From Candidatus Eiseniibacteriota bacterium (GTDB lineage Bacteria; Eisenbacteria; RBG-16-71-46; DASYSL01), in NCBI GenBank assembly GCA_031431875.1, contig JANPEF010000153.1, forward strand, positions 32,001 to 96,000: DNA of 64,000 nucleotides, read 5' to 3'. The notes beneath the pieces were generated by a model. It was not told where the DNA came from. It searched no databases and saw only the letters and a program-made list of their open reading frames with translations. Positions 1 to 64,000 of the stretch are shown here, in pieces; the first letter of the stretch is position 1; the number at the start of each line of letters is the position of its first letter. The translations under genes and the position numbers were made by a program.

Positions 1-1
1 C

Positions 2-1063
2 GTCCTCTCCAGTGCGCCGTGGCCGCGTCGCCTGGGGCGGGTCGCGGGGGTGCTCGCCCTGGCGGGGCTCGTGCAGGCACCGTGGCTCGCCTATGCGTGG
101 TCGTTCTACGGCACGCTGCTGCCCCAGACGCTGGCGGCCAAGACCGCCGGCGGCGTCGGCCCGGCGGTGTTCCTCGCTTCGCTCGGCCGCCAGGCGCAGG
201 AGATCCTGGCGACGCGAGCAGTCGAGGCCTTCGCGTTCGCGGCCCTGCTGCCCGCGCTCGCCGCGGCGCTGTGGCGACGGCGGGCCGAGCACTTCCTGCC
301 GCTGGCGTGGCTCGTGCTCCTGCCGTTGCTCTACGCCTTGCGCGGCGTGCACCCGATCTCGCGCTACCTGCTCCCGCTGGCGCCGGTGCTGCTGTTTCAC
401 GGCTGGGGGGCGCTCGCTGCGCTGGCGGCAGCCGAGCGCCGCGCGCCGGCGCGCGCCGTCGCCATGCTGGCGACCGCATGCCTGCTCGGGCTCGGGCTCA
501 ACGGCTTCCTGTGGGCGCGCTTCGTCGTGCCGCACGCGCGCACGTTCAGCGCCGATGCGCGGGCGGTGCTCGGCGGCTACGGTGCGTGGATCCGGGACAA
601 CACGCCGCCCGGAACGACGGTCGCGATCCCCGACATCGGCCTGTTCGCCTGGACGGCCGAGCGCCCGGTGCTCGACCTGGCCGGGCTCGTCTCGCCCGGG
701 ATCCCGCGCCTGATCGGCCTGTACGGCAATTCGGAGGAGGGCACGCTGGTGACGCGGTTCCAGTTTGCGGGCGTCGCGCGGCCCGCGTACCTGATCGACC
801 GGGCGGCCCGTCCGCGGCGCCTGCTCGAGCTCGAGGTCAGCCCGTACGCGCCGTGCCTCACGGTGATCGACGTGGTGGGGGAGGATGGGGCGGTCCGCTA
901 TCGCGGCTTGCGCAACCCGGAGGCCGCGTACTACACGCTCTACCGCATCGACTGGATGGCGTTCGACCGGATGGCCGGCGCCGAGCGTCAGGCCTCGGCC
1001 GCGAGCCGGTCCGTGCGTTCGGCCATGGCGAAGTCCTTCGGCCCCAGCCCGCCGAGGTCGTGA
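2..1063 (+). CDS. Polytopic membrane protein, GT-C/arabinofuranosyltransferase-like (5' truncated by window edge)
   Basis: Frame open from base 2. Multiple TM segments, 'P.TLAAK', 'RYLLPLAP', and C-terminal 'IPDIGLFAW...DLAGLVSP', typical of GT-C-like membrane glycosyltransferases. Confidence 0.6.
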   Translation, partial: VLSSAPWPRRLGRVAGVLALAGLVQAPWLAYAWSFYGTLLPQTLAAKTAGGVGPAVFLASLGRQAQEILATRAVEAFAFAALLPALAAALWRRRAEHFLPLAWLVLLPLLYALRGVHPISRYLLPLAPVLLFHGWGALAALAAAERRAPARAVAMLATACLLGLGLNGFLWARFVVPHARTFSADARAVLGGYGAWIRDNTPPGTTVAIPDIGLFAWTAERPVLDLAGLVSPGIPRLIGLYGNSEEGTLVTRFQFAGVARPAYLIDRAARPRRLLELEVSPYAPCLTVIDVVGEDGAVRYRGLRNPEAAYYTLYRIDWMAFDRMAGAERQASAASRSVRSAMAKSFGPSPPRS

Positions 1064-1590
1064 GTCCACCAGCGCACGGTGAGACGGCCCCACTCCACGA
1101 GCAGGGAAGGATGATGATCCGCCGCGTCCGCCGCCGCGCCGATCTTGTCGGCCAGCGCGAGCGCCGTGGCGAAGCTCGAGCATTTGAAGACGCGCACCAG
1201 TTGCGCCTCGCCGGCGACGGTCTCGACGGCCCAGTGCGGCAGGTCGACGAAGCGGACCGAGCGCTCGAAGGCGCGCGAGCGACGGTAGGCCGTGCCGCGG
1301 CCGTCGCGCTCGAGGAATCCCTCGTCGATCAGCGCGCGCCGCAGCGTCGCTGCGTCGGTCGACAGTCGTGCGCCATCGACCGCCAGCCACGCCTTCAGCC
1401 GGTCGGTGAGGTCTCGCTCGCCGGGGGCGGGGGACTCGTCCTCGGCGACCAGCCGCGCCAGTGCGGCGAGCAGCACGTAGCGGTCGACGCGCTTCTTCGG
1501 CAACCCCGCGCCGAATCCGTTGCGCAGCATCGCCGCCAGTCGCGACTCGGCGGTGGTGCGATCGATCAGAACCAGGCTTGTCTTCGCCAT
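988..1590 (-). CDS. Fusion: DUF2087-like wHTH domain + pterin-4-alpha-carbinolamine dehydratase (PhhB/PCD)
   Basis: N-half 'LPKK...DAATLRRALIDEGFLERD..G..YRR' (DUF2087-like); C-half 'F..ALALADKIGAAADAADHHPSL.VEWGRLTVRWWTHDLGGLGPKDFAMA' (PCD HHP/THD motifs). Confidence 0.8.
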   Translation of the reverse strand: MAKTSLVLIDRTTAESRLAAMLRNGFGAGLPKKRVDRYVLLAALARLVAEDESPAPGERDLTDRLKAWLAVDGARLSTDAATLRRALIDEGFLERDGRGTAYRRSRAFERSVRFVDLPHWAVETVAGEAQLVRVFKCSSFATALALADKIGAAADAADHHPSLLVEWGRLTVRWWTHDLGGLGPKDFAMAERTDRLAAEA

Positions 1591-1591
1591 A

Positions 1592-2512
1592 TCAGTCGCG
1601 GCGTCGGGTGACGCCGGCCTTTCTCTTCACGATGCGATAGATGAAGTGATCGGCGCAGCTCGCGCCGAACTCCCGCTGCTGCGGAGCGGTCAGGTCGCGA
1701 TCGGTTGCGGCGATGAACGCGCGCTCGGCCTCGCGCGCCTCGGCGGGCTTCATCGGCCGGCCGTGCAGCGCGTGACGCAGCACGGCGTAGTGCGCGTTCG
1801 AGCCCAGCTCCTCGACCTTGGCGCCGCCCTTTGCCAGGCGAGCGACCAGCGACCCGCGATCGACCAGGCCGCAGTAGTAGCCGTTGTCGAGCTGGCGGGC
1901 CTGGCGGTACGTGTTGTCGCGGCCCGCGCGCAGCAGGAGCGAGCGGTTGTTGTTGAGCACCAGGTAGAGCGCGCCGTCCTTCTTCAGTACGCGCAGGCAC
2001 TCGGCGAGTGTGCGCTCCTGCAGCCACGCCGGCAGGTGCTCGAGCAATCCCAGGCACAGCACCGCGTCGAACGTGCCGCCGGCGAACGGCAGCATGCCCG
2101 AGTAGCCCTGCGTGTATCCCGCCCGGGCCTTGACGCCCTCGCTCTTCGCCGCGCGCTTCGTCTTGGCCGCGGCCTGCTTGACCATGGCGAACGCATTGTC
2201 GACGCCGATCACGGTCGCACCCGTCAGCGCCAGCGGCGCGCTGACGCGGCCGAGTCCGCACGCGAGGTCGAGCACGCGCAGGCCGCGCTTCGGCTTGAGC
2301 GCGCGCACGAACGACATGGTCTCCCACAGGTGGTATGCGGCGTTGACGTACGCCGGCTCGCCCGCGGAGAGCACGATGCGGAACTCGTCCTTGAGGCGAC
2401 GGCGTTCGTCCCCCCAGTAGCGCTCGGCCGAGGCGCGGTCGTAGTCACGCGGCACGGTCGTGCGCCGGCGCGCGGACGAGCCGCCGCGAGCGGGGGTCCG
2501 CGATGCGGTCAT
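1592..2512 (-). CDS. Class I SAM-dependent methyltransferase
   Basis: 'VLDLACGLGR', 'LPFAGGTFDAV', 'RVLKKDG' motifs. True start may be slightly downstream. Confidence 0.85.
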   Translation of the reverse strand: MTASRTPARGGSSARRRTTVPRDYDRASAERYWGDERRRLKDEFRIVLSAGEPAYVNAAYHLWETMSFVRALKPKRGLRVLDLACGLGRVSAPLALTGATVIGVDNAFAMVKQAAAKTKRAAKSEGVKARAGYTQGYSGMLPFAGGTFDAVLCLGLLEHLPAWLQERTLAECLRVLKKDGALYLVLNNNRSLLLRAGRDNTYRQARQLDNGYYCGLVDRGSLVARLAKGGAKVEELGSNAHYAVLRHALHGRPMKPAEAREAERAFIAATDRDLTAPQQREFGASCADHFIYRIVKRKAGVTRRRD

Positions 2513-2764
2513 GAATTCCTCCAGGGTGGGTCGGGACGCGAATGCGATGCAAGCGACCGCGCGAAGCTACGGAACGCGCTGAAACTCGTCAAGCGCACCG
2601 CGGCGCGCGCGGGCGATGGCACAAACCGGCGGGAGACCCGACTGCACGCCTGTGCACGAACGGGGCCGTCCACCCGGGCTCGCCGAAAAAAAAAGTGTCC
2701 CAGGCACCCCGAGACACAAAAAAAAGTGGATGAACGATCGATCCACCCCCTAGAGTGCGCCGCT

Positions 2765-2789
2765 ATGGGTGGATGTGGGGCGTAGTGGT
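2765..2789 (+). promoter_or_regulatory. Putative MraZ operator: (A/G)TGG repeats with 10-bp period
   Basis: ATGGG (2765), GTGGG (2775), GTGGT (2785) upstream of mraZ, matching known MraZ TGGG/GTGG direct repeats. Confidence 0.65.
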
Positions 2790-2861
2790 TTTGAAGGGCG
2801 GACTTGAACTTCTGCCTCCCAAGAACCCCGCCCCCCGGCAGCACGACACGAGAGGAACGCC

Positions 2862-3317
2862 ATGTCGTCGTTCATCGGCAGCGAGACCAGCGTCATCGAC
2901 GCAAAAGGCCGGATCAACGTGCCTTCGCGCCTGCGGCGTGGTCTCGATCCCGAGGCGGCCGACTCGTTCACGATCATCCGCTGGCTCGACGACTCCGTCC
3001 ACATGTATCCGCTCGACGAGTGGCGCCGCTTCGAGGGCCAGCTGCGCAAGCTGTCGAAGGGCGATGACGAGGCACGCAGCGTGTTCCTGATGATCTCGGA
3101 GACGGCCCACGAGACGACGATCGACGGGCAGGGACGAATCTCGCTCACCCCGCGCCTCGTCGAGCTGGCGGGGCTGGAGCGGACCGCACGCCTCGTGGGT
3201 GCGCTCGATCACATCGAGATCTGGTCGCCGGAACGCTTCGAGGCCCGGCTCAAGCTGGCGGCGCCGAGCTTCGAGGCCATGATGAAGAACGTCTTCAGTC
3301 GCCTCGACGGCGACTGA
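2862..3317 (+). CDS. mraZ: Division/cell wall cluster transcriptional regulator MraZ
   Basis: Two 'IDAKGRI'/'IDGQGRI' repeats and 'VGALDHIEIW'; first gene of the dcw cluster. Confidence 0.95.
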   Translation: MSSFIGSETSVIDAKGRINVPSRLRRGLDPEAADSFTIIRWLDDSVHMYPLDEWRRFEGQLRKLSKGDDEARSVFLMISETAHETTIDGQGRISLTPRLVELAGLERTARLVGALDHIEIWSPERFEARLKLAAPSFEAMMKNVFSRLDGD

Positions 3318-3420
3318 TTCACCGACCCCACCCCGCGTGGGTCGAGGCGCCCCTGGAGGTCCCGGGCGTCCGGCCCCTCCCGCGGACGACGCTGCGGAGT
3401 GTCGGACCGGGAGGAGCGGG

Positions 3421-4371
3421 GTGGTGGGGGAGCAACGAGGAGCAAGGACGCACGAAACCGTCGAACATCTGCCCGTCCTCGTGGACGAAGTCGTGCGCTC
3501 CCTTGCGCACGGACCCGGCTGGTACTTCGACGCCACGGTTGGGGGAGGCGGACATGCGGCTCGACTACTCGATGCCCTGCCTGCGGAGGCGCGCCTCCTC
3601 GCTTTCGATCGCGACCCGGCGGCCCTCGAGCGGGCCCGGACGCGACTGGCCCCTTACGGAGATCGGGTCCGACTGATGCATGCGCCGTTCGACCAGCTGG
3701 GCGAGGTCCTGAGCTCCGAGCGTCTGGGGAGCCTTGCGGGGGCACTCTTCGATCTCGGTCTCTCCTCGCTCCAGCTGGGCGACGCCTCCCGCGGGTTCTC
3801 GTTCGCGAAGGAGGGGGTGCTGGACCTGCGCTTCGACCCGACGAGCGGCCGCCCCGCCTGGCAGATCCTCGCCGACGTCGACGTCGCCACGCTCGGCCGC
3901 TGGCTCGCGGAGTATGGCGAACTCCCGGGCGCGCACCGGGCCGCCCGCGCGATCGTGGACTTCCGCCGGACCGAGCCCATTTACGAAACGAGCCAACTGC
4001 GCCAGGCCGTCGCCGCGGTGTGGGGCCCCACGCCGCACCCCCGTCGCATGGCCCAGCTGTTCCAGGCGCTGCGCATCGCGGTCAACGATGAGCTCGGCCG
4101 AGCCGAGCGCGGGATCGCCCAGGCGATCGCCGCACTCGCGCCCGACGGCGTGATCGCCGTCCTCTCGTACCACTCGCTGGAGGACCGGCTGGCCAAGCGG
4201 CTGCTCCACGGAACGCTTCCCACCAGGCACGAGGCCCAGCTCGGCGTGATGCGCCGCGGGGACCTCGAGCCCGTCACCCGGCGCGCGATCCTGCCGACGC
4301 CCGCCGAGATCGCTCGGAACCCCAGAGCCGCCAGCGCGAAGTTGCGCGTCGCCCGGAGGATCGCGGCATGA
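3421..4371 (+). CDS. rsmH: 16S rRNA m4C1402 methyltransferase RsmH
   Basis: 'HLPVL', 'DATVGGGGHA', 'DLGLSSLQL...RGFSF', 'SYHSLEDR', 'NPRAASAKLR'. GTG start after GGAGGAG (start approximate). Confidence 0.95.
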   Translation: MVGEQRGARTHETVEHLPVLVDEVVRSLAHGPGWYFDATVGGGGHAARLLDALPAEARLLAFDRDPAALERARTRLAPYGDRVRLMHAPFDQLGEVLSSERLGSLAGALFDLGLSSLQLGDASRGFSFAKEGVLDLRFDPTSGRPAWQILADVDVATLGRWLAEYGELPGAHRAARAIVDFRRTEPIYETSQLRQAVAAVWGPTPHPRRMAQLFQALRIAVNDELGRAERGIAQAIAALAPDGVIAVLSYHSLEDRLAKRLLHGTLPTRHEAQLGVMRRGDLEPVTRRAILPTPAEIARNPRAASAKLRVARRIAA

Positions 4372-4805
4372 AGAAGAGAACGCCCACGCCGGTGTTGCGG
4401 CAACGTTTCGAGTTCGACCGGCCGCGGGTTCCGCTCGCCGCCTGGATCCTGGGGCTGGTGCTCGTCGCGGCATTCGTCGAGGTCTGGCAGGTGACGCGCG
4501 TGAGCGCGCTGACCCTCGACACCGAGAAGGCCGCGCGGGCACTCGATGAAGCCGAGGCGAGGCATGATTACCTGGAGGGCCGGCTGGCCGTCACCCGCAC
4601 GAGGTCCGCGCTCGAAGCGCGCGCCCGGGCGCTGGGCATGAAGCCCGCCGAGCCCTCCCAGATCGTCGTTGTTCCCACCGCGTACCTGGCGGGCGGGGAT
4701 CGTGCGGAAGAGGGCGGCGGTCGTCTCGTCGCCTTCGGCCGCCGGGTCGCCGAGAGCCTGGTTCCGTCGGCGCGGGCGAAGAGTCGCACGCCGACCCCGT
4801 ACTGA
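4368..4805 (+). CDS. ftsL: Cell division protein FtsL-like
   Basis: One TM + coiled coil + 'LEARARALGM'; lies between rsmH and ftsI. Confidence 0.8.
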   Translation: MKKRTPTPVLRQRFEFDRPRVPLAAWILGLVLVAAFVEVWQVTRVSALTLDTEKAARALDEAEARHDYLEGRLAVTRTRSALEARARALGMKPAEPSQIVVVPTAYLAGGDRAEEGGGRLVAFGRRVAESLVPSARAKSRTPTPY

Positions 4806-4830
4806 TCGCCCTACCGCGGGCGGCCGCCGC

Positions 4831-7089
4831 ATGGAGGTCCCGCGGCGGCCGCCGCTCCGGTCCCTGACGGAGCGCCGCGGATCGTCCGAAGTCCCGTTCG
4901 CTCCCGCATTCGCCCGGTCCGCGCCGGACGTTCGCGGGGCTTCCGCCCCTCCACCACGGTCACGGCCCGCCCCCGCGGGCCCGTCCGGAGGGCACGTGCC
5001 GAGCATCGCCCCGCGTCGCCGCCTCTTTGCGGCGGCGGTCGTCGTCCTTCTCGCCGGGTCCGCGGTCACGCTGCGGCTCGCGTTTCTTCAACTCGTCCGC
5101 CACGGCCACTACGCCGAGCGCGCCGAAGTGAACCAGCGCGAGCGCGAGGCGCTGCTACCCGTGCGCGGGACGATCCGCGACCGCGACGGCCGCCTCCTCG
5201 CCCAGGACGCGCGCACCTACACGATCGTCGCCGAGCCGCGCCGCATGGACGATCCCGCGCGCGCTGCGCGCCGCATCGCCCGTGCCCTCGACCTCGACGC
5301 CGACCGCCTCGCCCGCGAGTTCAAGAAGCGTCCCGGATTCTGCTACGTCGACCGCAACCGCTCGCCCCAGGACGCGCAGATCGTGCGCGACTCGCTCGCC
5401 TCCGGTGCGTGGAAGGGTCTCGTACTCCACGCCACGGTGCGCCGCGACTATCCCGCCGGCGCCGCGCTGGCGCAGATCACCGGGCGGGCCGACATCGACA
5501 ACCGCGGGATCGAGGGGATCGAGTACCAGTTCGACTCGATGCTGCGCGGGGAGCAGGGCTGGCGCACGGTGCTGGCCGACGGGCGCGGGCGCCATGTGGG
5601 CCTGCCCGGCTGGTCGCAGCGCAAGCCGGTCGACGGGCACTCGATCGAGCTCACCGTCGACGCCGACATCCAGAGCGTCGTGAGCCAGCGACTGCTCGCC
5701 GCGGTCGACACGCTCAAGGCGGTCAAGGCGATCGCCGTCGTGCTCGATCCATGGACGGGCGAGATCCTCGCTGCCGCCTCCGAGCCGCAGGGGGCGGACG
5801 GCACGGTCCGCAACCAGGCCATCACCGACCAGTTCGAGCCGGGCTCGACGTTCAAGATGGTCGTCGTCTCGGCCGCGCTCGAGGAGGGGAAGGCCACGCC
5901 GGAGCAGGTCTACGACGCCGAGAACGGCGCCTATTCCTTCGCCGGCTCGACGATCCGCGACTCGCACCCGTACGGGCTGCTCAAGCTGCGCGATGCCGTG
6001 CGCGTCTCGAGCAATATCGTCGCGGGCAAGCTGGGCCTCGAGATCGGCGCCCAGACCATGTACGACTACGCGACCGCGTTCGGGTTCGGTGCGCTCACCG
6101 GCCTCGAGTTCCCGGGCGAGACGCCGGGGCTGCTGCGCCACCCGTCGCGCTGGTCGGGCCGCTCGTTGCCGACGGTCGCGATGGGGCACGAGATGTCGGT
6201 CACCGCGCTCCAGCTCGCGCTGGCCTACGGCGCGCTGGCCAACGGCGGCACGCTGATGGCGCCGCAGATCCTCAAGCGCGAGAGCGACGCGAAGGGGAAC
6301 GTCCTGCGCGTCGCCGAGCCGCGCCCGCTGCGGACGGTGATCTCCGAGGAGACCGCCACGACGATGCGCACGATGCTCACCGCGGTCGTCGACTCGGGCA
6401 CGGCAAGGAAGGCGCAGTTGCCGTGGTCAGCGGTCGCCGGGAAGACCGGGACCGCGCAGAAGTTCGACACCGTGCTCCACACCTATCGCAGCCACAAGTA
6501 CCTCGCCTCGTTCGTCGGGCTCCTGCCCGCCGACCGGCCGCGCCTGGTCTGCGTGGTCATGATCGACGAGCCGAAGAACGGCTACTACGGGGGCGACATC
6601 GCCGCCCCGGTGTTCCGCAACATCATGGAGGACCTGTACCGCCTCCGCGGCGGCCCGCTCGCTCCCGCGCCGGAGCGCGCACGCTTCGCGCCGCCCCGTC
6701 CGCGCGATGTGGCGGTCCCGGGCGTGCGCGCGCTGCCCATCGCGGGCGCCCGCCTGGTGCTGCGCGACGCCGGCCTGCGGGTCAAGATCGAGGGCGACGG
6801 CAAGCGCGTGCTTGCCCAGCATCCGGCCGCCGGCGCGCGGGCCGAGCGCGGCACCGTCGTCGTGCTGGCCACGCGACCGCGCCGCGACGTCGTTCCCGAC
6901 GTCACCGGGCTTACCGCGCGCGACGCCCTGACCACCCTCGCCGAGTATGCGATACCGGTGCGGGTCGAGGGGCGCGGCCTCGTCGTGCGGCAGTCGCCGG
7001 CCGCGGGCGGCGCGTTCGGCCGCGGGACGTCGTGTGTTCTCGTGTGCGAGGAGCGGACTGCTCTCGCGTCCGCGCGGGGTGCCGATTGA
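4831..7089 (+). CDS. ftsI: Class B penicillin-binding protein FtsI with two C-terminal PASTA domains
   Basis: 'RGTIRDRDG', 'EPGSTFK' (SxxK), 'SSN', 'KTGTAQK', PASTA repeats. Start uncertain. Confidence 0.92.
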   Translation: MEVPRRPPLRSLTERRGSSEVPFAPAFARSAPDVRGASAPPPRSRPAPAGPSGGHVPSIAPRRRLFAAAVVVLLAGSAVTLRLAFLQLVRHGHYAERAEVNQREREALLPVRGTIRDRDGRLLAQDARTYTIVAEPRRMDDPARAARRIARALDLDADRLAREFKKRPGFCYVDRNRSPQDAQIVRDSLASGAWKGLVLHATVRRDYPAGAALAQITGRADIDNRGIEGIEYQFDSMLRGEQGWRTVLADGRGRHVGLPGWSQRKPVDGHSIELTVDADIQSVVSQRLLAAVDTLKAVKAIAVVLDPWTGEILAAASEPQGADGTVRNQAITDQFEPGSTFKMVVVSAALEEGKATPEQVYDAENGAYSFAGSTIRDSHPYGLLKLRDAVRVSSNIVAGKLGLEIGAQTMYDYATAFGFGALTGLEFPGETPGLLRHPSRWSGRSLPTVAMGHEMSVTALQLALAYGALANGGTLMAPQILKRESDAKGNVLRVAEPRPLRTVISEETATTMRTMLTAVVDSGTARKAQLPWSAVAGKTGTAQKFDTVLHTYRSHKYLASFVGLLPADRPRLVCVVMIDEPKNGYYGGDIAAPVFRNIMEDLYRLRGGPLAPAPERARFAPPRPRDVAVPGVRALPIAGARLVLRDAGLRVKIEGDGKRVLAQHPAAGARAERGTVVVLATRPRRDVVPDVTGLTARDALTTLAEYAIPVRVEGRGLVVRQSPAAGGAFGRGTSCVLVCEERTALASARGAD

Positions 7090-8717
7090 GCGCGACCCGC
7101 GGACCGTGGCCGCTGTCCTGGGACCAGTTCCTGCTCGCGCTCGGCGTGAGTGACGACGCCGTGCGCGGCACCGCACCCGCCGCGGTGGCCGGCGCGGCGT
7201 ATGACTCGCGCCGCGTGCGGGAAGGGGACGCGTTCTTCGCGCTCCCCGGGGTGACGACTGCGGGCGCGAATTTCGCCGCCGCAGCGGCGTCGCGTGGCGC
7301 GGCCTGCGTCGTCGCCGAGGCACCGACCGGCGTGCTCGACGTCGCGCTCCCGGCGGGACGGGCGACCAGCGAGGTGATCGTGGGGGAAGCCCGCCGGGCG
7401 CTGGCCGAGGCGGCGCGCGCGCTGTACCGCGATCCGTCGACGCGCCTCAAGCTGGTGGGACTCACCGGCACGAACGGCAAGACGACGACCGCCTTCCTCA
7501 CCCGCGCCATCCTCGAAGAGGCGGGGATCGCGGCGGGGCTGGTCGGCACCGCGGGCTACGACGCGGGCGACGGGCTCGTGCCGTCGGCGTTCACCACGCC
7601 CGAGGCGCCCGACCTCATCGACCTGCTCGACGCGATGAGCGTGCGCGGGCTCGCCGCCTGCGTGATGGAGGTGTCGAGCCACGCGCTCGCGCAGCGCCGC
7701 GCTTACGGGCTGTCGTTCGCCAGCGTCGTCTTCACCAACCTGACGCGTGACCACCTCGACTACCACGGCACGGAGGAGTCGTACCTCGCGGCCAAGCTGC
7801 GCCTGTTCGACGGCGGCAACGGTGGAACCACGGCCGGTGTCACCGCCGTCGTCCATGCCAGCGATCCGCACGCCGCCGACGTGATCGCGGCCTGCGCCAA
7901 GGGGGGCATGCGCGTCGTCCGCTTCGCGCTCGACGGTGCGGCGGGCGCCGCCGCTGCCGAGCTCGTGGCGCGCGATGTCGAACTGGCACCGCGCAGCTCG
8001 CGCTTCACGTTGGTCGAGCGCGCCGCCGGGGCCGGGTTGGTGGCGACGCCGCTCACGCTGCCGCTCGCCGGGCGGCACAACATCGAGAATGCGCTGGCGG
8101 CGTGGGGCGCAGCGACGGCGCTCGGCGCGTCGACGGCGGCCGCAGCGCGGGCGCTCGAGCGCTTCGCCGGTGTTCCCGGCCGGCTCGAGGCGATCGACGC
8201 GGGCCAGCCGTTCGCGGTGTTCGTCGATTACGCGCACACGCCCGACGCGCTCGAGCGGGTGCTCGCCGCGGTGCGTGCGACGCTGCCCACGGGCGCGCGA
8301 CTGGGAGTGGTGTTCGGCTGCGGTGGCGATCGCGATCGCGGCAAGCGCGGCATGATGGGTCGCGCGGCCGTCCGCGGGGCCGACTTCGCGATCGTCACCG
8401 ACGACAACCCGCGCAACGAGAGTCCCGCCGTGATCCGCGGCGAGGCGATGAAGGGGGCGCTCGCCGCTTTCGGCTCGGGCGAGGCGCCGGCCGGTGCGGC
8501 CGCGCCGGGCGAGATCGCCGGCCGCCGGCGCGCGCTCGAGGCGGCATTTGCCCGCGCGGGCGTGGGCGATGCCATCGTGATCGCAGGCAAGGGCCACGAG
8601 GTGACGCAGAGCGTCGCCGGCAAGTCCGTGCCGTTCGACGATCGGGCCGAGGCACGCCGTGCGCTCGAGTCCCTGGGCTTCACGACGCCGGCCGACGGCC
8701 GAAGGGAGCGCGCGTGA
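7086..8717 (+). CDS. murE: UDP-MurNAc-tripeptide synthetase MurE (meso-DAP type)
   Basis: 'TGTNGKTT', 'MEVSSH', 'DYAHTPD', 'DNPR', 'AGKGHE'. TTG start overlaps the ftsI stop. Confidence 0.95.
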   Translation: MSATRGPWPLSWDQFLLALGVSDDAVRGTAPAAVAGAAYDSRRVREGDAFFALPGVTTAGANFAAAAASRGAACVVAEAPTGVLDVALPAGRATSEVIVGEARRALAEAARALYRDPSTRLKLVGLTGTNGKTTTAFLTRAILEEAGIAAGLVGTAGYDAGDGLVPSAFTTPEAPDLIDLLDAMSVRGLAACVMEVSSHALAQRRAYGLSFASVVFTNLTRDHLDYHGTEESYLAAKLRLFDGGNGGTTAGVTAVVHASDPHAADVIAACAKGGMRVVRFALDGAAGAAAAELVARDVELAPRSSRFTLVERAAGAGLVATPLTLPLAGRHNIENALAAWGAATALGASTAAAARALERFAGVPGRLEAIDAGQPFAVFVDYAHTPDALERVLAAVRATLPTGARLGVVFGCGGDRDRGKRGMMGRAAVRGADFAIVTDDNPRNESPAVIRGEAMKGALAAFGSGEAPAGAAAPGEIAGRRRALEAAFARAGVGDAIVIAGKGHEVTQSVAGKSVPFDDRAEARRALESLGFTTPADGRRERA

Positions 8718-10153
8718 GCCGCGAGTGGACGCTGCTCGACGTCGCGCGCGCCACCGGCGCCGAGCTGGCGGCGCTGAACGCTGGTGCGGTCGCGGTCGCG
8801 GTCACCGGTGCGGCGCTCGATTCGCGCCGGCTCGCGCCGGGGCGCGTCTTCGTGCCGCTGCCGGGTGCCCGCACCGAAGGCCACGGGTTCGTGGCCGCGG
8901 CCCTCGCCGGGGGCGCGGCCGCGTCGTTCTGTCGCCGCGAGCGGCACGCCGAGATCGCCGCCGCCTGCGCCGCCGCGGGGGTCGACGCGAGCGGCCGCCT
9001 GCTCGTCGTCGCCGATCCCGCAACCGCGCTCGGCACCTGGGCCAGGGCCCGGCGCACGGCGTGGACGGGCACGCTGGTCGGCCTGTGCGGCAGCAACGGC
9101 AAGACGACGACGAAGGAGATGCTGGCTGCGATCTTTGCGCAGCGCGGGCCGACCAGCCGCACCGAGGGCAACCTCAACAACCAGCTCGGCGTCCCGGTCA
9201 CCCTCACGCGCCTGGCCGCGGTCGAGCGCTACGCGGTGGTCGAGATCGGCATGAACCACCCGGGTGAGGTGCGCGCGCTGTCGCAGCTCGCGCGCCCGAC
9301 TGGGGCGGTGATCACCAACGTCGGCCCGGAGCACCTCGAGGGCATGGGCTCGCTCGACGCGGTCGCGCGGGCCGAGGCCGAGGTCGGCGAGGCGCTCGCG
9401 CCCGGTGCGCCGCTGGTCGTGCCCGGCGACGACGCCCGGCTCGCCGAGTGCGTGCACGCGTTCCCGGCGCGGCGCGTCACGTTCGCGCTCACGCCGGGCT
9501 CCGACTACGTCGCGACCGACGTTGAGCTCCTGGGCACCGCGGGCGCGCGCTTCCGCGTCGCCGGGTTCCCGCCGCTGTCGATCCCGCTGCCCGGCCTGCA
9601 CTCGGTGAAGAACGCGCTCGCCGCCGTGGCCTGCGCGCACGTCTCGGGGATCACGCCCGAGGAGTGCGCGCGCGGCCTCGCCGCGATGACGCGTCCCGCG
9701 GGCCGAACCGAGGTCGAGGTGCGTGGCGGCGTGACGCTGCTGCTCGATCACTACAACGCGAACCCCGCCTCGCTCGACGCGGCGCTCGACCTGCTCGAGT
9801 CGTGGCCCGGCGCGGCGAAGCGCTACGCAGCGCTTGGCGACATGCTCGAGCTGGGCGCCACTGCGCCCGACTGGCACGCCGCCGCGGGCCGTCGCCTGCC
9901 GCGCATCGACGGCGCGTACCTGTGGGGCCCGTTGATGACGCATGCGCTGGCCGCCGCGCGCGAGGCGGACCAGGCCGCACGCGTGACGCACTTCGCCGAG
10001 CGCCGGACCCTGGCGCGGTCGCTTGCCGCGACGCTCGCGCCGGGCGACGTCGTGCTGGTCAAGGGCTCGCGCGGATCGGCGATGGAAGAGGCGATCGAGA
10101 TCCTGCGCGAGGCGCTGGGCGGGGCGACGGATGCGGCGGGGGAGGGACGCTGA
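8714..10153 (+). CDS. murF: UDP-MurNAc-pentapeptide ligase MurF
   Basis: 'GSNGKTTTKE', 'NLNNQLGVP', 'EIGMNHPGE', 'YNANP', 'KGSRG'. GTGA overlap. Confidence 0.95.
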   Translation: MSREWTLLDVARATGAELAALNAGAVAVAVTGAALDSRRLAPGRVFVPLPGARTEGHGFVAAALAGGAAASFCRRERHAEIAAACAAAGVDASGRLLVVADPATALGTWARARRTAWTGTLVGLCGSNGKTTTKEMLAAIFAQRGPTSRTEGNLNNQLGVPVTLTRLAAVERYAVVEIGMNHPGEVRALSQLARPTGAVITNVGPEHLEGMGSLDAVARAEAEVGEALAPGAPLVVPGDDARLAECVHAFPARRVTFALTPGSDYVATDVELLGTAGARFRVAGFPPLSIPLPGLHSVKNALAAVACAHVSGITPEECARGLAAMTRPAGRTEVEVRGGVTLLLDHYNANPASLDAALDLLESWPGAAKRYAALGDMLELGATAPDWHAAAGRRLPRIDGAYLWGPLMTHALAAAREADQAARVTHFAERRTLARSLAATLAPGDVVLVKGSRGSAMEEAIEILREALGGATDAAGEGR

Positions 10154-10154
10154 C

Positions 10155-11243
10155 GTGTTCTACTACCTCCATGAGCTGAGCCAGATCGAGGGCCTCGGGT
10201 TCCTCAATGTCTTCCGCTACCTGACGTTCCGCGCGGCCTACGCGGCCATCACCGCACTCATCATCTCGTTCCTCGTCGGGCCGCACCTCATCCACTGGTT
10301 GAGCGAGGTGAAGCTCGGACAGCGCATCCGTGCCGAAGGCCCGCAGTCGCACCAGGGCAAGGCCGGCACGCCGACGATGGGCGGCCTGCTGATCCTGCTC
10401 GCGATCACGCTGCCCACGCTGCTGTGGGCCGACCTGACGAACCGCAATATCCTGCTCGCGCTCGGCGCCACGCTGGCACTCGGCGCGCTCGGCATGCTCG
10501 ACGACTGGCTGCACGTGGTCAAGGGCATCAAGGCGGGGCTGATGGGGCGCTGGAAGCTGCTCGGCCAGGCCGCGATCGGGGCGACCGTCGGGCTCGTCCT
10601 GCTGTTCATCCCGACCGAGCACGTGCCGGCGACGGTGACGACAGTGCCGTTCCTCAAGTTCAATTACGTCGACTTCGGCTGGCTGTTCGTGCCCTTCGTG
10701 ATGATCGTGATCACCGGCACGTCGAATGCCGTGAACCTGACCGACGGACTCGACGGGCTCGCCTCGGGGCTGGTCGCCATGGTCGCGGTCACGTTCGCGT
10801 TCCTGTGCTACGTCTCGGGTCACGTCAAGTTCAGCCAGTACCTGAACGTGCTCTACCTGCCCGGCAGCGGTGAGTTGACCGTGTTCTGTGCGGCGATCTT
10901 CGGCGCCGCGCTCGGCTTCCTGTGGTTCAACTGCCACCCGGCGGACGTCTTCATGGGCGACACCGGCTCGCTCGCCCTCGGCGGTGCGCTGGGCATCGTG
11001 GCCGTGCTCATCAAGAAGGAGTTCCTGCTCGTCGTGGTGGGCGGCGTCTTCGTCGCCGAGGCGCTATCGGTGATCATCCAGGTGGCCTCGTTCAAGCTCA
11101 CCGGCAAGCGCGTGTTCAAGATGTCGCCGCTCCATCACCACTTCGAGCTCTCGGGCTGGGCGGAGAGTCGGGTCGTCGTCCGTTTCTACATCGTCGCGGC
11201 GCTGCTGGCGCTGGTCACGCTGTCCACCCTCAAGCTCCAGTGA
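10155..11243 (+). CDS. mraY: Phospho-N-acetylmuramoyl-pentapeptide transferase MraY
   Basis: 'KAGTPTMGG', 'NAVNLTDGLDGLA', 'FMGDTGS', 'PLHHHFE'. Confidence 0.97.
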   Translation: MFYYLHELSQIEGLGFLNVFRYLTFRAAYAAITALIISFLVGPHLIHWLSEVKLGQRIRAEGPQSHQGKAGTPTMGGLLILLAITLPTLLWADLTNRNILLALGATLALGALGMLDDWLHVVKGIKAGLMGRWKLLGQAAIGATVGLVLLFIPTEHVPATVTTVPFLKFNYVDFGWLFVPFVMIVITGTSNAVNLTDGLDGLASGLVAMVAVTFAFLCYVSGHVKFSQYLNVLYLPGSGELTVFCAAIFGAALGFLWFNCHPADVFMGDTGSLALGGALGIVAVLIKKEFLLVVVGGVFVAEALSVIIQVASFKLTGKRVFKMSPLHHHFELSGWAESRVVVRFYIVAALLALVTLSTLKLQ

Positions 11244-12721
11244 ACGGGACCCTCGCCATGACCCCAGCCGTCCCCCCCGCGCTCCCGGTTCCGGCCAAGG
11301 ACGCGCCGCGCACGTGGTTCGCCTGGACCGGTCGCCGCGCGCTCGTCCTCGGCGCGGCGCGCTCCGGGCGCGCGGCGGCGCGACTGCTCGCCGAGCGCGG
11401 CGTGCCGGTGACTCTGGCCGACGGCCGCGCGCGCGAGGCACTGGGCGGCGCCGAGGGACTGACTGCGCTCGAGGAGTGCGGGGTGCGCATCGCCGCCGGC
11501 CGCGACGACGCGGCGCTGCTCGACGGCGCCGACATCGTCGTCACGAGCCCGGGCGTGCCGTCGACGGCCGCGCTGCTGGCCGCTGCCGACCGGCGCGGCG
11601 TGCCGGTCGTGGCCGAGCTCGAACTCGCCTTCCAGGCGTCGCGCGCGCCGTGGGTGGCGATCACGGGGACGAACGGGAAGAGCACGACGACCGCGCTCGC
11701 CGGGCGCCTCGTCGCCGCGACGGGGCGGCCGACGTTCGTCTGCGGCAACATCGGCGAGGCCGCGTGCGAGCGCGCCGCGGCGATCCCCGCCGAGGGCGCG
11801 ATCGTGGCCGAGGTCAGCTCGTTCCAGCTCGAGCGCGTCGTCGCGTTCAAGCCGGTCCTCGCTCTGGTGACCAACCTGACGCCGGATCACCTCGATCGCC
11901 ACGGCGATCTCGGGATCTACGCCGCGCTCAAGGCGCGCGTGTTCGCGCAGCAGGACGCGGGGGATCGCGCGGTGCTCAACGCCGACGATCCCGCCACCGC
12001 CGACTGGGCCGCTCGATTCGCGCTCGCCGCGCGCGTGGGTTACGTGCGCGCCACCGATCGTCCGGAGCTTGCGGGATTCGACGGCGCGCTGGTCGACGCC
12101 GCCGGCGCAGTCGTGCGTGTCCGGGAAGGGCACAGGGACGTGCTTCTCCCGGCGCGTGCACTCCGGATCCCGGGGCCGCACAACGTCATGAACGCGCTGT
12201 GCGCGGTCGCGGCGACGCTGCCGTGGAGCGTGCCGGTCGCCGCGCTGGGGGCGGAACTCACCGCATTCCCGGGCCTCGAGCATCGCCTCGAGGCGGCGGG
12301 CACGGTCGGCGCGATCCGCTTCTGGAACGACAGCAAGGCAACGAACGTCGACTCGCTGCGCACCGCGCTGCTCGCCTTCGCCGCGCCGCTGGTGGTGATC
12401 GCCGGTGGGCGCGACAAGGCCGGCCCATGGACGTCGCTCGCCGCACTGGCGGGCGAGAAGATCGGGCGGCTGGTCCTCATCGGCGAGGCGGCCCCGACGA
12501 TCGCCGCGGCGTGGCCCACGGTGCCGTCGGAGCGCGCGAGCGACCTCGCCGACGCCGTGCGCCGCGCACATGTCGCCGCCGTGGCGCTGGGCGGCGCACC
12601 GGTCGTCCTGTCCCCCGGGTGCGCGTCGTTCGACATGTTCAGCGACTACGAGGATCGCGGGCGCCGCTTCAAGGCGGCGGTCGCCGCGCTCGCCGCGACT
12701 TCGCAGGGGGAGGGCGCATGA
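11240..12721 (+). CDS. murD: UDP-MurNAc-L-Ala-D-Glu ligase MurD
   Basis: 'TGTNGKSTT', 'EVSSFQLE', 'NDSKATN', 'SPGCASFDMF'. Confidence 0.95.
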   Translation: MNGTLAMTPAVPPALPVPAKDAPRTWFAWTGRRALVLGAARSGRAAARLLAERGVPVTLADGRAREALGGAEGLTALEECGVRIAAGRDDAALLDGADIVVTSPGVPSTAALLAAADRRGVPVVAELELAFQASRAPWVAITGTNGKSTTTALAGRLVAATGRPTFVCGNIGEAACERAAAIPAEGAIVAEVSSFQLERVVAFKPVLALVTNLTPDHLDRHGDLGIYAALKARVFAQQDAGDRAVLNADDPATADWAARFALAARVGYVRATDRPELAGFDGALVDAAGAVVRVREGHRDVLLPARALRIPGPHNVMNALCAVAATLPWSVPVAALGAELTAFPGLEHRLEAAGTVGAIRFWNDSKATNVDSLRTALLAFAAPLVVIAGGRDKAGPWTSLAALAGEKIGRLVLIGEAAPTIAAAWPTVPSERASDLADAVRRAHVAAVALGGAPVVLSPGCASFDMFSDYEDRGRRFKAAVAALAATSQGEGA

Positions 12722-13929
12722 TCGAGGCCCCGCGCCGCCCCGACCCCGTCATCGCGCTGACGCCGCTGATCGTCGCCGTGGTGTCGCTGGTGATCGTCTA
12801 CTCGGCGAGCTCGATCCTGGGCCTCACCACCTACCAGGATCCGTACTACTTCCTGTTCCGTCGCTCGATTCACCTCGTGATCGGGCTCGCCGCGTTCTTC
12901 TGGCTCGCCCGCACCGACCTCGATCGCTTCATCGACAAGCACGCGGGACGCATGTTCCTCGGCGTGCTCGCGCTGCTGGCCATGCTCGCGTTCGCCCACG
13001 GCATCGCCTCGTCGCGCGGTGCACGGCGCTGGGTCGGCCTGTTCGGCGCCACGTTCCAGCCGACCGAGATCGCCCGCGTCGTCGTCGTCATCTTCCTCGC
13101 CCGCTACCTGGCGCGCCGCGGCGAGGCGATCCGGAGCCTGCGCGGCGGCTTCCTGCCCGCGCTCATGGTCGGCGGGGCCGCCGTCGTCCTGATCGCCGTC
13201 CAGCCCAACCTGTCCTCGGCCGGCGTGCTGTTCGGCGTCGTGCTGGCGATGCTGTTCTTCGCCGGCGCACGCGCGATCCACCTCGTTGCGCTGCTCGGGC
13301 TCGGCTTCGTCGGCTTCCTCGGCATGCTCGCCACACACGAATACCAGCGCGGCCGCGTCGCCAACTTCCTGTCGTTCCTGTTCACCGGCAAGCTCGACTC
13401 GCTGGGCGCGGGCTGGCAGCTCGACCAGTCGCTGATCGCTCTCGGCTCGGGCGGCCTGTTCGGCCGCGGCTACGGCAAGAGCCTGCAGAAGTTCCTCTAC
13501 CTGCCGGATCCGCACACCGACTTCATCGTCGCCATCATCGGCGAGGAGGGCGGCTTCATCGCGACCGCGATGCTGCTGGTCGTGCTCCTCGCCTACCTGG
13601 CGCGCGGCTATCGCACGGCGTTCCGCGCGGTGGACGATCGCTCGTACCTGGTCGCCGCCGGGCTCACCACCCAGTTCGCGCTCTACACGTTCGTCAATTT
13701 CGGTGTGGCGACGGGACTGTTCCCGACCACGGGGCTCCCGTTGCCGTTCGTCTCGTACGGCGGTTCCGCGCTGGTGATGAACCTCGCGGCCGCCGGCATC
13801 CTGGTCAACATTTCGGCCCGTCAGTCGGCCGCGCGCCCGGTCACCGCCGGCGCGCCGGTGCCGAAGCGCGGCCGGAAGACCACGTTCGGCGCCGTCGGCG
13901 CACGCGGATTCGCGGGAGGCAGACGATGA
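12718..13929 (+). CDS. ftsW: SEDS peptidoglycan polymerase FtsW
   Basis: 'GARRW', 'FQPTE', 'YLPDPHTDFI', 'GLPLPFVSYGGS'. Confidence 0.95.
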   Translation: MIEAPRRPDPVIALTPLIVAVVSLVIVYSASSILGLTTYQDPYYFLFRRSIHLVIGLAAFFWLARTDLDRFIDKHAGRMFLGVLALLAMLAFAHGIASSRGARRWVGLFGATFQPTEIARVVVVIFLARYLARRGEAIRSLRGGFLPALMVGGAAVVLIAVQPNLSSAGVLFGVVLAMLFFAGARAIHLVALLGLGFVGFLGMLATHEYQRGRVANFLSFLFTGKLDSLGAGWQLDQSLIALGSGGLFGRGYGKSLQKFLYLPDPHTDFIVAIIGEEGGFIATAMLLVVLLAYLARGYRTAFRAVDDRSYLVAAGLTTQFALYTFVNFGVATGLFPTTGLPLPFVSYGGSALVMNLAAAGILVNISARQSAARPVTAGAPVPKRGRKTTFGAVGARGFAGGRR

Positions 13930-15086
13930 AGGTGCTCATCGCAGGCGGCGGCACCGGGGGACACATCTACCCGGGCATCGCGGTCGCCGAGGAACTGAAG
14001 CGCCTCGACCCGACGATCGAGATCCGGTTCGTGGGTGGAGATCGCGGTCTCGAGGGCCGGGTCGTTCCCGAGGCGGGCTTCGAGCTGGTCACCATCGGCG
14101 CCCGCGGCCTGCCGCGCCGCGCGCCGTGGAAGGTGCCCGGCGCGCTGCTGGCCAACGCCGGGGCGTTCTTCTCGTCGATCGGCATCGTCAACTCGTGGCG
14201 CCCCGACGTCGTGCTCGGCACCGGCGGTTACGTCTCCGCGCCGGTCGTCGTCGCGGCGTGGCTGGCCCGCCGCCCGGTCGTGCTGCAGGAGCAGAACTCG
14301 ATTCCCGGCCTGACCAATCGCCTGCTCGCCCGCGTCGCCGACGAGGTGCACCTGGCGTTCAGCGAGTCGCGCGGCTGGTTCGCGCGCAAGGACCGGCTCA
14401 AGCTGTCGGGCAACCCGGTGCGCCGCGAGATTCTCTCGGGCGAGCGCAAGCCCGCGCTGGCGCGCTTCGGCTTGGCCGAGGGCCTGCCCACCGCGTTCGT
14501 GTTCGGCGGCTCGCGCGGCGCGCGGCGCATCAACGAGGCGACGCTCGAGGCCATCCAGAAGTTGCGCGGCCACCTGGGCGCGCAATTCATCCTGCAGACC
14601 GGCAAGGAGGACTTCGCCTGGGCCAAGGAAAAAGCCGAGGCGCAGGGCCTGCCGGTGACGGTCGTGCCGTACCTGACACACATCCACGAGGCGTACGCGG
14701 CGGCCGACCTGGTGGTCTGCCGCGCCGGCGCGATGACGCTGGCCGAGATCGCCGCCTGCGGCGTGCCATCGATCCTCGTGCCCTATCCGTTCGCGGCCTA
14801 CAACCACCAGGAAGTGAACGCCCAGAACCTGGCCGAGCGCGGCGGCGCCGTGATGATCAAGGACGGCGAGCTCACCGGCGAGCGGCTGGCGCACGAACTG
14901 TCGCGCCTGCTCAAGGACCGCGAGACCCTGATCCGCATGTCGGCCAACGCGCGCCGCTTCGCGCGCCCGGACGCCGCCCAGCGGATCGCCCGGAGCCTGA
15001 CCGAGTGGGCGGCCGATGCGGCCGGCAAGCGCGCGGCGCGCGACGGCCGGGGCGTCGACACCGCCGGCGACGAGACCGGGGACTGA
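13926..15086 (+). CDS. murG: Lipid II GlcNAc transferase MurG
   Basis: 'GGGTGGHIYP', 'GGYVS', 'EQNSIPG', 'GGSRGA', 'RAGAMTLAE'. Confidence 0.97.
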   Translation: MKVLIAGGGTGGHIYPGIAVAEELKRLDPTIEIRFVGGDRGLEGRVVPEAGFELVTIGARGLPRRAPWKVPGALLANAGAFFSSIGIVNSWRPDVVLGTGGYVSAPVVVAAWLARRPVVLQEQNSIPGLTNRLLARVADEVHLAFSESRGWFARKDRLKLSGNPVRREILSGERKPALARFGLAEGLPTAFVFGGSRGARRINEATLEAIQKLRGHLGAQFILQTGKEDFAWAKEKAEAQGLPVTVVPYLTHIHEAYAAADLVVCRAGAMTLAEIAACGVPSILVPYPFAAYNHQEVNAQNLAERGGAVMIKDGELTGERLAHELSRLLKDRETLIRMSANARRFARPDAAQRIARSLTEWAADAAGKRAARDGRGVDTAGDETGD

Positions 15087-15087
15087 C

Positions 15088-16464
15088 GTGTACGGACGCG
15101 CGCGCAAGATCCACTTCATCGGGATCGGCGGCTCGGGGATGAGCGGCCTCGCCGAGGTGTTGCTCACCATGGGCTACCAGGTCTCGGGATCGGATCTCAA
15201 GACGACCGAGGTGACCGATCGCCTCGTCGCCGCAGGCGGGCGCGTGTTCCCCGGGCATCACGAGCGAAACGTCGAGGGCGCGCAGATCGTCGTCTACTCG
15301 AGCGCCGTGCAGGCCGACAACCCCGAGCTGCGCGCCGCCATCGCCCGCGGGCTGCCCGTCATCCCGCGCGCCGACATGCTGGCCGAGCTGATGCGCATGA
15401 AGTACGGCATCGCCATCGGCGGGGCCCACGGCAAGACGACGACCACGTCGATGGTGGGCGCGATCCTGCTCGAGGGCGGGCTCGATCCGACGATCGTCGT
15501 CGGCGGGCGCGTCCATGCGCTCAAGACCAACGCGCGGCTGGGGCACGGCCAGTTCCTCGTCGCCGAGGCCGACGAATCCGACGGCTCGTTCGTCCGCCTG
15601 TCGCCGGCGATCGCCGTGATCACGAACCTCGACGAGGAGCACCTCGACCACTACGGCTCGATGGCGGGCCTCGAGTCCGCGTTCGTCGAGTTCGCGGAGC
15701 GCGTGCCGTTCTACGGCCTGGTCGTGCTGTGCGCGGACAACGCGCGCCTGATGCGCCTGGCGCCGCGGATCAGCCGCCGCACGCTCACCTACGGGATCGA
15801 GCATGGGACGATTCGCGCGAAGGACCTCGTGCTGTCGCCGCAAGGCGCGCGCTTCACGGTGACGTGGGGCGAGCGCACCGTGGGCGTGATCGAGCTTCCC
15901 GTGATGGGCCGCCACAACGTGCTCAACGCGCTGGCGGCGATCATCGTCGGCGTCGAGCTCGAAATCCCGTTCACCCACATCGCGCAGGCGCTGTCGCGCT
16001 TCGGCGGCGTCGGCCGGCGCTTCGAGAAGAAGGGCGAGGCGGGCGACGTGATGGTGGTCGACGACTACGCCCACCATCCGACCGAGATCATGGCGACGCT
16101 CGCCGCCGCCCGGCAGCTCGGCCGCGGCCGCGTCATCGCCGTCTTCCAGCCGCATCGGTTCAGCCGCACGCGGGCGCTGGCGCAGGAGTTCGGCGCCTGC
16201 TTCGGCGACGCGGATCACGTGCTGGTGACGGATGTCTATCCCGCGGGCGAGCCGCCGATTCCCGGCGTCACCGCGGAGCTCATCGTGGGGGCCGCCCGGA
16301 GCCACGGGCACAGGAACGTCGTCTACGCGGGGGACCTGGCCCGCGCGGAGGCTCTGCTCAGGGAGTTGGTGCGCCCCCATGATCTCGTCCTCACGCTCGG
16401 GGCCGGCGATGTCGCCCGGCTCGGCGATCGTGTCCTCAAGTCGGTGGCGGAGGTACGGCGATGA
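15088..16464 (+). CDS. murC: UDP-MurNAc-L-Ala ligase MurC
   Basis: 'HFIGIGGSGMSGLA', 'HGKTTTTSM', 'EADESDGSF', 'DDYAHHPTE'. Confidence 0.97.
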   Translation: MYGRARKIHFIGIGGSGMSGLAEVLLTMGYQVSGSDLKTTEVTDRLVAAGGRVFPGHHERNVEGAQIVVYSSAVQADNPELRAAIARGLPVIPRADMLAELMRMKYGIAIGGAHGKTTTTSMVGAILLEGGLDPTIVVGGRVHALKTNARLGHGQFLVAEADESDGSFVRLSPAIAVITNLDEEHLDHYGSMAGLESAFVEFAERVPFYGLVVLCADNARLMRLAPRISRRTLTYGIEHGTIRAKDLVLSPQGARFTVTWGERTVGVIELPVMGRHNVLNALAAIIVGVELEIPFTHIAQALSRFGGVGRRFEKKGEAGDVMVVDDYAHHPTEIMATLAAARQLGRGRVIAVFQPHRFSRTRALAQEFGACFGDADHVLVTDVYPAGEPPIPGVTAELIVGAARSHGHRNVVYAGDLARAEALLRELVRPHDLVLTLGAGDVARLGDRVLKSVAEVRR

Positions 16465-17321
16465 GCCGCTCGGCCTACACGGGGCGCGCGCTGTGGAGCG
16501 CGCCGAATCCGGCGCGCCGGCGCGGGCTCAAGCCCGGCTGGATCATGCTGCTCGGGCTCGCGGTGTGCGGCGGCCTGTGGCTGTCGCGCGACCGGCTGGC
16601 GAAGACGCCGCCGTACCGCGCGCTGTTCATCGTGCGCCAGGCCTCGGTCGACGGGGCGGTGTACCTGGGCGAGGACGAAGTGCGGCGCGCCGCCGGGCTC
16701 GACCGTCCGCTCGACTTCCTCCGCACCGACCTGGGCAAGGCGCAGACGAGGTTGGCGAAGTCGCCACGCGTCGCCTCGGCCCGCATCGAGCGCGCACTGC
16801 CGCGCCGGATCGTGATCGCGATCACCGAGCGCCGTCCGGCGGCGATCGTCCGCGGTGGGCGCATGTTCGAGACCGACATGCGCGGCGTGATCCTGCCGCC
16901 GCTGGTCTCGGGCGTGATGCCCGACGTGCCCATCGTCTCGGGCGTGAAGGTGGCCGACGCGCGGCCCGGGAGGACGATTGCCGACCCGCGCTACGCGCGC
17001 GCGCTGCGTCACCTCGCGGCGTTGGCGCGTCCCGAGGTGGGGCTGTCGAACCCGGTCTCGCAGATCGACGTCTCCGATGCGAGGCGCACCGTCGTCACGC
17101 TCGCGCCCGACGGCATCGATGTCTACCTTCCGGCCGAGCCGCCGACCGTGCGCACGCTGTCCGCGCTGCGCGTCGTGCTCGCCGACCTGGCGTCGCGGAG
17201 CCTGTCCGCCTCGTCGATCGACCTGATGGACGACGAAGTCGTCGCCGTCCGTCCCGTTCCCGTCGCGGCCGCCGCCGCCGACACGCTGCAGTCCGTCACC
17301 CGTGAACCCAGGAGGGGGTGA
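16461..17321 (+). CDS. ftsQ: Cell division protein FtsQ/DivIB
   Basis: TM + POTRA domain ('ARIERALPRRIVIAITERRP'); sits directly before ftsA. Confidence 0.85.
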   Translation: MSRSAYTGRALWSAPNPARRRGLKPGWIMLLGLAVCGGLWLSRDRLAKTPPYRALFIVRQASVDGAVYLGEDEVRRAAGLDRPLDFLRTDLGKAQTRLAKSPRVASARIERALPRRIVIAITERRPAAIVRGGRMFETDMRGVILPPLVSGVMPDVPIVSGVKVADARPGRTIADPRYARALRHLAALARPEVGLSNPVSQIDVSDARRTVVTLAPDGIDVYLPAEPPTVRTLSALRVVLADLASRSLSASSIDLMDDEVVAVRPVPVAAAAADTLQSVTREPRRG

Positions 17322-17325
17322 GTCG

Positions 17326-18558
17326 ATGTCGCAAACCCGCACCTATGTCGGTCTCGATATTGGAACCACGAAGATCTCGGCGATCATCGCCGAGATGGAT
17401 CCCGAGACACGTGACCTCAAGATCGTCGGCGTCGGCATCAGCCCGTCCGAGGGCTTGCGGCGCGGCGTCGTCGTCAACCTGGAGAAGACAGTCGCCTCGA
17501 TCGCGCGCGCGGTCGAGGAGGCCGAGCGCATGGCCGGCGTGCAGATCAAGGGTGTCTACGCGGGCATCGCCGGCGACCACATCCGCTCGATCAACTCGCG
17601 CGGCGTGATCGCCGTGTCGCGCCGCGACAACGAGATCTCGCAGGCCGACGTCGACCGCGTGGTCGACGCCGCCAAGGCGGTGGCCATCCCGATGGACCGC
17701 GAGATCATCCACGTCATCCCGCAGGAGTTCATCGTCGACGACCAGGACGGGATCAAGGACCCGATCGGCATGTCGGGCGTCCGGCTCGAGGCCGAGGTCC
17801 ACATCATCACGGGCGCGGTCACCTCGGCGAAGAACATCTGCAAGTCCATCCAGCGCGCCGGGCTCAAGGTGCACGACCTGGTGCTCGAGCCGCTGGCCAG
17901 CTCGCATGCCGTGCTCGGCCCCGACGAGCGCGACCTGGGGGTGGTGCTGCTCGACATCGGCGGCGGCACGACCGACGTCGCCGTGTTCTTCGAGGGCTCG
18001 ATCCGCCACACGGCGATCGTGCCGCTGGGCGGCGCGTCGGTGACGAACGACATCGCGATCGGCCTGAGGACGCCGATCGAGCAGGCCGAGCGCATCAAGA
18101 TCGAGCACGGCTGCGCGCTGGCGGCGATGGTGCAACCACACGAGCGCCTGACGGTGCCGGGCGTCGGCGGCCGCGCCGACAAGGACATCACGCGGCACCT
18201 GCTGGCCACCATGATCGAGCCGCGCTTCGAGGAGATCTTCATGCTGGCGGCCAAGGAGGTGAAGAAGAACCACTTCGCCGACCTGCTGGGCGCCGGCGTG
18301 GTGCTCACCGGCGGGAGTTCCCTGCTGCCGGGTGCGATCGAACTGGCCGAGCAGGTGTTCGAGATGCCCGTGCGGCGGGGGATCCCCTCGGGGCTCTCCG
18401 GCCTCATGGAAAACGTGCGCGATCCTCGTCACGCCACCGGCGTGGGGCTGATCCTGCACGCGGTACTGAACGAGGGCGGGGACTCGCCGCACCAGCCGAA
18501 GCCGGCCGGCCTGCCGGTCCCCGAGGGCCTGAAGCGTTTCTTCGCGGAGTTGTTCTAG
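17326..18558 (+). CDS. ftsA: Cell division protein FtsA
   Basis: 'GLDIGTTKI', '[14 protein letters not shown]', 'DIGGGTTD', 'VLTGG'. Confidence 0.97.
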
Positions 18559-18622
18559 GTCGGCTGGCGGCCGATTCACGGATGCACAAGGGCCCGGAGA
18601 GGCCCGGAAGGGAGACAAGGAC

Positions 18623-19894
18623 ATGTTCGAACTCGAGGTCGACATCCAGCCGTCCGCCATGATCAAGGTCGTCGGAGTGGGGGGCGCCGGCGGGAACGCC
18701 GTCAATCGCATGATCGCGTCGGGACTGCGCGGCGTGGAATTCCACATCGCGAACACGGACATCCAGGCGCTGACCGGCTCGATGGCCCAGCGCAAGTTGC
18801 AGATCGGACCCAATCTGACGAAGGGCCTGGGCTCGGGCGGTGACCCGATGGTCGGACGCCGCGCCGCCGAGGAGGACGAGCAGGCGATCGCCGACATGCT
18901 CGAGGGCGCCGACATGGTGTTCATCACCGCCGGCATGGGGGGCGGAACAGGCACGGGCGCTGCGCCGGTCGTCGCGCGCGTGGCGCGCCAGCTCGGCGCG
19001 CTCACCGTCGCCGTCGTGTCGCGTCCGTTCGAGTTCGAGGGCCGTCGCCGTGGGCGCCAGGCTGACGACGGCATGAACGAGCTGCGGCAGGAAGTCGACA
19101 CGCTGATCGTCATCCCGAACCAGCGCCTGCTGCACGTCGTGGGCAAGGACACGCCGCTGACCGAGGCGTTCGCGGTCGCCGACGAGGTGCTGCTCAAGGC
19201 GACGAAGGGCATCTCGGACCTGGTCACCGTGCCGGGCCTGGTGAACCTCGACTTCGCCGACGTGAAGTCGATCATGGCCGCGCAGGGCAACGCGCTGATG
19301 GGCACGGGCCGCGCGTCCGGCCCCGATCGCGCCGCCACCGCCGCGCACCAGGCCGTGTCGAGCCCGCTGCTCGAGGACGTGTCGGTCGCCGGCGCGCAGG
19401 GCGTGCTGCTCAACATCACGGGCGGGCGCGACCTCACGCTGCACGAGGTGAACGAGGCGTCCAACGTCGTCATGGAAGCGGCCGGTGTGGATGCCAACGT
19501 GATCTTCGGCGCGGTCATCGACCCGACGCTCGACGGCGAGATCGTGATCACCGTCATCGCCACCGGCTTCGGCACGGCGGCCTCGCGCGCGTCACAGGCG
19601 CACGGCACGTCCACCAGCCGCGATGCGCGGCCGACGCCGCGCGTGCCGTCGTTCATCAGCACGCCGCGCGAGCACCTGCCGCCGGTTCCCCCGATGTCGC
19701 GCGCGTTCGCCAGCGCCGACGAGGTGCCGAGCCCGGTCGGCGCGCCCGAGGAGGACGCGATCGAGCTGTCGAGCGAGGAATCGCGCCGCCCGGCCGGATG
19801 GCGCAATCCCGAGAGCACGCTGCGCCGCCCGTCGCGCATGGGCGGCAAGGACAACTACGACGTGCCCGCGTTCCTGCGCAAGCTGCGCGGCTAG
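18623..19894 (+). CDS. ftsZ: Cell division protein FtsZ
   Basis: '[17 protein letters not shown]', 'GMGGGTGTG', 'NLDFAD', C-terminal 'DVPAFLRK'. Confidence 0.99.
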
Positions 19895-19926
19895 GTTTGC
19901 CGGCGTCGATTCAAGGGGAGGACATC

Positions 19927-21567
19927 ATGGCGTTCTGGTCCGGGCTCAAGGGCCTCGGTAGGAACCGGCACTACCATCGCGGCATCGTCCACTACAACCG
20001 TGGCGACTATGCGGCGGCGGTGGCGGCGTTCGAGGAGGCGCTGGCATCGATGGACGACGAGGCGCCCGAGCGGAGCCTCGGCACGTTCTACGCGGCAGAG
20101 GCCCGGGCGAACCTCGGCCTCGCGCGCTTCCAGAAGGGCGACGACGCGCGGGCGGAGGAGGATTTCCGGCAGGCGCTGGCGCACAATCCGAACTACGCCG
20201 ACCTCCATTACTACGTGGCGCTGCTGTGCGAACGCACCGGGCGTCCCGCGGAGGCCGCGGCGGCGCTCGAGTGCGCGCTCGGCATCAACGCCGAGTATCT
20301 CGAGGCGCGGCTGCTCTACGCAGTCGTGCGCGCCCGGATGGGCGATGCGGCCGGGGCGCGCGGGGAGCTGGCGCGTGCGGTGGCGCTCGGCTTCGAGCTA
20401 CCGCCCGGATTGTCGCTCGAGCCGAACTCGCCACTGGGCCCGCCCGAGTGGCAGGCGCTGCGCTCGCGTGCCACGCGGCGGAGCGAGGCCGCACGGCAGG
20501 TTGCGACCGCGCACGAGAAGGCGCAGCAAGGCGAGCGCGAGGCGGCCATCGAGGCGCTGGCGCGCGCCGCGGAAGCCGAGCCGAAGTTCGCCGACATCCG
20601 CTGCCGGCTCGCGGCGCACCTGGCCGATGCCGGGCGCCACGCCGAGGCGGTGCGCGAGCTGACGGTCGCACTGGCGATCAACCCGCGCTACCTCGAGGCG
20701 CGCACGCGCCTCGGGCTGTCGCTGCTCCTGCTCGGTCGCCCGGCTGACGCCGAGTCGGCGTTCGCGCTCGCGCTCGAGGTCGCCCCGGGGGACGCAGACC
20801 TCCTCTACTTCACCGCCGCGGCACGCTTCCGCAGCGGCGACCTTGCGGGCGCCGAGCGGGCGCTCGACGAGGCGCTCGTGCAGCGGCCCCACCTGGCGCG
20901 GGCGCATCGCCTGCGCGGCCTCTGCCTGGCCGCACGCGGGCGTCCCGACGAGGCGCTCACCGCGCTCGCCCAGGCGCTCGAGGGCGGGCGTGAACTGCCG
21001 CAGGCGGCGCTCGACCTCGGCGCGCTGCTGCTCGCGCGCGGTCGCGCGCGCGAGGCGGCAAAGGAGTTCGAGCGCGCGCTGCACTGGCTACCCGATCGCG
21101 CCGACGTGCATTACGCGTTGGCCTGCGCGTTTCTCGCCCAGGGCGAGGCCGACGCGGCCGACGCACGCTTCGCCCGGGCACTCGAGCTCGAGCCGAATCA
21201 TGCGGCCGCGCGCTTCCGCCTGGCCCAGGCACATGCCGCACGCGGGCGCTGGATCGACGCGCGCGTCGAGCTCGTACGGGCCGCCGCGATCGTGCCGAAG
21301 TGGGCCGACGTGCGCCACGCGCTGGGGCAGGCCTGTGATCGTCTCGGCGACGCGGGGGCGGCCGAGCAGGCGTACCGCGAGGCGCTCTCGCTCAACGCCG
21401 CCTTCACCGAGGCGCGTCTGGCGCTGGCCGGCATCCTCGCGCGGCGCGGATCGCCCGAGGCGCAGGAGTTGATCGCCGGTGCCCGAGCCTACGATCCGCT
21501 CCACCCGCGCGTGCGGGCGATGGACGAACACACGTTGCCGGAGTTGCTGGAGGAAGGCGTCTCGTGA
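19927..21567 (+). CDS. Multi-TPR repeat protein
   Basis: Repeated 'AL..NP.Y.EAR..L'/'P..ADVHY.L' TPR units; GGAGG RBS; 32 nt after ftsZ. Confidence 0.9.
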   Translation: MAFWSGLKGLGRNRHYHRGIVHYNRGDYAAAVAAFEEALASMDDEAPERSLGTFYAAEARANLGLARFQKGDDARAEEDFRQALAHNPNYADLHYYVALLCERTGRPAEAAAALECALGINAEYLEARLLYAVVRARMGDAAGARGELARAVALGFELPPGLSLEPNSPLGPPEWQALRSRATRRSEAARQVATAHEKAQQGEREAAIEALARAAEAEPKFADIRCRLAAHLADAGRHAEAVRELTVALAINPRYLEARTRLGLSLLLLGRPADAESAFALALEVAPGDADLLYFTAAARFRSGDLAGAERALDEALVQRPHLARAHRLRGLCLAARGRPDEALTALAQALEGGRELPQAALDLGALLLARGRAREAAKEFERALHWLPDRADVHYALACAFLAQGEADAADARFARALELEPNHAAARFRLAQAHAARGRWIDARVELVRAAAIVPKWADVRHALGQACDRLGDAGAAEQAYREALSLNAAFTEARLALAGILARRGSPEAQELIAGARAYDPLHPRVRAMDEHTLPELLEEGVS

Positions 21568-21629
21568 AACGGGGGTCCCGTCATGCAGGATGATCGCCTG
21601 GTGCAGCTCTGCCGCTTGCTCGCGGCGCT

Positions 21630-23198
21630 CTACCTGATCGTCGCCGCCGCGCCGCTGGGCTGAGGGGCCGCGTCTCCGCTCGTGCGCCGGCGGTAGAATT
21701 CCATGCCCGTGGGCTGGCCCGGCACGGAATACGGCACGGCGACATAAGCCCCGGCGACGCTCGCGCGATCGCCCTCGTCACGAAACGGGGGCGCGCCGCT
21801 GGCGAATGCCTGGTTGGCGTCGAGGAATCCCTTGCGCACGACGAGCCAGTCCGGGCTGCGCCGGCGCACCACGTCGGCGTACCAGCCCGTGCCCGCGGCG
21901 CGCGACGTCGCGACGTCCGGCGCCACGAGTCCCACCTCGTCGATCATGCGCAGCTTCGCCTGGTAGCCAATGTGCCCCAGCGGCTCGAGCAGGACCGAAT
22001 CGCCGGGCTTCGCCAGCGTGCGTAGCGCCACGCCGGACTGGTAGAACGAGATCACCTCCTGGCGTACGCGCTCGACGAACAGGTTGTGCAGCAGGATCGA
22101 GTCCGACACGAGGTAGAGCGCGAGGCTGGCGTACAGCAGCCGGTGTTTCGCGATCCGCTCGAGCCCGATGGCCGCGGTGAAGAACCAGCCGGCCGTCGGG
22201 ACGACCGCATACCAGAAGAAGAACGGGACCCCGAGCAGGAAGTACGACGCGAGCACCGCGAGGCCCGCCAGGGCGACCAGCGTCGATGCCTGCGGCGCGC
22301 GCCGCTCGCGCCAGTACGTGGCGAACCCCAGCAGCGCGGCCGGCGCGGCGACGAGCGAGAAGGGGAGCAGGTTTGTCCCCTCGCCGGTCGCGGGCCAGCG
22401 CCCCGAGACGAACAGCGGAAACAGTCCTTCGATCCACTGCAGCCCCGCCAGCGGTCCCGGCGTGCCGTAGACAGCGGCCTTGGCCAGCATGCTCTGCGGG
22501 AACGGCGACCCATAGTACGCGCCGAGCGCGAGCGCCCCCCCGGCGATCATGCCGAGCGCGATCATGCGCCCGCGCCACGAGGCCCCGAGCCCGAGCACGA
22601 CTGCCGCGATCATTCCCTCCGGGCGCACCAGGGCGAGGAGCCCGAGCAGCACGCCCGCTCCCGGGAGCCGGGCGTGGAGGGCGGCGCCCGTGGCGAACAG
22701 CAGGCACAGGAACAGGCTCGTCTCCATGCCGAGGATCGCGTTGGCGGCAAAGACGGGGCACACGGCGAAGAACAGGGCGAATGCCCACGCCGCGACGGCT
22801 CCGCGCTCGCGGTGCAGCAGCGCGGCAGCCAGCCCGAGCGCCGTGAGGTCGAATGCGACACCCGAGACGCGCGCGAACAGGAGCGTGTCCTTCATCACCA
22901 CCGCCCCGAGTGCGAGCCACGCGGTCCACAGCGGGGACGAGAAGCCGAACACAGGCTCGCCTGCGTTGTAGACCGGGCCCAGGCCGTGGGCCCAGTTTTC
23001 GGCGTAGCGGAATGTGATGTAGGCGTCCTCGGCCGCGAACGGGATCCGTGCGGCGCTGAGCATACGCACGACGAGCCCGAGCAGGAGCGGCACGAGGTAG
23101 GGGGAACGCAGATTCCAGGGGTCGAGCCCCGCGAGCAGGGCGGGGGAGGCTTCGGCTGGGGCGGGGGAGGCGCGCCGGGCTCGATCAAGGATCGCCAT
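21630..23198 (-). CDS. GT-C fold membrane glycosyltransferase-like protein
   Basis: 'EDAYITFRYAENWAHGLGPVYNAGE.V.GFSSPLW', 'GMET', 'RPEG', 'P.SMLAK' motifs; many TMs. Confidence 0.7.
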   Translation of the reverse strand: MAILDRARRASPAPAEASPALLAGLDPWNLRSPYLVPLLLGLVVRMLSAARIPFAAEDAYITFRYAENWAHGLGPVYNAGEPVFGFSSPLWTAWLALGAVVMKDTLLFARVSGVAFDLTALGLAAALLHRERGAVAAWAFALFFAVCPVFAANAILGMETSLFLCLLFATGAALHARLPGAGVLLGLLALVRPEGMIAAVVLGLGASWRGRMIALGMIAGGALALGAYYGSPFPQSMLAKAAVYGTPGPLAGLQWIEGLFPLFVSGRWPATGEGTNLLPFSLVAAPAALLGFATYWRERRAPQASTLVALAGLAVLASYFLLGVPFFFWYAVVPTAGWFFTAAIGLERIAKHRLLYASLALYLVSDSILLHNLFVERVRQEVISFYQSGVALRTLAKPGDSVLLEPLGHIGYQAKLRMIDEVGLVAPDVATSRAAGTGWYADVVRRRSPDWLVVRKGFLDANQAFASGAPPFRDEGDRASVAGAYVAVPYSVPGQPTGMEFYRRRTSGDAAPQPSGAAATIR

Positions 23199-23339
23199 GG
23201 GACAGGAAGCCTAGGCGGTTGGCGGGCCGAAAGCAACCGGTTGACGCCGGCCGCGTAGAGCGGTTGTCTTGACCCGATACGACTCGACCCGGACGCGCGA
23301 CCGCGCGTCCGGCCGGATGCCCCCGGAGGAGGAAGCACG

Positions 23340-24140
23340 ATGCCCGCGATGCACGAAGTGGAGTACGAGATCCTCGGCGATGACCTGCAGTTCGTGAAGA
23401 TCGAGCTCGACCCGCAGGAAGCCGTCGTCGCCGAAGCCGGCGGCATGATGTACATGGAAGACGGCATCGCCATGGAGACGATCTTCGGCGACGGCTCGGC
23501 GCAGCAGGCGCAGGGCGGCCTCATGGGGATGCTCATGGGCGCGGGCAAGCGTCTGCTCACCGGCGAGTCGCTGTTCATGACCGTGTTTGCCAACCAGTCG
23601 CCGGGCAAGCGCAAGGTCGCCTTCGCCGCGCCGTACCCGGGCAAGATCATCCCGGTGCACCTGGCCGAGCTCGGCGGTGAAATCGTCTGCCAGAAGGACT
23701 CGTTCCTCGCGGCGGCCAAGGGCGTGTCGATCGGCATCGCGTTCCAGCGGCGCCTCGGCGTTGGCCTGTTCGGCGGCGAGGGGTTCATCATGCAGAGCCT
23801 CAAGGGGGACGGTCTCGCGTTCCTGCACGCCGGCGGCTCGATCGAGGAGCGCACGCTCGCCCCCGGCGAGATCCTTCGCGTCGACACGGGTTGCATCGTC
23901 GCCCTGGCCAAGGGCGTCGACTACGACATCGAGATGGTGAAGGGCGTGAAGTCGTGGATCTTCGGCGGCGAGGGCCTGTTCTTCGCGACGCTGCGCGGGC
24001 CGGGCCGGGTGTGGATGCAGTCGCTGCCGCTGTCGCGTTTGGCCGGTCGCATCTTCGCCGCCGCGCCGCAGCAGGGCGGTCGAAAGGAAGAGGGCTCGAT
24101 CCTCGGTGGGCTGGGCAACCTGCTCGACGGGCGCGAGTAG
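23340..24140 (+). CDS. TIGR00266 / AIM24 family protein
   Basis: '[25 protein letters not shown]', '[10 protein letters not shown]', 'FGGEG' repeats, 'QSLPLSRLA'. Confidence 0.9.
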
Positions 24141-24494
24141 GTGCGCCGAGCGCTGCTGGCGGCGGCCTTGCTGCTGCTCGGAGCGGGCTGTGGTGCACTG
24201 GACGGGCAAAAGTTCGAACCGTCTTCGGAGGAGACACGGGTCTCCGGCGTTCTCGCGGGGCCGGTCCGGCGTCGACCGGAGGACTACACGGAGGTGATTC
24301 CGGTGCAGACCGGACCAGGCAGGATCGAGTCCATTCTCCTGCCCGACAAGGTCGCCGGGCAGCGCCCGACGGACGCGTGGATCGAGCTCTACCGGGAAGC
24401 GATGGCCATGACACCGGGCGATCAGCTGGTGGCGACGGGATCCCGGGATGCCGACGGATTCCTGATCGTCCAGGCACTGGAGGTCAAGAGATGA
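24141..24494 (+). CDS. Small lipoprotein (possible OB-fold), paralog 1
   Basis: Lipobox-like 'LLGAGC'; 'GDQLVATGSRD' motif. Confidence 0.6.
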   Translation: MRRALLAAALLLLGAGCGALDGQKFEPSSEETRVSGVLAGPVRRRPEDYTEVIPVQTGPGRIESILLPDKVAGQRPTDAWIELYREAMAMTPGDQLVATGSRDADGFLIVQALEVKR

Positions 24495-24844
24495 TGAAGG
24501 CGCACACCCTGATGTTCACGCTCCTGCTCGTCACCGCCGGTTGCGGATCGGACAAGCAGGCGGCCGAGCCGCTCTCGGACGCGACACACGTGTCGGGCAC
24601 GCTGACGGCGATCAACGACCAGCGCCCGGTCGACGGCGGCGTGACGCTCACGCTGCAGACGAGCGCGGGCAAGGACGAGCCGGTCTACGTCGCCTCGATC
24701 TTCACCGGCCAGCCGCCGACGACGGTCGTGCTGGCGCTGCAGCAGAAGGTGAACGAACTGAAGATCGGCGATCGCCTGACGGCGACCGGCGCGCGCGACG
24801 CCGAAGACCGGTTCAACGTCGAGCGGATCGAGATCCTCGAGTAA
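24491..24844 (+). CDS. Small lipoprotein (possible OB-fold), paralog 2
   Basis: Lipobox 'VTAGC'; 'LKIGDRLTATGARD'; ATGA coupling with paralog 1. Confidence 0.7.
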   Translation: MMKAHTLMFTLLLVTAGCGSDKQAAEPLSDATHVSGTLTAINDQRPVDGGVTLTLQTSAGKDEPVYVASIFTGQPPTTVVLALQQKVNELKIGDRLTATGARDAEDRFNVERIEILE

Positions 24845-24870
24845 GCGCATCACGACTTGTCGCCGCAACG

Positions 24871-24905
24871 ACGAAGGCCCCGCTCGCTCCGAGCGGGGCC
24901 TTCGT
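24871..24905. terminator. Bidirectional hairpin terminator between convergent genes
   Basis: Perfect 16-bp inverted repeat ACGAAGGCCCCGCTCG-ctc-CGAGCGGGGCCTTCGT. Confidence 0.75.
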
Positions 24906-24927
24906 GACATCGGGTGATGCGTCGGAA

Positions 24928-25137
24928 CTAGGCGGCGGCGGGTTTGCGGACCGCCTTCTGCACCTTGCCGGCCTTCAGGCAACGGGTGCAGACCTTCATC
25001 TGCTTCGCACGGCCCTGGACCAGCGCACGCACGTTCTGAAGGTTGGGGTTCCAGACCCGCCGCGAGATGTTGTGGGCATGGCTGATGCGGTTTCCGCGCA
25101 TCACGCCTTTCCCGCACAGATCACAGGCACGAGCCAC
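24928..25137 (-). CDS. rpmB: 50S ribosomal protein bL28 (Zn-binding Cys form)
   Basis: 'MARACDLCGK...GNRISHAHN.SRR.W.PNLQ...VCTRCLK'; GGAGG RBS. Confidence 0.97.
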   Translation of the reverse strand: MARACDLCGKGVMRGNRISHAHNISRRVWNPNLQNVRALVQGRAKQMKVCTRCLKAGKVQKAVRKPAAA

Positions 25138-25209
25138 TTCGTCCTCCTTGCTTCAACCAAACTGCCGGGGCAACGCCGGGGCGGCCCGGCACGAAACGTC
25201 TGACGAGCC

Positions 25210-25239
25210 AGATTAGCACGCTTTCGACGGACGTGTAAA
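25210..25239 (-). promoter_or_regulatory. Putative sigma70 promoter of rpmB
   Basis: TTTACA-N18-TAATCT with extended TG on the minus strand. Confidence 0.5.
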
Positions 25240-25260
25240 GGCGCGCAAACCGTTGCCGTT

Positions 25261-27987
25261 TCAGCGGATGAGCACGAAGCTCCCGCGTTGGGTCGCCCCC
25301 CCGCCCGCGACCGAGAAGAGGTAGATGCCGCTGGTCACGTCCTGCCCGTTGCGCGAGATCAGGTTCCACGACGCCTGGCCGTCCTCGGGGGTCTCGACCT
25401 GCGGCTTCCCGTTGGTCTGCAGGTCGGTCGGCCGAATGGTCTGCACCAGGTCACCCGCGACGGTGAAGATGCGCAGCGTCCACGCACCCGGTGGCAGGTT
25501 CAGGAAATCGACGTGCGTGCCGGTGGGGTCGGTCGGGCTGGGCTCGAGGTCCCACGACGCGCCGCCGCGATACGGGTTCGGCACGACGAACACCTTCTTC
25601 TCCGTGCCACCCGAGGCGGTGGCGGCGCCGGCCTGCGGCGCCACGCCGTCGGCCTCGCGCGCGACACGCGCGCTCTCGCGTCGGCGCAGCGTCCCCGCCG
25701 ATCCGTCGGCGCCGGGCGCCCCGGTCGAGTCGACGGCGGTGACGGCGTAGAAGTAGGTGAAACCGTTCGCCACCTCGGGATCCTCGTAGCGATAGCGGCC
25801 GACGGGATAGTGCGGAACGCGCGCATCGGCCGTGACGCGCACGCAGCGGCACGTCGGGTCGTAGGCGTCGCGTCGCCCGACCGAGACGATCGTGTCGCCA
25901 CTTGCCGGATCGGTCAGCGGCGCGATGTCGGCGGGCACGAGGCGCAGACCCGACTCGCGATCGAGCAGCACCGGCGCGATCGGGCGCACGCCGTCGAGCA
26001 CTCCGTCGAAGTCCGTGTCCGTCGAATCCCACAATGGCGCGTACGGATCGAACACCGCCAGGTCCGCGAGCAACTCCCACTGGTCTTCGGCCGGGCCGGT
26101 CGTCCCGCGCGGGCGTGTCCAGCCGGCGGCGCGGTATACCCGGTAGCCGCGCACGTCGAACTTGCCCGCGTTCGGATCGAGGCCCGCATTCGTGCGATCA
26201 CCGACGTATTCGCTCGCGTTGTCCCACTCGATCGTCACCTTGCGATTGCCCGGCGTGGTCCGCACGTTCGGGCCCTGGGGCGGCAGCTCGATGCGCCAGC
26301 GCCGCGGCAGCTTGCCCTTCACGCCCGTGCAGTAGTCGCAGTTGTCGAAGTTCGCCCAGAAGATCTCGTGGTCGGTGACCGTGCGGCCCGTGCCCGTCGA
26401 GTCGGCGTTGAAGTGACAGTCCTCGACCACGATCTCGGTTCCCCGGGGCGCGGTGACGGGCGTCTCGCGGCCGTTCTCGGGTGGCACGGGCGTGCCTGGC
26501 GGGGGCGTCTCGTAGCGTCCGCGGTAGGCCTTCTGGATGGCGAGCGCGCCGTCGTACACCGCACCGTAGCGCGCACGGTTCGGCACCGAGGGATTGGCCG
26601 GATCGCGCGCCGGTGCGCTGTGATCGACCGGGAAGACGCTGAGCGCGACGGTGGCGAACACGCGTTGCCCGGGGACCAGGCGGGGGAACGGCCCGATCGA
26701 GACCAGCGCGGTCCAGTCGGCGACGCGCCGGCCGTCGGGACTCTCCGGGTCGAGGCAGATGCCACGGCGGCACGGGCCTCCGGCGAGCGCGTCGTAACGC
26801 TCGAGGTCCACCGAGGGTGGTCCGCCCTGCGTGAACGGGATCCCGGGAAGGAAGAACTGCTTCGCGCGGAAGGCAATCGTCCGCGGGGCGGTGCCGAACT
26901 CGAGGTCGGTCGTGTGATCGAGCAACAGGAACGTGCTCGCGCCCGGCGAGAGCCCGCCGTCGCCATCGTCGTCGATCACCGTGAAGCCGCGGGTCGAGAT
27001 CGAGCTGCGCACGCAGAAGCCTCCGGTGTGGTTGGGATCGGTGCGCGGATCGTAGCGCGGGTCCTCGCGGTCGATGACCTCGGTCAGCGTCTGGTTCGGC
27101 ACGGCGGGCTCGATCCTGTCGTCGCGCCAGTAGCCCTCGCGCGCCAGCGGCCCCACGTCGGGATCGACGAAGAAACCGACGTACACCGAGTCCAGGACCG
27201 CGGTCCCCGCGTTCGTGATCTCGTAGGTGACCGCCGCGGCGTCCTCGACGTCGGGTCCGGTGAACGAGTGCACCGTCTGGCGCACGCGCAGCCCGAGGGG
27301 CAGGTGTTGCTCGGCGAAGTTCGCGTTGGTCGCCTGCGGCGTGTCGTCGCTCATGGAAAACGTGTACGTGCGCTGGCCGATCGCGGCGTAGTCCTCGTCG
27401 ATCGCGCCGTCGCCGTCGTCGTCGCGCCCGTCGAGGAACTCCTCGTCGTAGCGCCCGTCTCCGTCGTCGTCGACCTCACGCAGGCCCTGCGGAGTGCCTT
27501 CGTACGATTCGTAGATGCGGTCCACCGGGTCGAGCGTCGGCGGCCGCCACTCGGTCGCCTGGCTCACGCGGTAGCGACGGCCGGCGTCGGCCTCGCCGGG
27601 TCGGACGGCGCCGACCCACAGCCCCCAGTAATAGAGGTACTCGACGCCCGACGGGCCCGGCCACTGGGCCGCGGGGTCGGACGACAGCGCGGGGTAGGCG
27701 TTTCCCATGACGCCGATGTTCGTGGCCTTCATCCACAGGCGGCCGGCCGAGGTGATGCGGCCGGGACCGCCGATCTCGGGCACCGCGTGCGGATGCAAGG
27801 GCGTGCGCTGGCGCGGTGCGTCGCCGGCCGTCGGGGCGGGGCCCGGCGGGATCGCGGGCACCATCGCGGGCAGGCCGTCGAGACCGCGGCCGCGCGCGAG
27901 CCCGACCGGGAGCCCCATGGCGAGCCCGACTCCGGCCGCGAGCACCACAAGGAATCCGCCGAGGCGCGCCCCGGGCGAACACCTCAC
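25261..27987 (-). CDS. Large secreted protein with Asp-rich Ca-binding-like repeats, FN3-like segment and FlgD/T9SS-like C-terminal domain
   Basis: Signal peptide; 'DDDGDGRYDEE..DGRDDDGDGAIDED'; C-terminus 'VVPNPY...LRIFTVAGDLV...WNL...SGIYLF'. GTG start overlaps the upstream stop. Confidence 0.75.
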   Translation of the reverse strand: MRCSPGARLGGFLVVLAAGVGLAMGLPVGLARGRGLDGLPAMVPAIPPGPAPTAGDAPRQRTPLHPHAVPEIGGPGRITSAGRLWMKATNIGVMGNAYPALSSDPAAQWPGPSGVEYLYYWGLWVGAVRPGEADAGRRYRVSQATEWRPPTLDPVDRIYESYEGTPQGLREVDDDGDGRYDEEFLDGRDDDGDGAIDEDYAAIGQRTYTFSMSDDTPQATNANFAEQHLPLGLRVRQTVHSFTGPDVEDAAAVTYEITNAGTAVLDSVYVGFFVDPDVGPLAREGYWRDDRIEPAVPNQTLTEVIDREDPRYDPRTDPNHTGGFCVRSSISTRGFTVIDDDGDGGLSPGASTFLLLDHTTDLEFGTAPRTIAFRAKQFFLPGIPFTQGGPPSVDLERYDALAGGPCRRGICLDPESPDGRRVADWTALVSIGPFPRLVPGQRVFATVALSVFPVDHSAPARDPANPSVPNRARYGAVYDGALAIQKAYRGRYETPPPGTPVPPENGRETPVTAPRGTEIVVEDCHFNADSTGTGRTVTDHEIFWANFDNCDYCTGVKGKLPRRWRIELPPQGPNVRTTPGNRKVTIEWDNASEYVGDRTNAGLDPNAGKFDVRGYRVYRAAGWTRPRGTTGPAEDQWELLADLAVFDPYAPLWDSTDTDFDGVLDGVRPIAPVLLDRESGLRLVPADIAPLTDPASGDTIVSVGRRDAYDPTCRCVRVTADARVPHYPVGRYRYEDPEVANGFTYFYAVTAVDSTGAPGADGSAGTLRRRESARVAREADGVAPQAGAATASGGTEKKVFVVPNPYRGGASWDLEPSPTDPTGTHVDFLNLPPGAWTLRIFTVAGDLVQTIRPTDLQTNGKPQVETPEDGQASWNLISRNGQDVTSGIYLFSVAGGGATQRGSFVLIR

Positions 27988-30296
27988 CGCGACGCCCCCG
28001 GGCCCCGTCGTTCGCCTGCGGGCAGGGGCTCGACGCCGAGCACGCGCATGACCGCGCGCACCGCGACGCGCGCCTCGTCGTGGTGGAACGAGTGCAGTGG
28101 GAAGCCGAACCACACCACCTCGCCGTGCTCGCTGCCGTAGTAGTGGATCGCGTTCGGCCGGCCGTCGCTCAGGGCGCCCGGGCCGACGCCGCTGTAGTCG
28201 CGGGCCTGCAGCAGATAGAGCGTGTCGAGCACCGCGCGCTGGCCGGCGCCCGTGCCCTCGGTGATCACGTTGGGCTTCGAGACGTACCAGGTCTGGTTGA
28301 TCGAGCGCTGGTTCACGTCGGGATTCGCGCCGCGGAACGTGTCGAGCGTGAGCTGCGGCAGGTCGGACCAGCGCACCGCGGTGCGCTCGGCGCCCGGTCC
28401 GATGCGCGGGTCGTGGGCGCGGTCGGTGTCGCTCGCCGGCCCGCGGAAGGCGGGCAGGAAGGGGATCGCGCCGCGCAGCTGCTCGAGACGCGTGAACGAG
28501 ATCGACGCCGTTCCCGCCGTGTTCAGCTCGGAGCGCAGGTGCAGGAAGTCGTGGAGGAAGCTGCCCTGGCGCAGCACGTACTGGCGCGCATTTGCCGGCG
28601 AGTTGGTGTACGGGATGTACGGCGCCGGCGGGAGGAACCCGTAGCCGATGCAAGCCGGCGCGCCCTCGCCGAACATGAACAGCTTGCCGCCCTGGCGCAG
28701 GTATGCCGCGAGCGTGTTGAGCCGCCCGCTGGTGTTGATCTGGACGAGCGCGTTGTTCTGTCCCGAGGCGCGATGGTCGGCATACCACGCGACGACGCGG
28801 TAGCGCCCCAGGCGCTCGAGCGTGATGTCGTTCAGTTGTGCCGAGCGCCAGTCGAGCGTGTCGCAAGGCAGCCCGGCAAACGCGCCGGGCACGCTCGTCC
28901 CGCCGACCAGGCGGTCGGGGAAGCCGCCGACGGCGAAGTGGAACGTGTCCTGCTCCGCTTCGGTCGGATAGGGGTTCGCCGGCGAGTAGGAGAGCGTTCC
29001 ATCCATGTCGTCGATGACCAGCAGCGGGTTCTCGAAGGTCGGCCGGATCACGTTCATGCGCAGCGTGAACAGCGACACGAACCCGAGGTCGTCGCGCGCC
29101 TCGACGTACATGAAGTGAGTCCGTGTCGTGTCGGCGCTGCCCGCGAAGGGACCGACGCCGGCGGTCGTCTCGGCGAGCGACCACGTGCTCCAGCGGTGGA
29201 TGTCGAAGTCGTCGGCGCGCGGCGTCTCGTCGGTGATGTCGCCGCCGACGAGATCGAGCGCCCAGCGGTAGCCCGTGATCGTCGAGCCCGTGTTCGCCTG
29301 GCCCGACCAGCGGAAGCCGACGCTGACGCCCTCGGGCACTTCGATCGTCGGGATGCGCGACGGATCGAGGCTGATCCCGCCGGTCGTCTGCGTGCGGCTG
29401 AAGAACTCGTTGGCCAGCGTGATGCGCGGTCCCAGGTTCTTGAGCTGCGGGCGGAACAGCAGGACGTTGGCGTCGCGCAGGAAACGCTGCGTCGTCGCGC
29501 CCGCGCCGTCGATGGCGACGACGGCGAACACGTGCAGCGCGTCGACGGACAGTCCCGCATAGGCGCGCGACACCGTGGTCGCGTCGTAGGTCTCCCAGCC
29601 GACGAAACCCGTCAGCGCCTCGCGCGCGAAGTACTCCTGGAGCCGGGCGGCGGTGACGAGTTCGGGCTGGGTCGGGCGGATCGCCGTGGCGAGCACGAGG
29701 CGGCCGCGGTAGCCGACCGGCCCGGCGCCGTCGATCGCATCCGAGTCGACGCCCCGCCAGCGAATCGTCACCGACGTGCGCGTCGAAGTGGGCTGCTGGC
29801 GGTTCGGGATCGGCGCCGTGATGAACGCCTCGGGCGACACCGTGCGCGAGGTGAACGAGCGCGAGACCCGCGGTGAGGCGTCGCCGGCGCCGTCGATCGC
29901 GCGCAGCACGAAGGTGTGGGCGTCGCGCGAGTAAGCCACCGTGCCGGCCAGTGGCACGGGGCTCGACGGCGTGGTCGAGGGCAGCGCGAGGTTGAGCGTG
30001 AACTCCTTCGTCGCGATCCACGCCGTGTCGGTGTCGGGCAGGGGATCGAGCGCGTACTCGAAGCGCTCGATGCGTCCGTCCGGATCGTAGCCGGACCACG
30101 AGAGGTCGACCTGGTAGCTCGTCTCGCTGAGCGGGCGGGGCGCCGCGGTGAGTCGCACCTCGGGCCGCAGGTTGGGCAACGCGGTGCCCCCCGGATCCGA
30201 TCCACAGCCCGGAGCGGCGACGACGACCGCGGCCAGGGCGGCGGCGGTCCACAGGAGTGCAAGGGTCGAGAGGGTCGGGCGCGCGGTGTCCGGCAT
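27984..30296 (-). CDS. Large lipoprotein with Ig/FN3-like domains, unknown function
   Basis: 'AAPGC' lipobox; 'WSGYDPDGRIERFEY', 'HTFVLRAIDGAG' beta-sandwich-type repeats. Confidence 0.7.
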   Translation of the reverse strand: MPDTARPTLSTLALLWTAAALAAVVVAAPGCGSDPGGTALPNLRPEVRLTAAPRPLSETSYQVDLSWSGYDPDGRIERFEYALDPLPDTDTAWIATKEFTLNLALPSTTPSSPVPLAGTVAYSRDAHTFVLRAIDGAGDASPRVSRSFTSRTVSPEAFITAPIPNRQQPTSTRTSVTIRWRGVDSDAIDGAGPVGYRGRLVLATAIRPTQPELVTAARLQEYFAREALTGFVGWETYDATTVSRAYAGLSVDALHVFAVVAIDGAGATTQRFLRDANVLLFRPQLKNLGPRITLANEFFSRTQTTGGISLDPSRIPTIEVPEGVSVGFRWSGQANTGSTITGYRWALDLVGGDITDETPRADDFDIHRWSTWSLAETTAGVGPFAGSADTTRTHFMYVEARDDLGFVSLFTLRMNVIRPTFENPLLVIDDMDGTLSYSPANPYPTEAEQDTFHFAVGGFPDRLVGGTSVPGAFAGLPCDTLDWRSAQLNDITLERLGRYRVVAWYADHRASGQNNALVQINTSGRLNTLAAYLRQGGKLFMFGEGAPACIGYGFLPPAPYIPYTNSPANARQYVLRQGSFLHDFLHLRSELNTAGTASISFTRLEQLRGAIPFLPAFRGPASDTDRAHDPRIGPGAERTAVRWSDLPQLTLDTFRGANPDVNQRSINQTWYVSKPNVITEGTGAGQRAVLDTLYLLQARDYSGVGPGALSDGRPNAIHYYGSEHGEVVWFGFPLHSFHHDEARVAVRAVMRVLGVEPLPAGERRGPGASR

Positions 30297-30356
30297 GGCG
30301 ATTCATCAGTCTAGCACGCCGATCGGGGGACTGGGCTGTGCTAACGTGATGCGGCC

Positions 30357-32483
30357 ATGCCCGTTCCCGCACTCCACCGGACCCTTCGCCCCGAGCGAAC
30401 CACGCCCGTCCAGTTCCTCCCCGGCGTCGGGCCACGCCGTGCGGCGCTCCTCGAGAAGCTGGGCGTGCGGATTCTCGACGACCTGCTCCTGCACGTTCCA
30501 CGCGAGTACCTCGACGCGCGCCAGGTGCGGCCGATTGCGAGCCTCCGGCCGGACGAACTGGTGACCGTCGTCGGCGTGGTCCAGGGGCACGAGCTCCGCA
30601 GCGCGCGGGGCCGCTCGGACCTGCGCCTGCGCGTGGTCGACGCGAGCGGAGTCCTCGGCGTCATCTTCTTCGGTCAGGGATTCCTCGCCCGGGCGCTGCC
30701 CGATGGCGCGACCGTGGCGCTCATCGGCCAGCTCACTCCGGGGCCGGGACGCACGTTCGCCAACCCGCTGTTCGAGGTCCTGCCCGACGATGCGACCGCG
30801 CAACTGGCCGCCGGCCGCATCGTGCCGCGGCACGCCCTCACCGCCGGCATCTCGGGGCGACAGCTGCGCGCGTGGATCCGCGCCGCGCTCGACGCGACCG
30901 CCGAGGATCTCGCCGCCGCCGAGCCGCTGCCCGCGCCGTTGCGCGCGCGGCTCGAGCTGCCCGGCCTTGCCGCCGCCCTCGAAGCGGTGCACTTCCCGCC
31001 CGACCTCGTCGCCGCCGAGCGCGCCCGTCGCCGCCTCGCGTTCGACGAGCTGCTCGCCGTGCAGCTGGTGCTCGCGGTGCGGCGCCGGGCGCGCGAGGAG
31101 AGCGGCGTCGGGCTCGTCACCGCGCGCGGGGTGGCGCGCGCCAGGGCCGCGATCGCGGCGTTGCCGTTCGCGCCCACCGGGGCGCAGAAGCGTGCCGTCA
31201 ACGAGATCGTCCGCGACATGCGGGAGCCGCGCTCGATGCACCGCCTGCTGGTGGGGGACGTGGGCACGGGCAAGACCGCGGTCGCGCTGCTGGCCGCGGC
31301 CTGCGCGGCCGAGGCCGGCTTCCAGGTCGCGTTCATGGCGCCGACCGAGATCCTGGCCGAGCAGCACTTCCGCACTCTCGGTGCGCTGGGTGCGGCGGCC
31401 GGGCTGGTCGTCGCACGCTGGACCGGTTCGACCGGCGCGGCCGAGCGGCGGGAGCTCAAGAAGCGCCTCGCGCTCGCGCCCGACGATCCGCATCGCGTCG
31501 ACGTGCTGGTGGGCACGCACGCACTGCTCGAGCCCGAGGTGCCGCTGCCACGCCTGGGCCTGGTCGTCGTCGACGAGCAGCATCGCTTCGGCGTGCGTCA
31601 GCGCGCCGCGCTCGCGGGCAAGGGCACGGGCTTTCCCGACGTGCTCGTCATGACGGCGACGCCGATCCCGCGCACGCTCGCGCTGGCGCTGTTCGGCGAC
31701 CTCGACGTGACCGTGCTCGACGAGCGGCCGGCCGGGCGCCAGCCGATCGGGACGCGCGTCGTCGACGAGGCGCGGCGCGAGGATCTGTACACGTTTCTCG
31801 CCGCCGAGTTGGCCCGCGGTCGCCAGGCCTACGTCGTCTACCCGTTGGTCGAGGAGAGCGAAAAGAGCGAGTTGCGCGCGGCGACCGCGATGATCGCGAA
31901 CCTGGCGCAGCACCCCACGCTGGCCGCGTTTCGCTGGGCGCTGCTGCACGGCCGCATGAAGCCCGCCGAGAAGGATGCGGTGATGAAGGAGTTCGCGGCG
32001 GGGGCGATCGACGGCCTGGTGGCCACGACCGTCATCGAGGTGGGCGTCGACGTGCCCAACGCGACCGTGATGGTGGTCGAGCACGCCGAGCGTTTCGGGC
32101 TCACCCAGCTGCACCAATTGCGCGGCCGCGTCGGCCGCGGCGCCGAGCGCTCGACCTGCATCCTGGTGGCGGGCCCGCGCTCCTCGGCCGAGGCGAGGGG
32201 CCGCCTCGCGCTGCTCGCGAGGAGCGACGACGGCTTCCACCTGGCCGCGGAGGACCTGCGTGCGCGCGGCGCCGGCGAGCTGTGGGGCGCGCGGCAGACA
32301 GGGCTTCCCGAGTTCCGGATCGCCGACCTGGCGCGTGACCTCGACCTGGTCGAGACCGCGCGGGATGCGGCGCAGGCCATGATCGCGGCCGACCCGCAGC
32401 TGCTTGCGCCCGGGCACGCGCTCCTGCGCGAGCGCCTGCTCCGCAAGTTCGCCGAGGAGCTGTCGTGGCGGGCGACCGGATGA
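30357..32483 (+). CDS. recG: ATP-dependent DNA helicase RecG
   Basis: 'GDVGTGKT', '[11 protein letters not shown]', 'DEQHRFG', '[10 protein letters not shown]', '[12 protein letters not shown]'. Confidence 0.97.
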
Positions 32484-32824
32484 GCGGCTGGCGCGTCGAT
32501 TGCCCGGGCTGCGGCGAGCCGTCGCTGCTGCCGGCCGCGCTGGCTCGGGAGGGTGCCCGGGTGCGCTGCCCCGCGTGCGCGACGGTGTTCGCGGCGGCCG
32601 ATCCCCTGGCGGTCGAGGCCTGTCTGCTGGCGATGGAGGCGTGGTTGGCGCAGGAGCCCGGCGGTCGTGGTGCGCTCGCTCGGGCCCGCGACGAGGAGCG
32701 CTTCTGGCGCGATCACGGCGCGTCGTTCCTCGACTGGCGCGAGGGCGAGGGGGCGGAGTGGTCGGCCGAGACCGCGCGCGCCGCTCTGGCGCGCGTGCTC
32801 GGGCCCGGCGCGAGCCTGTTCTAG
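32480..32824 (+). CDS. Zinc-ribbon (MJ0042-like CxxC...CxxC) protein
   Basis: 'CPGC...[10 protein letters not shown]'; ATGA overlap with recG. Confidence 0.75.
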
Positions 32825-34080
32825 CGCGTCGCGGCCTGTCCCCGGCCGGCGACGAGCCCCAACCCGATCAGCAAGAGCGCGCCGCCGGCGAGCGTCGCGG
32901 CCTCGCCGAAGGCGTGCACCATTGGTGCTGCGAGCGCGGCGGTGACGAGGAACGCGGCCCGTGCCAGCGCATCGCGGGCCGCGAAGACGCGGGCCCGCAG
33001 ATCCTCGGCGACGGCCTCCTGCAACGCGGTCTCGCTGAGGAAGAAGACCGGCGCGGCGAAGAATCCGCACACGAATCCCGCGGCCGCCATCCACGGCAGC
33101 GTGGGTGCGAATGCGAAGCCGAGCAGCCCCGCACCGGCGCCGAGCAGGCCCGTCGCCAGCGCGCCGCCGCGCGAGCCCGTCGCCTCGGCCGCGCGCCCGC
33201 GTTCGCGGCGGAGCGCGATCGCCGTCCCGATCAACGCGCCGATCGCGAGCGCGCCAAGCAGCAGCCCCAGACCGGTGACCGCGGTCGAGCCGCGTTGCAC
33301 GTGGGCTGTACCCGCGACGTGCAGAACGCCGCCGGCGACCCAGGTCGCGATCGCCGCGACGAGCGGCCCCCGCGCCCGCGGCGTTCCCAGCGCGACACGC
33401 CACCCGGTCGCCACGTCGGACGCCGCGTGACGCCAGGGTGCGGCGTCCGCCGCGATCGTCGGCGTCGCGCCCGATCCGACGCGGTCCACGCCCGCGCGCA
33501 ACAACCCCGCCAGCGCGAGCACGCTGACGCCGTAGGTCAAGGCATCGAGGTAGAGCGCCGTCGCCGGTCCGAAGCGATCGACCAGTGGACCGCCGAGTGT
33601 CGTGCCGAGCAACGTCGCCACGACGCCACCGAGCACGAGGATCGCGTTTCCCGCCGCCAGGGACTCGGGCGGCACGAGGCGCGGCGGGAGAGCCGAGCGC
33701 GCGGGCAGGAAGAATGCATTGAGCGTGAAGGCAAGGGCGACGAGCGCGAACACCGGGGCGAGCGAGCCGCTCGCCAGGTAGGCGAGTGGGATCGCCGCGA
33801 CGACGAATGCGCGCAGCAGGTCGGTCACCAGCAGCGTGCGCACCAGCGAGGTGCGATCGACGATCGCGCCGGCCCACGGCGACACGAACAGCGACGGGCC
33901 CATCATCGCCCACGCGAGCACGGCGAGCGCGGCCGCGGGATCGGTGCCGTGCGCGGCGGCGTGCGCGGAGAACAGCGCGACCAGGGCGAGATAGTTGAAG
34001 CGATCGCCGGCGATCGAGACGACCTGACCGACCAGCAGGAAACGAAACGGCGGGCGCGAGAGGGCGGTGGCGACGCTCAT
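32821..34080 (-). CDS. MFS transporter (H+ antiporter/LplT-like)
   Basis: About 12 TMs; 'GQVVSIAGD', 'AGAIVDR', 'LRARVFA'. Confidence 0.85.
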   Translation of the reverse strand: MSVATALSRPPFRFLLVGQVVSIAGDRFNYLALVALFSAHAAAHGTDPAAALAVLAWAMMGPSLFVSPWAGAIVDRTSLVRTLLVTDLLRAFVVAAIPLAYLASGSLAPVFALVALAFTLNAFFLPARSALPPRLVPPESLAAGNAILVLGGVVATLLGTTLGGPLVDRFGPATALYLDALTYGVSVLALAGLLRAGVDRVGSGATPTIAADAAPWRHAASDVATGWRVALGTPRARGPLVAAIATWVAGGVLHVAGTAHVQRGSTAVTGLGLLLGALAIGALIGTAIALRRERGRAAEATGSRGGALATGLLGAGAGLLGFAFAPTLPWMAAAGFVCGFFAAPVFFLSETALQEAVAEDLRARVFAARDALARAAFLVTAALAAPMVHAFGEAATLAGGALLLIGLGLVAGRGQAATR

Positions 34081-35195
34081 CCGGCCGCTGCGCGGACCTC
34101 GTGGTAGTAGGCCTCGAGGCGGGCGGCGATGACGTCCCAGCCGAACGTCTCGGCGCGCAGACGTCCGCGTGCGGCGAGCGCGAGCCGGCGGGCGGGGTCG
34201 CGCAGCAGCCGCGCCAGCGCCTCGGCCAGCGCCTTCACGTCGCCGGGCGGGACCAGCACGCCATCGTCGGGGGTGGCGACGACCGAGCGATATCCGGGGA
34301 TGTCCGAGGCGACGAGCGGCCGGCCGGCCGCCATGGCCTCGAGCAGCACGATGCCGAACGACTCGTTGCGCAGCGCCGGCGAGACGACGACGTGCGCCGA
34401 GGCATACCACGAAGGCAGTTCGGCCGCGGGGACCGCGCCGGCGAACAGGACGTGCTCGCGATCGGGACCCGACAGCCGGCGCTCGAGCCACGGGCGCAGG
34501 AACGACGACCCCACGACCACGAGCCGCGCTTCGGGCACGGCGCGACGCAGGCGCGGGAACGCGTCGAGCAGCACGGGAAGTCCCTTGCGCGGATCGAGCC
34601 GGCCGACGAACAGCACGTTCAGCCGCCCGTCGGCGAGCGCGGGCAGGGGCGGCACGTCGGGGTGGAAGCGCCGCACGTCGACGCCGTTGGGGATGATGCG
34701 GTACTCCCCCGGGAAGTGGCGCTCGACGAACGAGCGCGCGGTGGTCGACACCGCGATCCGGCCGCGCAGCCGGCGCCAGTGCTCGTCGAGCGGCCGGCGG
34801 AACAGACGGAACAGGCGGCTGTCGTCGCCGGCAGCGTGAAAGGTGCCGACCACGGGCGCGTCGGCCGTCTCGCCGGTCAACAGCGGCAGCGTCGGCGTGA
34901 GCGGCTGGTGCACGTGCACGAGGTCGAACGTGCGCTCGCGCCACAGCGCGCGCAGGTCGCGGCGCAGCATGGGACCGATCGTCAGGTCGACGAAGGCGCC
35001 CTGGAACGGCACCAGGATGCTGGTGCCGACGCGCACCACCTCCGGCGGATCGGCGCCGCGGTAGCCGGGCGGGCGCCCCGTGACGACGGTGACCTCGTGG
35101 CCGCGTGTGCGCAGTTCGGCCGCGGTGTGGGCGACGTGCTCGGTGACGCCACCGAAGCGCGGATAATACGACTGGCTGACGAGGGCGATCTTCAC
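34077..35195 (-). CDS. GT4 glycosyltransferase, PimA-like
   Basis: 'GGVTEHV', 'IIPNGVD', 'FVGRLDPRKG', 'ESFGIVLLEAMAAG', 'ASDIPGY'. Confidence 0.85.
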   Translation of the reverse strand: MKIALVSQSYYPRFGGVTEHVAHTAAELRTRGHEVTVVTGRPPGYRGADPPEVVRVGTSILVPFQGAFVDLTIGPMLRRDLRALWRERTFDLVHVHQPLTPTLPLLTGETADAPVVGTFHAAGDDSRLFRLFRRPLDEHWRRLRGRIAVSTTARSFVERHFPGEYRIIPNGVDVRRFHPDVPPLPALADGRLNVLFVGRLDPRKGLPVLLDAFPRLRRAVPEARLVVVGSSFLRPWLERRLSGPDREHVLFAGAVPAAELPSWYASAHVVVSPALRNESFGIVLLEAMAAGRPLVASDIPGYRSVVATPDDGVLVPPGDVKALAEALARLLRDPARRLALAARGRLRAETFGWDVIAARLEAYYHEVRAAAG

Positions 35196-36067
35196 GCGGG
35201 CTCTCCCGCTCCGTCGACGCCGGTCCCGGCACCCGTGAAGAACGGACGGAACAGGCACCACTCCCCGGGGCCCTCGGCGAGCACGGCCTCGAGCCACGAG
35301 GCGACCCGGGCATGCAGGCGGGCTTCGTCGAGCGGTCCGGATCCAGATTCCTCCGGCGTGTCGAGCGGGGTGAGTGCAATGAGATAGCGGGCGGAGTCCG
35401 CCGGATCGCGCCGGCAGCGTCCCGCCACCAGGCGGGCGCCGAAGCGTGCGGCAAGCCGGGCCGGACCGCGGGGGAGCGCAACGCGCCGACCGGCGACGGC
35501 GGCCGGGGCGGTCGCCGTGACGACGTCGCCATCGACCAGCAGCGCGACCACCGCGCCACGACGCAGCGCGCGAGCGAGTCGCACGGGGGAGGCCTCGGGC
35601 CCGACGACCTCGATCCCCAGTCGCTTTTTCGCCCGGCGCAGCGCGGGGGTCCACTCGGCCCTCATCTGGACGCCGGCAACCGCGACGACCGAAAGCCCCG
35701 CGGCGGCGAGGGCGGCGGCGCCCCATTCCCACTCGCCGACATGCGCGGCGACGAGCACGGTGCCCCGGCCCTCGCGCGCGGCGGCGACGAGGGGGGCGAG
35801 GCCCGCGATCGAGGTGCGGGCCGCGACGTCGGAGCGGTTCATGCCCAGCAGGCGCAGCCAGCCCAAGAGCGAGGTCACGTAGCGGATGAAGGGGCGCTCG
35901 AGCGGAAAGCGCGCGGCGAGTGCGGCCCGGTTGGCCCGAACGGCCGCCCGACGTGGGGAGTCGAGCGCACACCACGCGCGGCCGACGACTCCCGCAACCA
36001 CCGCATCAGAGGCGGGGGCAAGGAGGGAGGCGGCACGGGAAGCGAACGCGAGCGAGGGAAGGACCAT
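35192..36067 (-). CDS. Lysophospholipid/lipid A acyltransferase family (PatA/LpxL-like)
   Basis: 'HVGEWE' (HxGxWE), 'LLVDGD', 'LPRGPARLA', 'PGEWCLFRPFF'. Confidence 0.8.
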   Translation of the reverse strand: MVLPSLAFASRAASLLAPASDAVVAGVVGRAWCALDSPRRAAVRANRAALAARFPLERPFIRYVTSLLGWLRLLGMNRSDVAARTSIAGLAPLVAAAREGRGTVLVAAHVGEWEWGAAALAAAGLSVVAVAGVQMRAEWTPALRRAKKRLGIEVVGPEASPVRLARALRRGAVVALLVDGDVVTATAPAAVAGRRVALPRGPARLAARFGARLVAGRCRRDPADSARYLIALTPLDTPEESGSGPLDEARLHARVASWLEAVLAEGPGEWCLFRPFFTGAGTGVDGAGEPA

Positions 36068-36125
36068 GGATCGCGAGTGAAGCGCGGCCCGGGGCGGGCG
36101 TCAACCAGCGATTCCCCGGGGCCGT

Positions 36126-37718
36126 CTACAGGGAGGAGGTCAGGCGCAACTCGACCCCGCGAAACGCGGGGACGTCATAGCAGGTGCCGGCCGTGCAAGC
36201 GAGTCCGCCGCGGCGGCTGCCGATCAGCAACGTGGCCTCGTGGCCGCGCGCGATCGTCGCTCCGATGACGGCGGCGAGAAACGTTCGCGGTTCCCCGGGG
36301 CGGTCGCCTTCCTCCTGGAGGGGATCGGTCGAGCGCTCCCAGGCAAGCCCCAGGCTGCCCAGTCCGGCGCGTTGCACGCCCACTGCGACGAGGTCGTCGC
36401 GAAAGCCGGTCGACGGCGCGCGCGTCGCGTTCTGCCGCTCCAGATCAAAGGTCGCGGACCAGGGCCCCGCCATCGTCACCGAGCCGGCCGTGCCGAAGAC
36501 TTCCCGCCGCGTGATGAACACGAACTCGTCCTCGCCGCGCTCGTAGAATGCGGTGGCCTCGCCTCGACCCCACAGCAAGCCGGCCTCCGCTCCTGGCACG
36601 TGCAGCTCGAAGTACTCGCTGACGAATCGCGGCGTGCGCGAGCCGAAGCGTCCGTCGGAGCGCGACAGGTTGACGGTGAAGGCGCCCCACTGCGGCGACG
36701 TCGCGATTCCTTCCAATTGATAGCCCTGCTCGCTGGAGGCGTTGAGCACGTGCGTATTCCGGTTCAGCAGCGGAAACGCATGCTCGCGAACGAGCGAGGG
36801 CGGATCGTTGGTGCCGAAGCGGAAGTCGCGGTAATCCTTCCACTCGGCGGCAAGCGCCACGGGGCCGGCCAGGAAGTTGAGCCCGGCGTACAGCGCGTGC
36901 GGTGTCCCTTCGTCGGTGCGGAAACGGAACCAGTCGCCCGCCGTGCCGTCGGTCTGTGCGTACTCGGCGTACACCGGAAGCGCCAGTCCCGTGACGCCGA
37001 AGGCGCGCAGGGGATCAATCTCGATGAATCCCGTCCCGTGCGACCGGTCGGTCGTGCCGCCCGGGGAGGCCAGGACATCGCGCAGGTAGGCCGCGCCGGC
37101 GCGTGCCCAGGGCCTTGGGGCGATCTCGACCTGGCCGCCGGACACATCCCCCGGATTGCGGTCGACCTCGAGCGCCTCGGCGAGACCCGGAGAGATCGTG
37201 CCGCCGCCCGGCGCGCCGGCGAGCCCGCGCCCGGAGACCCATCCGACGCGGCCTTCGACCAACGCCCCGTCGACGTCCCGGGACAGCGCGTACCGCGAGT
37301 CCGGGCCCGGCGGATCCAGCACGACGGCGGGCACCTCGAACGAGCGATGAATCAGGCCGCGGCCGAGGATCGTGTAGACGTTGCCGACCCGCCCGCGGAA
37401 CGAGGCATCCGTCCCGGTCGCACTCCACTCGGCGAAGCGCTGGGTGATGGTCGCGTATTCGAACTGGTCCTGGCTGTTCCGGTCGGTCTCGAAGCGCAAC
37501 CCGAGCCGCAACGACTCACGCGCGTAACCGAGAACGAGTCCATCGTAGAGATCGGTGCGGTCGGTGGGCTGCGTGATGTCGAAGGGATCAGAACCAACAC
37601 GCATCTCGAGCAGGTTCGAGACCGCGAGCTGTGCGGCTGCCGGCGGGACGCAGGTGGCCAACGCGAGCAGGAGGACGAGCGCAATCCGGCCGCTCGCGAC
37701 GGCTGCGGAACCAGCCAT
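36126..37718 (-). CDS. Outer-membrane beta-barrel, DUF6029-like
   Basis: Signal peptide; amphipathic beta strands; 'GNVYTILGRGL', 'NDPPSLVREH', C-terminal 'RRGGLACTAGTCYDVPAFRG'. Confidence 0.7.
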   Translation of the reverse strand: MAGSAAVASGRIALVLLLALATCVPPAAAQLAVSNLLEMRVGSDPFDITQPTDRTDLYDGLVLGYARESLRLGLRFETDRNSQDQFEYATITQRFAEWSATGTDASFRGRVGNVYTILGRGLIHRSFEVPAVVLDPPGPDSRYALSRDVDGALVEGRVGWVSGRGLAGAPGGGTISPGLAEALEVDRNPGDVSGGQVEIAPRPWARAGAAYLRDVLASPGGTTDRSHGTGFIEIDPLRAFGVTGLALPVYAEYAQTDGTAGDWFRFRTDEGTPHALYAGLNFLAGPVALAAEWKDYRDFRFGTNDPPSLVREHAFPLLNRNTHVLNASSEQGYQLEGIATSPQWGAFTVNLSRSDGRFGSRTPRFVSEYFELHVPGAEAGLLWGRGEATAFYERGEDEFVFITRREVFGTAGSVTMAGPWSATFDLERQNATRAPSTGFRDDLVAVGVQRAGLGSLGLAWERSTDPLQEEGDRPGEPRTFLAAVIGATIARGHEATLLIGSRRGGLACTAGTCYDVPAFRGVELRLTSSL

Positions 37719-37720
37719 CC

Positions 37721-38302
37721 TCACCGGGACGAGTCCGCGGGAGCCGTCGCCCCCGCGGTCGCGGGCAGCGTGTCCGCGGGCGCGATGACGGGCGGCAACA
37801 GCGCCTCGATGGCGGCGGCCACGGCCGCGCCCTCGCCGGGCCGGTAGCCGGTGAAGCGCCGTACGATCTTGCCGGTGGTGTCGATCAGCACGGCGTTGGG
37901 GACTCCGCGTACCTCGAAGCGCTCTTGCAGGCGGCCGTCCTCGTCGAAGACGATCGGGTAGGTGAGGCCCATGCGGGTGACGAACGGGCGGACCCGCGTG
38001 GCGTTGCGCGGCCCGTCGACCGAGATGCCGACGACGGTCAGTCCCCGCGCGGCATACGCTTCGTGCACGGCCTGAATTTCGGGCAGCGAGGCGAGGCACG
38101 GCTTGCACCACGTCGCCCAGTAATCGAGCAGGATCGGTCCGCGCCGCCGCGCCGCGGCCAGCGGCAGACGCGTCCGCTCGACGGTGGTGAGGACGAGGTC
38201 GTCGATCGCCGCGCCCGTCGCACGCGCGTCCGGGGTGGGAACGAAACACGTCACGATCAGCACGGCAACCAGCGTCCGAAGCCGGATGGGGTGACGGCTC
38301 AC
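37721..38302 (-). CDS. TlpA-family thiol-disulfide oxidoreductase
   Basis: Signal peptide; 'DYWATWCKPC', 'GISVD', 'GVPNAVLID'. Confidence 0.92.
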   Translation of the reverse strand: MSRHPIRLRTLVAVLIVTCFVPTPDARATGAAIDDLVLTTVERTRLPLAAARRRGPILLDYWATWCKPCLASLPEIQAVHEAYAARGLTVVGISVDGPRNATRVRPFVTRMGLTYPIVFDEDGRLQERFEVRGVPNAVLIDTTGKIVRRFTGYRPGEGAAVAAAIEALLPPVIAPADTLPATAGATAPADSSR

Positions 38303-39204
38303 TGCAGGGCGACCACGCGACGGGTCACCACGGTTCCGCCGCTGGCGGCTCGCAGCCAGTAGGCGCCCGCCGCCCTGCGGCTCCCGGTCTCGTCGAGACG
38401 GAAGACGACGCGCGCGGTCCCGCCTGCAGCGATGCCGTCGAAGAGCGTGGCGACTCGCCGTCCTCGCAGGTCATGGAGCGTCACCGTGACTGGAACATCG
38501 CCGCCCTCGGCGTCGGGGGGAACGCGCACGTCGACTCGGAGCGCCTCGCGGAACGGGTTGGGTGTGCCGGTGAGGGACAGCATCGGGCCGATGGAAAGCG
38601 GGGCATCGACCGTGCTGGTCACCAGCGAGTCGACCGCCCCGCGGATCTGGTCGAGGTGGTAGCGATTGCCGTGGGCCCACAGTGTCGAGGCGTAGTAGCG
38701 CACGATCCCCTGCTTGCTGATGACCGCGTAGTTGTCGTACGCCGGGACTCCGCCGTACAGGGTGTTGAGGTCGCCCCCGGTGGCCGAGCCGCCGAGCATC
38801 AGGAGGGGATAGGTCGTCCCCGTCGAGTTCTTGAACTGCTGTACCTGGGCGGTCGTTCCGTTGAACATGTCGACGCCCAGCACCTGGACCTGGCCGGGCG
38901 CCGCGCTCTGGTAGTGCTGCCAGAGGTCCAGCTCGACCGACGGACCGTCGGCCAGGCAGAAGGGTCAGCTATAGCCGAGGAGGAAGAGGACGACGACCTT
39001 GCCCGAGAAGCTGGCCAGGGAGACCGGGCCTCCCCCCAGCTCGGTCTTGGTGAAGTTGGGGGCGACCGAGCCGTGCACCACGGCGGCCGCGGCGGCGGGG
39101 ATCCCCGCCGGGGGGACCGCAGCCGATCCCAGGATGAGTCCCAGGGCGAGGAGCGGGCCGGCGACGAGTCGGTCGGCGGGTCGAGGACGGCGGTGGGGGC
39201 TCAT
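38299..39204 (-). CDS. Secreted redoxin-fold selenoprotein (UxxC) with C-terminal FlgD/T9SS-like domain; Sec at TGA 38965-38967
   Basis: ORFs 38965..39330 and 38299..38883 are in the same frame, and reading through gives 'APNFT...VSLASFSGKVVVLFLLGYS-U-PFC...VQVLGVD...TYPLL', where TGA occupies the first Cys of CxxC. C-terminal 'PNPF...LHDLRGRRVATL...AGAYWLR'. Confidence 0.85.
38935..38953 (-). promoter_or_regulatory. Putative bacterial SECIS element
   Basis: GGCCGACG-GUC-CGUCGGUC hairpin beginning 11 nt after the UGA, with G-U in the apical loop. Confidence 0.7.
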
Positions 39205-39314
39205 GACGGGGCTCCGGGCTCGGGAATTCGTACGGTTGATCCTGCGATCTGCCGAAGGTACGGGAGGGCAGTGGGCATTGTGACTCCGTCCGCCCTCGGG
39301 CGTCCGGTTTCGGC

Positions 39315-39341
39315 TCAAGCTCCTTTGCAACGTGCCGATGA
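39315..39341 (+). promoter_or_regulatory. Putative sigma28 (FliA) promoter of mglA
   Basis: TCAA-N15-GCCGATGA versus the consensus TAAA-N15-GCCGATAA. Confidence 0.7.
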
Positions 39342-39399
39342 CGGATGCGTCGGGGGAATGCGCCCCCGAAAACGGTTGCGATTCAGGGAGGAAACCGCC

Positions 39400-40542
39400 G
39401 TGGTCGTCGTCAGCTACTCGGGCAAGGAAATCAACGCCAAGCTGGTCTATTACGGCACCGGGCTTTCGGGCAAGACGACGAACCTCGAGGCCATCTACGA
39501 AGCCGTCCCCGACAACAGTCGCGGGAAGATGGTGTCGATGAAGACGCAGTCCGACCGCACCCTGTTCTTCGACCTGCTGCCGCTCGACCTGGGCGAGGTC
39601 ATGGGGTTCAAGACCCGCTTCCTCCTCTACACGGTTCCGGGCCAGGTCTTCTACAACGCCACGCGCAAGCTGGTGCTCAAGGGTGCCGATGCGATCGTGT
39701 TCGTCGCCGACTCCGAACGCGGCAAGATGGACGAGAACAAGGAGTCGCTGTCGAACCTCCGCGCCAACCTCGCGGAGTACAAGGTCAACCTCGACGACCT
39801 GCCGTGGGTGCTGCAGTACAACAAGCGCGACCTGCCCGACGTCTACACGGTCGAGGAACTGAATCGCGAGCTCAACCCGAGCAACGTCCCCTGGGTCGAA
39901 GGCGTGGCCACCAAGGGCACGGGCGTCCTCGAGACGTTCCGCCTGGTGAGCCAGATGCTGCTCGAGCGGGTGACCAAGGACCTGCGACGGTCGCCCTCGA
40001 CGACCGGCGCGCGCGAGGTGCCACGTCCCGCACCGGCCCAGTCGCCGAGTGCGCCGCAGGCGGCCTCGGCCGGTCCGGTGGCGATGCCGTCGTCGCCCCC
40101 ACCGCCGACGTTCCGCGCGACTGCCGCTCCGGTCGCGCCGCAGGCTCCGAGTCCGTTTGCGCCGCAGCCGGTCGCCGCCGCACCATTGTCGCCGCTGCCT
40201 GCCATCTCCATGCCGCAGGTCCCCGGCCTGGTCACCGGATCATCGCCCTTCACTCCGTCCAGCCGGGGAGAGATCGGGACGCACCCGGCCGCAGACCGTG
40301 CCGACCGGAACGCGCCTGCCCCACCGCCGCTGCGCAGCATGCAGAAGGAGGGCCCCGGGCCGGTCATGGACCTCGGGACGAACTTCCAGCGCAACATCCA
40401 GTTGCCCACCGAGGAGCGCCTGGCCCGTCCGGCGGTCGCGAGCGAGCCGCTGGTGGTGCCCATCACGCTCGACGGCTCGGTGCGGGAGATCGTCCTGCGC
40501 ATCGTCATCGAGCAGAAGGAGCGCGTCGACCGCGCCGCTTGA
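39400..40542 (+). CDS. mglA: MglA-family small GTPase with long Pro/Ala-rich C-terminal extension
   Basis: 'EINAKLVYYG.GLSGKTTNL', 'DRTLFFD.LPL', 'YTVPGQVFYNATRKLVLKG.D', 'QYNKRDL'; GGAGG RBS. Confidence 0.9.
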   Translation: MVVVSYSGKEINAKLVYYGTGLSGKTTNLEAIYEAVPDNSRGKMVSMKTQSDRTLFFDLLPLDLGEVMGFKTRFLLYTVPGQVFYNATRKLVLKGADAIVFVADSERGKMDENKESLSNLRANLAEYKVNLDDLPWVLQYNKRDLPDVYTVEELNRELNPSNVPWVEGVATKGTGVLETFRLVSQMLLERVTKDLRRSPSTTGAREVPRPAPAQSPSAPQAASAGPVAMPSSPPPPTFRATAAPVAPQAPSPFAPQPVAAAPLSPLPAISMPQVPGLVTGSSPFTPSSRGEIGTHPAADRADRNAPAPPPLRSMQKEGPGPVMDLGTNFQRNIQLPTEERLARPAVASEPLVVPITLDGSVREIVLRIVIEQKERVDRAA

Positions 40543-40621
40543 CACCCTGCCGTACCGGGGGCCAGACTCGCAGGGCGTGCCGGGATCTTCCCGGTGCGCC
40601 CTGAGTGCTTTCGGAGGAGCG

Positions 40622-41203
40622 ATGCGTTCGTCCTGCGCCGCCACCCTGTTCGTGCTTCTCCTCGTCGCCACGCCCGGGCATGCCCAGGGCGGGGCGGGCT
40701 TCCCGTCGACGGCGATCCCGTCGAGCGAGTCGTACTCCACGCCTCGGTCGACGAATCTCCTGCCGCGCTCGATCTTCGATCCCTCGCGGCTGACCATCTC
40801 GAACTCGATGGTCTTCGGCTACAGCTCGGGCGGATACGGCTTCAGCCCCGGCTCGGCCGGGCTGTTCACCTCGAGCCTCGGCTACCGCATCGCGAACAAC
40901 GCCGCCCTGCACGTCGACGTCGGCGCGCACATGAACCCCGCGTTCGGCGGCGGCGGCACCGAGAAGGGGATCTTCCTCCAGAGTGCGGCGTTCGACTGGC
41001 GCCCGACGCGCAACTCGCTGCTTCGCGTCGAGTACCGAGACATGCGCTCGCCGCTGCAGGCCGGCTACGGGTACGGCAACGCATACGGCTACGGCAACGG
41101 CTACGGAACGGGGCTCGGCGGGTGGGGCACGCCTTACGGCGCCAACCTCGGCGCGGGAGCTCCGCTCGGCGGCGGCCTGCCGGGCGATCCGCTGCGCAAC
41201 TGA
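40622..41203 (+). CDS. Hypothetical secreted protein with Gly/Tyr-rich tail
   Basis: Signal peptide, beta-rich core, 'GYGYGNAYGYGNGYG' tail; GGAGG RBS; upstream TTGACA-N18-CAGACT. Confidence 0.65.
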   Translation: MRSSCAATLFVLLLVATPGHAQGGAGFPSTAIPSSESYSTPRSTNLLPRSIFDPSRLTISNSMVFGYSSGGYGFSPGSAGLFTSSLGYRIANNAALHVDVGAHMNPAFGGGGTEKGIFLQSAAFDWRPTRNSLLRVEYRDMRSPLQAGYGYGNAYGYGNGYGTGLGGWGTPYGANLGAGAPLGGGLPGDPLRN

Positions 41204-41207
41204 GCGC

Positions 41208-42044
41208 GTGACGACGCGACCGCACTCCCTCCTCGAGACACGACTGCGGGGCCTGCGCGCCGAAGGGCGCGCGGGCCTCGTGCCGTTTCTCACCGCCGGC
41301 TATCCCGACCGCGCGATCAGCGCGCGCCTGCTCGTCGCCTGTGCGCGCGCGGGGGCGACCGCCATCGAACTGGGGCTGCCGTTCTCGGATCCGCTTGCCG
41401 ATGGCCCCGCGCTGCAGGAGGCCGCGCAGGTTGCGCTCGACGGTGGCACCACCGTGGCGCACGCCCTGGCGCTGGTGCGCGACTTCGCCGCGACGCCCCA
41501 GGGTGCTGCCGTTCCCATCGTGATCATGACCTACGCGAACCCGGTGCTCGCCTACGGGTTCGAGCGCTTCGCTCGCGATGCCGCCGCCGCCGGCGTCAAC
41601 GGCGTGATCGTGTCGGACCTGCCGCTCGAGGAGCGCGCGGACGTGTGGGCCGCCTTTGCCGCGGCGGGACTCGACACGATCCCGCTTGTCGCGCCGACGA
41701 CGGCGGCCGCGCGCGTGCCCGGGATCGCGGCGCGCGCCTCGGGCTTCGTCTACTGCCTGTCGCGCACGGGAGTGACCGGCGATGCGCGTGCCTTCGCCGG
41801 CGAGCTCGACGACCTGGTGCGCGCTGTGCGTCTCCACACCGACGTGCCGATCGGCATCGGCTTCGGCGTCGACGACGCGGCCAAGGCGCGCTTCGTCGCG
41901 CAGCGGGCCGAGGCGGTGATCGTGGGGGCGGCGGTGGCGCGGCGGATCGCTGTGGCGCGGGCGGCGGGGGGCGATGCGGTCGTCGCCGCCGTGGAGGCGT
42001 TCGTGGGCGACCTCGTCGCGGCGGTGGCGGGAGCCCGGCCCTAG
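41208..42044 (+). CDS. trpA: Tryptophan synthase alpha chain
   Basis: 'FLTAGYP', 'IELGLPFSDPLADGP', 'MTYANP', 'SRTGVTG', 'IGFGV'. Confidence 0.95.
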   Translation: MTTRPHSLLETRLRGLRAEGRAGLVPFLTAGYPDRAISARLLVACARAGATAIELGLPFSDPLADGPALQEAAQVALDGGTTVAHALALVRDFAATPQGAAVPIVIMTYANPVLAYGFERFARDAAAAGVNGVIVSDLPLEERADVWAAFAAAGLDTIPLVAPTTAAARVPGIAARASGFVYCLSRTGVTGDARAFAGELDDLVRAVRLHTDVPIGIGFGVDDAAKARFVAQRAEAVIVGAAVARRIAVARAAGGDAVVAAVEAFVGDLVAAVAGARP

Positions 42045-42069
42045 CGGTCACCGGGCCGCCCCCGGCGCA

Positions 42070-42106
42070 CAAAAGAGGGGAGCCGCGACAACCGCGCGGC
42101 TCCCCT
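42070..42106 (-). terminator. Intrinsic terminator (U-tract on minus strand; may also serve trpA)
   Basis: 12-bp stem AGGGGAGCCGCG/CGCGGCTCCCCT followed by CTTTTG on the minus strand. Confidence 0.75.
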
Positions 42107-42161
42107 GTTCAGTGTGACCCTTGCCACCCGGATCCTTCCAGGCGCCGTCGTTTCCGTCGGC

Positions 42162-42224
42162 CTAGCGCAACCACCAGAACAGGTCGGGCCAGGTCCACGC
42201 GAGATGATCGAGTTCGTCGAACAT
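42162..42224 (-). CDS. Putative 20-aa Trp-rich small protein MFDELDHLAWTWPDLFWWLR
   Basis: GGAGG 6 nt before ATG; GC-biased codons; flanked by a sigma28-type promoter and a terminator. Absent from the ORF track because of its size. Confidence 0.5.
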   Translation of the reverse strand: MFDELDHLAWTWPDLFWWLR

Positions 42225-42279
42225 CGTCGCCCTCCGTGAGACGGAATCGAGCGGAAGCGTTTCTCCCGCTCCACCCTCG

Positions 42280-42306
42280 TCATCGACCGGGCGGCGGGGG
42301 ACTTGA
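42280..42306 (-). promoter_or_regulatory. Putative sigma28 promoter of the micro-ORF/small RNA
   Basis: TCAA-N15-GTCGATGA on the minus strand. Confidence 0.6.
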
Positions 42307-42362
42307 GTGCAATCTGCGATTGGCTTCGAAATGATTCGAGGACTGTCTCCGAATGCGTTGTC

Positions 42363-44570
42363 TCAGAGGAACTTGAGGATCACGATCGTGCGGTCATCGG
42401 CCGGTCCGTCGCGGTGCCAGTCGGCGGCGGCGGCGAGCGCCCGGGCGGCAATCCGATCGGCCCGGAGGCCGCGATCGCGAGCGAGGACCTGGCCCAGGCG
42501 TTCGGGGTCGAACGGCGTGTCGCCCCGGAGGGCGTCGGTCAGACCGTCGGTGTAGAACGCGATCAGGCTGCCGCGCTCGAAGGTCCACTCGATCTCCTCG
42601 TAGGTCTCGCCCGAGGAGACGCCGAGGATCAGCCCGCCGTGCTCGACCTCCTCGTGGCGGCCGTCGGGGTGGACGACGATCGGCGGGTTGAGGCCCGCGT
42701 TTGCCCACGTCAGCGTGCGCCGCCGCGCGTCGAGCCGCGCGTAGGCGAGGCAGACGAACTTCTCGGGCTGGTGCAACTGCACCAGTTCCTCGTTGACGCG
42801 GACGAGTGCTGCGCCGGGGGCGAGGTCGTCGTCGACGCGGCTGCGCAGCCCTGCCTGGACGCCGGCGAGCAGCAGTGCCGCCGGCAGACCCTTGCCGCAG
42901 ACGTCGGCGATCGCCACGCCGAGCGTGCGCGGGCCGAGCGGGAGGAAGTCGTAGTAGTCGCCGCCGATCTCGCCGGCCGGCACGGTCGCGCCGGCCAGGT
43001 CGACGGTGGGGAGCACCGGTGCGGTGTGCGGCAGCAGGCGCTCCTGGATGCGGCGCGCCAGTTGCACGTCGCGCTCGAGCCCGGCGCGTTCGACCAGGCG
43101 ATCGTGGAGCACCGCGTTCTCGACGCGTGCCGACGCCTCGCGCGCGAACGCGGCCACCTGCTCGCGCTCGCCGGCGTCGAACCATGGACCCGACAGGCGG
43201 GGCCCGAGCGCGAGCACGGCGCGGCAGCGATCCTCGGCGAACAGCGGCACCAGCAGCGATGCGCCGTCCTCGCCGAGAGCGAGCTCGCCGGCCGTGAGCG
43301 GCGCGCGCGCCAGCGACAGCCGCTCGATCGCCGCCGCGGGCGGCGGATCGGCGAGGCGGCCGTGGCGCCTCGAGGCCTCGCCGTGCAGCGTCGCGAAGCG
43401 TGCAGCGCCGGCGGGGGAGACGGCGAACACCGCGCAGTGTTCGAGCCCGAGCGCGCGCACCAGCTCACCGGCCGCGTCGTCGAGCACCTGCGCCAGCGGC
43501 GCGAACGTGGCCGCAGCACTCACCGCGCCGGGTGTGCCGGGCTGCCGCGGCCGCTCGAAGCCAAAGCCGGCGCGCGGCCGCCCGCGCGGCAGCAGCGCGC
43601 CGCCGTCGAACACGCGATGGACGACGGTCGCGTAGCCGAAGCCCGCGGGCACGAGCAGAAGCCACAGCCCCGCGAAGTCCTCCCCCGGCCACGCGATTGC
43701 GGGCGCGACGTTCTTGGCCAGCGTCAGGAGTGCGAGCGGCACGAGCCCGAGCGTGACGCTCCACACGAGTGCGGTGAGACGCGGACGATGCTGCGCCGCA
43801 GCGCGCCGGTACCCGCCAACGAACGTGACGACGGCGGCGAGCACGGCGCCGCAGAGGAACAGCGCGGCGAGCGCTTCGTAAGCGCCGCCCGCGAGGAAGC
43901 GCGCGGCCGGCGCCGGCGCCATCCCGGAGCGCGACGACAGGTCGAGTCCGACGGCGAGGCCGAACAGCACGATGGCGCCGCCGTATCCGATCGCGGCGAG
44001 GCCGCGGCCCAGGCGTCCGGGTTGACCCTCGGGAAAGCGGGCGAAGAAGTCGACGAGCGCTGCCGGTAACAGCAGCGTGGCGAGCCCGCGCAAGGCCTCG
44101 AGCGCGGGGCCGCCCGGCGGACCGGCGAGCCACGCCGGTGCGACCGGATGGGGGGCGAGCGCCAGCGCGGCCGAGAACGCGAACAGCGCGAAGGCGAGGA
44201 CCAGGCGATCGCCGCGCGCCGCCAGGGCAACCGCGCCGACCAGCGCGAATGCGGCGGCGAGCACGAGAGTGACGATGGAACGGGCGCGTTCACTGGCGGC
44301 GGGTGCGGTGGCCGTGAGCGTGACCTCGCGATCACCGATGCGCGCGACGTAGGTCGCACCCGGAACGGCCGGGGGCGGGGCAGCGAGCCGGTCACCCACG
44401 GCGATGTCGGCGCGATCGGCCGCCCCGCCCCGGGTCACGGCCATGACGCGATCGCCGCGCAGGCGCACGCCCCAGCTGCCGCGCGACGGCAGCTCGAGCG
44501 CGACGGCGAGCACAATCAGTCCCGCCACAATGCCGTACCCCCACACGGAGGCCCGGAGGGAACGCGTCAT
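42363..44570 (-). CDS. Membrane-bound PP2C/SpoIIE (RsbU-like) phosphatase with PDZ-like, multi-TM and GAF-like regions
   Basis: 'ARRIQERLLP', 'IGGDYYDF', 'IADVCGKGLPAAL', 'NAG', 'YTDGLTD', 'DDRT'; N-terminal 'GGAADRADIAVGD' PDZ-like motif. Confidence 0.9.
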   Translation of the reverse strand: MTRSLRASVWGYGIVAGLIVLAVALELPSRGSWGVRLRGDRVMAVTRGGAADRADIAVGDRLAAPPPAVPGATYVARIGDREVTLTATAPAASERARSIVTLVLAAAFALVGAVALAARGDRLVLAFALFAFSAALALAPHPVAPAWLAGPPGGPALEALRGLATLLLPAALVDFFARFPEGQPGRLGRGLAAIGYGGAIVLFGLAVGLDLSSRSGMAPAPAARFLAGGAYEALAALFLCGAVLAAVVTFVGGYRRAAAQHRPRLTALVWSVTLGLVPLALLTLAKNVAPAIAWPGEDFAGLWLLLVPAGFGYATVVHRVFDGGALLPRGRPRAGFGFERPRQPGTPGAVSAAATFAPLAQVLDDAAGELVRALGLEHCAVFAVSPAGAARFATLHGEASRRHGRLADPPPAAAIERLSLARAPLTAGELALGEDGASLLVPLFAEDRCRAVLALGPRLSGPWFDAGEREQVAAFAREASARVENAVLHDRLVERAGLERDVQLARRIQERLLPHTAPVLPTVDLAGATVPAGEIGGDYYDFLPLGPRTLGVAIADVCGKGLPAALLLAGVQAGLRSRVDDDLAPGAALVRVNEELVQLHQPEKFVCLAYARLDARRRTLTWANAGLNPPIVVHPDGRHEEVEHGGLILGVSSGETYEEIEWTFERGSLIAFYTDGLTDALRGDTPFDPERLGQVLARDRGLRADRIAARALAAAADWHRDGPADDRTIVILKFL

Positions 44571-44655
44571 CGTTCCTCCTGACAGGAGCCCGTGCGGGGG
44601 CGGGGATCACCCTGCCGCCTGCGGGCGTGGCTGTCAAGGACGCGGGAACTTCCCC

Positions 44656-44683
44656 TCAAGCCCGCCCCGTGGGCTGCCGATCA
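44656..44683 (+). promoter_or_regulatory. Putative sigma28 promoter of csrA-flgM
   Basis: TCAAG-N15-GCCGATCA upstream of csrA. Confidence 0.65.
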
Positions 44684-44744
44684 CCCGGGCGAGGGGCGGA
44701 AGGGCCTGTGGACCCGATTCCGCCCCCGACCAGGGAGGTCCATC

Positions 44745-45011
44745 ATGTTGGTCCTGACAAGGAAGTTGGGCGAGAACATCCGCATCGGGGACGTGATCAA
44801 GATCACGGTCCTCGAAGTGCGCTCGGGCCAGGTGAAGCTCGGCATCGACGCGCCGCCGGAAGTGAAGGTGCATCGCGAGGAGATCTATGCGCGCATCCAG
44901 GCCGAAAATCGCCGGGCCGCAGCGACGTCGCCGGAGGCTCTCCGTGACGCCGCCCGGGATCTCCCCTGGTCGGCCGAAGAGCGCGGGCCGAAAGGACCTT
45001 CTCGACCCTGA
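44745..45011 (+). CDS. csrA: Carbon storage regulator CsrA (long, FliW-type C-terminus)
   Basis: '[49 protein letters not shown]'. Confidence 0.96.
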
Positions 45012-45048
45012 CCGCCGCGATCCGGTTCGCGGCCCGGGAAAACGGACC

Positions 45049-45246
45049 ATGAACCAGGACTCCAATCGCTCGCCCCGACTCGCCGTGCTGTCCCTCGTCG
45101 AAGCGATCGGCACGCCCGCCGCAGCCGTCCGTGCGGACCGCGTGCGCGCGGCGCGAGCCCGCGTCGACGGGGGCTACTACGATCGCATCGACGTCCGCCG
45201 AGCGCTCGTCGCCGCCCTGCTCGACCAGCTGGTCGCATCGTCCTAG
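45049..45246 (+). CDS. flgM: FlgM-like anti-sigma28 factor (short)
   Basis: 'VRADRVRAARARVDGGYY...LVAALL' resembles the FlgM C-terminal sigma-binding motif (R..KV..LK..I..G.Y). Confidence 0.65.
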   Translation: MNQDSNRSPRLAVLSLVEAIGTPAAAVRADRVRAARARVDGGYYDRIDVRRALVAALLDQLVASS

Positions 45247-45302
45247 CACCCACCGCACCTGCCGCCCGGTCCGCCGCACCTTTCTGCTAGACTGCGCGCG
45301 CC

Positions 45303-46532
45303 ATGGGCGCGCCCGCCAGGAATTCCACCCGCTCTCCACGAACTGCCGACACGAACGGGCCAGAGGCCGCGTTCGACGCCGAGTGCAACGCGCTTGCCGG
45401 CCTCGGAGACCTGCTCTCCGACGGCCTCGTCGTGTCCGATGCCGAGGGCAAGGTCCGCTACGCCAATCCCGAAGCCCTGCGCATGCTCGGCGCCACCGCG
45501 ACGTGGGTGCGCGCTCGGGTCACGGGCGAGGTGTTGCGCACCGCGGTGCCGGGCGCCGATCCGCTTGCCGACGCGAAGGCGGGGGAGCCGCAGGTCGAGG
45601 AGACGCTGCTGCTCACGAGGGCCGGCAACGAGGTGCCCGCGCGCGTCACGTTGCGGCGGCTCGCCTCGGGCGGCGCGTGCGCGGCGCTCCGGGACCTGAC
45701 GCAGGACCAGCGGCTGCAGCGCGAGCTGCGCCTGCGCGAGCGCCTCGCCACCGTCGGCGAGCTGGCCGCCGGCGTCGCGCACGAGATCCGCAATCCGCTG
45801 GCCGGGATCTCGTCGGCGGCGCAGGTGCTGCTGACGCGCTTCGAGCCGCGTGACGATCGCCAGAAGTTCTGCCGCGTGATCATCGAGCAGGTCGACCGGC
45901 TCGATCACACGGTGACCAGCCTGCTCAAGTTCGCGCGGCCGCCCGAGCCACAGTTGCGCCCGACGGTGCTGCCCGACGTGATCGAGCGCGTGCTCACGCT
46001 CGAGGCCGAGCGCCTCGCCGAGGGCAAGGTCGCGGTCGAGCGCCGCTACGCCGCCCGCGTGCCGACGCTCTACCTCGACCCGGGCCTGATCGAGCAGGTG
46101 CTGCTCAACCTGGTGCAGAACGCGGTCCAGGCCATGCCCGGGGGCGGTTCGCTCACGTTCGAGCTGGGCCTCGCCACGCGACGCACGCGCGGGGCGGAGC
46201 GCTCGCGCGGTCGCCGGACCCTCGACGCCTCGCCGGCGACGGCGGGGGGCGAGGCCGCGCGGATCGGCGGGCCCGACGAGATTCCGGTCGTGCGGCTGCG
46301 GCTGCTCGACACCGGCCTGGGCGTGCCGAAGGAAGTGCTGCCCCGCCTGTTCGATCCGTTCTTCACCACGAAGGCCTCGGGCACCGGGCTCGGGCTCTCG
46401 ATTTCGCAGTCCATCATCCAGGAACACGGGGGAGCGATCTCGATCGCCAGCCGCGAGGGACGCGGCACCACCGTCATCATCGAGTTTCCGCTGGAGAAAC
46501 GACATGGCCAGAGACGAGAAGACGCTCGCTAG
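45303..46532 (+). CDS. Cytoplasmic PAS histidine kinase (NtrB/AtoS/FleS-like)
   Basis: PAS domain; 'AAGVAHEIRNPL', 'QVLLNLVQNA', 'DTGLG', 'FDPFFTTK..GTGLGL'. Confidence 0.93.
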   Translation: MGAPARNSTRSPRTADTNGPEAAFDAECNALAGLGDLLSDGLVVSDAEGKVRYANPEALRMLGATATWVRARVTGEVLRTAVPGADPLADAKAGEPQVEETLLLTRAGNEVPARVTLRRLASGGACAALRDLTQDQRLQRELRLRERLATVGELAAGVAHEIRNPLAGISSAAQVLLTRFEPRDDRQKFCRVIIEQVDRLDHTVTSLLKFARPPEPQLRPTVLPDVIERVLTLEAERLAEGKVAVERRYAARVPTLYLDPGLIEQVLLNLVQNAVQAMPGGGSLTFELGLATRRTRGAERSRGRRTLDASPATAGGEAARIGGPDEIPVVRLRLLDTGLGVPKEVLPRLFDPFFTTKASGTGLGLSISQSIIQEHGGAISIASREGRGTTVIIEFPLEKRHGQRREDAR

Positions 46533-48012
46533 CACGACGGGCACCATCCTTGTGGTCGAGGACGAGCAGGCACAGCGCGAGACGCTGTGTGCGTTCCTCG
46601 GCGAGGAGTACACGATGCTCGAGGCGGGCAACGGCACGGAGGCGCTCGCGCACGTCAGCGAGAACCCGGTCGACCTGGTGTTCCTCGACCTGAGGCTCGG
46701 GCGCGAGGATGGTCTCGAGATCCTCAAAAAGCTGCGCGCCGAGGCGCCCGGCCTGCCCGTGATCATGCTCACGGCGCACGGCACGCCCGAGCATGCGTTC
46801 ACGGCGTACCGCCATGGCGCCGTGCACTTCATGTCGAAGCCATACAAGCTGGATGAACTGAAGGAGCGCGTCCGCTACGAGTTCGAGGCCGCCGCCTTGC
46901 GTCGCGAGAAGGAAAACCTCGAGGGGGTGCGCGCCGAGTTCGCCGGCCAGCCGCTGCTCGGCTCGAGCCCGGAGCTCAAGCGCGTGCTGGAGCAGATCAC
47001 CAAGATCGCGCGCCTCTCGACCTCGACCGTGCTGATCCGTGGTGAGACGGGCGCCGGCAAGGAACTCGTCGCGCAGCAGGTGCACGTGCAGAGTCCGCGT
47101 GGCTCGGGCCCGTTCGTCGAGCTCAACTGTTCGGCCGTTCCCGAGAACCTGCTCGAGTCCGAGTTGTTCGGCTTCGAGCGCGGCGCGTTCACCGACGCCA
47201 AGCGCACCAAGAAGGGCGTCTTCGAGATGGCCGCCGCGGGCACGCTGTTCCTCGACGAGATCGGTGAGATGTCGCTGGGCCTGCAGGCCAAGCTGCTCAA
47301 GGTGCTCGAGTCGAAGACATTCCGCCGGCTCGGCGGCACGGCCGACATCACGGTCGACACGCGCGTCGTCGCGGCCACCAATCGCGACCTGAAGAAGGAG
47401 GTCGAGCTCGGCCGCTTCCGCGAGGACCTCTACTTCCGGCTCCAGGTGATTCCCATCGAAGTGCCACCGTTGCGCGCCCGGGCGAGCGACATCCCGATGT
47501 TGTTGCGCCACTTCATCGATCGCTTCTCGCGCGAGGTGGGCCGCATGCCGGCGCGCCTCCATCCCGAGGCCGAGCGCCTGCTCGTCGGCTACGCGTGGCC
47601 CGGCAATGTGCGCGAGCTGCGCAACGTGATCGAGCGCATCGTGCTGCTCGAGAGTGACGAGGAGATCCGGCCCGAGCACCTGCCGTCCGAGATTTCGCGG
47701 CCGGCGGCGACGGCGAGTGTCGCGGGTGCGCCGGCGGCGACCAGTGCGGTGAGTGCGAGTGCCGGTGGTGGTGGTCCTGGCGGCGGCTCCGCCGCCGGGA
47801 CATCGGTGGGTGCGGTGTGGTTCTCGCCGGGCGTCATCATGCCCCTGGCCGAGGTCGAGATGCGGGCGATCCAACACGCGCTGGGCTGCGAGCGCGGCAA
47901 CAAGACGCGCGCGGCACAGGCGCTGGGAATCTCGCGCCAGACGCTGCGCACCAAGCTCAAGGAGCACGCCCTCGAAGAGGCGGCCGAGGGGGTGGACGAG
48001 GGCGGCGACTAG
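46504..48012 (+). CDS. Sigma54-dependent response regulator (REC-AAA+-Fis HTH; NtrC/FleR-like)
   Basis: 'GETGAGKE', 'ESELFGFERGAFTDA', 'LFLDEIGE', 'WPGNVRELRN', 'GNKTRAAQALGISR'. Confidence 0.95.
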   Translation: MARDEKTLASTTGTILVVEDEQAQRETLCAFLGEEYTMLEAGNGTEALAHVSENPVDLVFLDLRLGREDGLEILKKLRAEAPGLPVIMLTAHGTPEHAFTAYRHGAVHFMSKPYKLDELKERVRYEFEAAALRREKENLEGVRAEFAGQPLLGSSPELKRVLEQITKIARLSTSTVLIRGETGAGKELVAQQVHVQSPRGSGPFVELNCSAVPENLLESELFGFERGAFTDAKRTKKGVFEMAAAGTLFLDEIGEMSLGLQAKLLKVLESKTFRRLGGTADITVDTRVVAATNRDLKKEVELGRFREDLYFRLQVIPIEVPPLRARASDIPMLLRHFIDRFSREVGRMPARLHPEAERLLVGYAWPGNVRELRNVIERIVLLESDEEIRPEHLPSEISRPAATASVAGAPAATSAVSASAGGGGPGGGSAAGTSVGAVWFSPGVIMPLAEVEMRAIQHALGCERGNKTRAAQALGISRQTLRTKLKEHALEEAAEGVDEGGD

Positions 48013-48209
48013 TTCACGGCCGATCGGCCAGCTTGTGTCCATGATGTCACGAGGGGCGTCCCGCCGGGAGGCGGGGCGCCCCGAGTCGTTTTCCCTCCGC
48101 ACGCCCTCCGGACTGCACTCCATCGCATCGTCCTGCAATCGGTTGCGCCGCCGCGCCGCGGTCGACCGCGACCGCCCCGGCCCGGTTCCGTTCCGCCTTC
48201 GGCGGGGAA

Positions 48210-48225
48210 TGGCACAAAGCGTGCA
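48210..48225 (+). promoter_or_regulatory. Sigma54 -24/-12 promoter
   Basis: TGGCAC-AAAGC-GTGCA (GG-N10-GC) upstream of the receiver gene. Confidence 0.7.
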
Positions 48226-48278
48226 CTTTCCCCGGTTGCACGACCACCATCCACAGCGCAGGGAACGCGAGGACACCG

Positions 48279-48647
48279 ATGCCGCACATCCTGATCGTCG
48301 AAGACGAGCACGCCACCGCCTGGGCCCTCGAACAGGGGCTCTCGGACGAGGGCTACTCGATCGCCACCGTCGACAGCGCCGAGAAGGCGCTGGCTGCGGT
48401 GCGCGAGCGGCGTGCCGACCTCGTGATCACGGACCTTCGCCTGCCGCGCATGGACGGAGTCGAGCTGGTGCGCCGCCTGATGGGAAGAAAGCACGCCGCG
48501 CCGGTGATCGTCGTCACCGCATACGGCACGCAGCAGACGCTGCGCGACCTCGAGGATGCGGGGATCCATGCCTGCTTCCCCAAGCCCTTCCGCATGGAGC
48601 AGCTGCGGAAGAGCGTCAAGGCCGCGCTCGACGAGGCCGGCGCGTGA
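48279..48647 (+). CDS. Single-domain response regulator
   Basis: 'ILIVEDE', 'ITDLRLPRMDG', 'VTAYG', 'KPF'. Confidence 0.93.
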   Translation: MPHILIVEDEHATAWALEQGLSDEGYSIATVDSAEKALAAVRERRADLVITDLRLPRMDGVELVRRLMGRKHAAPVIVVTAYGTQQTLRDLEDAGIHACFPKPFRMEQLRKSVKAALDEAGA

Positions 48648-48889
48648 GCGGCGAGGATGCCGTTGCGGTCGCCCTCGATGGACTCGAGGGGGAGGCGCGC
48701 CTCGTGCTCGCGCTCCTCTTCATCGAAGGCTTGAACGAGGCCGAAACCGCCGCCGCGCTCGACCGTCCGGTCGCCCACGTTCGTCGGCTCGCCGGGCTGG
48801 CGCAGGGAGCGCTGGCGGCGGCACTCGCCGGTGCGGCCCGCCGGACGGCCGGTCCCACGCTCGCTTCAGGGAGGAAGCATGCGCCGTAA
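48644..48889 (+). CDS. Stand-alone sigma70 region-4-like HTH protein
   Basis: 'ALDGLEGEARLVLALLFIEGLNEAETAAALD' parallels FliA region 4 'LNRLPEQERIVVALYYYEHMTLREIGVTLG'; GTGA coupling. Confidence 0.6.
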   Translation: MSGEDAVAVALDGLEGEARLVLALLFIEGLNEAETAAALDRPVAHVRRLAGLAQGALAAALAGAARRTAGPTLASGRKHAP

Positions 48890-49136
48890 CGCCGCAACGT
48901 CGACCGAGAAGTCGACCGAGAAGTCGACCGAGAAGAAGCCGTTGGCCGCGCGTCTCACCCAGGTGCGTCGCATGGTCGAGCGCGTCGAGGCGGAGCGCGT
49001 CAAGTTCGAGGACGTCGGCCTGACGCGCCTGGCGCAAGAGAAGGCCCGCGAGAAGCGCTACTGGCAGTTCGTCCAGGCCGTGCTCGAGCTGCAGCCCTGG
49101 ATGGGCCAGACGCCGAGCCGGCACACGGTGCACTGA
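48879..49136 (+). CDS. Hypothetical small helical protein with STEK x3 repeat
   Basis: GGAGG RBS; coding-like codon usage. Confidence 0.6.
   Translation: MRRNAATSTEKSTEKSTEKKPLAARLTQVRRMVERVEAERVKFEDVGLTRLAQEKAREKRYWQFVQAVLELQPWMGQTPSRHTVH
48899..48934 (+). repeat. 12-bp tandem repeat GTCGACCGAGAA x3
   Basis: Seen directly; in-frame, encodes STEK repeats. Confidence 0.9.
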
Positions 49137-49413
49137 GCAACACGAGGACGATCGGACCGCATGGACGCGGTCGCACGGTTCCGCAGGGACGCGGGACGAT
49201 CCGGGCCCGGGAGCGTGACTCCCGGGCCCGACCATTTTCTGGCCGCACGACACGGGGACGCGCGATTCATGTTCAGTCGGCCGGGTCGGCGGCCGACAAC
49301 CGTCCAGCTCTCTCCCGCCGAAGGCGGGAGAAGCGATTTTGGTCAAGTTCATAACTCCTAGTCACATAAGCCGTTCACGCATTCACTTCAGATTGCCTCA
49401 CGGCCGTGCGCCG

Positions 49414-49428
49414 TGGCACGCGCCTTGC
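49414..49428 (+). promoter_or_regulatory. Sigma54 -24/-12 promoter of the fleN-fliA operon
   Basis: TGGCACG-CGCC-TTGC matches the consensus; an AT-richer tract lies upstream (49335-49372). Confidence 0.85.
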
Positions 49429-49485
49429 GTTTTGCCTCCGCGACCGACCCATCCGGGGTCGGGACCACGAAGACGGAGAGCGACC

Positions 49486-50373
49486 ATGGCCGACCTCAAA
49501 CTCGTTCCGCCCGCCCGCACCTCGCGGGGCACCGCCCGCAAGGGGGACGCCCGCGAGCACTTCGTGGCGCTGGCTCGTCCGACGGTGCGCACGATCGCGG
49601 TGACCAGCGGAAAGGGCGGCGTCGGCAAGAGCACGGTCTCGGCGAACCTGGCCGTCGCTCTGGGCGAGCTCGGCGCCCGCGTCATCCTGTTCGACGGCGA
49701 TCTCGCCCAGGCGAACCTGGACCTGTTGCTCGGCCTGTCGCCGCGCTGGGACCTGGGGCATGTGCTGCGCGGGGAGAAGACGCTCGACCAGATCGTGGTC
49801 GAGGGACCGCATGGCGTCCGCCTCGTGCCCGCCGCTTCGGGTGACCGCGATCTCGCCGACCTCGACGACTTCCGGCGCGAGGGCCTGTACCGCGAACTGT
49901 CGCGCCTGTCGGTCGACGCCGACCTCGTGATCATCGACACCGCCTCGGGAGCCTCGCACCTCACCTCGTCGTTCGCCCGTGCGGCGTCCGAGCTGGTGGT
50001 GGTGACGACGACCGAGCCGACGTCGTACTCCGATGCGTACGGCCTCCTCAAGGTGCTCGTCGCCCAGGGCCTCACGGGCACGCCGAACGTCCTGGTCAAT
50101 CGCGCGCCGTCGCTCGAGGAAGCCGAGGAGGTTGCACACGACCTCGCCTCGCTGACGCGCCGCTTCCTCGATCGCAACGTGAACTCGCTTGGCGCCGTGC
50201 CCGACGACCCCGCGGTCGGGCAGGCCGTGCGTCGCCGTCGTCCCGTCGTCGAAGCTGCTCCGAACAGTCCGTCCGCCCTCGCCTTCCGCACGCTGGCGGG
50301 TCGGTTGTGGGCCCGTCCGTCCGATCCGCGTCCGCAGGCGCTCTCCGGCGAGCGCCTGCGCCTGTCCGCCTGA
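49486..50373 (+). CDS. flhG: FleN/FlhG-family MinD-like ATPase
   Basis: 'IAVTSGKGGVGKS', 'DGDLAQANLDLLLG', 'EPTSYSDAYGLLK'; immediately precedes fliA. Confidence 0.85.
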   Translation: MADLKLVPPARTSRGTARKGDAREHFVALARPTVRTIAVTSGKGGVGKSTVSANLAVALGELGARVILFDGDLAQANLDLLLGLSPRWDLGHVLRGEKTLDQIVVEGPHGVRLVPAASGDRDLADLDDFRREGLYRELSRLSVDADLVIIDTASGASHLTSSFARAASELVVVTTTEPTSYSDAYGLLKVLVAQGLTGTPNVLVNRAPSLEEAEEVAHDLASLTRRFLDRNVNSLGAVPDDPAVGQAVRRRRPVVEAAPNSPSALAFRTLAGRLWARPSDPRPQALSGERLRLSA

Positions 50374-50393
50374 ACCGTCCGAGGAGATCGCCC

Positions 50394-51470
50394 ATGCCCC
50401 GTCTCTCGTCGACTCCGTCGCGCGCCCCGAAGGGCACGCCCCGCCTCACCCTGGTCAAGGGCGGCCGCGGCAAGCCCGTCCGCTCCGCGGCACTCCGTCC
50501 GGTCAAGGCCGTCGCCCGTACGACGAAGGCGACGACCGTCGCGGCGAAGCCGCCCCAGGCGAAGAAGTCGACGAAGCTCGTGCCGGCAAAGGCGGCCAGG
50601 CTCGTGCCGGCCAAGGCGCCCGTGGCGCGCGTCGCGCCGCACACGGCGATGCTGCGTGCGCCGCTGGCGCTGGTGCCCAGGAAGCCGCTCAAGGGCGCGG
50701 CCGAGATCGCGGCGGCGCGGGCCCGCGCGGCGGCGGCGAATGCGGCCGATCCGCCGGTGCGCGTGGCGCGCGAGAAGCTGCTCGAGCGCTACACGCCGCT
50801 CATCAAGTACGTCGTCGAGCGCCTGTCGGTCGGGCTGCCCAAGAACGTCGACCACGACGACCTCATGTCGGCCGGCATCCTGGGCCTGCTCGATGCCTAC
50901 GACAAGTTCGATGCGTCGAAGGGAACGAAGTTCGAGACCTACGCGGTGTGGCGCATCAAGGGCGCCGTGCTCGACCAGCTCCGCGCGCTCGACTGGGCGT
51001 CACGCTCGATCCGCCGCAAGGCGCGCGAGGTCGAGGCCTCGACGCGCCGGCTCGACCAGCGTCTCGGTCGCGCGGCCTCCGACGAGGAGGTCGCCAAGGA
51101 GGCCAAGATGCCGCTGGCCGACTACCACCGGCTCATGGACCAGGTGCGGGGCGCGGTGCTGCTGTCGCTCGACGAGACGCGCTCGCCCGAGGAGGGCGAC
51201 TCGCTCGGCCTGGCCGAGCTCATCGAGGACCCGAACGTGCCGGACGTGCTGGCGCGCATCGAGGAGGAGGAGACGCGTCTCGTCCTGCTCGACACGCTCA
51301 ACCGCCTGCCCGAGCAGGAGCGCATTGTGGTCGCGCTCTACTACTACGAGCACATGACCCTGCGCGAGATCGGCGTCACGCTCGGCATCTCCGAGTCGCG
51401 CGTGTCGCAGGTCCACTCACGGGCCGTCGTCCGTCTCAAGAGCCGCGTCCGTCGCGCGCTCGCCGCCTGA
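50394..51470 (+). CDS. fliA: FliA/WhiG-family sigma factor (sigma28) with basic N-terminal extension
   Basis: 'GLPKNVDHDDLMSAGILGL.DA', 'KFETYA.WRIKGAVLDQLRALDW.SRS.R', 'LREIG..LGISESRVSQ'. Confidence 0.95.
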   Translation: MPRLSSTPSRAPKGTPRLTLVKGGRGKPVRSAALRPVKAVARTTKATTVAAKPPQAKKSTKLVPAKAARLVPAKAPVARVAPHTAMLRAPLALVPRKPLKGAAEIAAARARAAAANAADPPVRVAREKLLERYTPLIKYVVERLSVGLPKNVDHDDLMSAGILGLLDAYDKFDASKGTKFETYAVWRIKGAVLDQLRALDWASRSIRRKAREVEASTRRLDQRLGRAASDEEVAKEAKMPLADYHRLMDQVRGAVLLSLDETRSPEEGDSLGLAELIEDPNVPDVLARIEEEETRLVLLDTLNRLPEQERIVVALYYYEHMTLREIGVTLGISESRVSQVHSRAVVRLKSRVRRALAA

Positions 51471-51477
51471 GGATCCC

Positions 51478-51888
51478 GTGACCCTGCCCCTGCCGAACCC
51501 TGACTTCGAGCCCGTGCCCCGGGAGACCGGCGATCCGGCGTTGCTCGCGCTGGCCGGGCGCCTGCGCGCGCGCGGCGACGCCGCGAGCATTTCGCTGGCG
51601 GACGAGCTCACGGCCGAGGCCCGGCGCCTGGGTGCCGAACGGGACGCCACGCTCCAGCGCATGTTCGAGAGCCTGGCGGTGAACCACGACGTCAACAACG
51701 CGCTGGTCGGGATCTTCGGCAACGCGCAGCTGCTGGGCCTGGGGCCCGCGGGGCAGATCCCGGGCGTCGCCGACCGGCTCGCCGTGATCACGCGCGAGGC
51801 GAACCGCATCAAGCAGGCGGCCCTGCGCATCGCGGAGCTCAAGCAGGGCCTGCTCGCGCGGCCGCTCGATGACGGCGGTGCGGCGTGA
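51478..51888 (+). CDS. Small protein with isolated HisKA-like phosphoacceptor motif
   Basis: 'AVNHDVNNALVGIFGNAQLL' H-box; no ATPase domain. Confidence 0.65.
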   Translation: MTLPLPNPDFEPVPRETGDPALLALAGRLRARGDAASISLADELTAEARRLGAERDATLQRMFESLAVNHDVNNALVGIFGNAQLLGLGPAGQIPGVADRLAVITREANRIKQAALRIAELKQGLLARPLDDGGAA

Positions 51889-52994
51889 GCCCGCGCGCGA
51901 AGGGAACCAGGCCAGGAGCGAAGTCGACCCGTCGCACGCCCGCCGCGGGCGAGGGTGCGGCGGCTCGGCTGGCCGCGCTGGCCGACATCGTTGCGCTGGT
52001 GCGCGAGCGCCCCGACGCGGACGACGCGCTCGGCCGGGCCCTCGATCGCCTCGGCGAGACCGTGGCGTTCGAGAGCGCGACCTTCTTCCTGCTCGATGAC
52101 GTGAGTGGCGAGCTGCAGCCGGTCGCCACGCGCGGCGCACACGTCGACCTGATTCCGGAAGTGCGCTTCGACCTGGGCGTCGGACTGTCGTCGTGGGTGG
52201 CGCGCACCGGCCGACCGGTGCTGCTGTCCGACCTGCGGGGCGAGGCGCGGCCCGACGCAGTCGATGCGCCCCGACACGGCTCGTTCGTGTCGGTGCCGAT
52301 GGTCGTCAACAGGGTGTCGATCGGCGTGCTCAACGCGGGCAGCCGGGAGCCGGGAGCGTTCAACGAAGCCGATCGCGACCTCCTGGTCGCCGCCGCCGCC
52401 GCGCTCGCCGCGCCGATCGTGGCCCGCCGCGCTGCGCGCGACGCCGACCGCCGGCCGGGCGCCGATCCGGCGACGGGCCTGCTCAACCGGCTCGCCTTCG
52501 AGGAGCGCGTCGCCGAGGCGATCGAGCGCGGCCGTCGCTACGCCGAGCGCTGCGCCATCGTCGTCCTGTCGTTCGACGGCCTGGCCGCCCTGCGCCGCAC
52601 GGCGGGGCTGACCGTGGCTGGCGAGGCGCTGGTCGCGATTGCCGGGCTGCTGACGGCCCGGGCGCGGCAGAGTGACCTCGTGGCCCGGCTGGTCCCCGAC
52701 GACGCCTTCGCGCTGCTGCTGGCGCACCAGGGCGCCGACGCCGCAGGGCGTGCCGTCGAGCGGCTCGCCGCGACGATCGCACGCCACCCGTTCGCCGATC
52801 TTCGCCGCTGCACGCCGGGCACGGGCGTCGCCCTGTGGCCCGTCGCGACCGGCCCCGGCGCGGATGGATTCGCCTCGGCCGCGACCTGCGCCCAGGAACT
52901 CGTCGCCGCGGCGCTCGCCGCCGCGCGCGTCGACGCCGCGGTGGATGCATCCGCGGATCCCGTGGTGCCGCCCGCCCCCGCGGAGGCCGCGTGA
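51885..52994 (+). CDS. GAF + degenerate GGDEF protein
   Basis: GAF ('GLSSWVARTGRPVL', 'SFVSVPM...IGVLN'); 'DPATGLLNR'; active site region reads 'RQSDLVARLVPDDAF'. Confidence 0.85.
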   Translation: MSPRAKGTRPGAKSTRRTPAAGEGAAARLAALADIVALVRERPDADDALGRALDRLGETVAFESATFFLLDDVSGELQPVATRGAHVDLIPEVRFDLGVGLSSWVARTGRPVLLSDLRGEARPDAVDAPRHGSFVSVPMVVNRVSIGVLNAGSREPGAFNEADRDLLVAAAAALAAPIVARRAARDADRRPGADPATGLLNRLAFEERVAEAIERGRRYAERCAIVVLSFDGLAALRRTAGLTVAGEALVAIAGLLTARARQSDLVARLVPDDAFALLLAHQGADAAGRAVERLAATIARHPFADLRRCTPGTGVALWPVATGPGADGFASAATCAQELVAAALAAARVDAAVDASADPVVPPAPAEAA

Positions 52995-54709
52995 ACCTGT
53001 CGGCCGAGGGTCTGGCGATCCCGGGGCGCATTCTCGTCGTCGACGACGAACCCGCCGTCGCCGAGGTCTTCCGCGACTACCTGACGCTCATGGGCGGCCA
53101 CGAGGTCGAGACACGCTCGTCGGGCGCGCTCGCGCTCGAGGCGTTCGAGGCGTTCGAGCCCGAGGTCGTGCTCACCGACCTCAACCTCGATCGCGACATG
53201 TCGGGGCTCGACCTGATGCGCCGGCTCAAGGCGATGAACCCGGACGTGCCGGTCATCCTGGTCACCGGGCAGGTGTCGATCGCCTCGGCGATTGCCGCAC
53301 TGCGCGAGGGCGCCTACGACTACATCACGAAGCCGTGCGACCTCGAGGAACTGGGCCAGCTCCTCGGGCGCGCGCTCGCCTCGCGTCGCCTGACCGAGAC
53401 CAACCGCAAGCTGATGTCGGAACTGAAGACCGCGAACGAGATCCTGTCGCGTCACGAGTCGGAGCTGCGCGAGCGGATCCACGTCGCGACGTGGCGCATG
53501 CGCACGCTGTTCGAGCTGTCGAAGGACATCGCCCGCGACCTGGGGATCGAGTTCCGCTCGCGCGTCATCTCCGAGAAGGCCCGCCAGATCACCGGTGCGG
53601 CGAGCTCGGCGTTGTTCATCGCCGGCGAGGAGGACGGCATCTTCCGGGCCCGCGCCGTGTCGGGCTTCGAGGGACCCGGCGGCGGGCCCGAGGGCCTCGT
53701 CTTCCGTTCCGAAGAGGGCCTCAACGGCGTCGTCGCCGCGAGCCAGACGCCGATCCGGCGCGGCGGTCGCGTGCACGCCGAGGGGCTGGGCCTGCCCGTG
53801 CCCGCCGGCGAGCCGTGCGAGGGCGTGCTCGTCGTCCCGCTGGTGGCCGACGCGCGCGTCGTGGGCACGCTCATGGTGATGGGGAAGGCCGGCGGCTTCA
53901 CCCAGGACGACGAGGACTTCCTCGCCCTGTTCGCCTCGTCGGCGGCCATCGCGCTCACCAACTCGATGCTGTTCGAGCAGACGCTCGAGCTCGATCGCCT
54001 GAAGTCGGACTTCGTCGCCGTCGTCTCGCACGAGCTGCGCACACCGCTCGCGGTGGTGCTCGGCAACCTCGAGCTGCTGGGCGACGAGCGGTTCTGGACG
54101 CTCAACCCGCAGCAGGGGCAGTTCCTCAAGAGCGCCACGACGAACTCGCACCGCCTGCTGCACCTGATCAACGACATCCTCGACTTCTCGAAGCTCGAGA
54201 ACTCGAGCCTGCCGATGACCCGCTCGCCGAACGAGCTGTCCGAGGTCATCAGGCAGACGGCGGAGAACCTGGCCCGCCTGTTCGAGGAGCGCGAGCTCAA
54301 CCTCAAGCTCGACCTCGCGGCCGACCTGCCGCTGGCCGAGATCGACGAGCAGCGCATCGCGCAGGTTCTCACCAACCTGATCTCCAACGCGATCAAGTTC
54401 TCGCCCGCGGGCGCCCCGGTCGAGGTCACCGTGCGGCACGAGGACGGGCAAGCCGTCGTACGCGTGAGCGATCACGGCGAGGGCATCCGCCGCGAAGACA
54501 TGCCGCGCCTGTTCAAGAAGTTCTCGCAGCTCGACTCGCGCTCGACCCGGAAAGTGGGCGGCACGGGGCTCGGGCTGGCCATCTGCAAGGGCATCGTCGA
54601 GGCGCACGGCGGCCGCATCTGGGCCGAGAGCGAGCCCAACGAGGGCAGCACGTTCATCTTCACCCTGCCCCTGGCCGCCGACGCGGCCGACGCGGCGCAG
54701 GCGGCCTAG
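52991..54709 (+). CDS. Hybrid sensor kinase REC-GAF-HisKA-HATPase
   Basis: 'ILVVDDE', 'GAYDYITKP', 'VSHELRTPL', 'NLISNAIKF', 'GGTGLGLAI'. Confidence 0.93.
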   Translation: MNLSAEGLAIPGRILVVDDEPAVAEVFRDYLTLMGGHEVETRSSGALALEAFEAFEPEVVLTDLNLDRDMSGLDLMRRLKAMNPDVPVILVTGQVSIASAIAALREGAYDYITKPCDLEELGQLLGRALASRRLTETNRKLMSELKTANEILSRHESELRERIHVATWRMRTLFELSKDIARDLGIEFRSRVISEKARQITGAASSALFIAGEEDGIFRARAVSGFEGPGGGPEGLVFRSEEGLNGVVAASQTPIRRGGRVHAEGLGLPVPAGEPCEGVLVVPLVADARVVGTLMVMGKAGGFTQDDEDFLALFASSAAIALTNSMLFEQTLELDRLKSDFVAVVSHELRTPLAVVLGNLELLGDERFWTLNPQQGQFLKSATTNSHRLLHLINDILDFSKLENSSLPMTRSPNELSEVIRQTAENLARLFEERELNLKLDLAADLPLAEIDEQRIAQVLTNLISNAIKFSPAGAPVEVTVRHEDGQAVVRVSDHGEGIRREDMPRLFKKFSQLDSRSTRKVGGTGLGLAICKGIVEAHGGRIWAESEPNEGSTFIFTLPLAADAADAAQAA

Positions 54710-54772
54710 CTGTCGCAATCCCAGGCGCACGATGCGCCCCGGGCCCCGGCCCGGCATGCTCACGGAGGAGCC

Positions 54773-55015
54773 ATGACCCATCGCACGTTGACCGGAAAGA
54801 AGAAGCCGCCGATCCGCAACCCATGGGGCCGCTCGACGTCCGCCCGTGCCGTCCGCGGGCGCAGCCCCATCCGCTCCGTCGCCTCCGCGGCGGCCGAGCG
54901 CGGCGAGCGATTCGGCGCCAACGCCGGCAAGGGCAGCCTGGCCGCGCTGCCCTGGGCGCTGGCGCTGCTCGGCGCGAGCGCCGTGCTCGCCGCGGCGACC
55001 GTGCTCGGGCGCTGA
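54773..55015 (+). CDS. Hypothetical small protein with C-terminal TM helix
   Basis: GGAGGAG RBS; basic N-terminus and hydrophobic C-terminus. Confidence 0.5.
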   Translation: MTHRTLTGKKKPPIRNPWGRSTSARAVRGRSPIRSVASAAAERGERFGANAGKGSLAALPWALALLGASAVLAAATVLGR

Positions 55016-55124
55016 TCCGACGCCTCGCCGGGCGCGGAGGAAGCGCGTTGCCCGCACCGCCGCATCCATGCGAACCTGTCGGCGAACTTCCGTGAGTACT
55101 GCGACCCGAACTGGAGATCCCCCC

Positions 55125-56063
55125 ATGCGCATCCTGGTGACCGGTGGCGCCGGCTTCATCGGCTCGAACGTCGTCGATCGATTCGTCGAACTGGGCCACG
55201 AGGTCGCGGTGCTCGATGACCTGTCGACCGGCCGCCGCGAGAACGTGAACGCGAAGGCACGCCTGTTCGAGGCGTCGCTCGACGACCGTCCCGGGGTCGA
55301 GCGGATCATCGGCGAGTTTCGCCCCGAGATCGTCGACCACCACGCCGCGCAGATCGACGTGCGGCACTCGGTGATCGACCCGATCGCCGATGCGACGACG
55401 AACATCCTGGGCGGCATCGGCGTGCTCCAGGCGTGCGTGAAGCACGGTGTGCGGAAGTTCATCTACGCCTCGACCGGAGGCGCGCTCTACGGCGAGGGCA
55501 GGCAGTTGCCCGCGACCGAGGACCATCCGTGCCACCCCGAGGCGCCGTACGGGATCTCGAAGTACGCGCTCGAGCACTACCTGTATTTCTACCGGCTGGT
55601 CCATGAACTGGACGTGACGGTGCTCCGCTATCCCAACGTGTATGGCCCGCGCCAGAACCCGCACGGTGAAGCGGGCGTCAACGCGATCTTCATCGGCCTC
55701 ATGGTCGAGGGGAAGCGGCCGACGATCTTCGGCGACGGCGAGCAGGTGCGCGATTACGTCTACGTCGGCGACGTCGTGCGGGCCAACGAGCTGGCGCTGA
55801 CGAAGGGTTCGGGCGAGACCGTGAACCTGGGGTGGGGGCTCGGCGTGTCGGTCAACGACATCGTACGCATCCTGGCCGGGCTGCTCGGCACCACCGAGCC
55901 GCCCATCTACGCCGCGCCGCGCGCGGGCGAGGTGCAGCGCATCTACCTCGACGCCTCGCGCGCGAAGGCCGTCCTCGGCTGGGAGCCGCAGGTGCCGTTC
56001 GGGGCCGGACTGGCGAAGACGCTCGAGTGGTACAAGGCGGAGCGGGCGGTCGGGCGGCGGTAG
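55125..56063 (+). CDS. NAD-dependent epimerase (UDP-glucose 4-epimerase-like)
   Basis: 'ILVTGGAGFIGS', 'STGGALYG', 'YGISK', 'NVYGPRQNPHGEAGV'. Confidence 0.92.
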   Translation: MRILVTGGAGFIGSNVVDRFVELGHEVAVLDDLSTGRRENVNAKARLFEASLDDRPGVERIIGEFRPEIVDHHAAQIDVRHSVIDPIADATTNILGGIGVLQACVKHGVRKFIYASTGGALYGEGRQLPATEDHPCHPEAPYGISKYALEHYLYFYRLVHELDVTVLRYPNVYGPRQNPHGEAGVNAIFIGLMVEGKRPTIFGDGEQVRDYVYVGDVVRANELALTKGSGETVNLGWGLGVSVNDIVRILAGLLGTTEPPIYAAPRAGEVQRIYLDASRAKAVLGWEPQVPFGAGLAKTLEWYKAERAVGRR

Positions 56064-56349
56064 CCGACCACAGGTCGGGTCGGTCGGCGGTAGGCTCGTG
56101 CCGGAACTCGTCCGTGGCGGGCGGCCGGAACGCCAGGTCGAACGCGAGCCAGCCGAGCTTTGCGAACGGGTCGGTGAGGAACACGCCGATCACGAGCATG
56201 CCCACGCTGCCCCAGAGCAGCAGGTCCCACGGTGGCGTGGGCCACGTCTGCCACGCGATCCCCAGGAACACGACCGCGAACAGCCCCTCGAGCACGATCA
56301 GGTTCAGGGTGAGCGAGCCCAGGAACCACCCCGGCTGCCCGGCGCTCAC
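55852..56349 (-). pseudogene. DUF983-like membrane protein fragment
   Basis: 'GWFLGSLTLN...PPW...PFAKLGWLAFDLAFRP' resembles the DUF983 TM part, but the Cys-rich N-terminus is absent and the frame runs about 210 nt into the convergent epimerase. Confidence 0.4.
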
Positions 56350-57953
56350 TTGCGCAAGCGGAGGCCGAGCCGCGCGATCCAGCGCCGCTCGTCGACACCC
56401 GGCTGGTGATCGACGTCGTCGATCCAGCTGTGCGCCACACCGAGCGTGAATGCGACGCCATCGCGCGGCTCGAAGCGCCCCTCGGCCCCGAGCGTGCGCG
56501 CGTGCTCGACCACACCCGACAGCGTGCTGCCGCTCGCCGCCCCCGAGTCCGGATCGAAGAACGTGCCCAGCTCGCCCTCGCCGCGATCGCTCCACAGGGC
56601 GGTCAGCGAGGCGTCCCAGTTGGCCGACGGGGAGACCCCGGCGGTGGCGAACCAGGTCCGGCTGTCGGGGCCGACCGGGTAGCCGATCGGGCGACCGTGA
56701 TGGATGAAGTCCTCACCGTAAAACGTTGCATAGACGTAGTTGTAGACGCGCGAGTACTCGGCCTCGAGGCGGCCGCGGGCGCCGCGGCCGAGGGCCGTGA
56801 ATGGTCGGGTCCACAGCCCGCCGAGCTGGTAGCCGATGCGCGTCGGGGAGCCGGCGGTCTTCACGTTCTGGTCGTCGAGCAGCAGCTCGCCGTGCATCGC
56901 GGCGCCCGGGGCGGGGCGCCACGTCGCGTCGAGCCCGCCCATCACGTTGTTGCGGATCGACTCGGCGGCGCCTGTGCCGTCGACCTGGTCCTCGGACAGC
57001 AGGCGCTGGACGAACGTGTAGGGCAGGAGCGAGACCACGTACAGCGGCTCCCAGTGCGACGAAGTGTAGCGCGTCGTCTCGTGCAGGCCGATCGTGAGCG
57101 CGGGCGAGGGGAACCACTCCAGCCGATGGGCGGCGATGCGCGCATCGCGCGAGGCGTCGACGTCGGCATGCGTCGCGGTGGCGCGCACGTGACGGAACAG
57201 CGTGCCGCCGAACGACAGGAACGTGACCGGCGCCGCCTGCCGCGACCACAGCAGCGTGCCGGTGGTGCCGGGCCCGAACGCCATGCGGCGCCGTCCGGCG
57301 GTGATGTCGAATGCACGTGTGGCGAACGAGACGTACGCGTCCTCGGACAGCGCAGCGAACTCCGAGCCGGTGACCAGCACGTCGGTGAAGCTCGACGCGT
57401 CGTCGACGCGGCCGGCCCAGACGTCGAGGTGGAGGAGCAGGCCGCCGGCGGTCAGGTTCGCGCGACCGCCGAAACGCGAGCGGTCCTCGAACTGCGTGAT
57501 CTCGTCGTCGATGCCGAGCGTCGCGTCGAGGTAGCCATACAGGCGAAGCCGCATTGCGTCCTCTCCGCCGTCCGTGGCGTATTCGGGTCCCCGATCCTCG
57601 ATGCTCAGCAACGGGCTCGTGTAATCGTCGCGCACGGACAGCCCAGCCTCGTCGAACTCGCGGCCGAACGCGCGCTCGAGGCGCACCAGCGAGGCATCGC
57701 CCGATTCGGGATGGAGCCGGCGCGCCCGCGCCACGTACGCCGCGACATCCCGCCGCGCCAGCGGCATGGTGTTGAGTGCGATCGCACTATCGGCCAGGCC
57801 CGAAGCGACGAGCAGCTCGAGGTCGGCGAGCAGCGGATCACCGACCTCGATCCACTCGACGGGCGACGCGGCCAGGGGGCGCGCGACAGCGGGGAGGGCG
57901 AGGGCGAAGGCGAGCAGCAGCACGAGCGTCGCGCCCGCCCCGCGCCCGCTCAT
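56346..57953 (-). CDS. Capsule assembly Wzi-like outer membrane protein
   Basis: Signal peptide; 'GRRRMAFGPGTTGTLLWS', 'AAHRLEW', 'GELLLDD', 'IGYPVGPDS'. Confidence 0.7.
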   Translation of the reverse strand: MSGRGAGATLVLLLAFALALPAVARPLAASPVEWIEVGDPLLADLELLVASGLADSAIALNTMPLARRDVAAYVARARRLHPESGDASLVRLERAFGREFDEAGLSVRDDYTSPLLSIEDRGPEYATDGGEDAMRLRLYGYLDATLGIDDEITQFEDRSRFGGRANLTAGGLLLHLDVWAGRVDDASSFTDVLVTGSEFAALSEDAYVSFATRAFDITAGRRRMAFGPGTTGTLLWSRQAAPVTFLSFGGTLFRHVRATATHADVDASRDARIAAHRLEWFPSPALTIGLHETTRYTSSHWEPLYVVSLLPYTFVQRLLSEDQVDGTGAAESIRNNVMGGLDATWRPAPGAAMHGELLLDDQNVKTAGSPTRIGYQLGGLWTRPFTALGRGARGRLEAEYSRVYNYVYATFYGEDFIHHGRPIGYPVGPDSRTWFATAGVSPSANWDASLTALWSDRGEGELGTFFDPDSGAASGSTLSGVVEHARTLGAEGRFEPRDGVAFTLGVAHSWIDDVDHQPGVDERRWIARLGLRLRK

Positions 57954-59047
57954 GCCTGCGGGCCGATCGAGTCGACCGCAATCCAGTCGCCGCGCCGCGC
58001 CGACTCGCGCACGGCGTCGAGCACGCGCTGGTTCCTCCAGCCGTCCTCGAACGTGGCCGCGCCGGGGACACTGGTCTTGCCGCGCTGCAGCGCGTCGCGG
58101 ATCGCCGCGGCATAGGTGAGGAACGCGCGGGCCCACGGCGTGTCGGGGACCTTCGATCCGGCGGGGGGCAGCGGGGCGTCGTCGCAGACGACCTCGCTCC
58201 ACGCCTCGGCGCCGTGCGCGCGCGACCACAGCGCGCCGCTCTCGCCGATCTTGAGCGAGCCCTTCGAACCGTGGATCGCGATCTTCGAGTCCGTCTCGCG
58301 CACCGCCGCGGCGAGGTGCATGCTGACTTCGCCGCCGCCGGCGAGTCGGCCCCACAGCACCGCGTAGTCGTCGGAGGTGACCGGTCGTGGCTCCCCCGTG
58401 TTGGGGTCGGGGCGCGTCTTGATCATGGTCGCCAGGTGCCCGCGCACCTCGACGATCTCGCCGAGCAGCGCGCGCACCGCGTCGACCGTGTGCGAGCCCA
58501 GCGCGCCGAGCACGCCGCCGCCCTGGGCCGCGTCGGACCACCAGCTCCAGGCTCGCGCGGGGTCGGCGCGGAACGGACCCTCGAGCCGCACCTCGACGTT
58601 CCACACGTTGCCGACGAACCCCTCGGCGATCATCTCCTTCATGCGCACGCGCCGCGGGTTGAAGCGCAGCTCGTGGTCGAGCAGGTGCAGCTTCCCGGCG
58701 CGCTGCGCCGCCTGCCACATCTCGTAGGCCTCCCCGGCGTGGAGCGCGGTCGGCTTCTCGCACAGCACGTGCTTGCCGGCCTTGAGCGCGGCCAAGGTCT
58801 GCGGCAGGTGCTGGTGCGGTGGCGTCGAGACGACCACCAGCTCGATCTCGTCAACCTTGAGCATGCGGTCGAGGTCATCGAACGCACGACGCACCCCGAA
58901 CTCCTGGGCCACGTCGTAGGCGCGGGTCATGTTGCGCGACAGGAGGCCGACGATCTCGACGCCGGGCGTGGCCTGGAAGCAGGGGATCTGGGTGGTGCGG
59001 GCGAAGCCGGTGCCGAGAATCCCGACGCCGATCGTGCGGTCACTCAA
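57950..59047 (-). CDS. Gfo/Idh/MocA family oxidoreductase
   Basis: 'GILGTGF', 'AGKHVLCEKP', 'GGGVLGALGSH'. Confidence 0.92.
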   Translation of the reverse strand: MSDRTIGVGILGTGFARTTQIPCFQATPGVEIVGLLSRNMTRAYDVAQEFGVRRAFDDLDRMLKVDEIELVVVSTPPHQHLPQTLAALKAGKHVLCEKPTALHAGEAYEMWQAAQRAGKLHLLDHELRFNPRRVRMKEMIAEGFVGNVWNVEVRLEGPFRADPARAWSWWSDAAQGGGVLGALGSHTVDAVRALLGEIVEVRGHLATMIKTRPDPNTGEPRPVTSDDYAVLWGRLAGGGEVSMHLAAAVRETDSKIAIHGSKGSLKIGESGALWSRAHGAEAWSEVVCDDAPLPPAGSKVPDTPWARAFLTYAAAIRDALQRGKTSVPGAATFEDGWRNQRVLDAVRESARRGDWIAVDSIGPQA

Positions 59048-59310
59048 GGGGGTCGCTCCAGGGAGGAAGGGAGGGGTCGAAAGCCGTCGCGGCAGACTAG
59101 CATAGAGCCGCGGCGGAGCCGGATGTGTGGGTCGGTAAAGTATTTGGGAAGAGCGTGTTGCCGGTGTTGCCTCATCCTGGACACGAGAAAGAGGGATCCC
59201 TCCGCCCTGCGGGCGTCGGGGAGCACTATGCTATCCTGCAACCGACCTCGACGACCCAGCGCGACGGAGGCGGGACCCCCGCCTCCGTCCGCATTTCCAC
59301 AGGAGTAGCG

Positions 59311-62019
<2,709 letters not shown>

Positions 62020-62097
62020 ACGTTCCGGGCTCGGCGGTCGACTCCTGGGGCGAAGGACGCCCATCCACGTCGCCCGCCCACCGGACCCGGAGGAACC

Positions 62098-63477
62098 ATG
62101 CACGGAAGAACATCTCGTACTGCTGCGGCCGTCGTCGCCGTGGCCCTGGCCGTCGCCCCGGTCGCCGGTGCGGCTCAGGCGGCTGCGCGCGACGTCACGG
62201 TCACCGTCTACAACTCGAACCTCGCCCTGGTGAAGGACGTGCGCTCGCTCGACATCGGCACGGGCCGCCAGACGATCCGATTCGCCGACGTCTCGGCGCA
62301 GATCGACCCGACTTCGGTCCACCTGTTGCCCAAGGGCGGCGGGGGGCTCACGGTCCTCGAGCAGAACTTCCAGTACGACCTGGTGTCGGCCGAGCGCATC
62401 CTCGACCGCTATCGCGATCGCGACCTGAGCGTTCTCGGCAAGGACGGGAAGACCACGAACGGCACGCTGCTCTCCTATGACGGCGCGAACCTCGTGCTCG
62501 ATCGCAAGCCCGGCATTGCGATCATCAACCGCGCCGAGGTGAAGGAGATCCAGTTCTCCGACCTGCCCGGCGGGCTGATCACCCGCCCCACGCTCGTGTG
62601 GCTGCTCGACAACGCGGGCGCGGGGAAGCGCGACGCCCAGATCAGCTACCTGACGACGGGCCTGTCGTGGCACGCCGAGTACGTCGCGGTGATCGCGCCC
62701 GACGACCGCTCGCTGTCGTGGGCCGGCTGGGTGTCGCTCGAGAACAACTCGGGCACGAGCTATCCCGAGGCGAAGCTCAAGCTCGTCGCCGGCGACGTGA
62801 ATCGCGTCCAGGAGGAGATGGGTCGGATGGTCAAGGGCGGCCGTGTCGAGTACATGACCGATGCTGCCCAGGCGCCGCAGTTCCAGGAGCAGTCGTTCTT
62901 CGAGTACCACCTGTACTCGCTGGCTCGCCCGACGACGTTGGCCGATCGCGAGACCAAGCAGCTGTCGCTGTTCCCCAACGCGTCGGTGCAGTCGGACAAG
63001 ATGTACACGTTCGACCGTTCGCGCGACGCCACGAAGGTGCGCGTGACGATGGAGTTCCGGAACACGCAAGGCGCCGGCCTGGGCATGGCGCTGCCCAAGG
63101 GCAAGGTCCGCGTCTACAAGGAGGACAAGTCCGGCGCGCAGGAGTTCGTCGGCGAGGACCGCATCGATCACACCGCGAAGGACGAGGCCGTCCGCGTCAC
63201 CGTCGGCGACGCGTTCGACGTGGTCGGCGAGTACCGCCAGACCGACACGCGCCGCATCAGCGATCGCGAGACCGAGACCTCGCACGAGATCAAGATCCGC
63301 AATCGCAAGGAATCCGAGCGCGTGACGGTCAAGATCATCGAGAAGACGTGGGGCGACTGGCGGGTCATGACCGCGTCGCAGGACCACGTGAAGAAGGATG
63401 CGACCACGCTCGAGTTCACCGTCCAGGTGGCGCCGGGCGAGGAGAAGATCGTGACGTACACGGTGCGGAGCAGGTAA
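62098..63477 (+). CDS. DUF4139-family secreted protein
   Basis: 'VTVYNSNLALVKD.R', 'LEQNFQYDL', 'SYLT.GLSW.A.Y', 'EYHLY', 'GEDRIDHT'. Confidence 0.85.
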   Translation: MHGRTSRTAAAVVAVALAVAPVAGAAQAAARDVTVTVYNSNLALVKDVRSLDIGTGRQTIRFADVSAQIDPTSVHLLPKGGGGLTVLEQNFQYDLVSAERILDRYRDRDLSVLGKDGKTTNGTLLSYDGANLVLDRKPGIAIINRAEVKEIQFSDLPGGLITRPTLVWLLDNAGAGKRDAQISYLTTGLSWHAEYVAVIAPDDRSLSWAGWVSLENNSGTSYPEAKLKLVAGDVNRVQEEMGRMVKGGRVEYMTDAAQAPQFQEQSFFEYHLYSLARPTTLADRETKQLSLFPNASVQSDKMYTFDRSRDATKVRVTMEFRNTQGAGLGMALPKGKVRVYKEDKSGAQEFVGEDRIDHTAKDEAVRVTVGDAFDVVGEYRQTDTRRISDRETETSHEIKIRNRKESERVTVKIIEKTWGDWRVMTASQDHVKKDATTLEFTVQVAPGEEKIVTYTVRSR

Positions 63478-63699
63478 CACCGGCCAAAGGCCGGGCTGGA
63501 TCGCGGCGAGGCCCGCGGGACGGCCAACCGGGCAGCGCGGCCCAGTTCACCTCGCTTGGGACGGGTCGATGAAGCAGTCCGGCCGGGTCGCACGTCCCGT
63601 AGGCCGCGCCGCCCGTCCCCGACCCGTGGTATCGTCGTCGTCGCATGACGACTCGCCGCCGGCTCCCCCCGCCGCTGTGTGCGTTCGGGAAGGGGGGAC

Positions 63700-64000
63700 A
63701 TGGGAGTCGATCGCGAGGCAGTGTCATCGGCCCTGGGTGATCGTTACCGCCTGGGGCGGGAGATCGGTCGGGGCGCCTCGGCCACCGTGTTCGCCGCCGA
63801 GGACCTCCACCTCGGGCGCTCCGTCGCCGTCAAGGTCCTCGAGCCGGAGCTGGCCCGGACGGTCGCGGGTGAACGATTCCTGCGCGAAGTGCGCATCGAA
63901 GCCCGACTCCAGCACCCTCACATCCTGCCGCTGATCGACTCGGGGGATGCCCGGGGCCTTCTCTACTGCGTCTATCCGCTGGTCGAGGGGACGACGTTGC
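63700..64000 (+). CDS. Hanks-type Ser/Thr protein kinase (3' truncated)
   Basis: Translates 'DRYRLGREIGRGASATVFAAEDLHLGRSVAVKVL...RFLREVRIEARLQHPHILPL'. Confidence 0.9.
   Translation, partial: MGVDREAVSSALGDRYRLGREIGRGASATVFAAEDLHLGRSVAVKVLEPELARTVAGERFLREVRIEARLQHPHILPLIDSGDARGLLYCVYPLVEGTTL

Follow-up and report, generated by a model that had tools for sequence, protein, structure and literature searches.

We favor, as the probable explanation of our data, that the regulator cluster described here is what remains of a lost ancestral flagellar super-locus, that it has been selectively maintained and that it now serves as a switch for a non-flagellar surface regulon. The super-locus would have spanned approximately 75-90 kb, and with every structural gene lost the regulators would have been left standing in the original arrangement: csrA with flgM, then a kinase and a sigma-54 activator that are FleS/FleR-like, the receiver (REC) and region-4-only genes, flhG and fliA and, finally, the GGDEF and hybrid kinase genes. 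Pilus and other cell-surface genes now appear to be switched on by former flagellar regulators. The window, that is, the 64-kb stretch of DNA that was analysed, comes from G000, a Candidatus Eisenbacteria MAG from an uncultured soil bacterium (98.45% complete; 3.75-Mb assembly in 166 contigs), and its relevant features are collected in Table 1.

Table 1. Features of the regulator cluster and of the region upstream of it (positions in the window; promoters are predicted)
Feature	Position	Strand	Evidence or context
Sigma-28-type promoter, TCAAG-N14-GCCGATGA	39315..39341	+	58 nt upstream of MglA-like gene; matrix score 21.7
MglA-family small GTPase	39400..40542	+	Residues 3-193 match solved MglA structures, E = 1e-69
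Tryptophan-rich micro-ORF, 20 codons	42162..42224	-	ORF read off sequence
Sigma-28-type promoter of micro-ORF, TCAAG-N14-GTCGATGA	42280..42306	-	Matrix score 20.4
GAF-PP2C (SpoIIE-type) phosphatase, divergent	42363..44570	-	PF07228 138.7 bits
Sigma-28-type promoter, TCAAG-N15-GCCGATCA	44656..44683	+	61 nt upstream of csrA
csrA, 88 aa	44745..45011	+	PF02599 90.7 bits; TIGR00202 94.5 bits (cut-off 70.1)
Truncated FlgM (flgM-like ORF), 65 aa	45049..45246	+	BLASTP E = 2e-10 to G010 FlgM
PAS histidine kinase	45303..46532	+	HisKA, HATPase_c, PAS_4 domains
NtrC-type sigma-54 activator (REC-AAA+-HTH EBP)	46504..48012	+	Sigma54_activat 227, Response_reg 95, HTH_8 47 bits
Sigma-54 promoter, TGGCAC-N5-GTGCA	48210..48225	+	53 nt upstream of REC gene
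Stand-alone receiver (REC) protein	48279..48647	+	Response_reg 100 bits; syntenic in f1, f3, f15
Sigma-70 region-4-only protein, 81 aa	48644..48889	+	PF04545 24.7 bits (cut-off 24.1); frame-specific GC3
85-aa conserved protein, RYW motif	48879..49136	+	GC3 frame signal
Sigma-54 promoter, TGGCAC-N5-TTGCG	49414..49429	+	56 nt upstream of flhG
FlhG/FleN-type MinD ATPase	49486..50373	+	ParA, AAA_31, CbiA domains; Walker A GKGGVGKST
FliA (sigma-28)	50394..51470	+	TIGR02479 252 bits (cut-off 189.6)
DHp-like (H-box) protein, 136 aa	51478..51888	+	HisKA match, sub-threshold, E = 0.011
GAF + degenerate GGDEF protein	51885..52994	+	GAF_2 60.7 bits; GGDEF 55.3 bits, partial
REC-GAF-HisKA-HATPase hybrid kinase	52991..54709	+	Domain matches

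A preliminary description of the window had named csrA, a flgM-like gene, a PAS kinase, a sigma-54 activator, flhG and fliA, all of which are present on the plus strand, and had placed phosphorelay and c-di-GMP genes after fliA, where the DHp-like, GAF-GGDEF and REC-GAF-histidine kinase genes are indeed found. The region-4-only gene and the 85-aa gene had been overlooked. In the flagellated relative G010 the same regulators stand in the same order, with approximately 55 kb of flagellar structural genes in between. At 111-195 kb of G010 contig C4, the MglA-like and PP2C genes are followed by rod genes, flgN-K-L and fliW, then by csrA; glycosyltransferase genes, flagellin, fliD and flgM come before HK-EBP-REC; and che, flgC, fliF and fliG through to flhA and flhF come before flhG-fliA and GGDEF-HK, beyond which lie the same housekeeping genes as on G000 contig C153. 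From this collinearity with a flagellated genome we take the cluster to be an ancestral flagellar super-locus stripped down to its regulatory skeleton.

Orthology is evident gene by gene. CsrA shares 74% identity with its G010 counterpart, which is encoded after fliW in the flagellar locus; the PAS kinase has 52% identity with the G010 orthologue, whose gene occupies the corresponding place ahead of the flagellar activator gene; and FlhG has 45% identity over 306 aa with the flagellar FlhG of G010. The sigma-54 activator (46% identity with the G010 orthologue), in which the GAFTGA loop reads GAFTDA, is FleR/FlgR-like by position. The region-4-only gene, whose GTG start overlaps the stop codon of the REC gene, encodes a homologue of a 104-aa region-4-only protein of G010 (E = 2e-4). 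FliA, the only FliA-class sigma factor in G000, carries a Lys/Ala/Pro-rich N-terminal extension of approximately 125 aa (alternative GTG start at 50307). The hybrid kinase has a probable GTG start overlapping the preceding stop codon (the longest ORF begins at 52835), and its orthologue comes after the GGDEF gene in families f1, f2, f3, f4 and f18. The 136-aa DHp-like protein is specific to f1/f3 clusters and does not resemble the 148-aa protein that G010 encodes in its place; the 85-aa protein matches no Pfam family. Upstream of csrA, the GAF-PP2C gene is syntenic in 11/12 f1/f3 loci that reach that far (L032 is the exception) and is also present in G010, and the MglA-like gene, whose product has a C-terminal extension of approximately 190 aa, is found in 41/41 relatives, usually on the same contig as fliA and 8-11 kb away.

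Both sigma-54 promoters reported earlier exist, and equal scores are reached by only 3/3000 random segments of 300 nt from the genome. The one preceding the REC gene has a score of 10 or more (out of 11) in 12/14 orthologous clusters; the flhG promoter is kept in 4/4 f1 clusters and was not found in 10 f3 clusters. The search for sigma-28-type promoters, which are predicted from sequence, was calibrated on flagellin promoters of relatives (those of f2 read T(A/C)AAGTT(T/C)-N11-GCCGA(T/A)(G/A)A). Conserved promoters of this type are predicted to precede csrA-flgM, pilMNO, a PilB-like ATPase gene, the MglA GTPase gene and a surface-fibre gene. The csrA promoter is present in 13/13 orthologous clusters that include csrA, 51-63 nt upstream in 12 of them and 126 nt upstream in G034. 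A consensus score of 11.5 or higher (out of 13) was reached in 15/30 pilM upstreams and 11/29 upstreams of mglA-like orthologues, compared with 17/1528 background upstreams. In gene sets on which our matrix (51 sites of relatives) was not trained, the motif occurs in 21/28 usable upstreams of the PilB-like gene and 10/18 of the DUF11 surface-fibre gene (background, 23/1528), and nearly all 28 PilB-like upstreams carry GCCGATA(A/C) at -37 to -63. The suggestion of a surface-motility programme gains support from this set of predicted targets, namely type IV pilus genes, the MglA GTPase and the surface-fibre gene. None of the three sigma-28-type promoters of the window (Table 1) had been mentioned in the preliminary description; that of the micro-ORF shares its geometry with the flagellin promoter of G012.

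A comparison of pilM across families suggests that its control has been rewired. In flagellated f2, pilM has a sigma-54 promoter (3/3) and no sigma-28 site (0/3). By matrix, pilM has a sigma-28 site in 7/7 f1 and 16/23 f3 cases and a sigma-54 promoter in 0/30, although the f1/f3 pilM and mglA matrix counts are partly circular in that these sites trained the matrix; the consensus scoring, the untrained gene sets and the contrast with f2 and f18 are independent of that training. In non-flagellated f18, pilM has a sigma-54-type promoter (3/3) and no sigma-28 site. The predicted sigma-28 site of f1/f3 pilM replaces the sigma-54 promoter predicted in f2 and f18.

It is possible, though we consider it unlikely, that the sigma-28 module is functional but that its true regulon consists mainly of signalling genes or other targets, the motif matches at the pilus genes serving a different sigma factor or going unused. 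Genome-wide enrichment of matrix matches over the control, reversed G000 sequence, is modest at approximately 2.5-3.7-fold (11 versus 3 at a score of at least 21; 68 versus 24 at a score of at least 17), so that many single matches, such as that before accB, are probably due to chance; further top matches precede kinases and unrelated secreted proteins. In addition, f18 and f15 keep FliA, yet f18 pilM has no sigma-28 site and f15 pilM was found to have neither type of promoter; type IV pilus control therefore cannot account for FliA retention everywhere. Against this alternative, (i) the distance from the motif to the downstream gene is conserved for pilM, the PilB-like gene and csrA (13/13), and the spacers between the motif halves have diverged; (ii) it agrees with the flagellin promoters of relatives; and (iii) at pilM it takes the place of the sigma-54 promoter of f2 and f18.

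Three further alternatives we regard as very improbable. The first holds the cluster to be a relic of recent flagellar loss, decaying and without present function. FlgM is truncated. The flgM-like ORF falls below the Pfam FlgM cut-off (14.2 bits versus 25), although it is the best FlgM-profile match in the whole G000 genome, at 12.7 bits, and, by hhalign (98%, E = 2.9e-13), a homologue of true FlgM in flagellated relatives. Its orthologues are 58-85 aa long compared with 104-107 aa for true FlgM, the N-terminal half having been lost and only the C-terminal sigma-28-binding part left. The GGDEF motif reads VPDDAF (the RxxD site is retained), and its degeneration tracks flagellar gene loss: loci that include flagellar genes all keep it intact (3/3), and in 15/16 of those lacking such genes it is degenerate. 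High dN/dS values for the flgM-like gene (0.81 versus G002) and the FliA N-terminal extension (0.78) could likewise suggest decay. However, the core regulators are under purifying selection (dN/dS 0.00-0.23: CsrA, 0.00 and 0.11; the sigma-54 activator, 0.09 and 0.21; FlhG, 0.05 and 0.23; FliA sigma domains, 0.03 and 0.18). Moreover, the genes have intact frames, and their order, whose conservation had been proposed as a check, is kept as far as contigs reach in 14/14 f1/f3 loci of two families (related genomes, not independent samples), including the DHp-like gene in 14/14, the region-4-only gene after REC in 13/13 clusters and weak to strong tblastn matches to the 85-aa protein at the same position in 12/12. 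The sigma-54 and sigma-28 promoters within the cluster are also conserved and, across the phylum, where FliA occurs in 146/153 and FlhA in 53/153 genomes, 96/100 FlhA-negative genomes keep FliA.

Equally improbable is that flagellar genes are present but unassembled or unbinned, the cluster being merely part of a dispersed flagellar regulon. Absence from a MAG of 166 contigs is never proof, but completeness is 98.45% and the absence of flagellar genes first noted in the window extends to the whole 3.75-Mb assembly, including the rod/hook and flagellin genes. Profile searches of the assembly found no FHIPEP (FlhA), Flagellin_N, FliF or Flg_bb_rod and no CheW (as positive controls, the four flagellar families were found in 4/14 named genomes and CheW in 8/14). 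FlhF, the usual partner of FlhG, has no homologue in the genome. With tblastn (E <= 1e-3), annotated G010 flagellar structural proteins, a query set from a crude gene caller with several mis-called minus-strand genes (fliI, fliPQR, flhB), gave only two partial-domain matches, to the OmpA-like part of MotB and the Ig-like part of FlgD. FlhA is found in 0/9 other genomes of the family, and where G010 has its flagellar genes, one G000 contig runs without a break from regulator to regulator. The complete flagellar set elsewhere that would have pointed to a dispersed regulon is not in this genome. The reported lack of fliW is correct for the window but not for the genome, where fliW adjoins a second csrA on contig C115.

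Finally, the reverse direction, in which the regulators came first as a cluster and f2 acquired flagellar genes within it, draws on an unrooted species tree and a FliA tree without resolved basal relations, but is scarcely credible as it needs at least four separate insertions, which would by chance have to recreate canonical flagellar neighbourhoods (flgN-K-L-fliW-csrA, fliD...flgM, flhA-flhF-flhG-fliA), and several flagellated genomes of the more distant families f4, f5 and f7 have fliA near flhA, with flhG-fliA-GGDEF-HK in the single locus inspected (G044, family f4). In the FliA tree, FliA of the cluster groups with f2 flagellar FliA, with short branches between the window-type copies of f1, f2 and f3; the f3 flagellar copy has a branch of 2.48. 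Flagellated f3 genomes carry a window-type cluster beside this second, flagellar sigma-28, and cross-talk with flagella may occur there.

Returning to the retained regulators as a switch for a surface regulon, the most likely scenario is that the sigma-54 activator receives phosphate from the PAS kinase and would then fire the promoters of the REC/region-4-only/85-aa genes and, in this family (f1), of flhG-fliA. FliA would in turn transcribe, from sigma-28-type promoters, a non-flagellar regulon in the f1 and f3 lineage (the pilMNO operon, the PilB/MshE-like ATPase, the MglA polarity GTPase, the DUF11 surface-fibre gene and the micro-peptide gene), the likely output being pilus-based surface behaviour. 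FliA would also transcribe its own brake, csrA-flgM, giving negative feedback through an anti-sigma factor and translational control. FlgM, reduced to its sigma-binding C-terminus, presumably still binds FliA. With no flagellar export apparatus to carry it, it cannot leave the cell, and relief must therefore happen inside, possibly by proteolysis or through a partner; the idea that FlgM is inactivated other than by export is supported by this absence and by the lost N-terminal half. The GGDEF protein, its catalytic motif gone and its c-di-GMP-binding site kept, probably feeds c-di-GMP and phosphorelay signals into the switch. The original proposal of a repurposed sigma-28 switch is, on computational grounds (predicted promoters, flagellar absence and module conservation), supported.

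There is close precedent for flagellar regulators being kept without a flagellum. Non-flagellated Legionella retain FliA/FlgM or FliA/FleN/FleRS (PMC5655016). Actinobacterial WhiG, as in Streptomyces, is a similarly close precedent for a sigma-28 regulator without a flagellum, and diversification of WhiG in the Actinomycetota, including predicted pilus regulons, has been described (PMC12871210). In light of the Legionella and WhiG cases, a claim that a non-flagellar sigma-28 module is a rarity is overstated.

Flagellar-type regulators do lie in the window without accompanying flagellar genes, as the preliminary description had observed, and both of the sigma-54 promoters it claimed are present (see the table). 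Since the window is approximately 72% G+C, reading frames were chosen by third-position G+C.

Features of the regulator cluster and its surroundings (window coordinates)
Feature	Coordinates	Strand	Remarks
MglA-like GTPase	39400-40542		C-terminal extension of about 190 aa past the G domain
GAF-PP2C phosphatase	42363-44570		divergent, upstream of cluster
csrA	44745-45011	+	exceeds Pfam (PF02599, 90.7 bits; cut-off 27) and NCBIfam (TIGR00202, 94.5 bits; cut-off 70.1) cut-offs
FlgM-like ORF, 65 aa	45049-45246	+
PAS histidine kinase	45303-46532	+
REC-AAA+-HTH sigma-54 activator	46504-48012	+
sigma-54 promoter TGGCAC-N5-GTGCA	48210-48225
receiver-only (REC) protein	48279-48647	+
sigma-70 region-4-only protein, 81 aa	48644-48889	+	PF04545, 24.7 bits (cut-off 24.1); overlooked in the preliminary description
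85-aa protein, no family	48879-49136	+
sigma-54 promoter TGGCAC-N5-TTGCG	49414-49429
MinD/FlhG-type ATPase	49486-50373	+
FliA	50394-51470	+	TIGR02479, 252 bits (cut-off 189.6)
Lys/Ala/Pro-rich N-terminal extension of FliA	50394-50759		about 125 aa
DHp-like protein, 136 aa	51478-51888	+
GAF-GGDEF protein	51885-52994	+
REC-GAF-histidine kinase	52991-54709	+

The window FliA also exceeds the cut-off of the PRK06986 FliA model (235.4 bits against 201), contains sigma-70 regions 2, 3 and 4, and is the only gene product above the FliA/WhiG cut-off in the assembly to which the window belongs (G000). The activator has the receiver, the AAA+ sigma-54 interaction domain and the Fis-type HTH of the NtrC class, and no equivalog model (FlgR, FlbD, NtrC) attains its cut-off for it. 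Its sigma-54 contact loop reads GAFTDA, a one-residue variant of the usual GAFTGA; sigma-54 (RpoN) is encoded on contig C106 of G000 (209 bits). No FleQ-type master regulator was identified among the window proteins, the FleQ domain match being sub-threshold at 21.7 bits (cut-off 22). The ATPase can be assigned to FlhG on the basis of its deviant Walker A motif (GKGGVGKST), its position directly upstream of fliA and its 45% identity over 306 aa to the FlhG of G010, a flagellated relative in which flhG sits between flhF and fliA; it falls below the cut-offs of the NCBIfam MinD models. The SRP54-domain FlhF of G010 has no tblastn match in G000 at E ≤ 1e-3. A Pfam search gave no family above cut-off for the 136-aa protein, the 85-aa protein or a 148-aa protein that in G010 occupies the same position as the 136-aa protein, and we rejected the idea that these last two are counterparts as they have no similarity. 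The MglA-like GTPase matches solved MglA structures (6h17, 5ymx, 3t12) at E = 1.1e-69 across residues 3-193, the whole G domain. Nearly all relatives have a second MglA-like paralogue (36-48% identical); in-frame TGA codons occur in many of the matches to it and may simply be gene ends.

The claim that flagellar structural genes are missing extends beyond the window. Profile searches of G000 (a 166-contig assembly of 3,753,964 bases with a marker-gene completeness of 98.45%) gave no match to FHIPEP/FlhA, Flagellin_N, FliF, the rod/hook N-terminal family or CheW, and the same searches were positive in flagellated control genomes. Because G000 is a metagenome-assembled genome (MAG), in which absence of a gene is never proof, relatives were inspected too: FlhA was found in 0/9 further genomes of the window's family (f1), and FliA in 8/9, the sole miss being a genome that is 53% complete. 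With structural genes absent and fliA and flgM intact and conserved, this is the condition of flagellar regulators without a flagellum described in Legionella. In a survey of 153 genomes of the phylum, each at least 85% complete, FliA was present in 146 and FlhA in 53, and 96 of the 100 FlhA-negative genomes kept FliA. Family f18, for example, has FlhA in 0/30 genomes and FliA in 29/30, and retains flhG-fliA...GGDEF-kinase; flagella-less f15 retains kinase-activator...REC-fliA-GGDEF. One genome marked unpublished (G007) is a single row in several of the relative and phylum tallies, and no statement rests on it alone.

Our strongest evidence as to the origin of the cluster comes from G010, which belongs to a flagellated family (f2) of the same order. 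We took 100 kb around its fliA, called 77 ORFs and compared all of them with the G000 genome by BLAST; the Pfam scan covered 61 ORFs from 119 kb onwards, three at fetch boundaries being omitted. The G010 locus begins with an MglA-like GTPase (77% identical to that of the window) and a PP2C phosphatase with an orthologue in G000, followed by rod genes, flgN, flgK, flgL and fliW, then csrA (74% identical to the window csrA), glycosyltransferases, flagellin, fliD and the gene for FlgM. Next come the kinase, the sigma-54 activator and REC (52, 46 and 52% identical to the window genes), cheR, a second REC and the region-4-only protein, and then a long structural run (flgC, fliF, fliG ... flgD, flgE, flbD, motA, motB, fliL, fliM ... 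flhA, flhF). The locus ends with flhG (45%), fliA (59%), GAF-GGDEF and REC-GAF-kinase (41%) genes, after which the same housekeeping genes follow as on the G000 contig. All of the G010 regulators have orthologues in G000 and their order is identical. The annotated flagellar structural proteins of G010 yield just two matches in G000 at E ≤ 1e-3, both at the level of a domain (the OmpA part of MotB and the Ig-like part of FlgD); several minus-strand genes (fliI, fliPQR, flhB) were mis-called and fall outside this one-by-one comparison. Given that the regulators are orthologous and collinear with those of G010 and the structural genes are absent, we infer that the window cluster is the regulatory skeleton of a flagellar super-locus. 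The opposite direction, insertion of flagellar genes into a regulator cluster, would require several insertions that rebuilt canonical flagellar neighbourhoods. It also sits poorly with more distant flagellated families: several genomes of f4, f5 and f7 have fliA within a few kb of flhA, and the one f4 locus examined (G044) has flhG-fliA-GGDEF-kinase. Deletion of the structural genes would be far more economical.

The block has been kept and is not decaying. It is syntenic in all 14 loci fetched from f1 and f3, up to the limit of each contig, with the region-4-only gene following REC in 13/13 clusters. Twelve loci cover the stretch from csrA to the kinase, and tblastn (E ≤ 1e-5) detected the FlgM-like ORF in eight of them. 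Pairwise comparison with two other members of the flagella-less genus, first G002 and then G004, gave dN/dS values of 0.03 and 0.18 (FliA sigma domains), 0.05 and 0.23 (FlhG), 0.00 and 0.11 (CsrA) and 0.09 and 0.21 (activator), which indicate purifying selection. Values were higher for full-length FlgM-like (0.81) and for the FliA N-terminal extension (0.78, almost neutral). This extension is found in f1 and f3, and the 264-274 aa FliA of f2 is without it. In a 27-row FliA tree, the window-type copies of f1, f2 and f3 fall into supported clades with short branches between them. Flagellated f3 genomes carry a second FliA beside flhA; its identity is only 38-40%, and its branch is 2.48 substitutions per site long. 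These two results argue that the window FliA is a vertical descendant of a flagellar FliA and that the present flagella of f3 belong to a second system. This divergent flagellar system has its own flhA-flhG-fliA (FlhA approximately 780-846 bits) and is found in some f3, f6, f11 and f13 genomes (loci L040-L043, from G013, G024, G038 and G034). Its FlhA also occurs as a second copy in several f4 genomes, which seem to carry dual flagellar systems.

Two components of the ancestral hierarchy have changed in ways that would fit the loss of the machine, the first being FlgM. The 65-aa FlgM-like ORF scores 14.2 bits against a PF04316 gathering score of 25, and sub-threshold matches to this family were obtained for 5/9 orthologues; it is, at the same time, the top FlgM-profile match in G000. 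The FlgM of G010 passes Pfam (28.4 bits) and lies between fliD and the kinase gene, and the window ORF occupies precisely the position expected once structural genes are removed from a G010-type order. BLASTP aligned the two (E = 2e-10; 56% identity across the C-terminal 32 residues), and hhalign of nine FlgM-like orthologues against three true FlgMs gave a probability of 98% (E = 2.9e-13). The orthologues are 58-85 aa long, versus 104-107 aa for true FlgM, and do not have the conserved N-terminal half, including the SDExDISxEA segment of the relatives' FlgM. In FlgMs that have been studied, the N-terminal half carries the flagellar export signal. By homology, the FlgM-like protein may bind sigma-28; as there is no export apparatus, any such FlgM must presumably be controlled inside the cell.

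The second is the GGDEF protein, which in the window has VPDDAF in place of GG(D/E)EF and retains the RxxD site. The motif is intact in 3/3 loci with flagellar genes (G010, G012 and G044) and degenerate in 15/16 loci without them, the exception being G038; this tally leaves out four loci that have no alignment in the region. The RxxD site is kept in every aligned row.

Comparison with G010 indicates that the window csrA derives from a flagellar-locus fliW-csrA pair; it no longer has fliW beside it and has acquired a sigma-28-type promoter. The preliminary description was right that fliW is absent from the window, but the gene is present elsewhere in G000: on contig C115 (L052:8877-9647), near rpoD and dnaG, a second csrA (79 aa) comes after fliW. 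A sigma-54 promoter (TGGCAC-N5-TTGCT) lies about 130 nt upstream of this pair, and no sigma-28 promoter was found before fliW, where the top matrix score was 8.9. With the query used, fliW was detected in 7/9 f1, 3/3 f2 and 0/28 f3 genomes. In f2 the flagellin 5' leaders (L053-L055, from G010, G012 and G014) have in common a conserved stretch that contains GGA motifs, including one at the ribosome-binding site, as expected for flagellin mRNAs that would be repressed by CsrA. In the part of a CsrA survey available to us (PMC13443453), few Eisenbacteria CsrAs were predicted to be active on a B. subtilis flagellin reporter, a prediction that would be compatible with a changed set of CsrA targets.

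The E. coli-type consensus (TAAA-N14-16-GCCGATA) has no match in G000, and a looser core form has one; as this consensus is essentially absent, it was replaced by one derived from the flagellin promoters of relatives. In f2, where the window-type FliA is the only sigma-28, flagellin genes bear the element T(A/C)AAGTT(T/C)-N11-GCCGA(T/A)(G/A)A. This pattern has nine exact matches in G000 at the right spacing, versus 0-4 at five wrong spacings and three in the reversed genome. FliA/WhiG factors recognise TAAA-N15-GCCGATAA-type promoters; the conserved candidate motifs of G000 resemble the f2 flagellin element. Intergenic matches lie before pilM (with pilN and pilO after it and pilD upstream), the window MglA-like gene, a 20-codon micro-ORF and several genes for secreted proteins. 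At a score of at least 11.5 of 13, the motif was found upstream of 15/30 pilM orthologues, at a conserved distance of approximately 120-150 nt, and of 11/29 mglA-like orthologues, relative to a background of 17/1528 upstream regions in G000. It also precedes csrA in 13/13 clusters (at -51 to -63 in 12, and at -126 in G034).

A weight matrix trained solely on 51 sites from relatives gave 11 matches in G000 versus 3 in the reversed sequence at a score of at least 21, and 68 versus 24 at a score of at least 17. The best match of all precedes the gene for a 171-aa DUF11-type secreted protein, probably a surface-fibre component, and another precedes a PilB/MshE-like ATPase gene (T2SSE 450 bits, MshEN 82.6 bits). 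In these two sets, which did not contribute to training, the motif was present upstream of 10/18 DUF11 orthologues and 21/28 PilB-like genes with usable upstreams, against a background of 23/1528; five further DUF11 upstreams have a TAAAG...CCGATA element that is one base out of register. The PilB-like ATPase (C88:19277-21427; L144:1277-3427) has an MshEN domain and a C-terminal zinc ribbon, is additional to a canonical PilB on C132, and has close orthologues in f1 and f3 only. MshEN is a known c-di-GMP-binding module. A motif scoring 24.0 (C25:17845-17872), 29 nt upstream of the biotin carboxyl carrier protein gene accB, is probably a chance match. Should the predicted regulon prove right, sigma-28 would serve these soil bacteria as a pilus and surface-behaviour sigma factor.

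Comparison between families suggests that pilM changed hands. Sigma-28 sites precede pilM in 7/7 f1 and 16/23 f3 upstreams, where sigma-54 sites number 0/7 and 0/23, and precede mglA-like genes in 7/9 f1 and 10/19 f3 upstreams, counts that are partly circular in that f1 and f3 sites trained the matrix; 4/9 of the f1 mglA-like genes also have a sigma-54 site farther upstream. In flagellated f2, pilM has sigma-28 sites in 0/3 and sigma-54 sites in 3/3, and mglA-like has sigma-28 sites in 0/3, its upstreams carrying sigma-54-like sites that score 8-9 of 11. Flagella-less f18 resembles f2 (sigma-28 0/3; sigma-54 3/3, TGGCAT-N5-TTGCT at -73), and in f15 neither type of site was found before pilM (0/2 for each). 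From these distributions, the ancestral control of pilM looks to have been by sigma-54, and sigma-28 control looks like a derived trait of the f1+f3 lineage. Families f18 and f15 rule out sigma-28 control of pilM as a general reason for the retention of FliA across the phylum. Each of the three f18 pilM matches (L223-L225; G155, G149 and G156) has one in-frame TAG, which could reflect alignment past the gene end or a recoding event.

Judged from the protein families involved, the most likely scenario is that the PAS kinase activates the sigma-54 activator and that sigma-54 promoters then drive REC, the region-4-only gene and the 85-aa protein gene and, in f1, flhG-fliA as well. The promoter before REC is conserved in 12/14 clusters and that before flhG in 4/4 f1 clusters. 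FliA would in turn drive a surface regulon together with its own csrA-flgM brake, and FlgM would be relieved intracellularly. Signals from c-di-GMP and a phosphorelay would enter the circuit through three proteins co-transcribed with fliA: the hybrid kinase, the DHp-like protein and the GGDEF protein with its degenerate motif.

How FlgM might be relieved is a matter on which we entertained one specific, and in our estimation rather improbable, idea: that the export checkpoint has been replaced by a phosphorylation-controlled decoy, with the REC and region-4-only pair (48279-48889) acting like a split PhyR-type anti-anti-sigma factor. Phosphorylation of the receiver would free the region-4 domain to bind the shortened FlgM and so release sigma-28, such that a two-component signal, and not completion of the hook-basal body, would license the sigma-28 programme. 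The pair is predicted to be sigma-54-driven, is present in 13/13 clusters and is also found in flagellated G010; there is, besides, a faint PhyR sigma-like match (E = 0.094). Complex prediction for the region-4-only and FlgM-like proteins scored 0.40 (best control, 0.01), with at least 92% of contacts shared between runs and a partner pLDDT of at least 61. This lends weak support to the idea: the mark was attained by 116/157 solved complexes and 2/215 mismatched pairs, but at scores of 0.60 or under by only 18 of the 157 and by both mismatches, counts that hold roughly since our own alignments were used. In addition, solved sigma-28/FlgM complexes exist and the pass may therefore stem from likeness to them. 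The region-4-only protein is not a recent copy of FliA region 4, as there is no significant similarity between the two (E = 0.33); the G010 protein matches FliA region 4 at 38% identity.

The reading of the cluster as a repurposed sigma-28 switch, put forward in the preliminary description, is supported in silico. The locus offers an unusually clean before-and-after view of a regulatory hierarchy whose controlled machine was lost, in that a single order holds the same neighbourhood with and without approximately 55 kb of flagellar structural genes. From this comparison one can read off the regulators that survive, the parts of them that decay (FlgM loses its export half, the diguanylate cyclase its catalytic motif) and the promoters that appear to change hands (pilM, from sigma-54 to sigma-28). 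Retention without flagella is, moreover, the rule and not the exception across this candidate phylum (96/153 genomes). If the predicted regulon is true, this would matter for how anti-sigma checkpoints get re-plumbed and also for MAG annotation, because fliA, flgM, flhG and csrA are routinely taken as evidence of flagellar motility in MAGs.

There is precedent for parts of this arrangement. Chlamydial sigma-28 controls late developmental genes in a non-flagellated bacterium and is likewise a FliA-family sigma factor in an organism without flagella; we know of no FlgM/FlhG/CsrA block of the present kind in Chlamydiae. FlgSR in Campylobacter belongs to the sigma-54 to sigma-28 hierarchy of a polar flagellate. 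FleQ/FleSR/FleN/FliA form such a hierarchy in the polar flagellates Pseudomonas and Legionella, according to the portion of PMC5655016 at hand. Like these systems, the window cluster has a kinase and a sigma-54 activator upstream of flhG-fliA, an FlhG/FleN gene directly before fliA and a (predicted) sigma-28 promoter driving flgM; unlike them, it has no class II/III structural targets and FlhF is absent. The FliW-CsrA-flagellin partner switch of Bacillus subtilis, as outlined in the available part of PMC13443453, is comparable in that the window csrA derives from a fliW-csrA pair and G000 still has one such pair. There is, however, no flagellin here to titrate FliW, and the window csrA has a sigma-28-type promoter and no fliW, whereas fliW-csrA2 stands elsewhere behind a sigma-54 promoter.

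Our literature searches turned up no account of flagellar regulators in Eisenbacteria and, for sigma-28-controlled pili after flagellar loss, no precedent beyond a Legionella review and a WhiG preprint. Lysobacter enzymogenes was considered as a precedent for FliA-controlled twitching and set aside, the accessible portion of PMC9927559 being silent on FliA. The preprint (PMC12871210, 2026), in the part available, describes a flagellar WhiG1 clade and a non-flagellar WhiG2 clade in Actinomycetota and counts type IV pili among the predicted targets. The likeness to WhiG of Streptomyces and other Actinomycetota consists in a sigma-28-family factor over non-flagellar programmes (predicted here), a link to c-di-GMP (putative here), two sigma-28 lineages in one phylum of which one is tied to a flagellar cluster, and type IV pili in the predicted regulon. 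The differences are that the anti-sigma factor here would be a shortened FlgM and in the WhiG switch is RsiG, which is armed by c-di-GMP, that the non-flagellar copy here appears to be a vertical descendant of flagellar FliA still located beside flhG, and that any c-di-GMP input here would pass through the degenerate, putatively responsive GGDEF protein in the fliA operon.

Another close precedent is Legionella. As far as the available part of PMC5655016 goes, non-flagellated L. oakridgensis retains only fliA and flgM, and its FlgM is a functional brake that is apparently degraded and not exported; the L. longbeachae subclade retains FliA, FleN, FleR/FleS and FlgD, and L. israelensis retains fleQ, fliA, fleN and flgM. 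In both settings the structural genes were lost and sigma-28, FlgM, FleN/FlhG and a sigma-54 two-component pair were kept, flgM expression is sigma-28-dependent (predicted here from the promoter) and FlgM cannot be exported. Eisenbacteria differ in being another phylum in which this is the majority condition (96/153 genomes), and in that the whole set, including the CsrA, region-4-only and GGDEF/kinase genes, stands as one block in ancestral order. FlgM is truncated here, and there is a predicted regulon (pilus, MglA and fibre genes) with an apparent change from sigma-54 to sigma-28 at pilM; L. oakridgensis, for its part, has been tested experimentally. Four features set the window cluster apart from its precedents: an ancestral order that is preserved and can be compared with a flagellated sister locus, a truncated FlgM, a decayed cyclase motif and a putative change from sigma-54 to sigma-28 at pilus genes.
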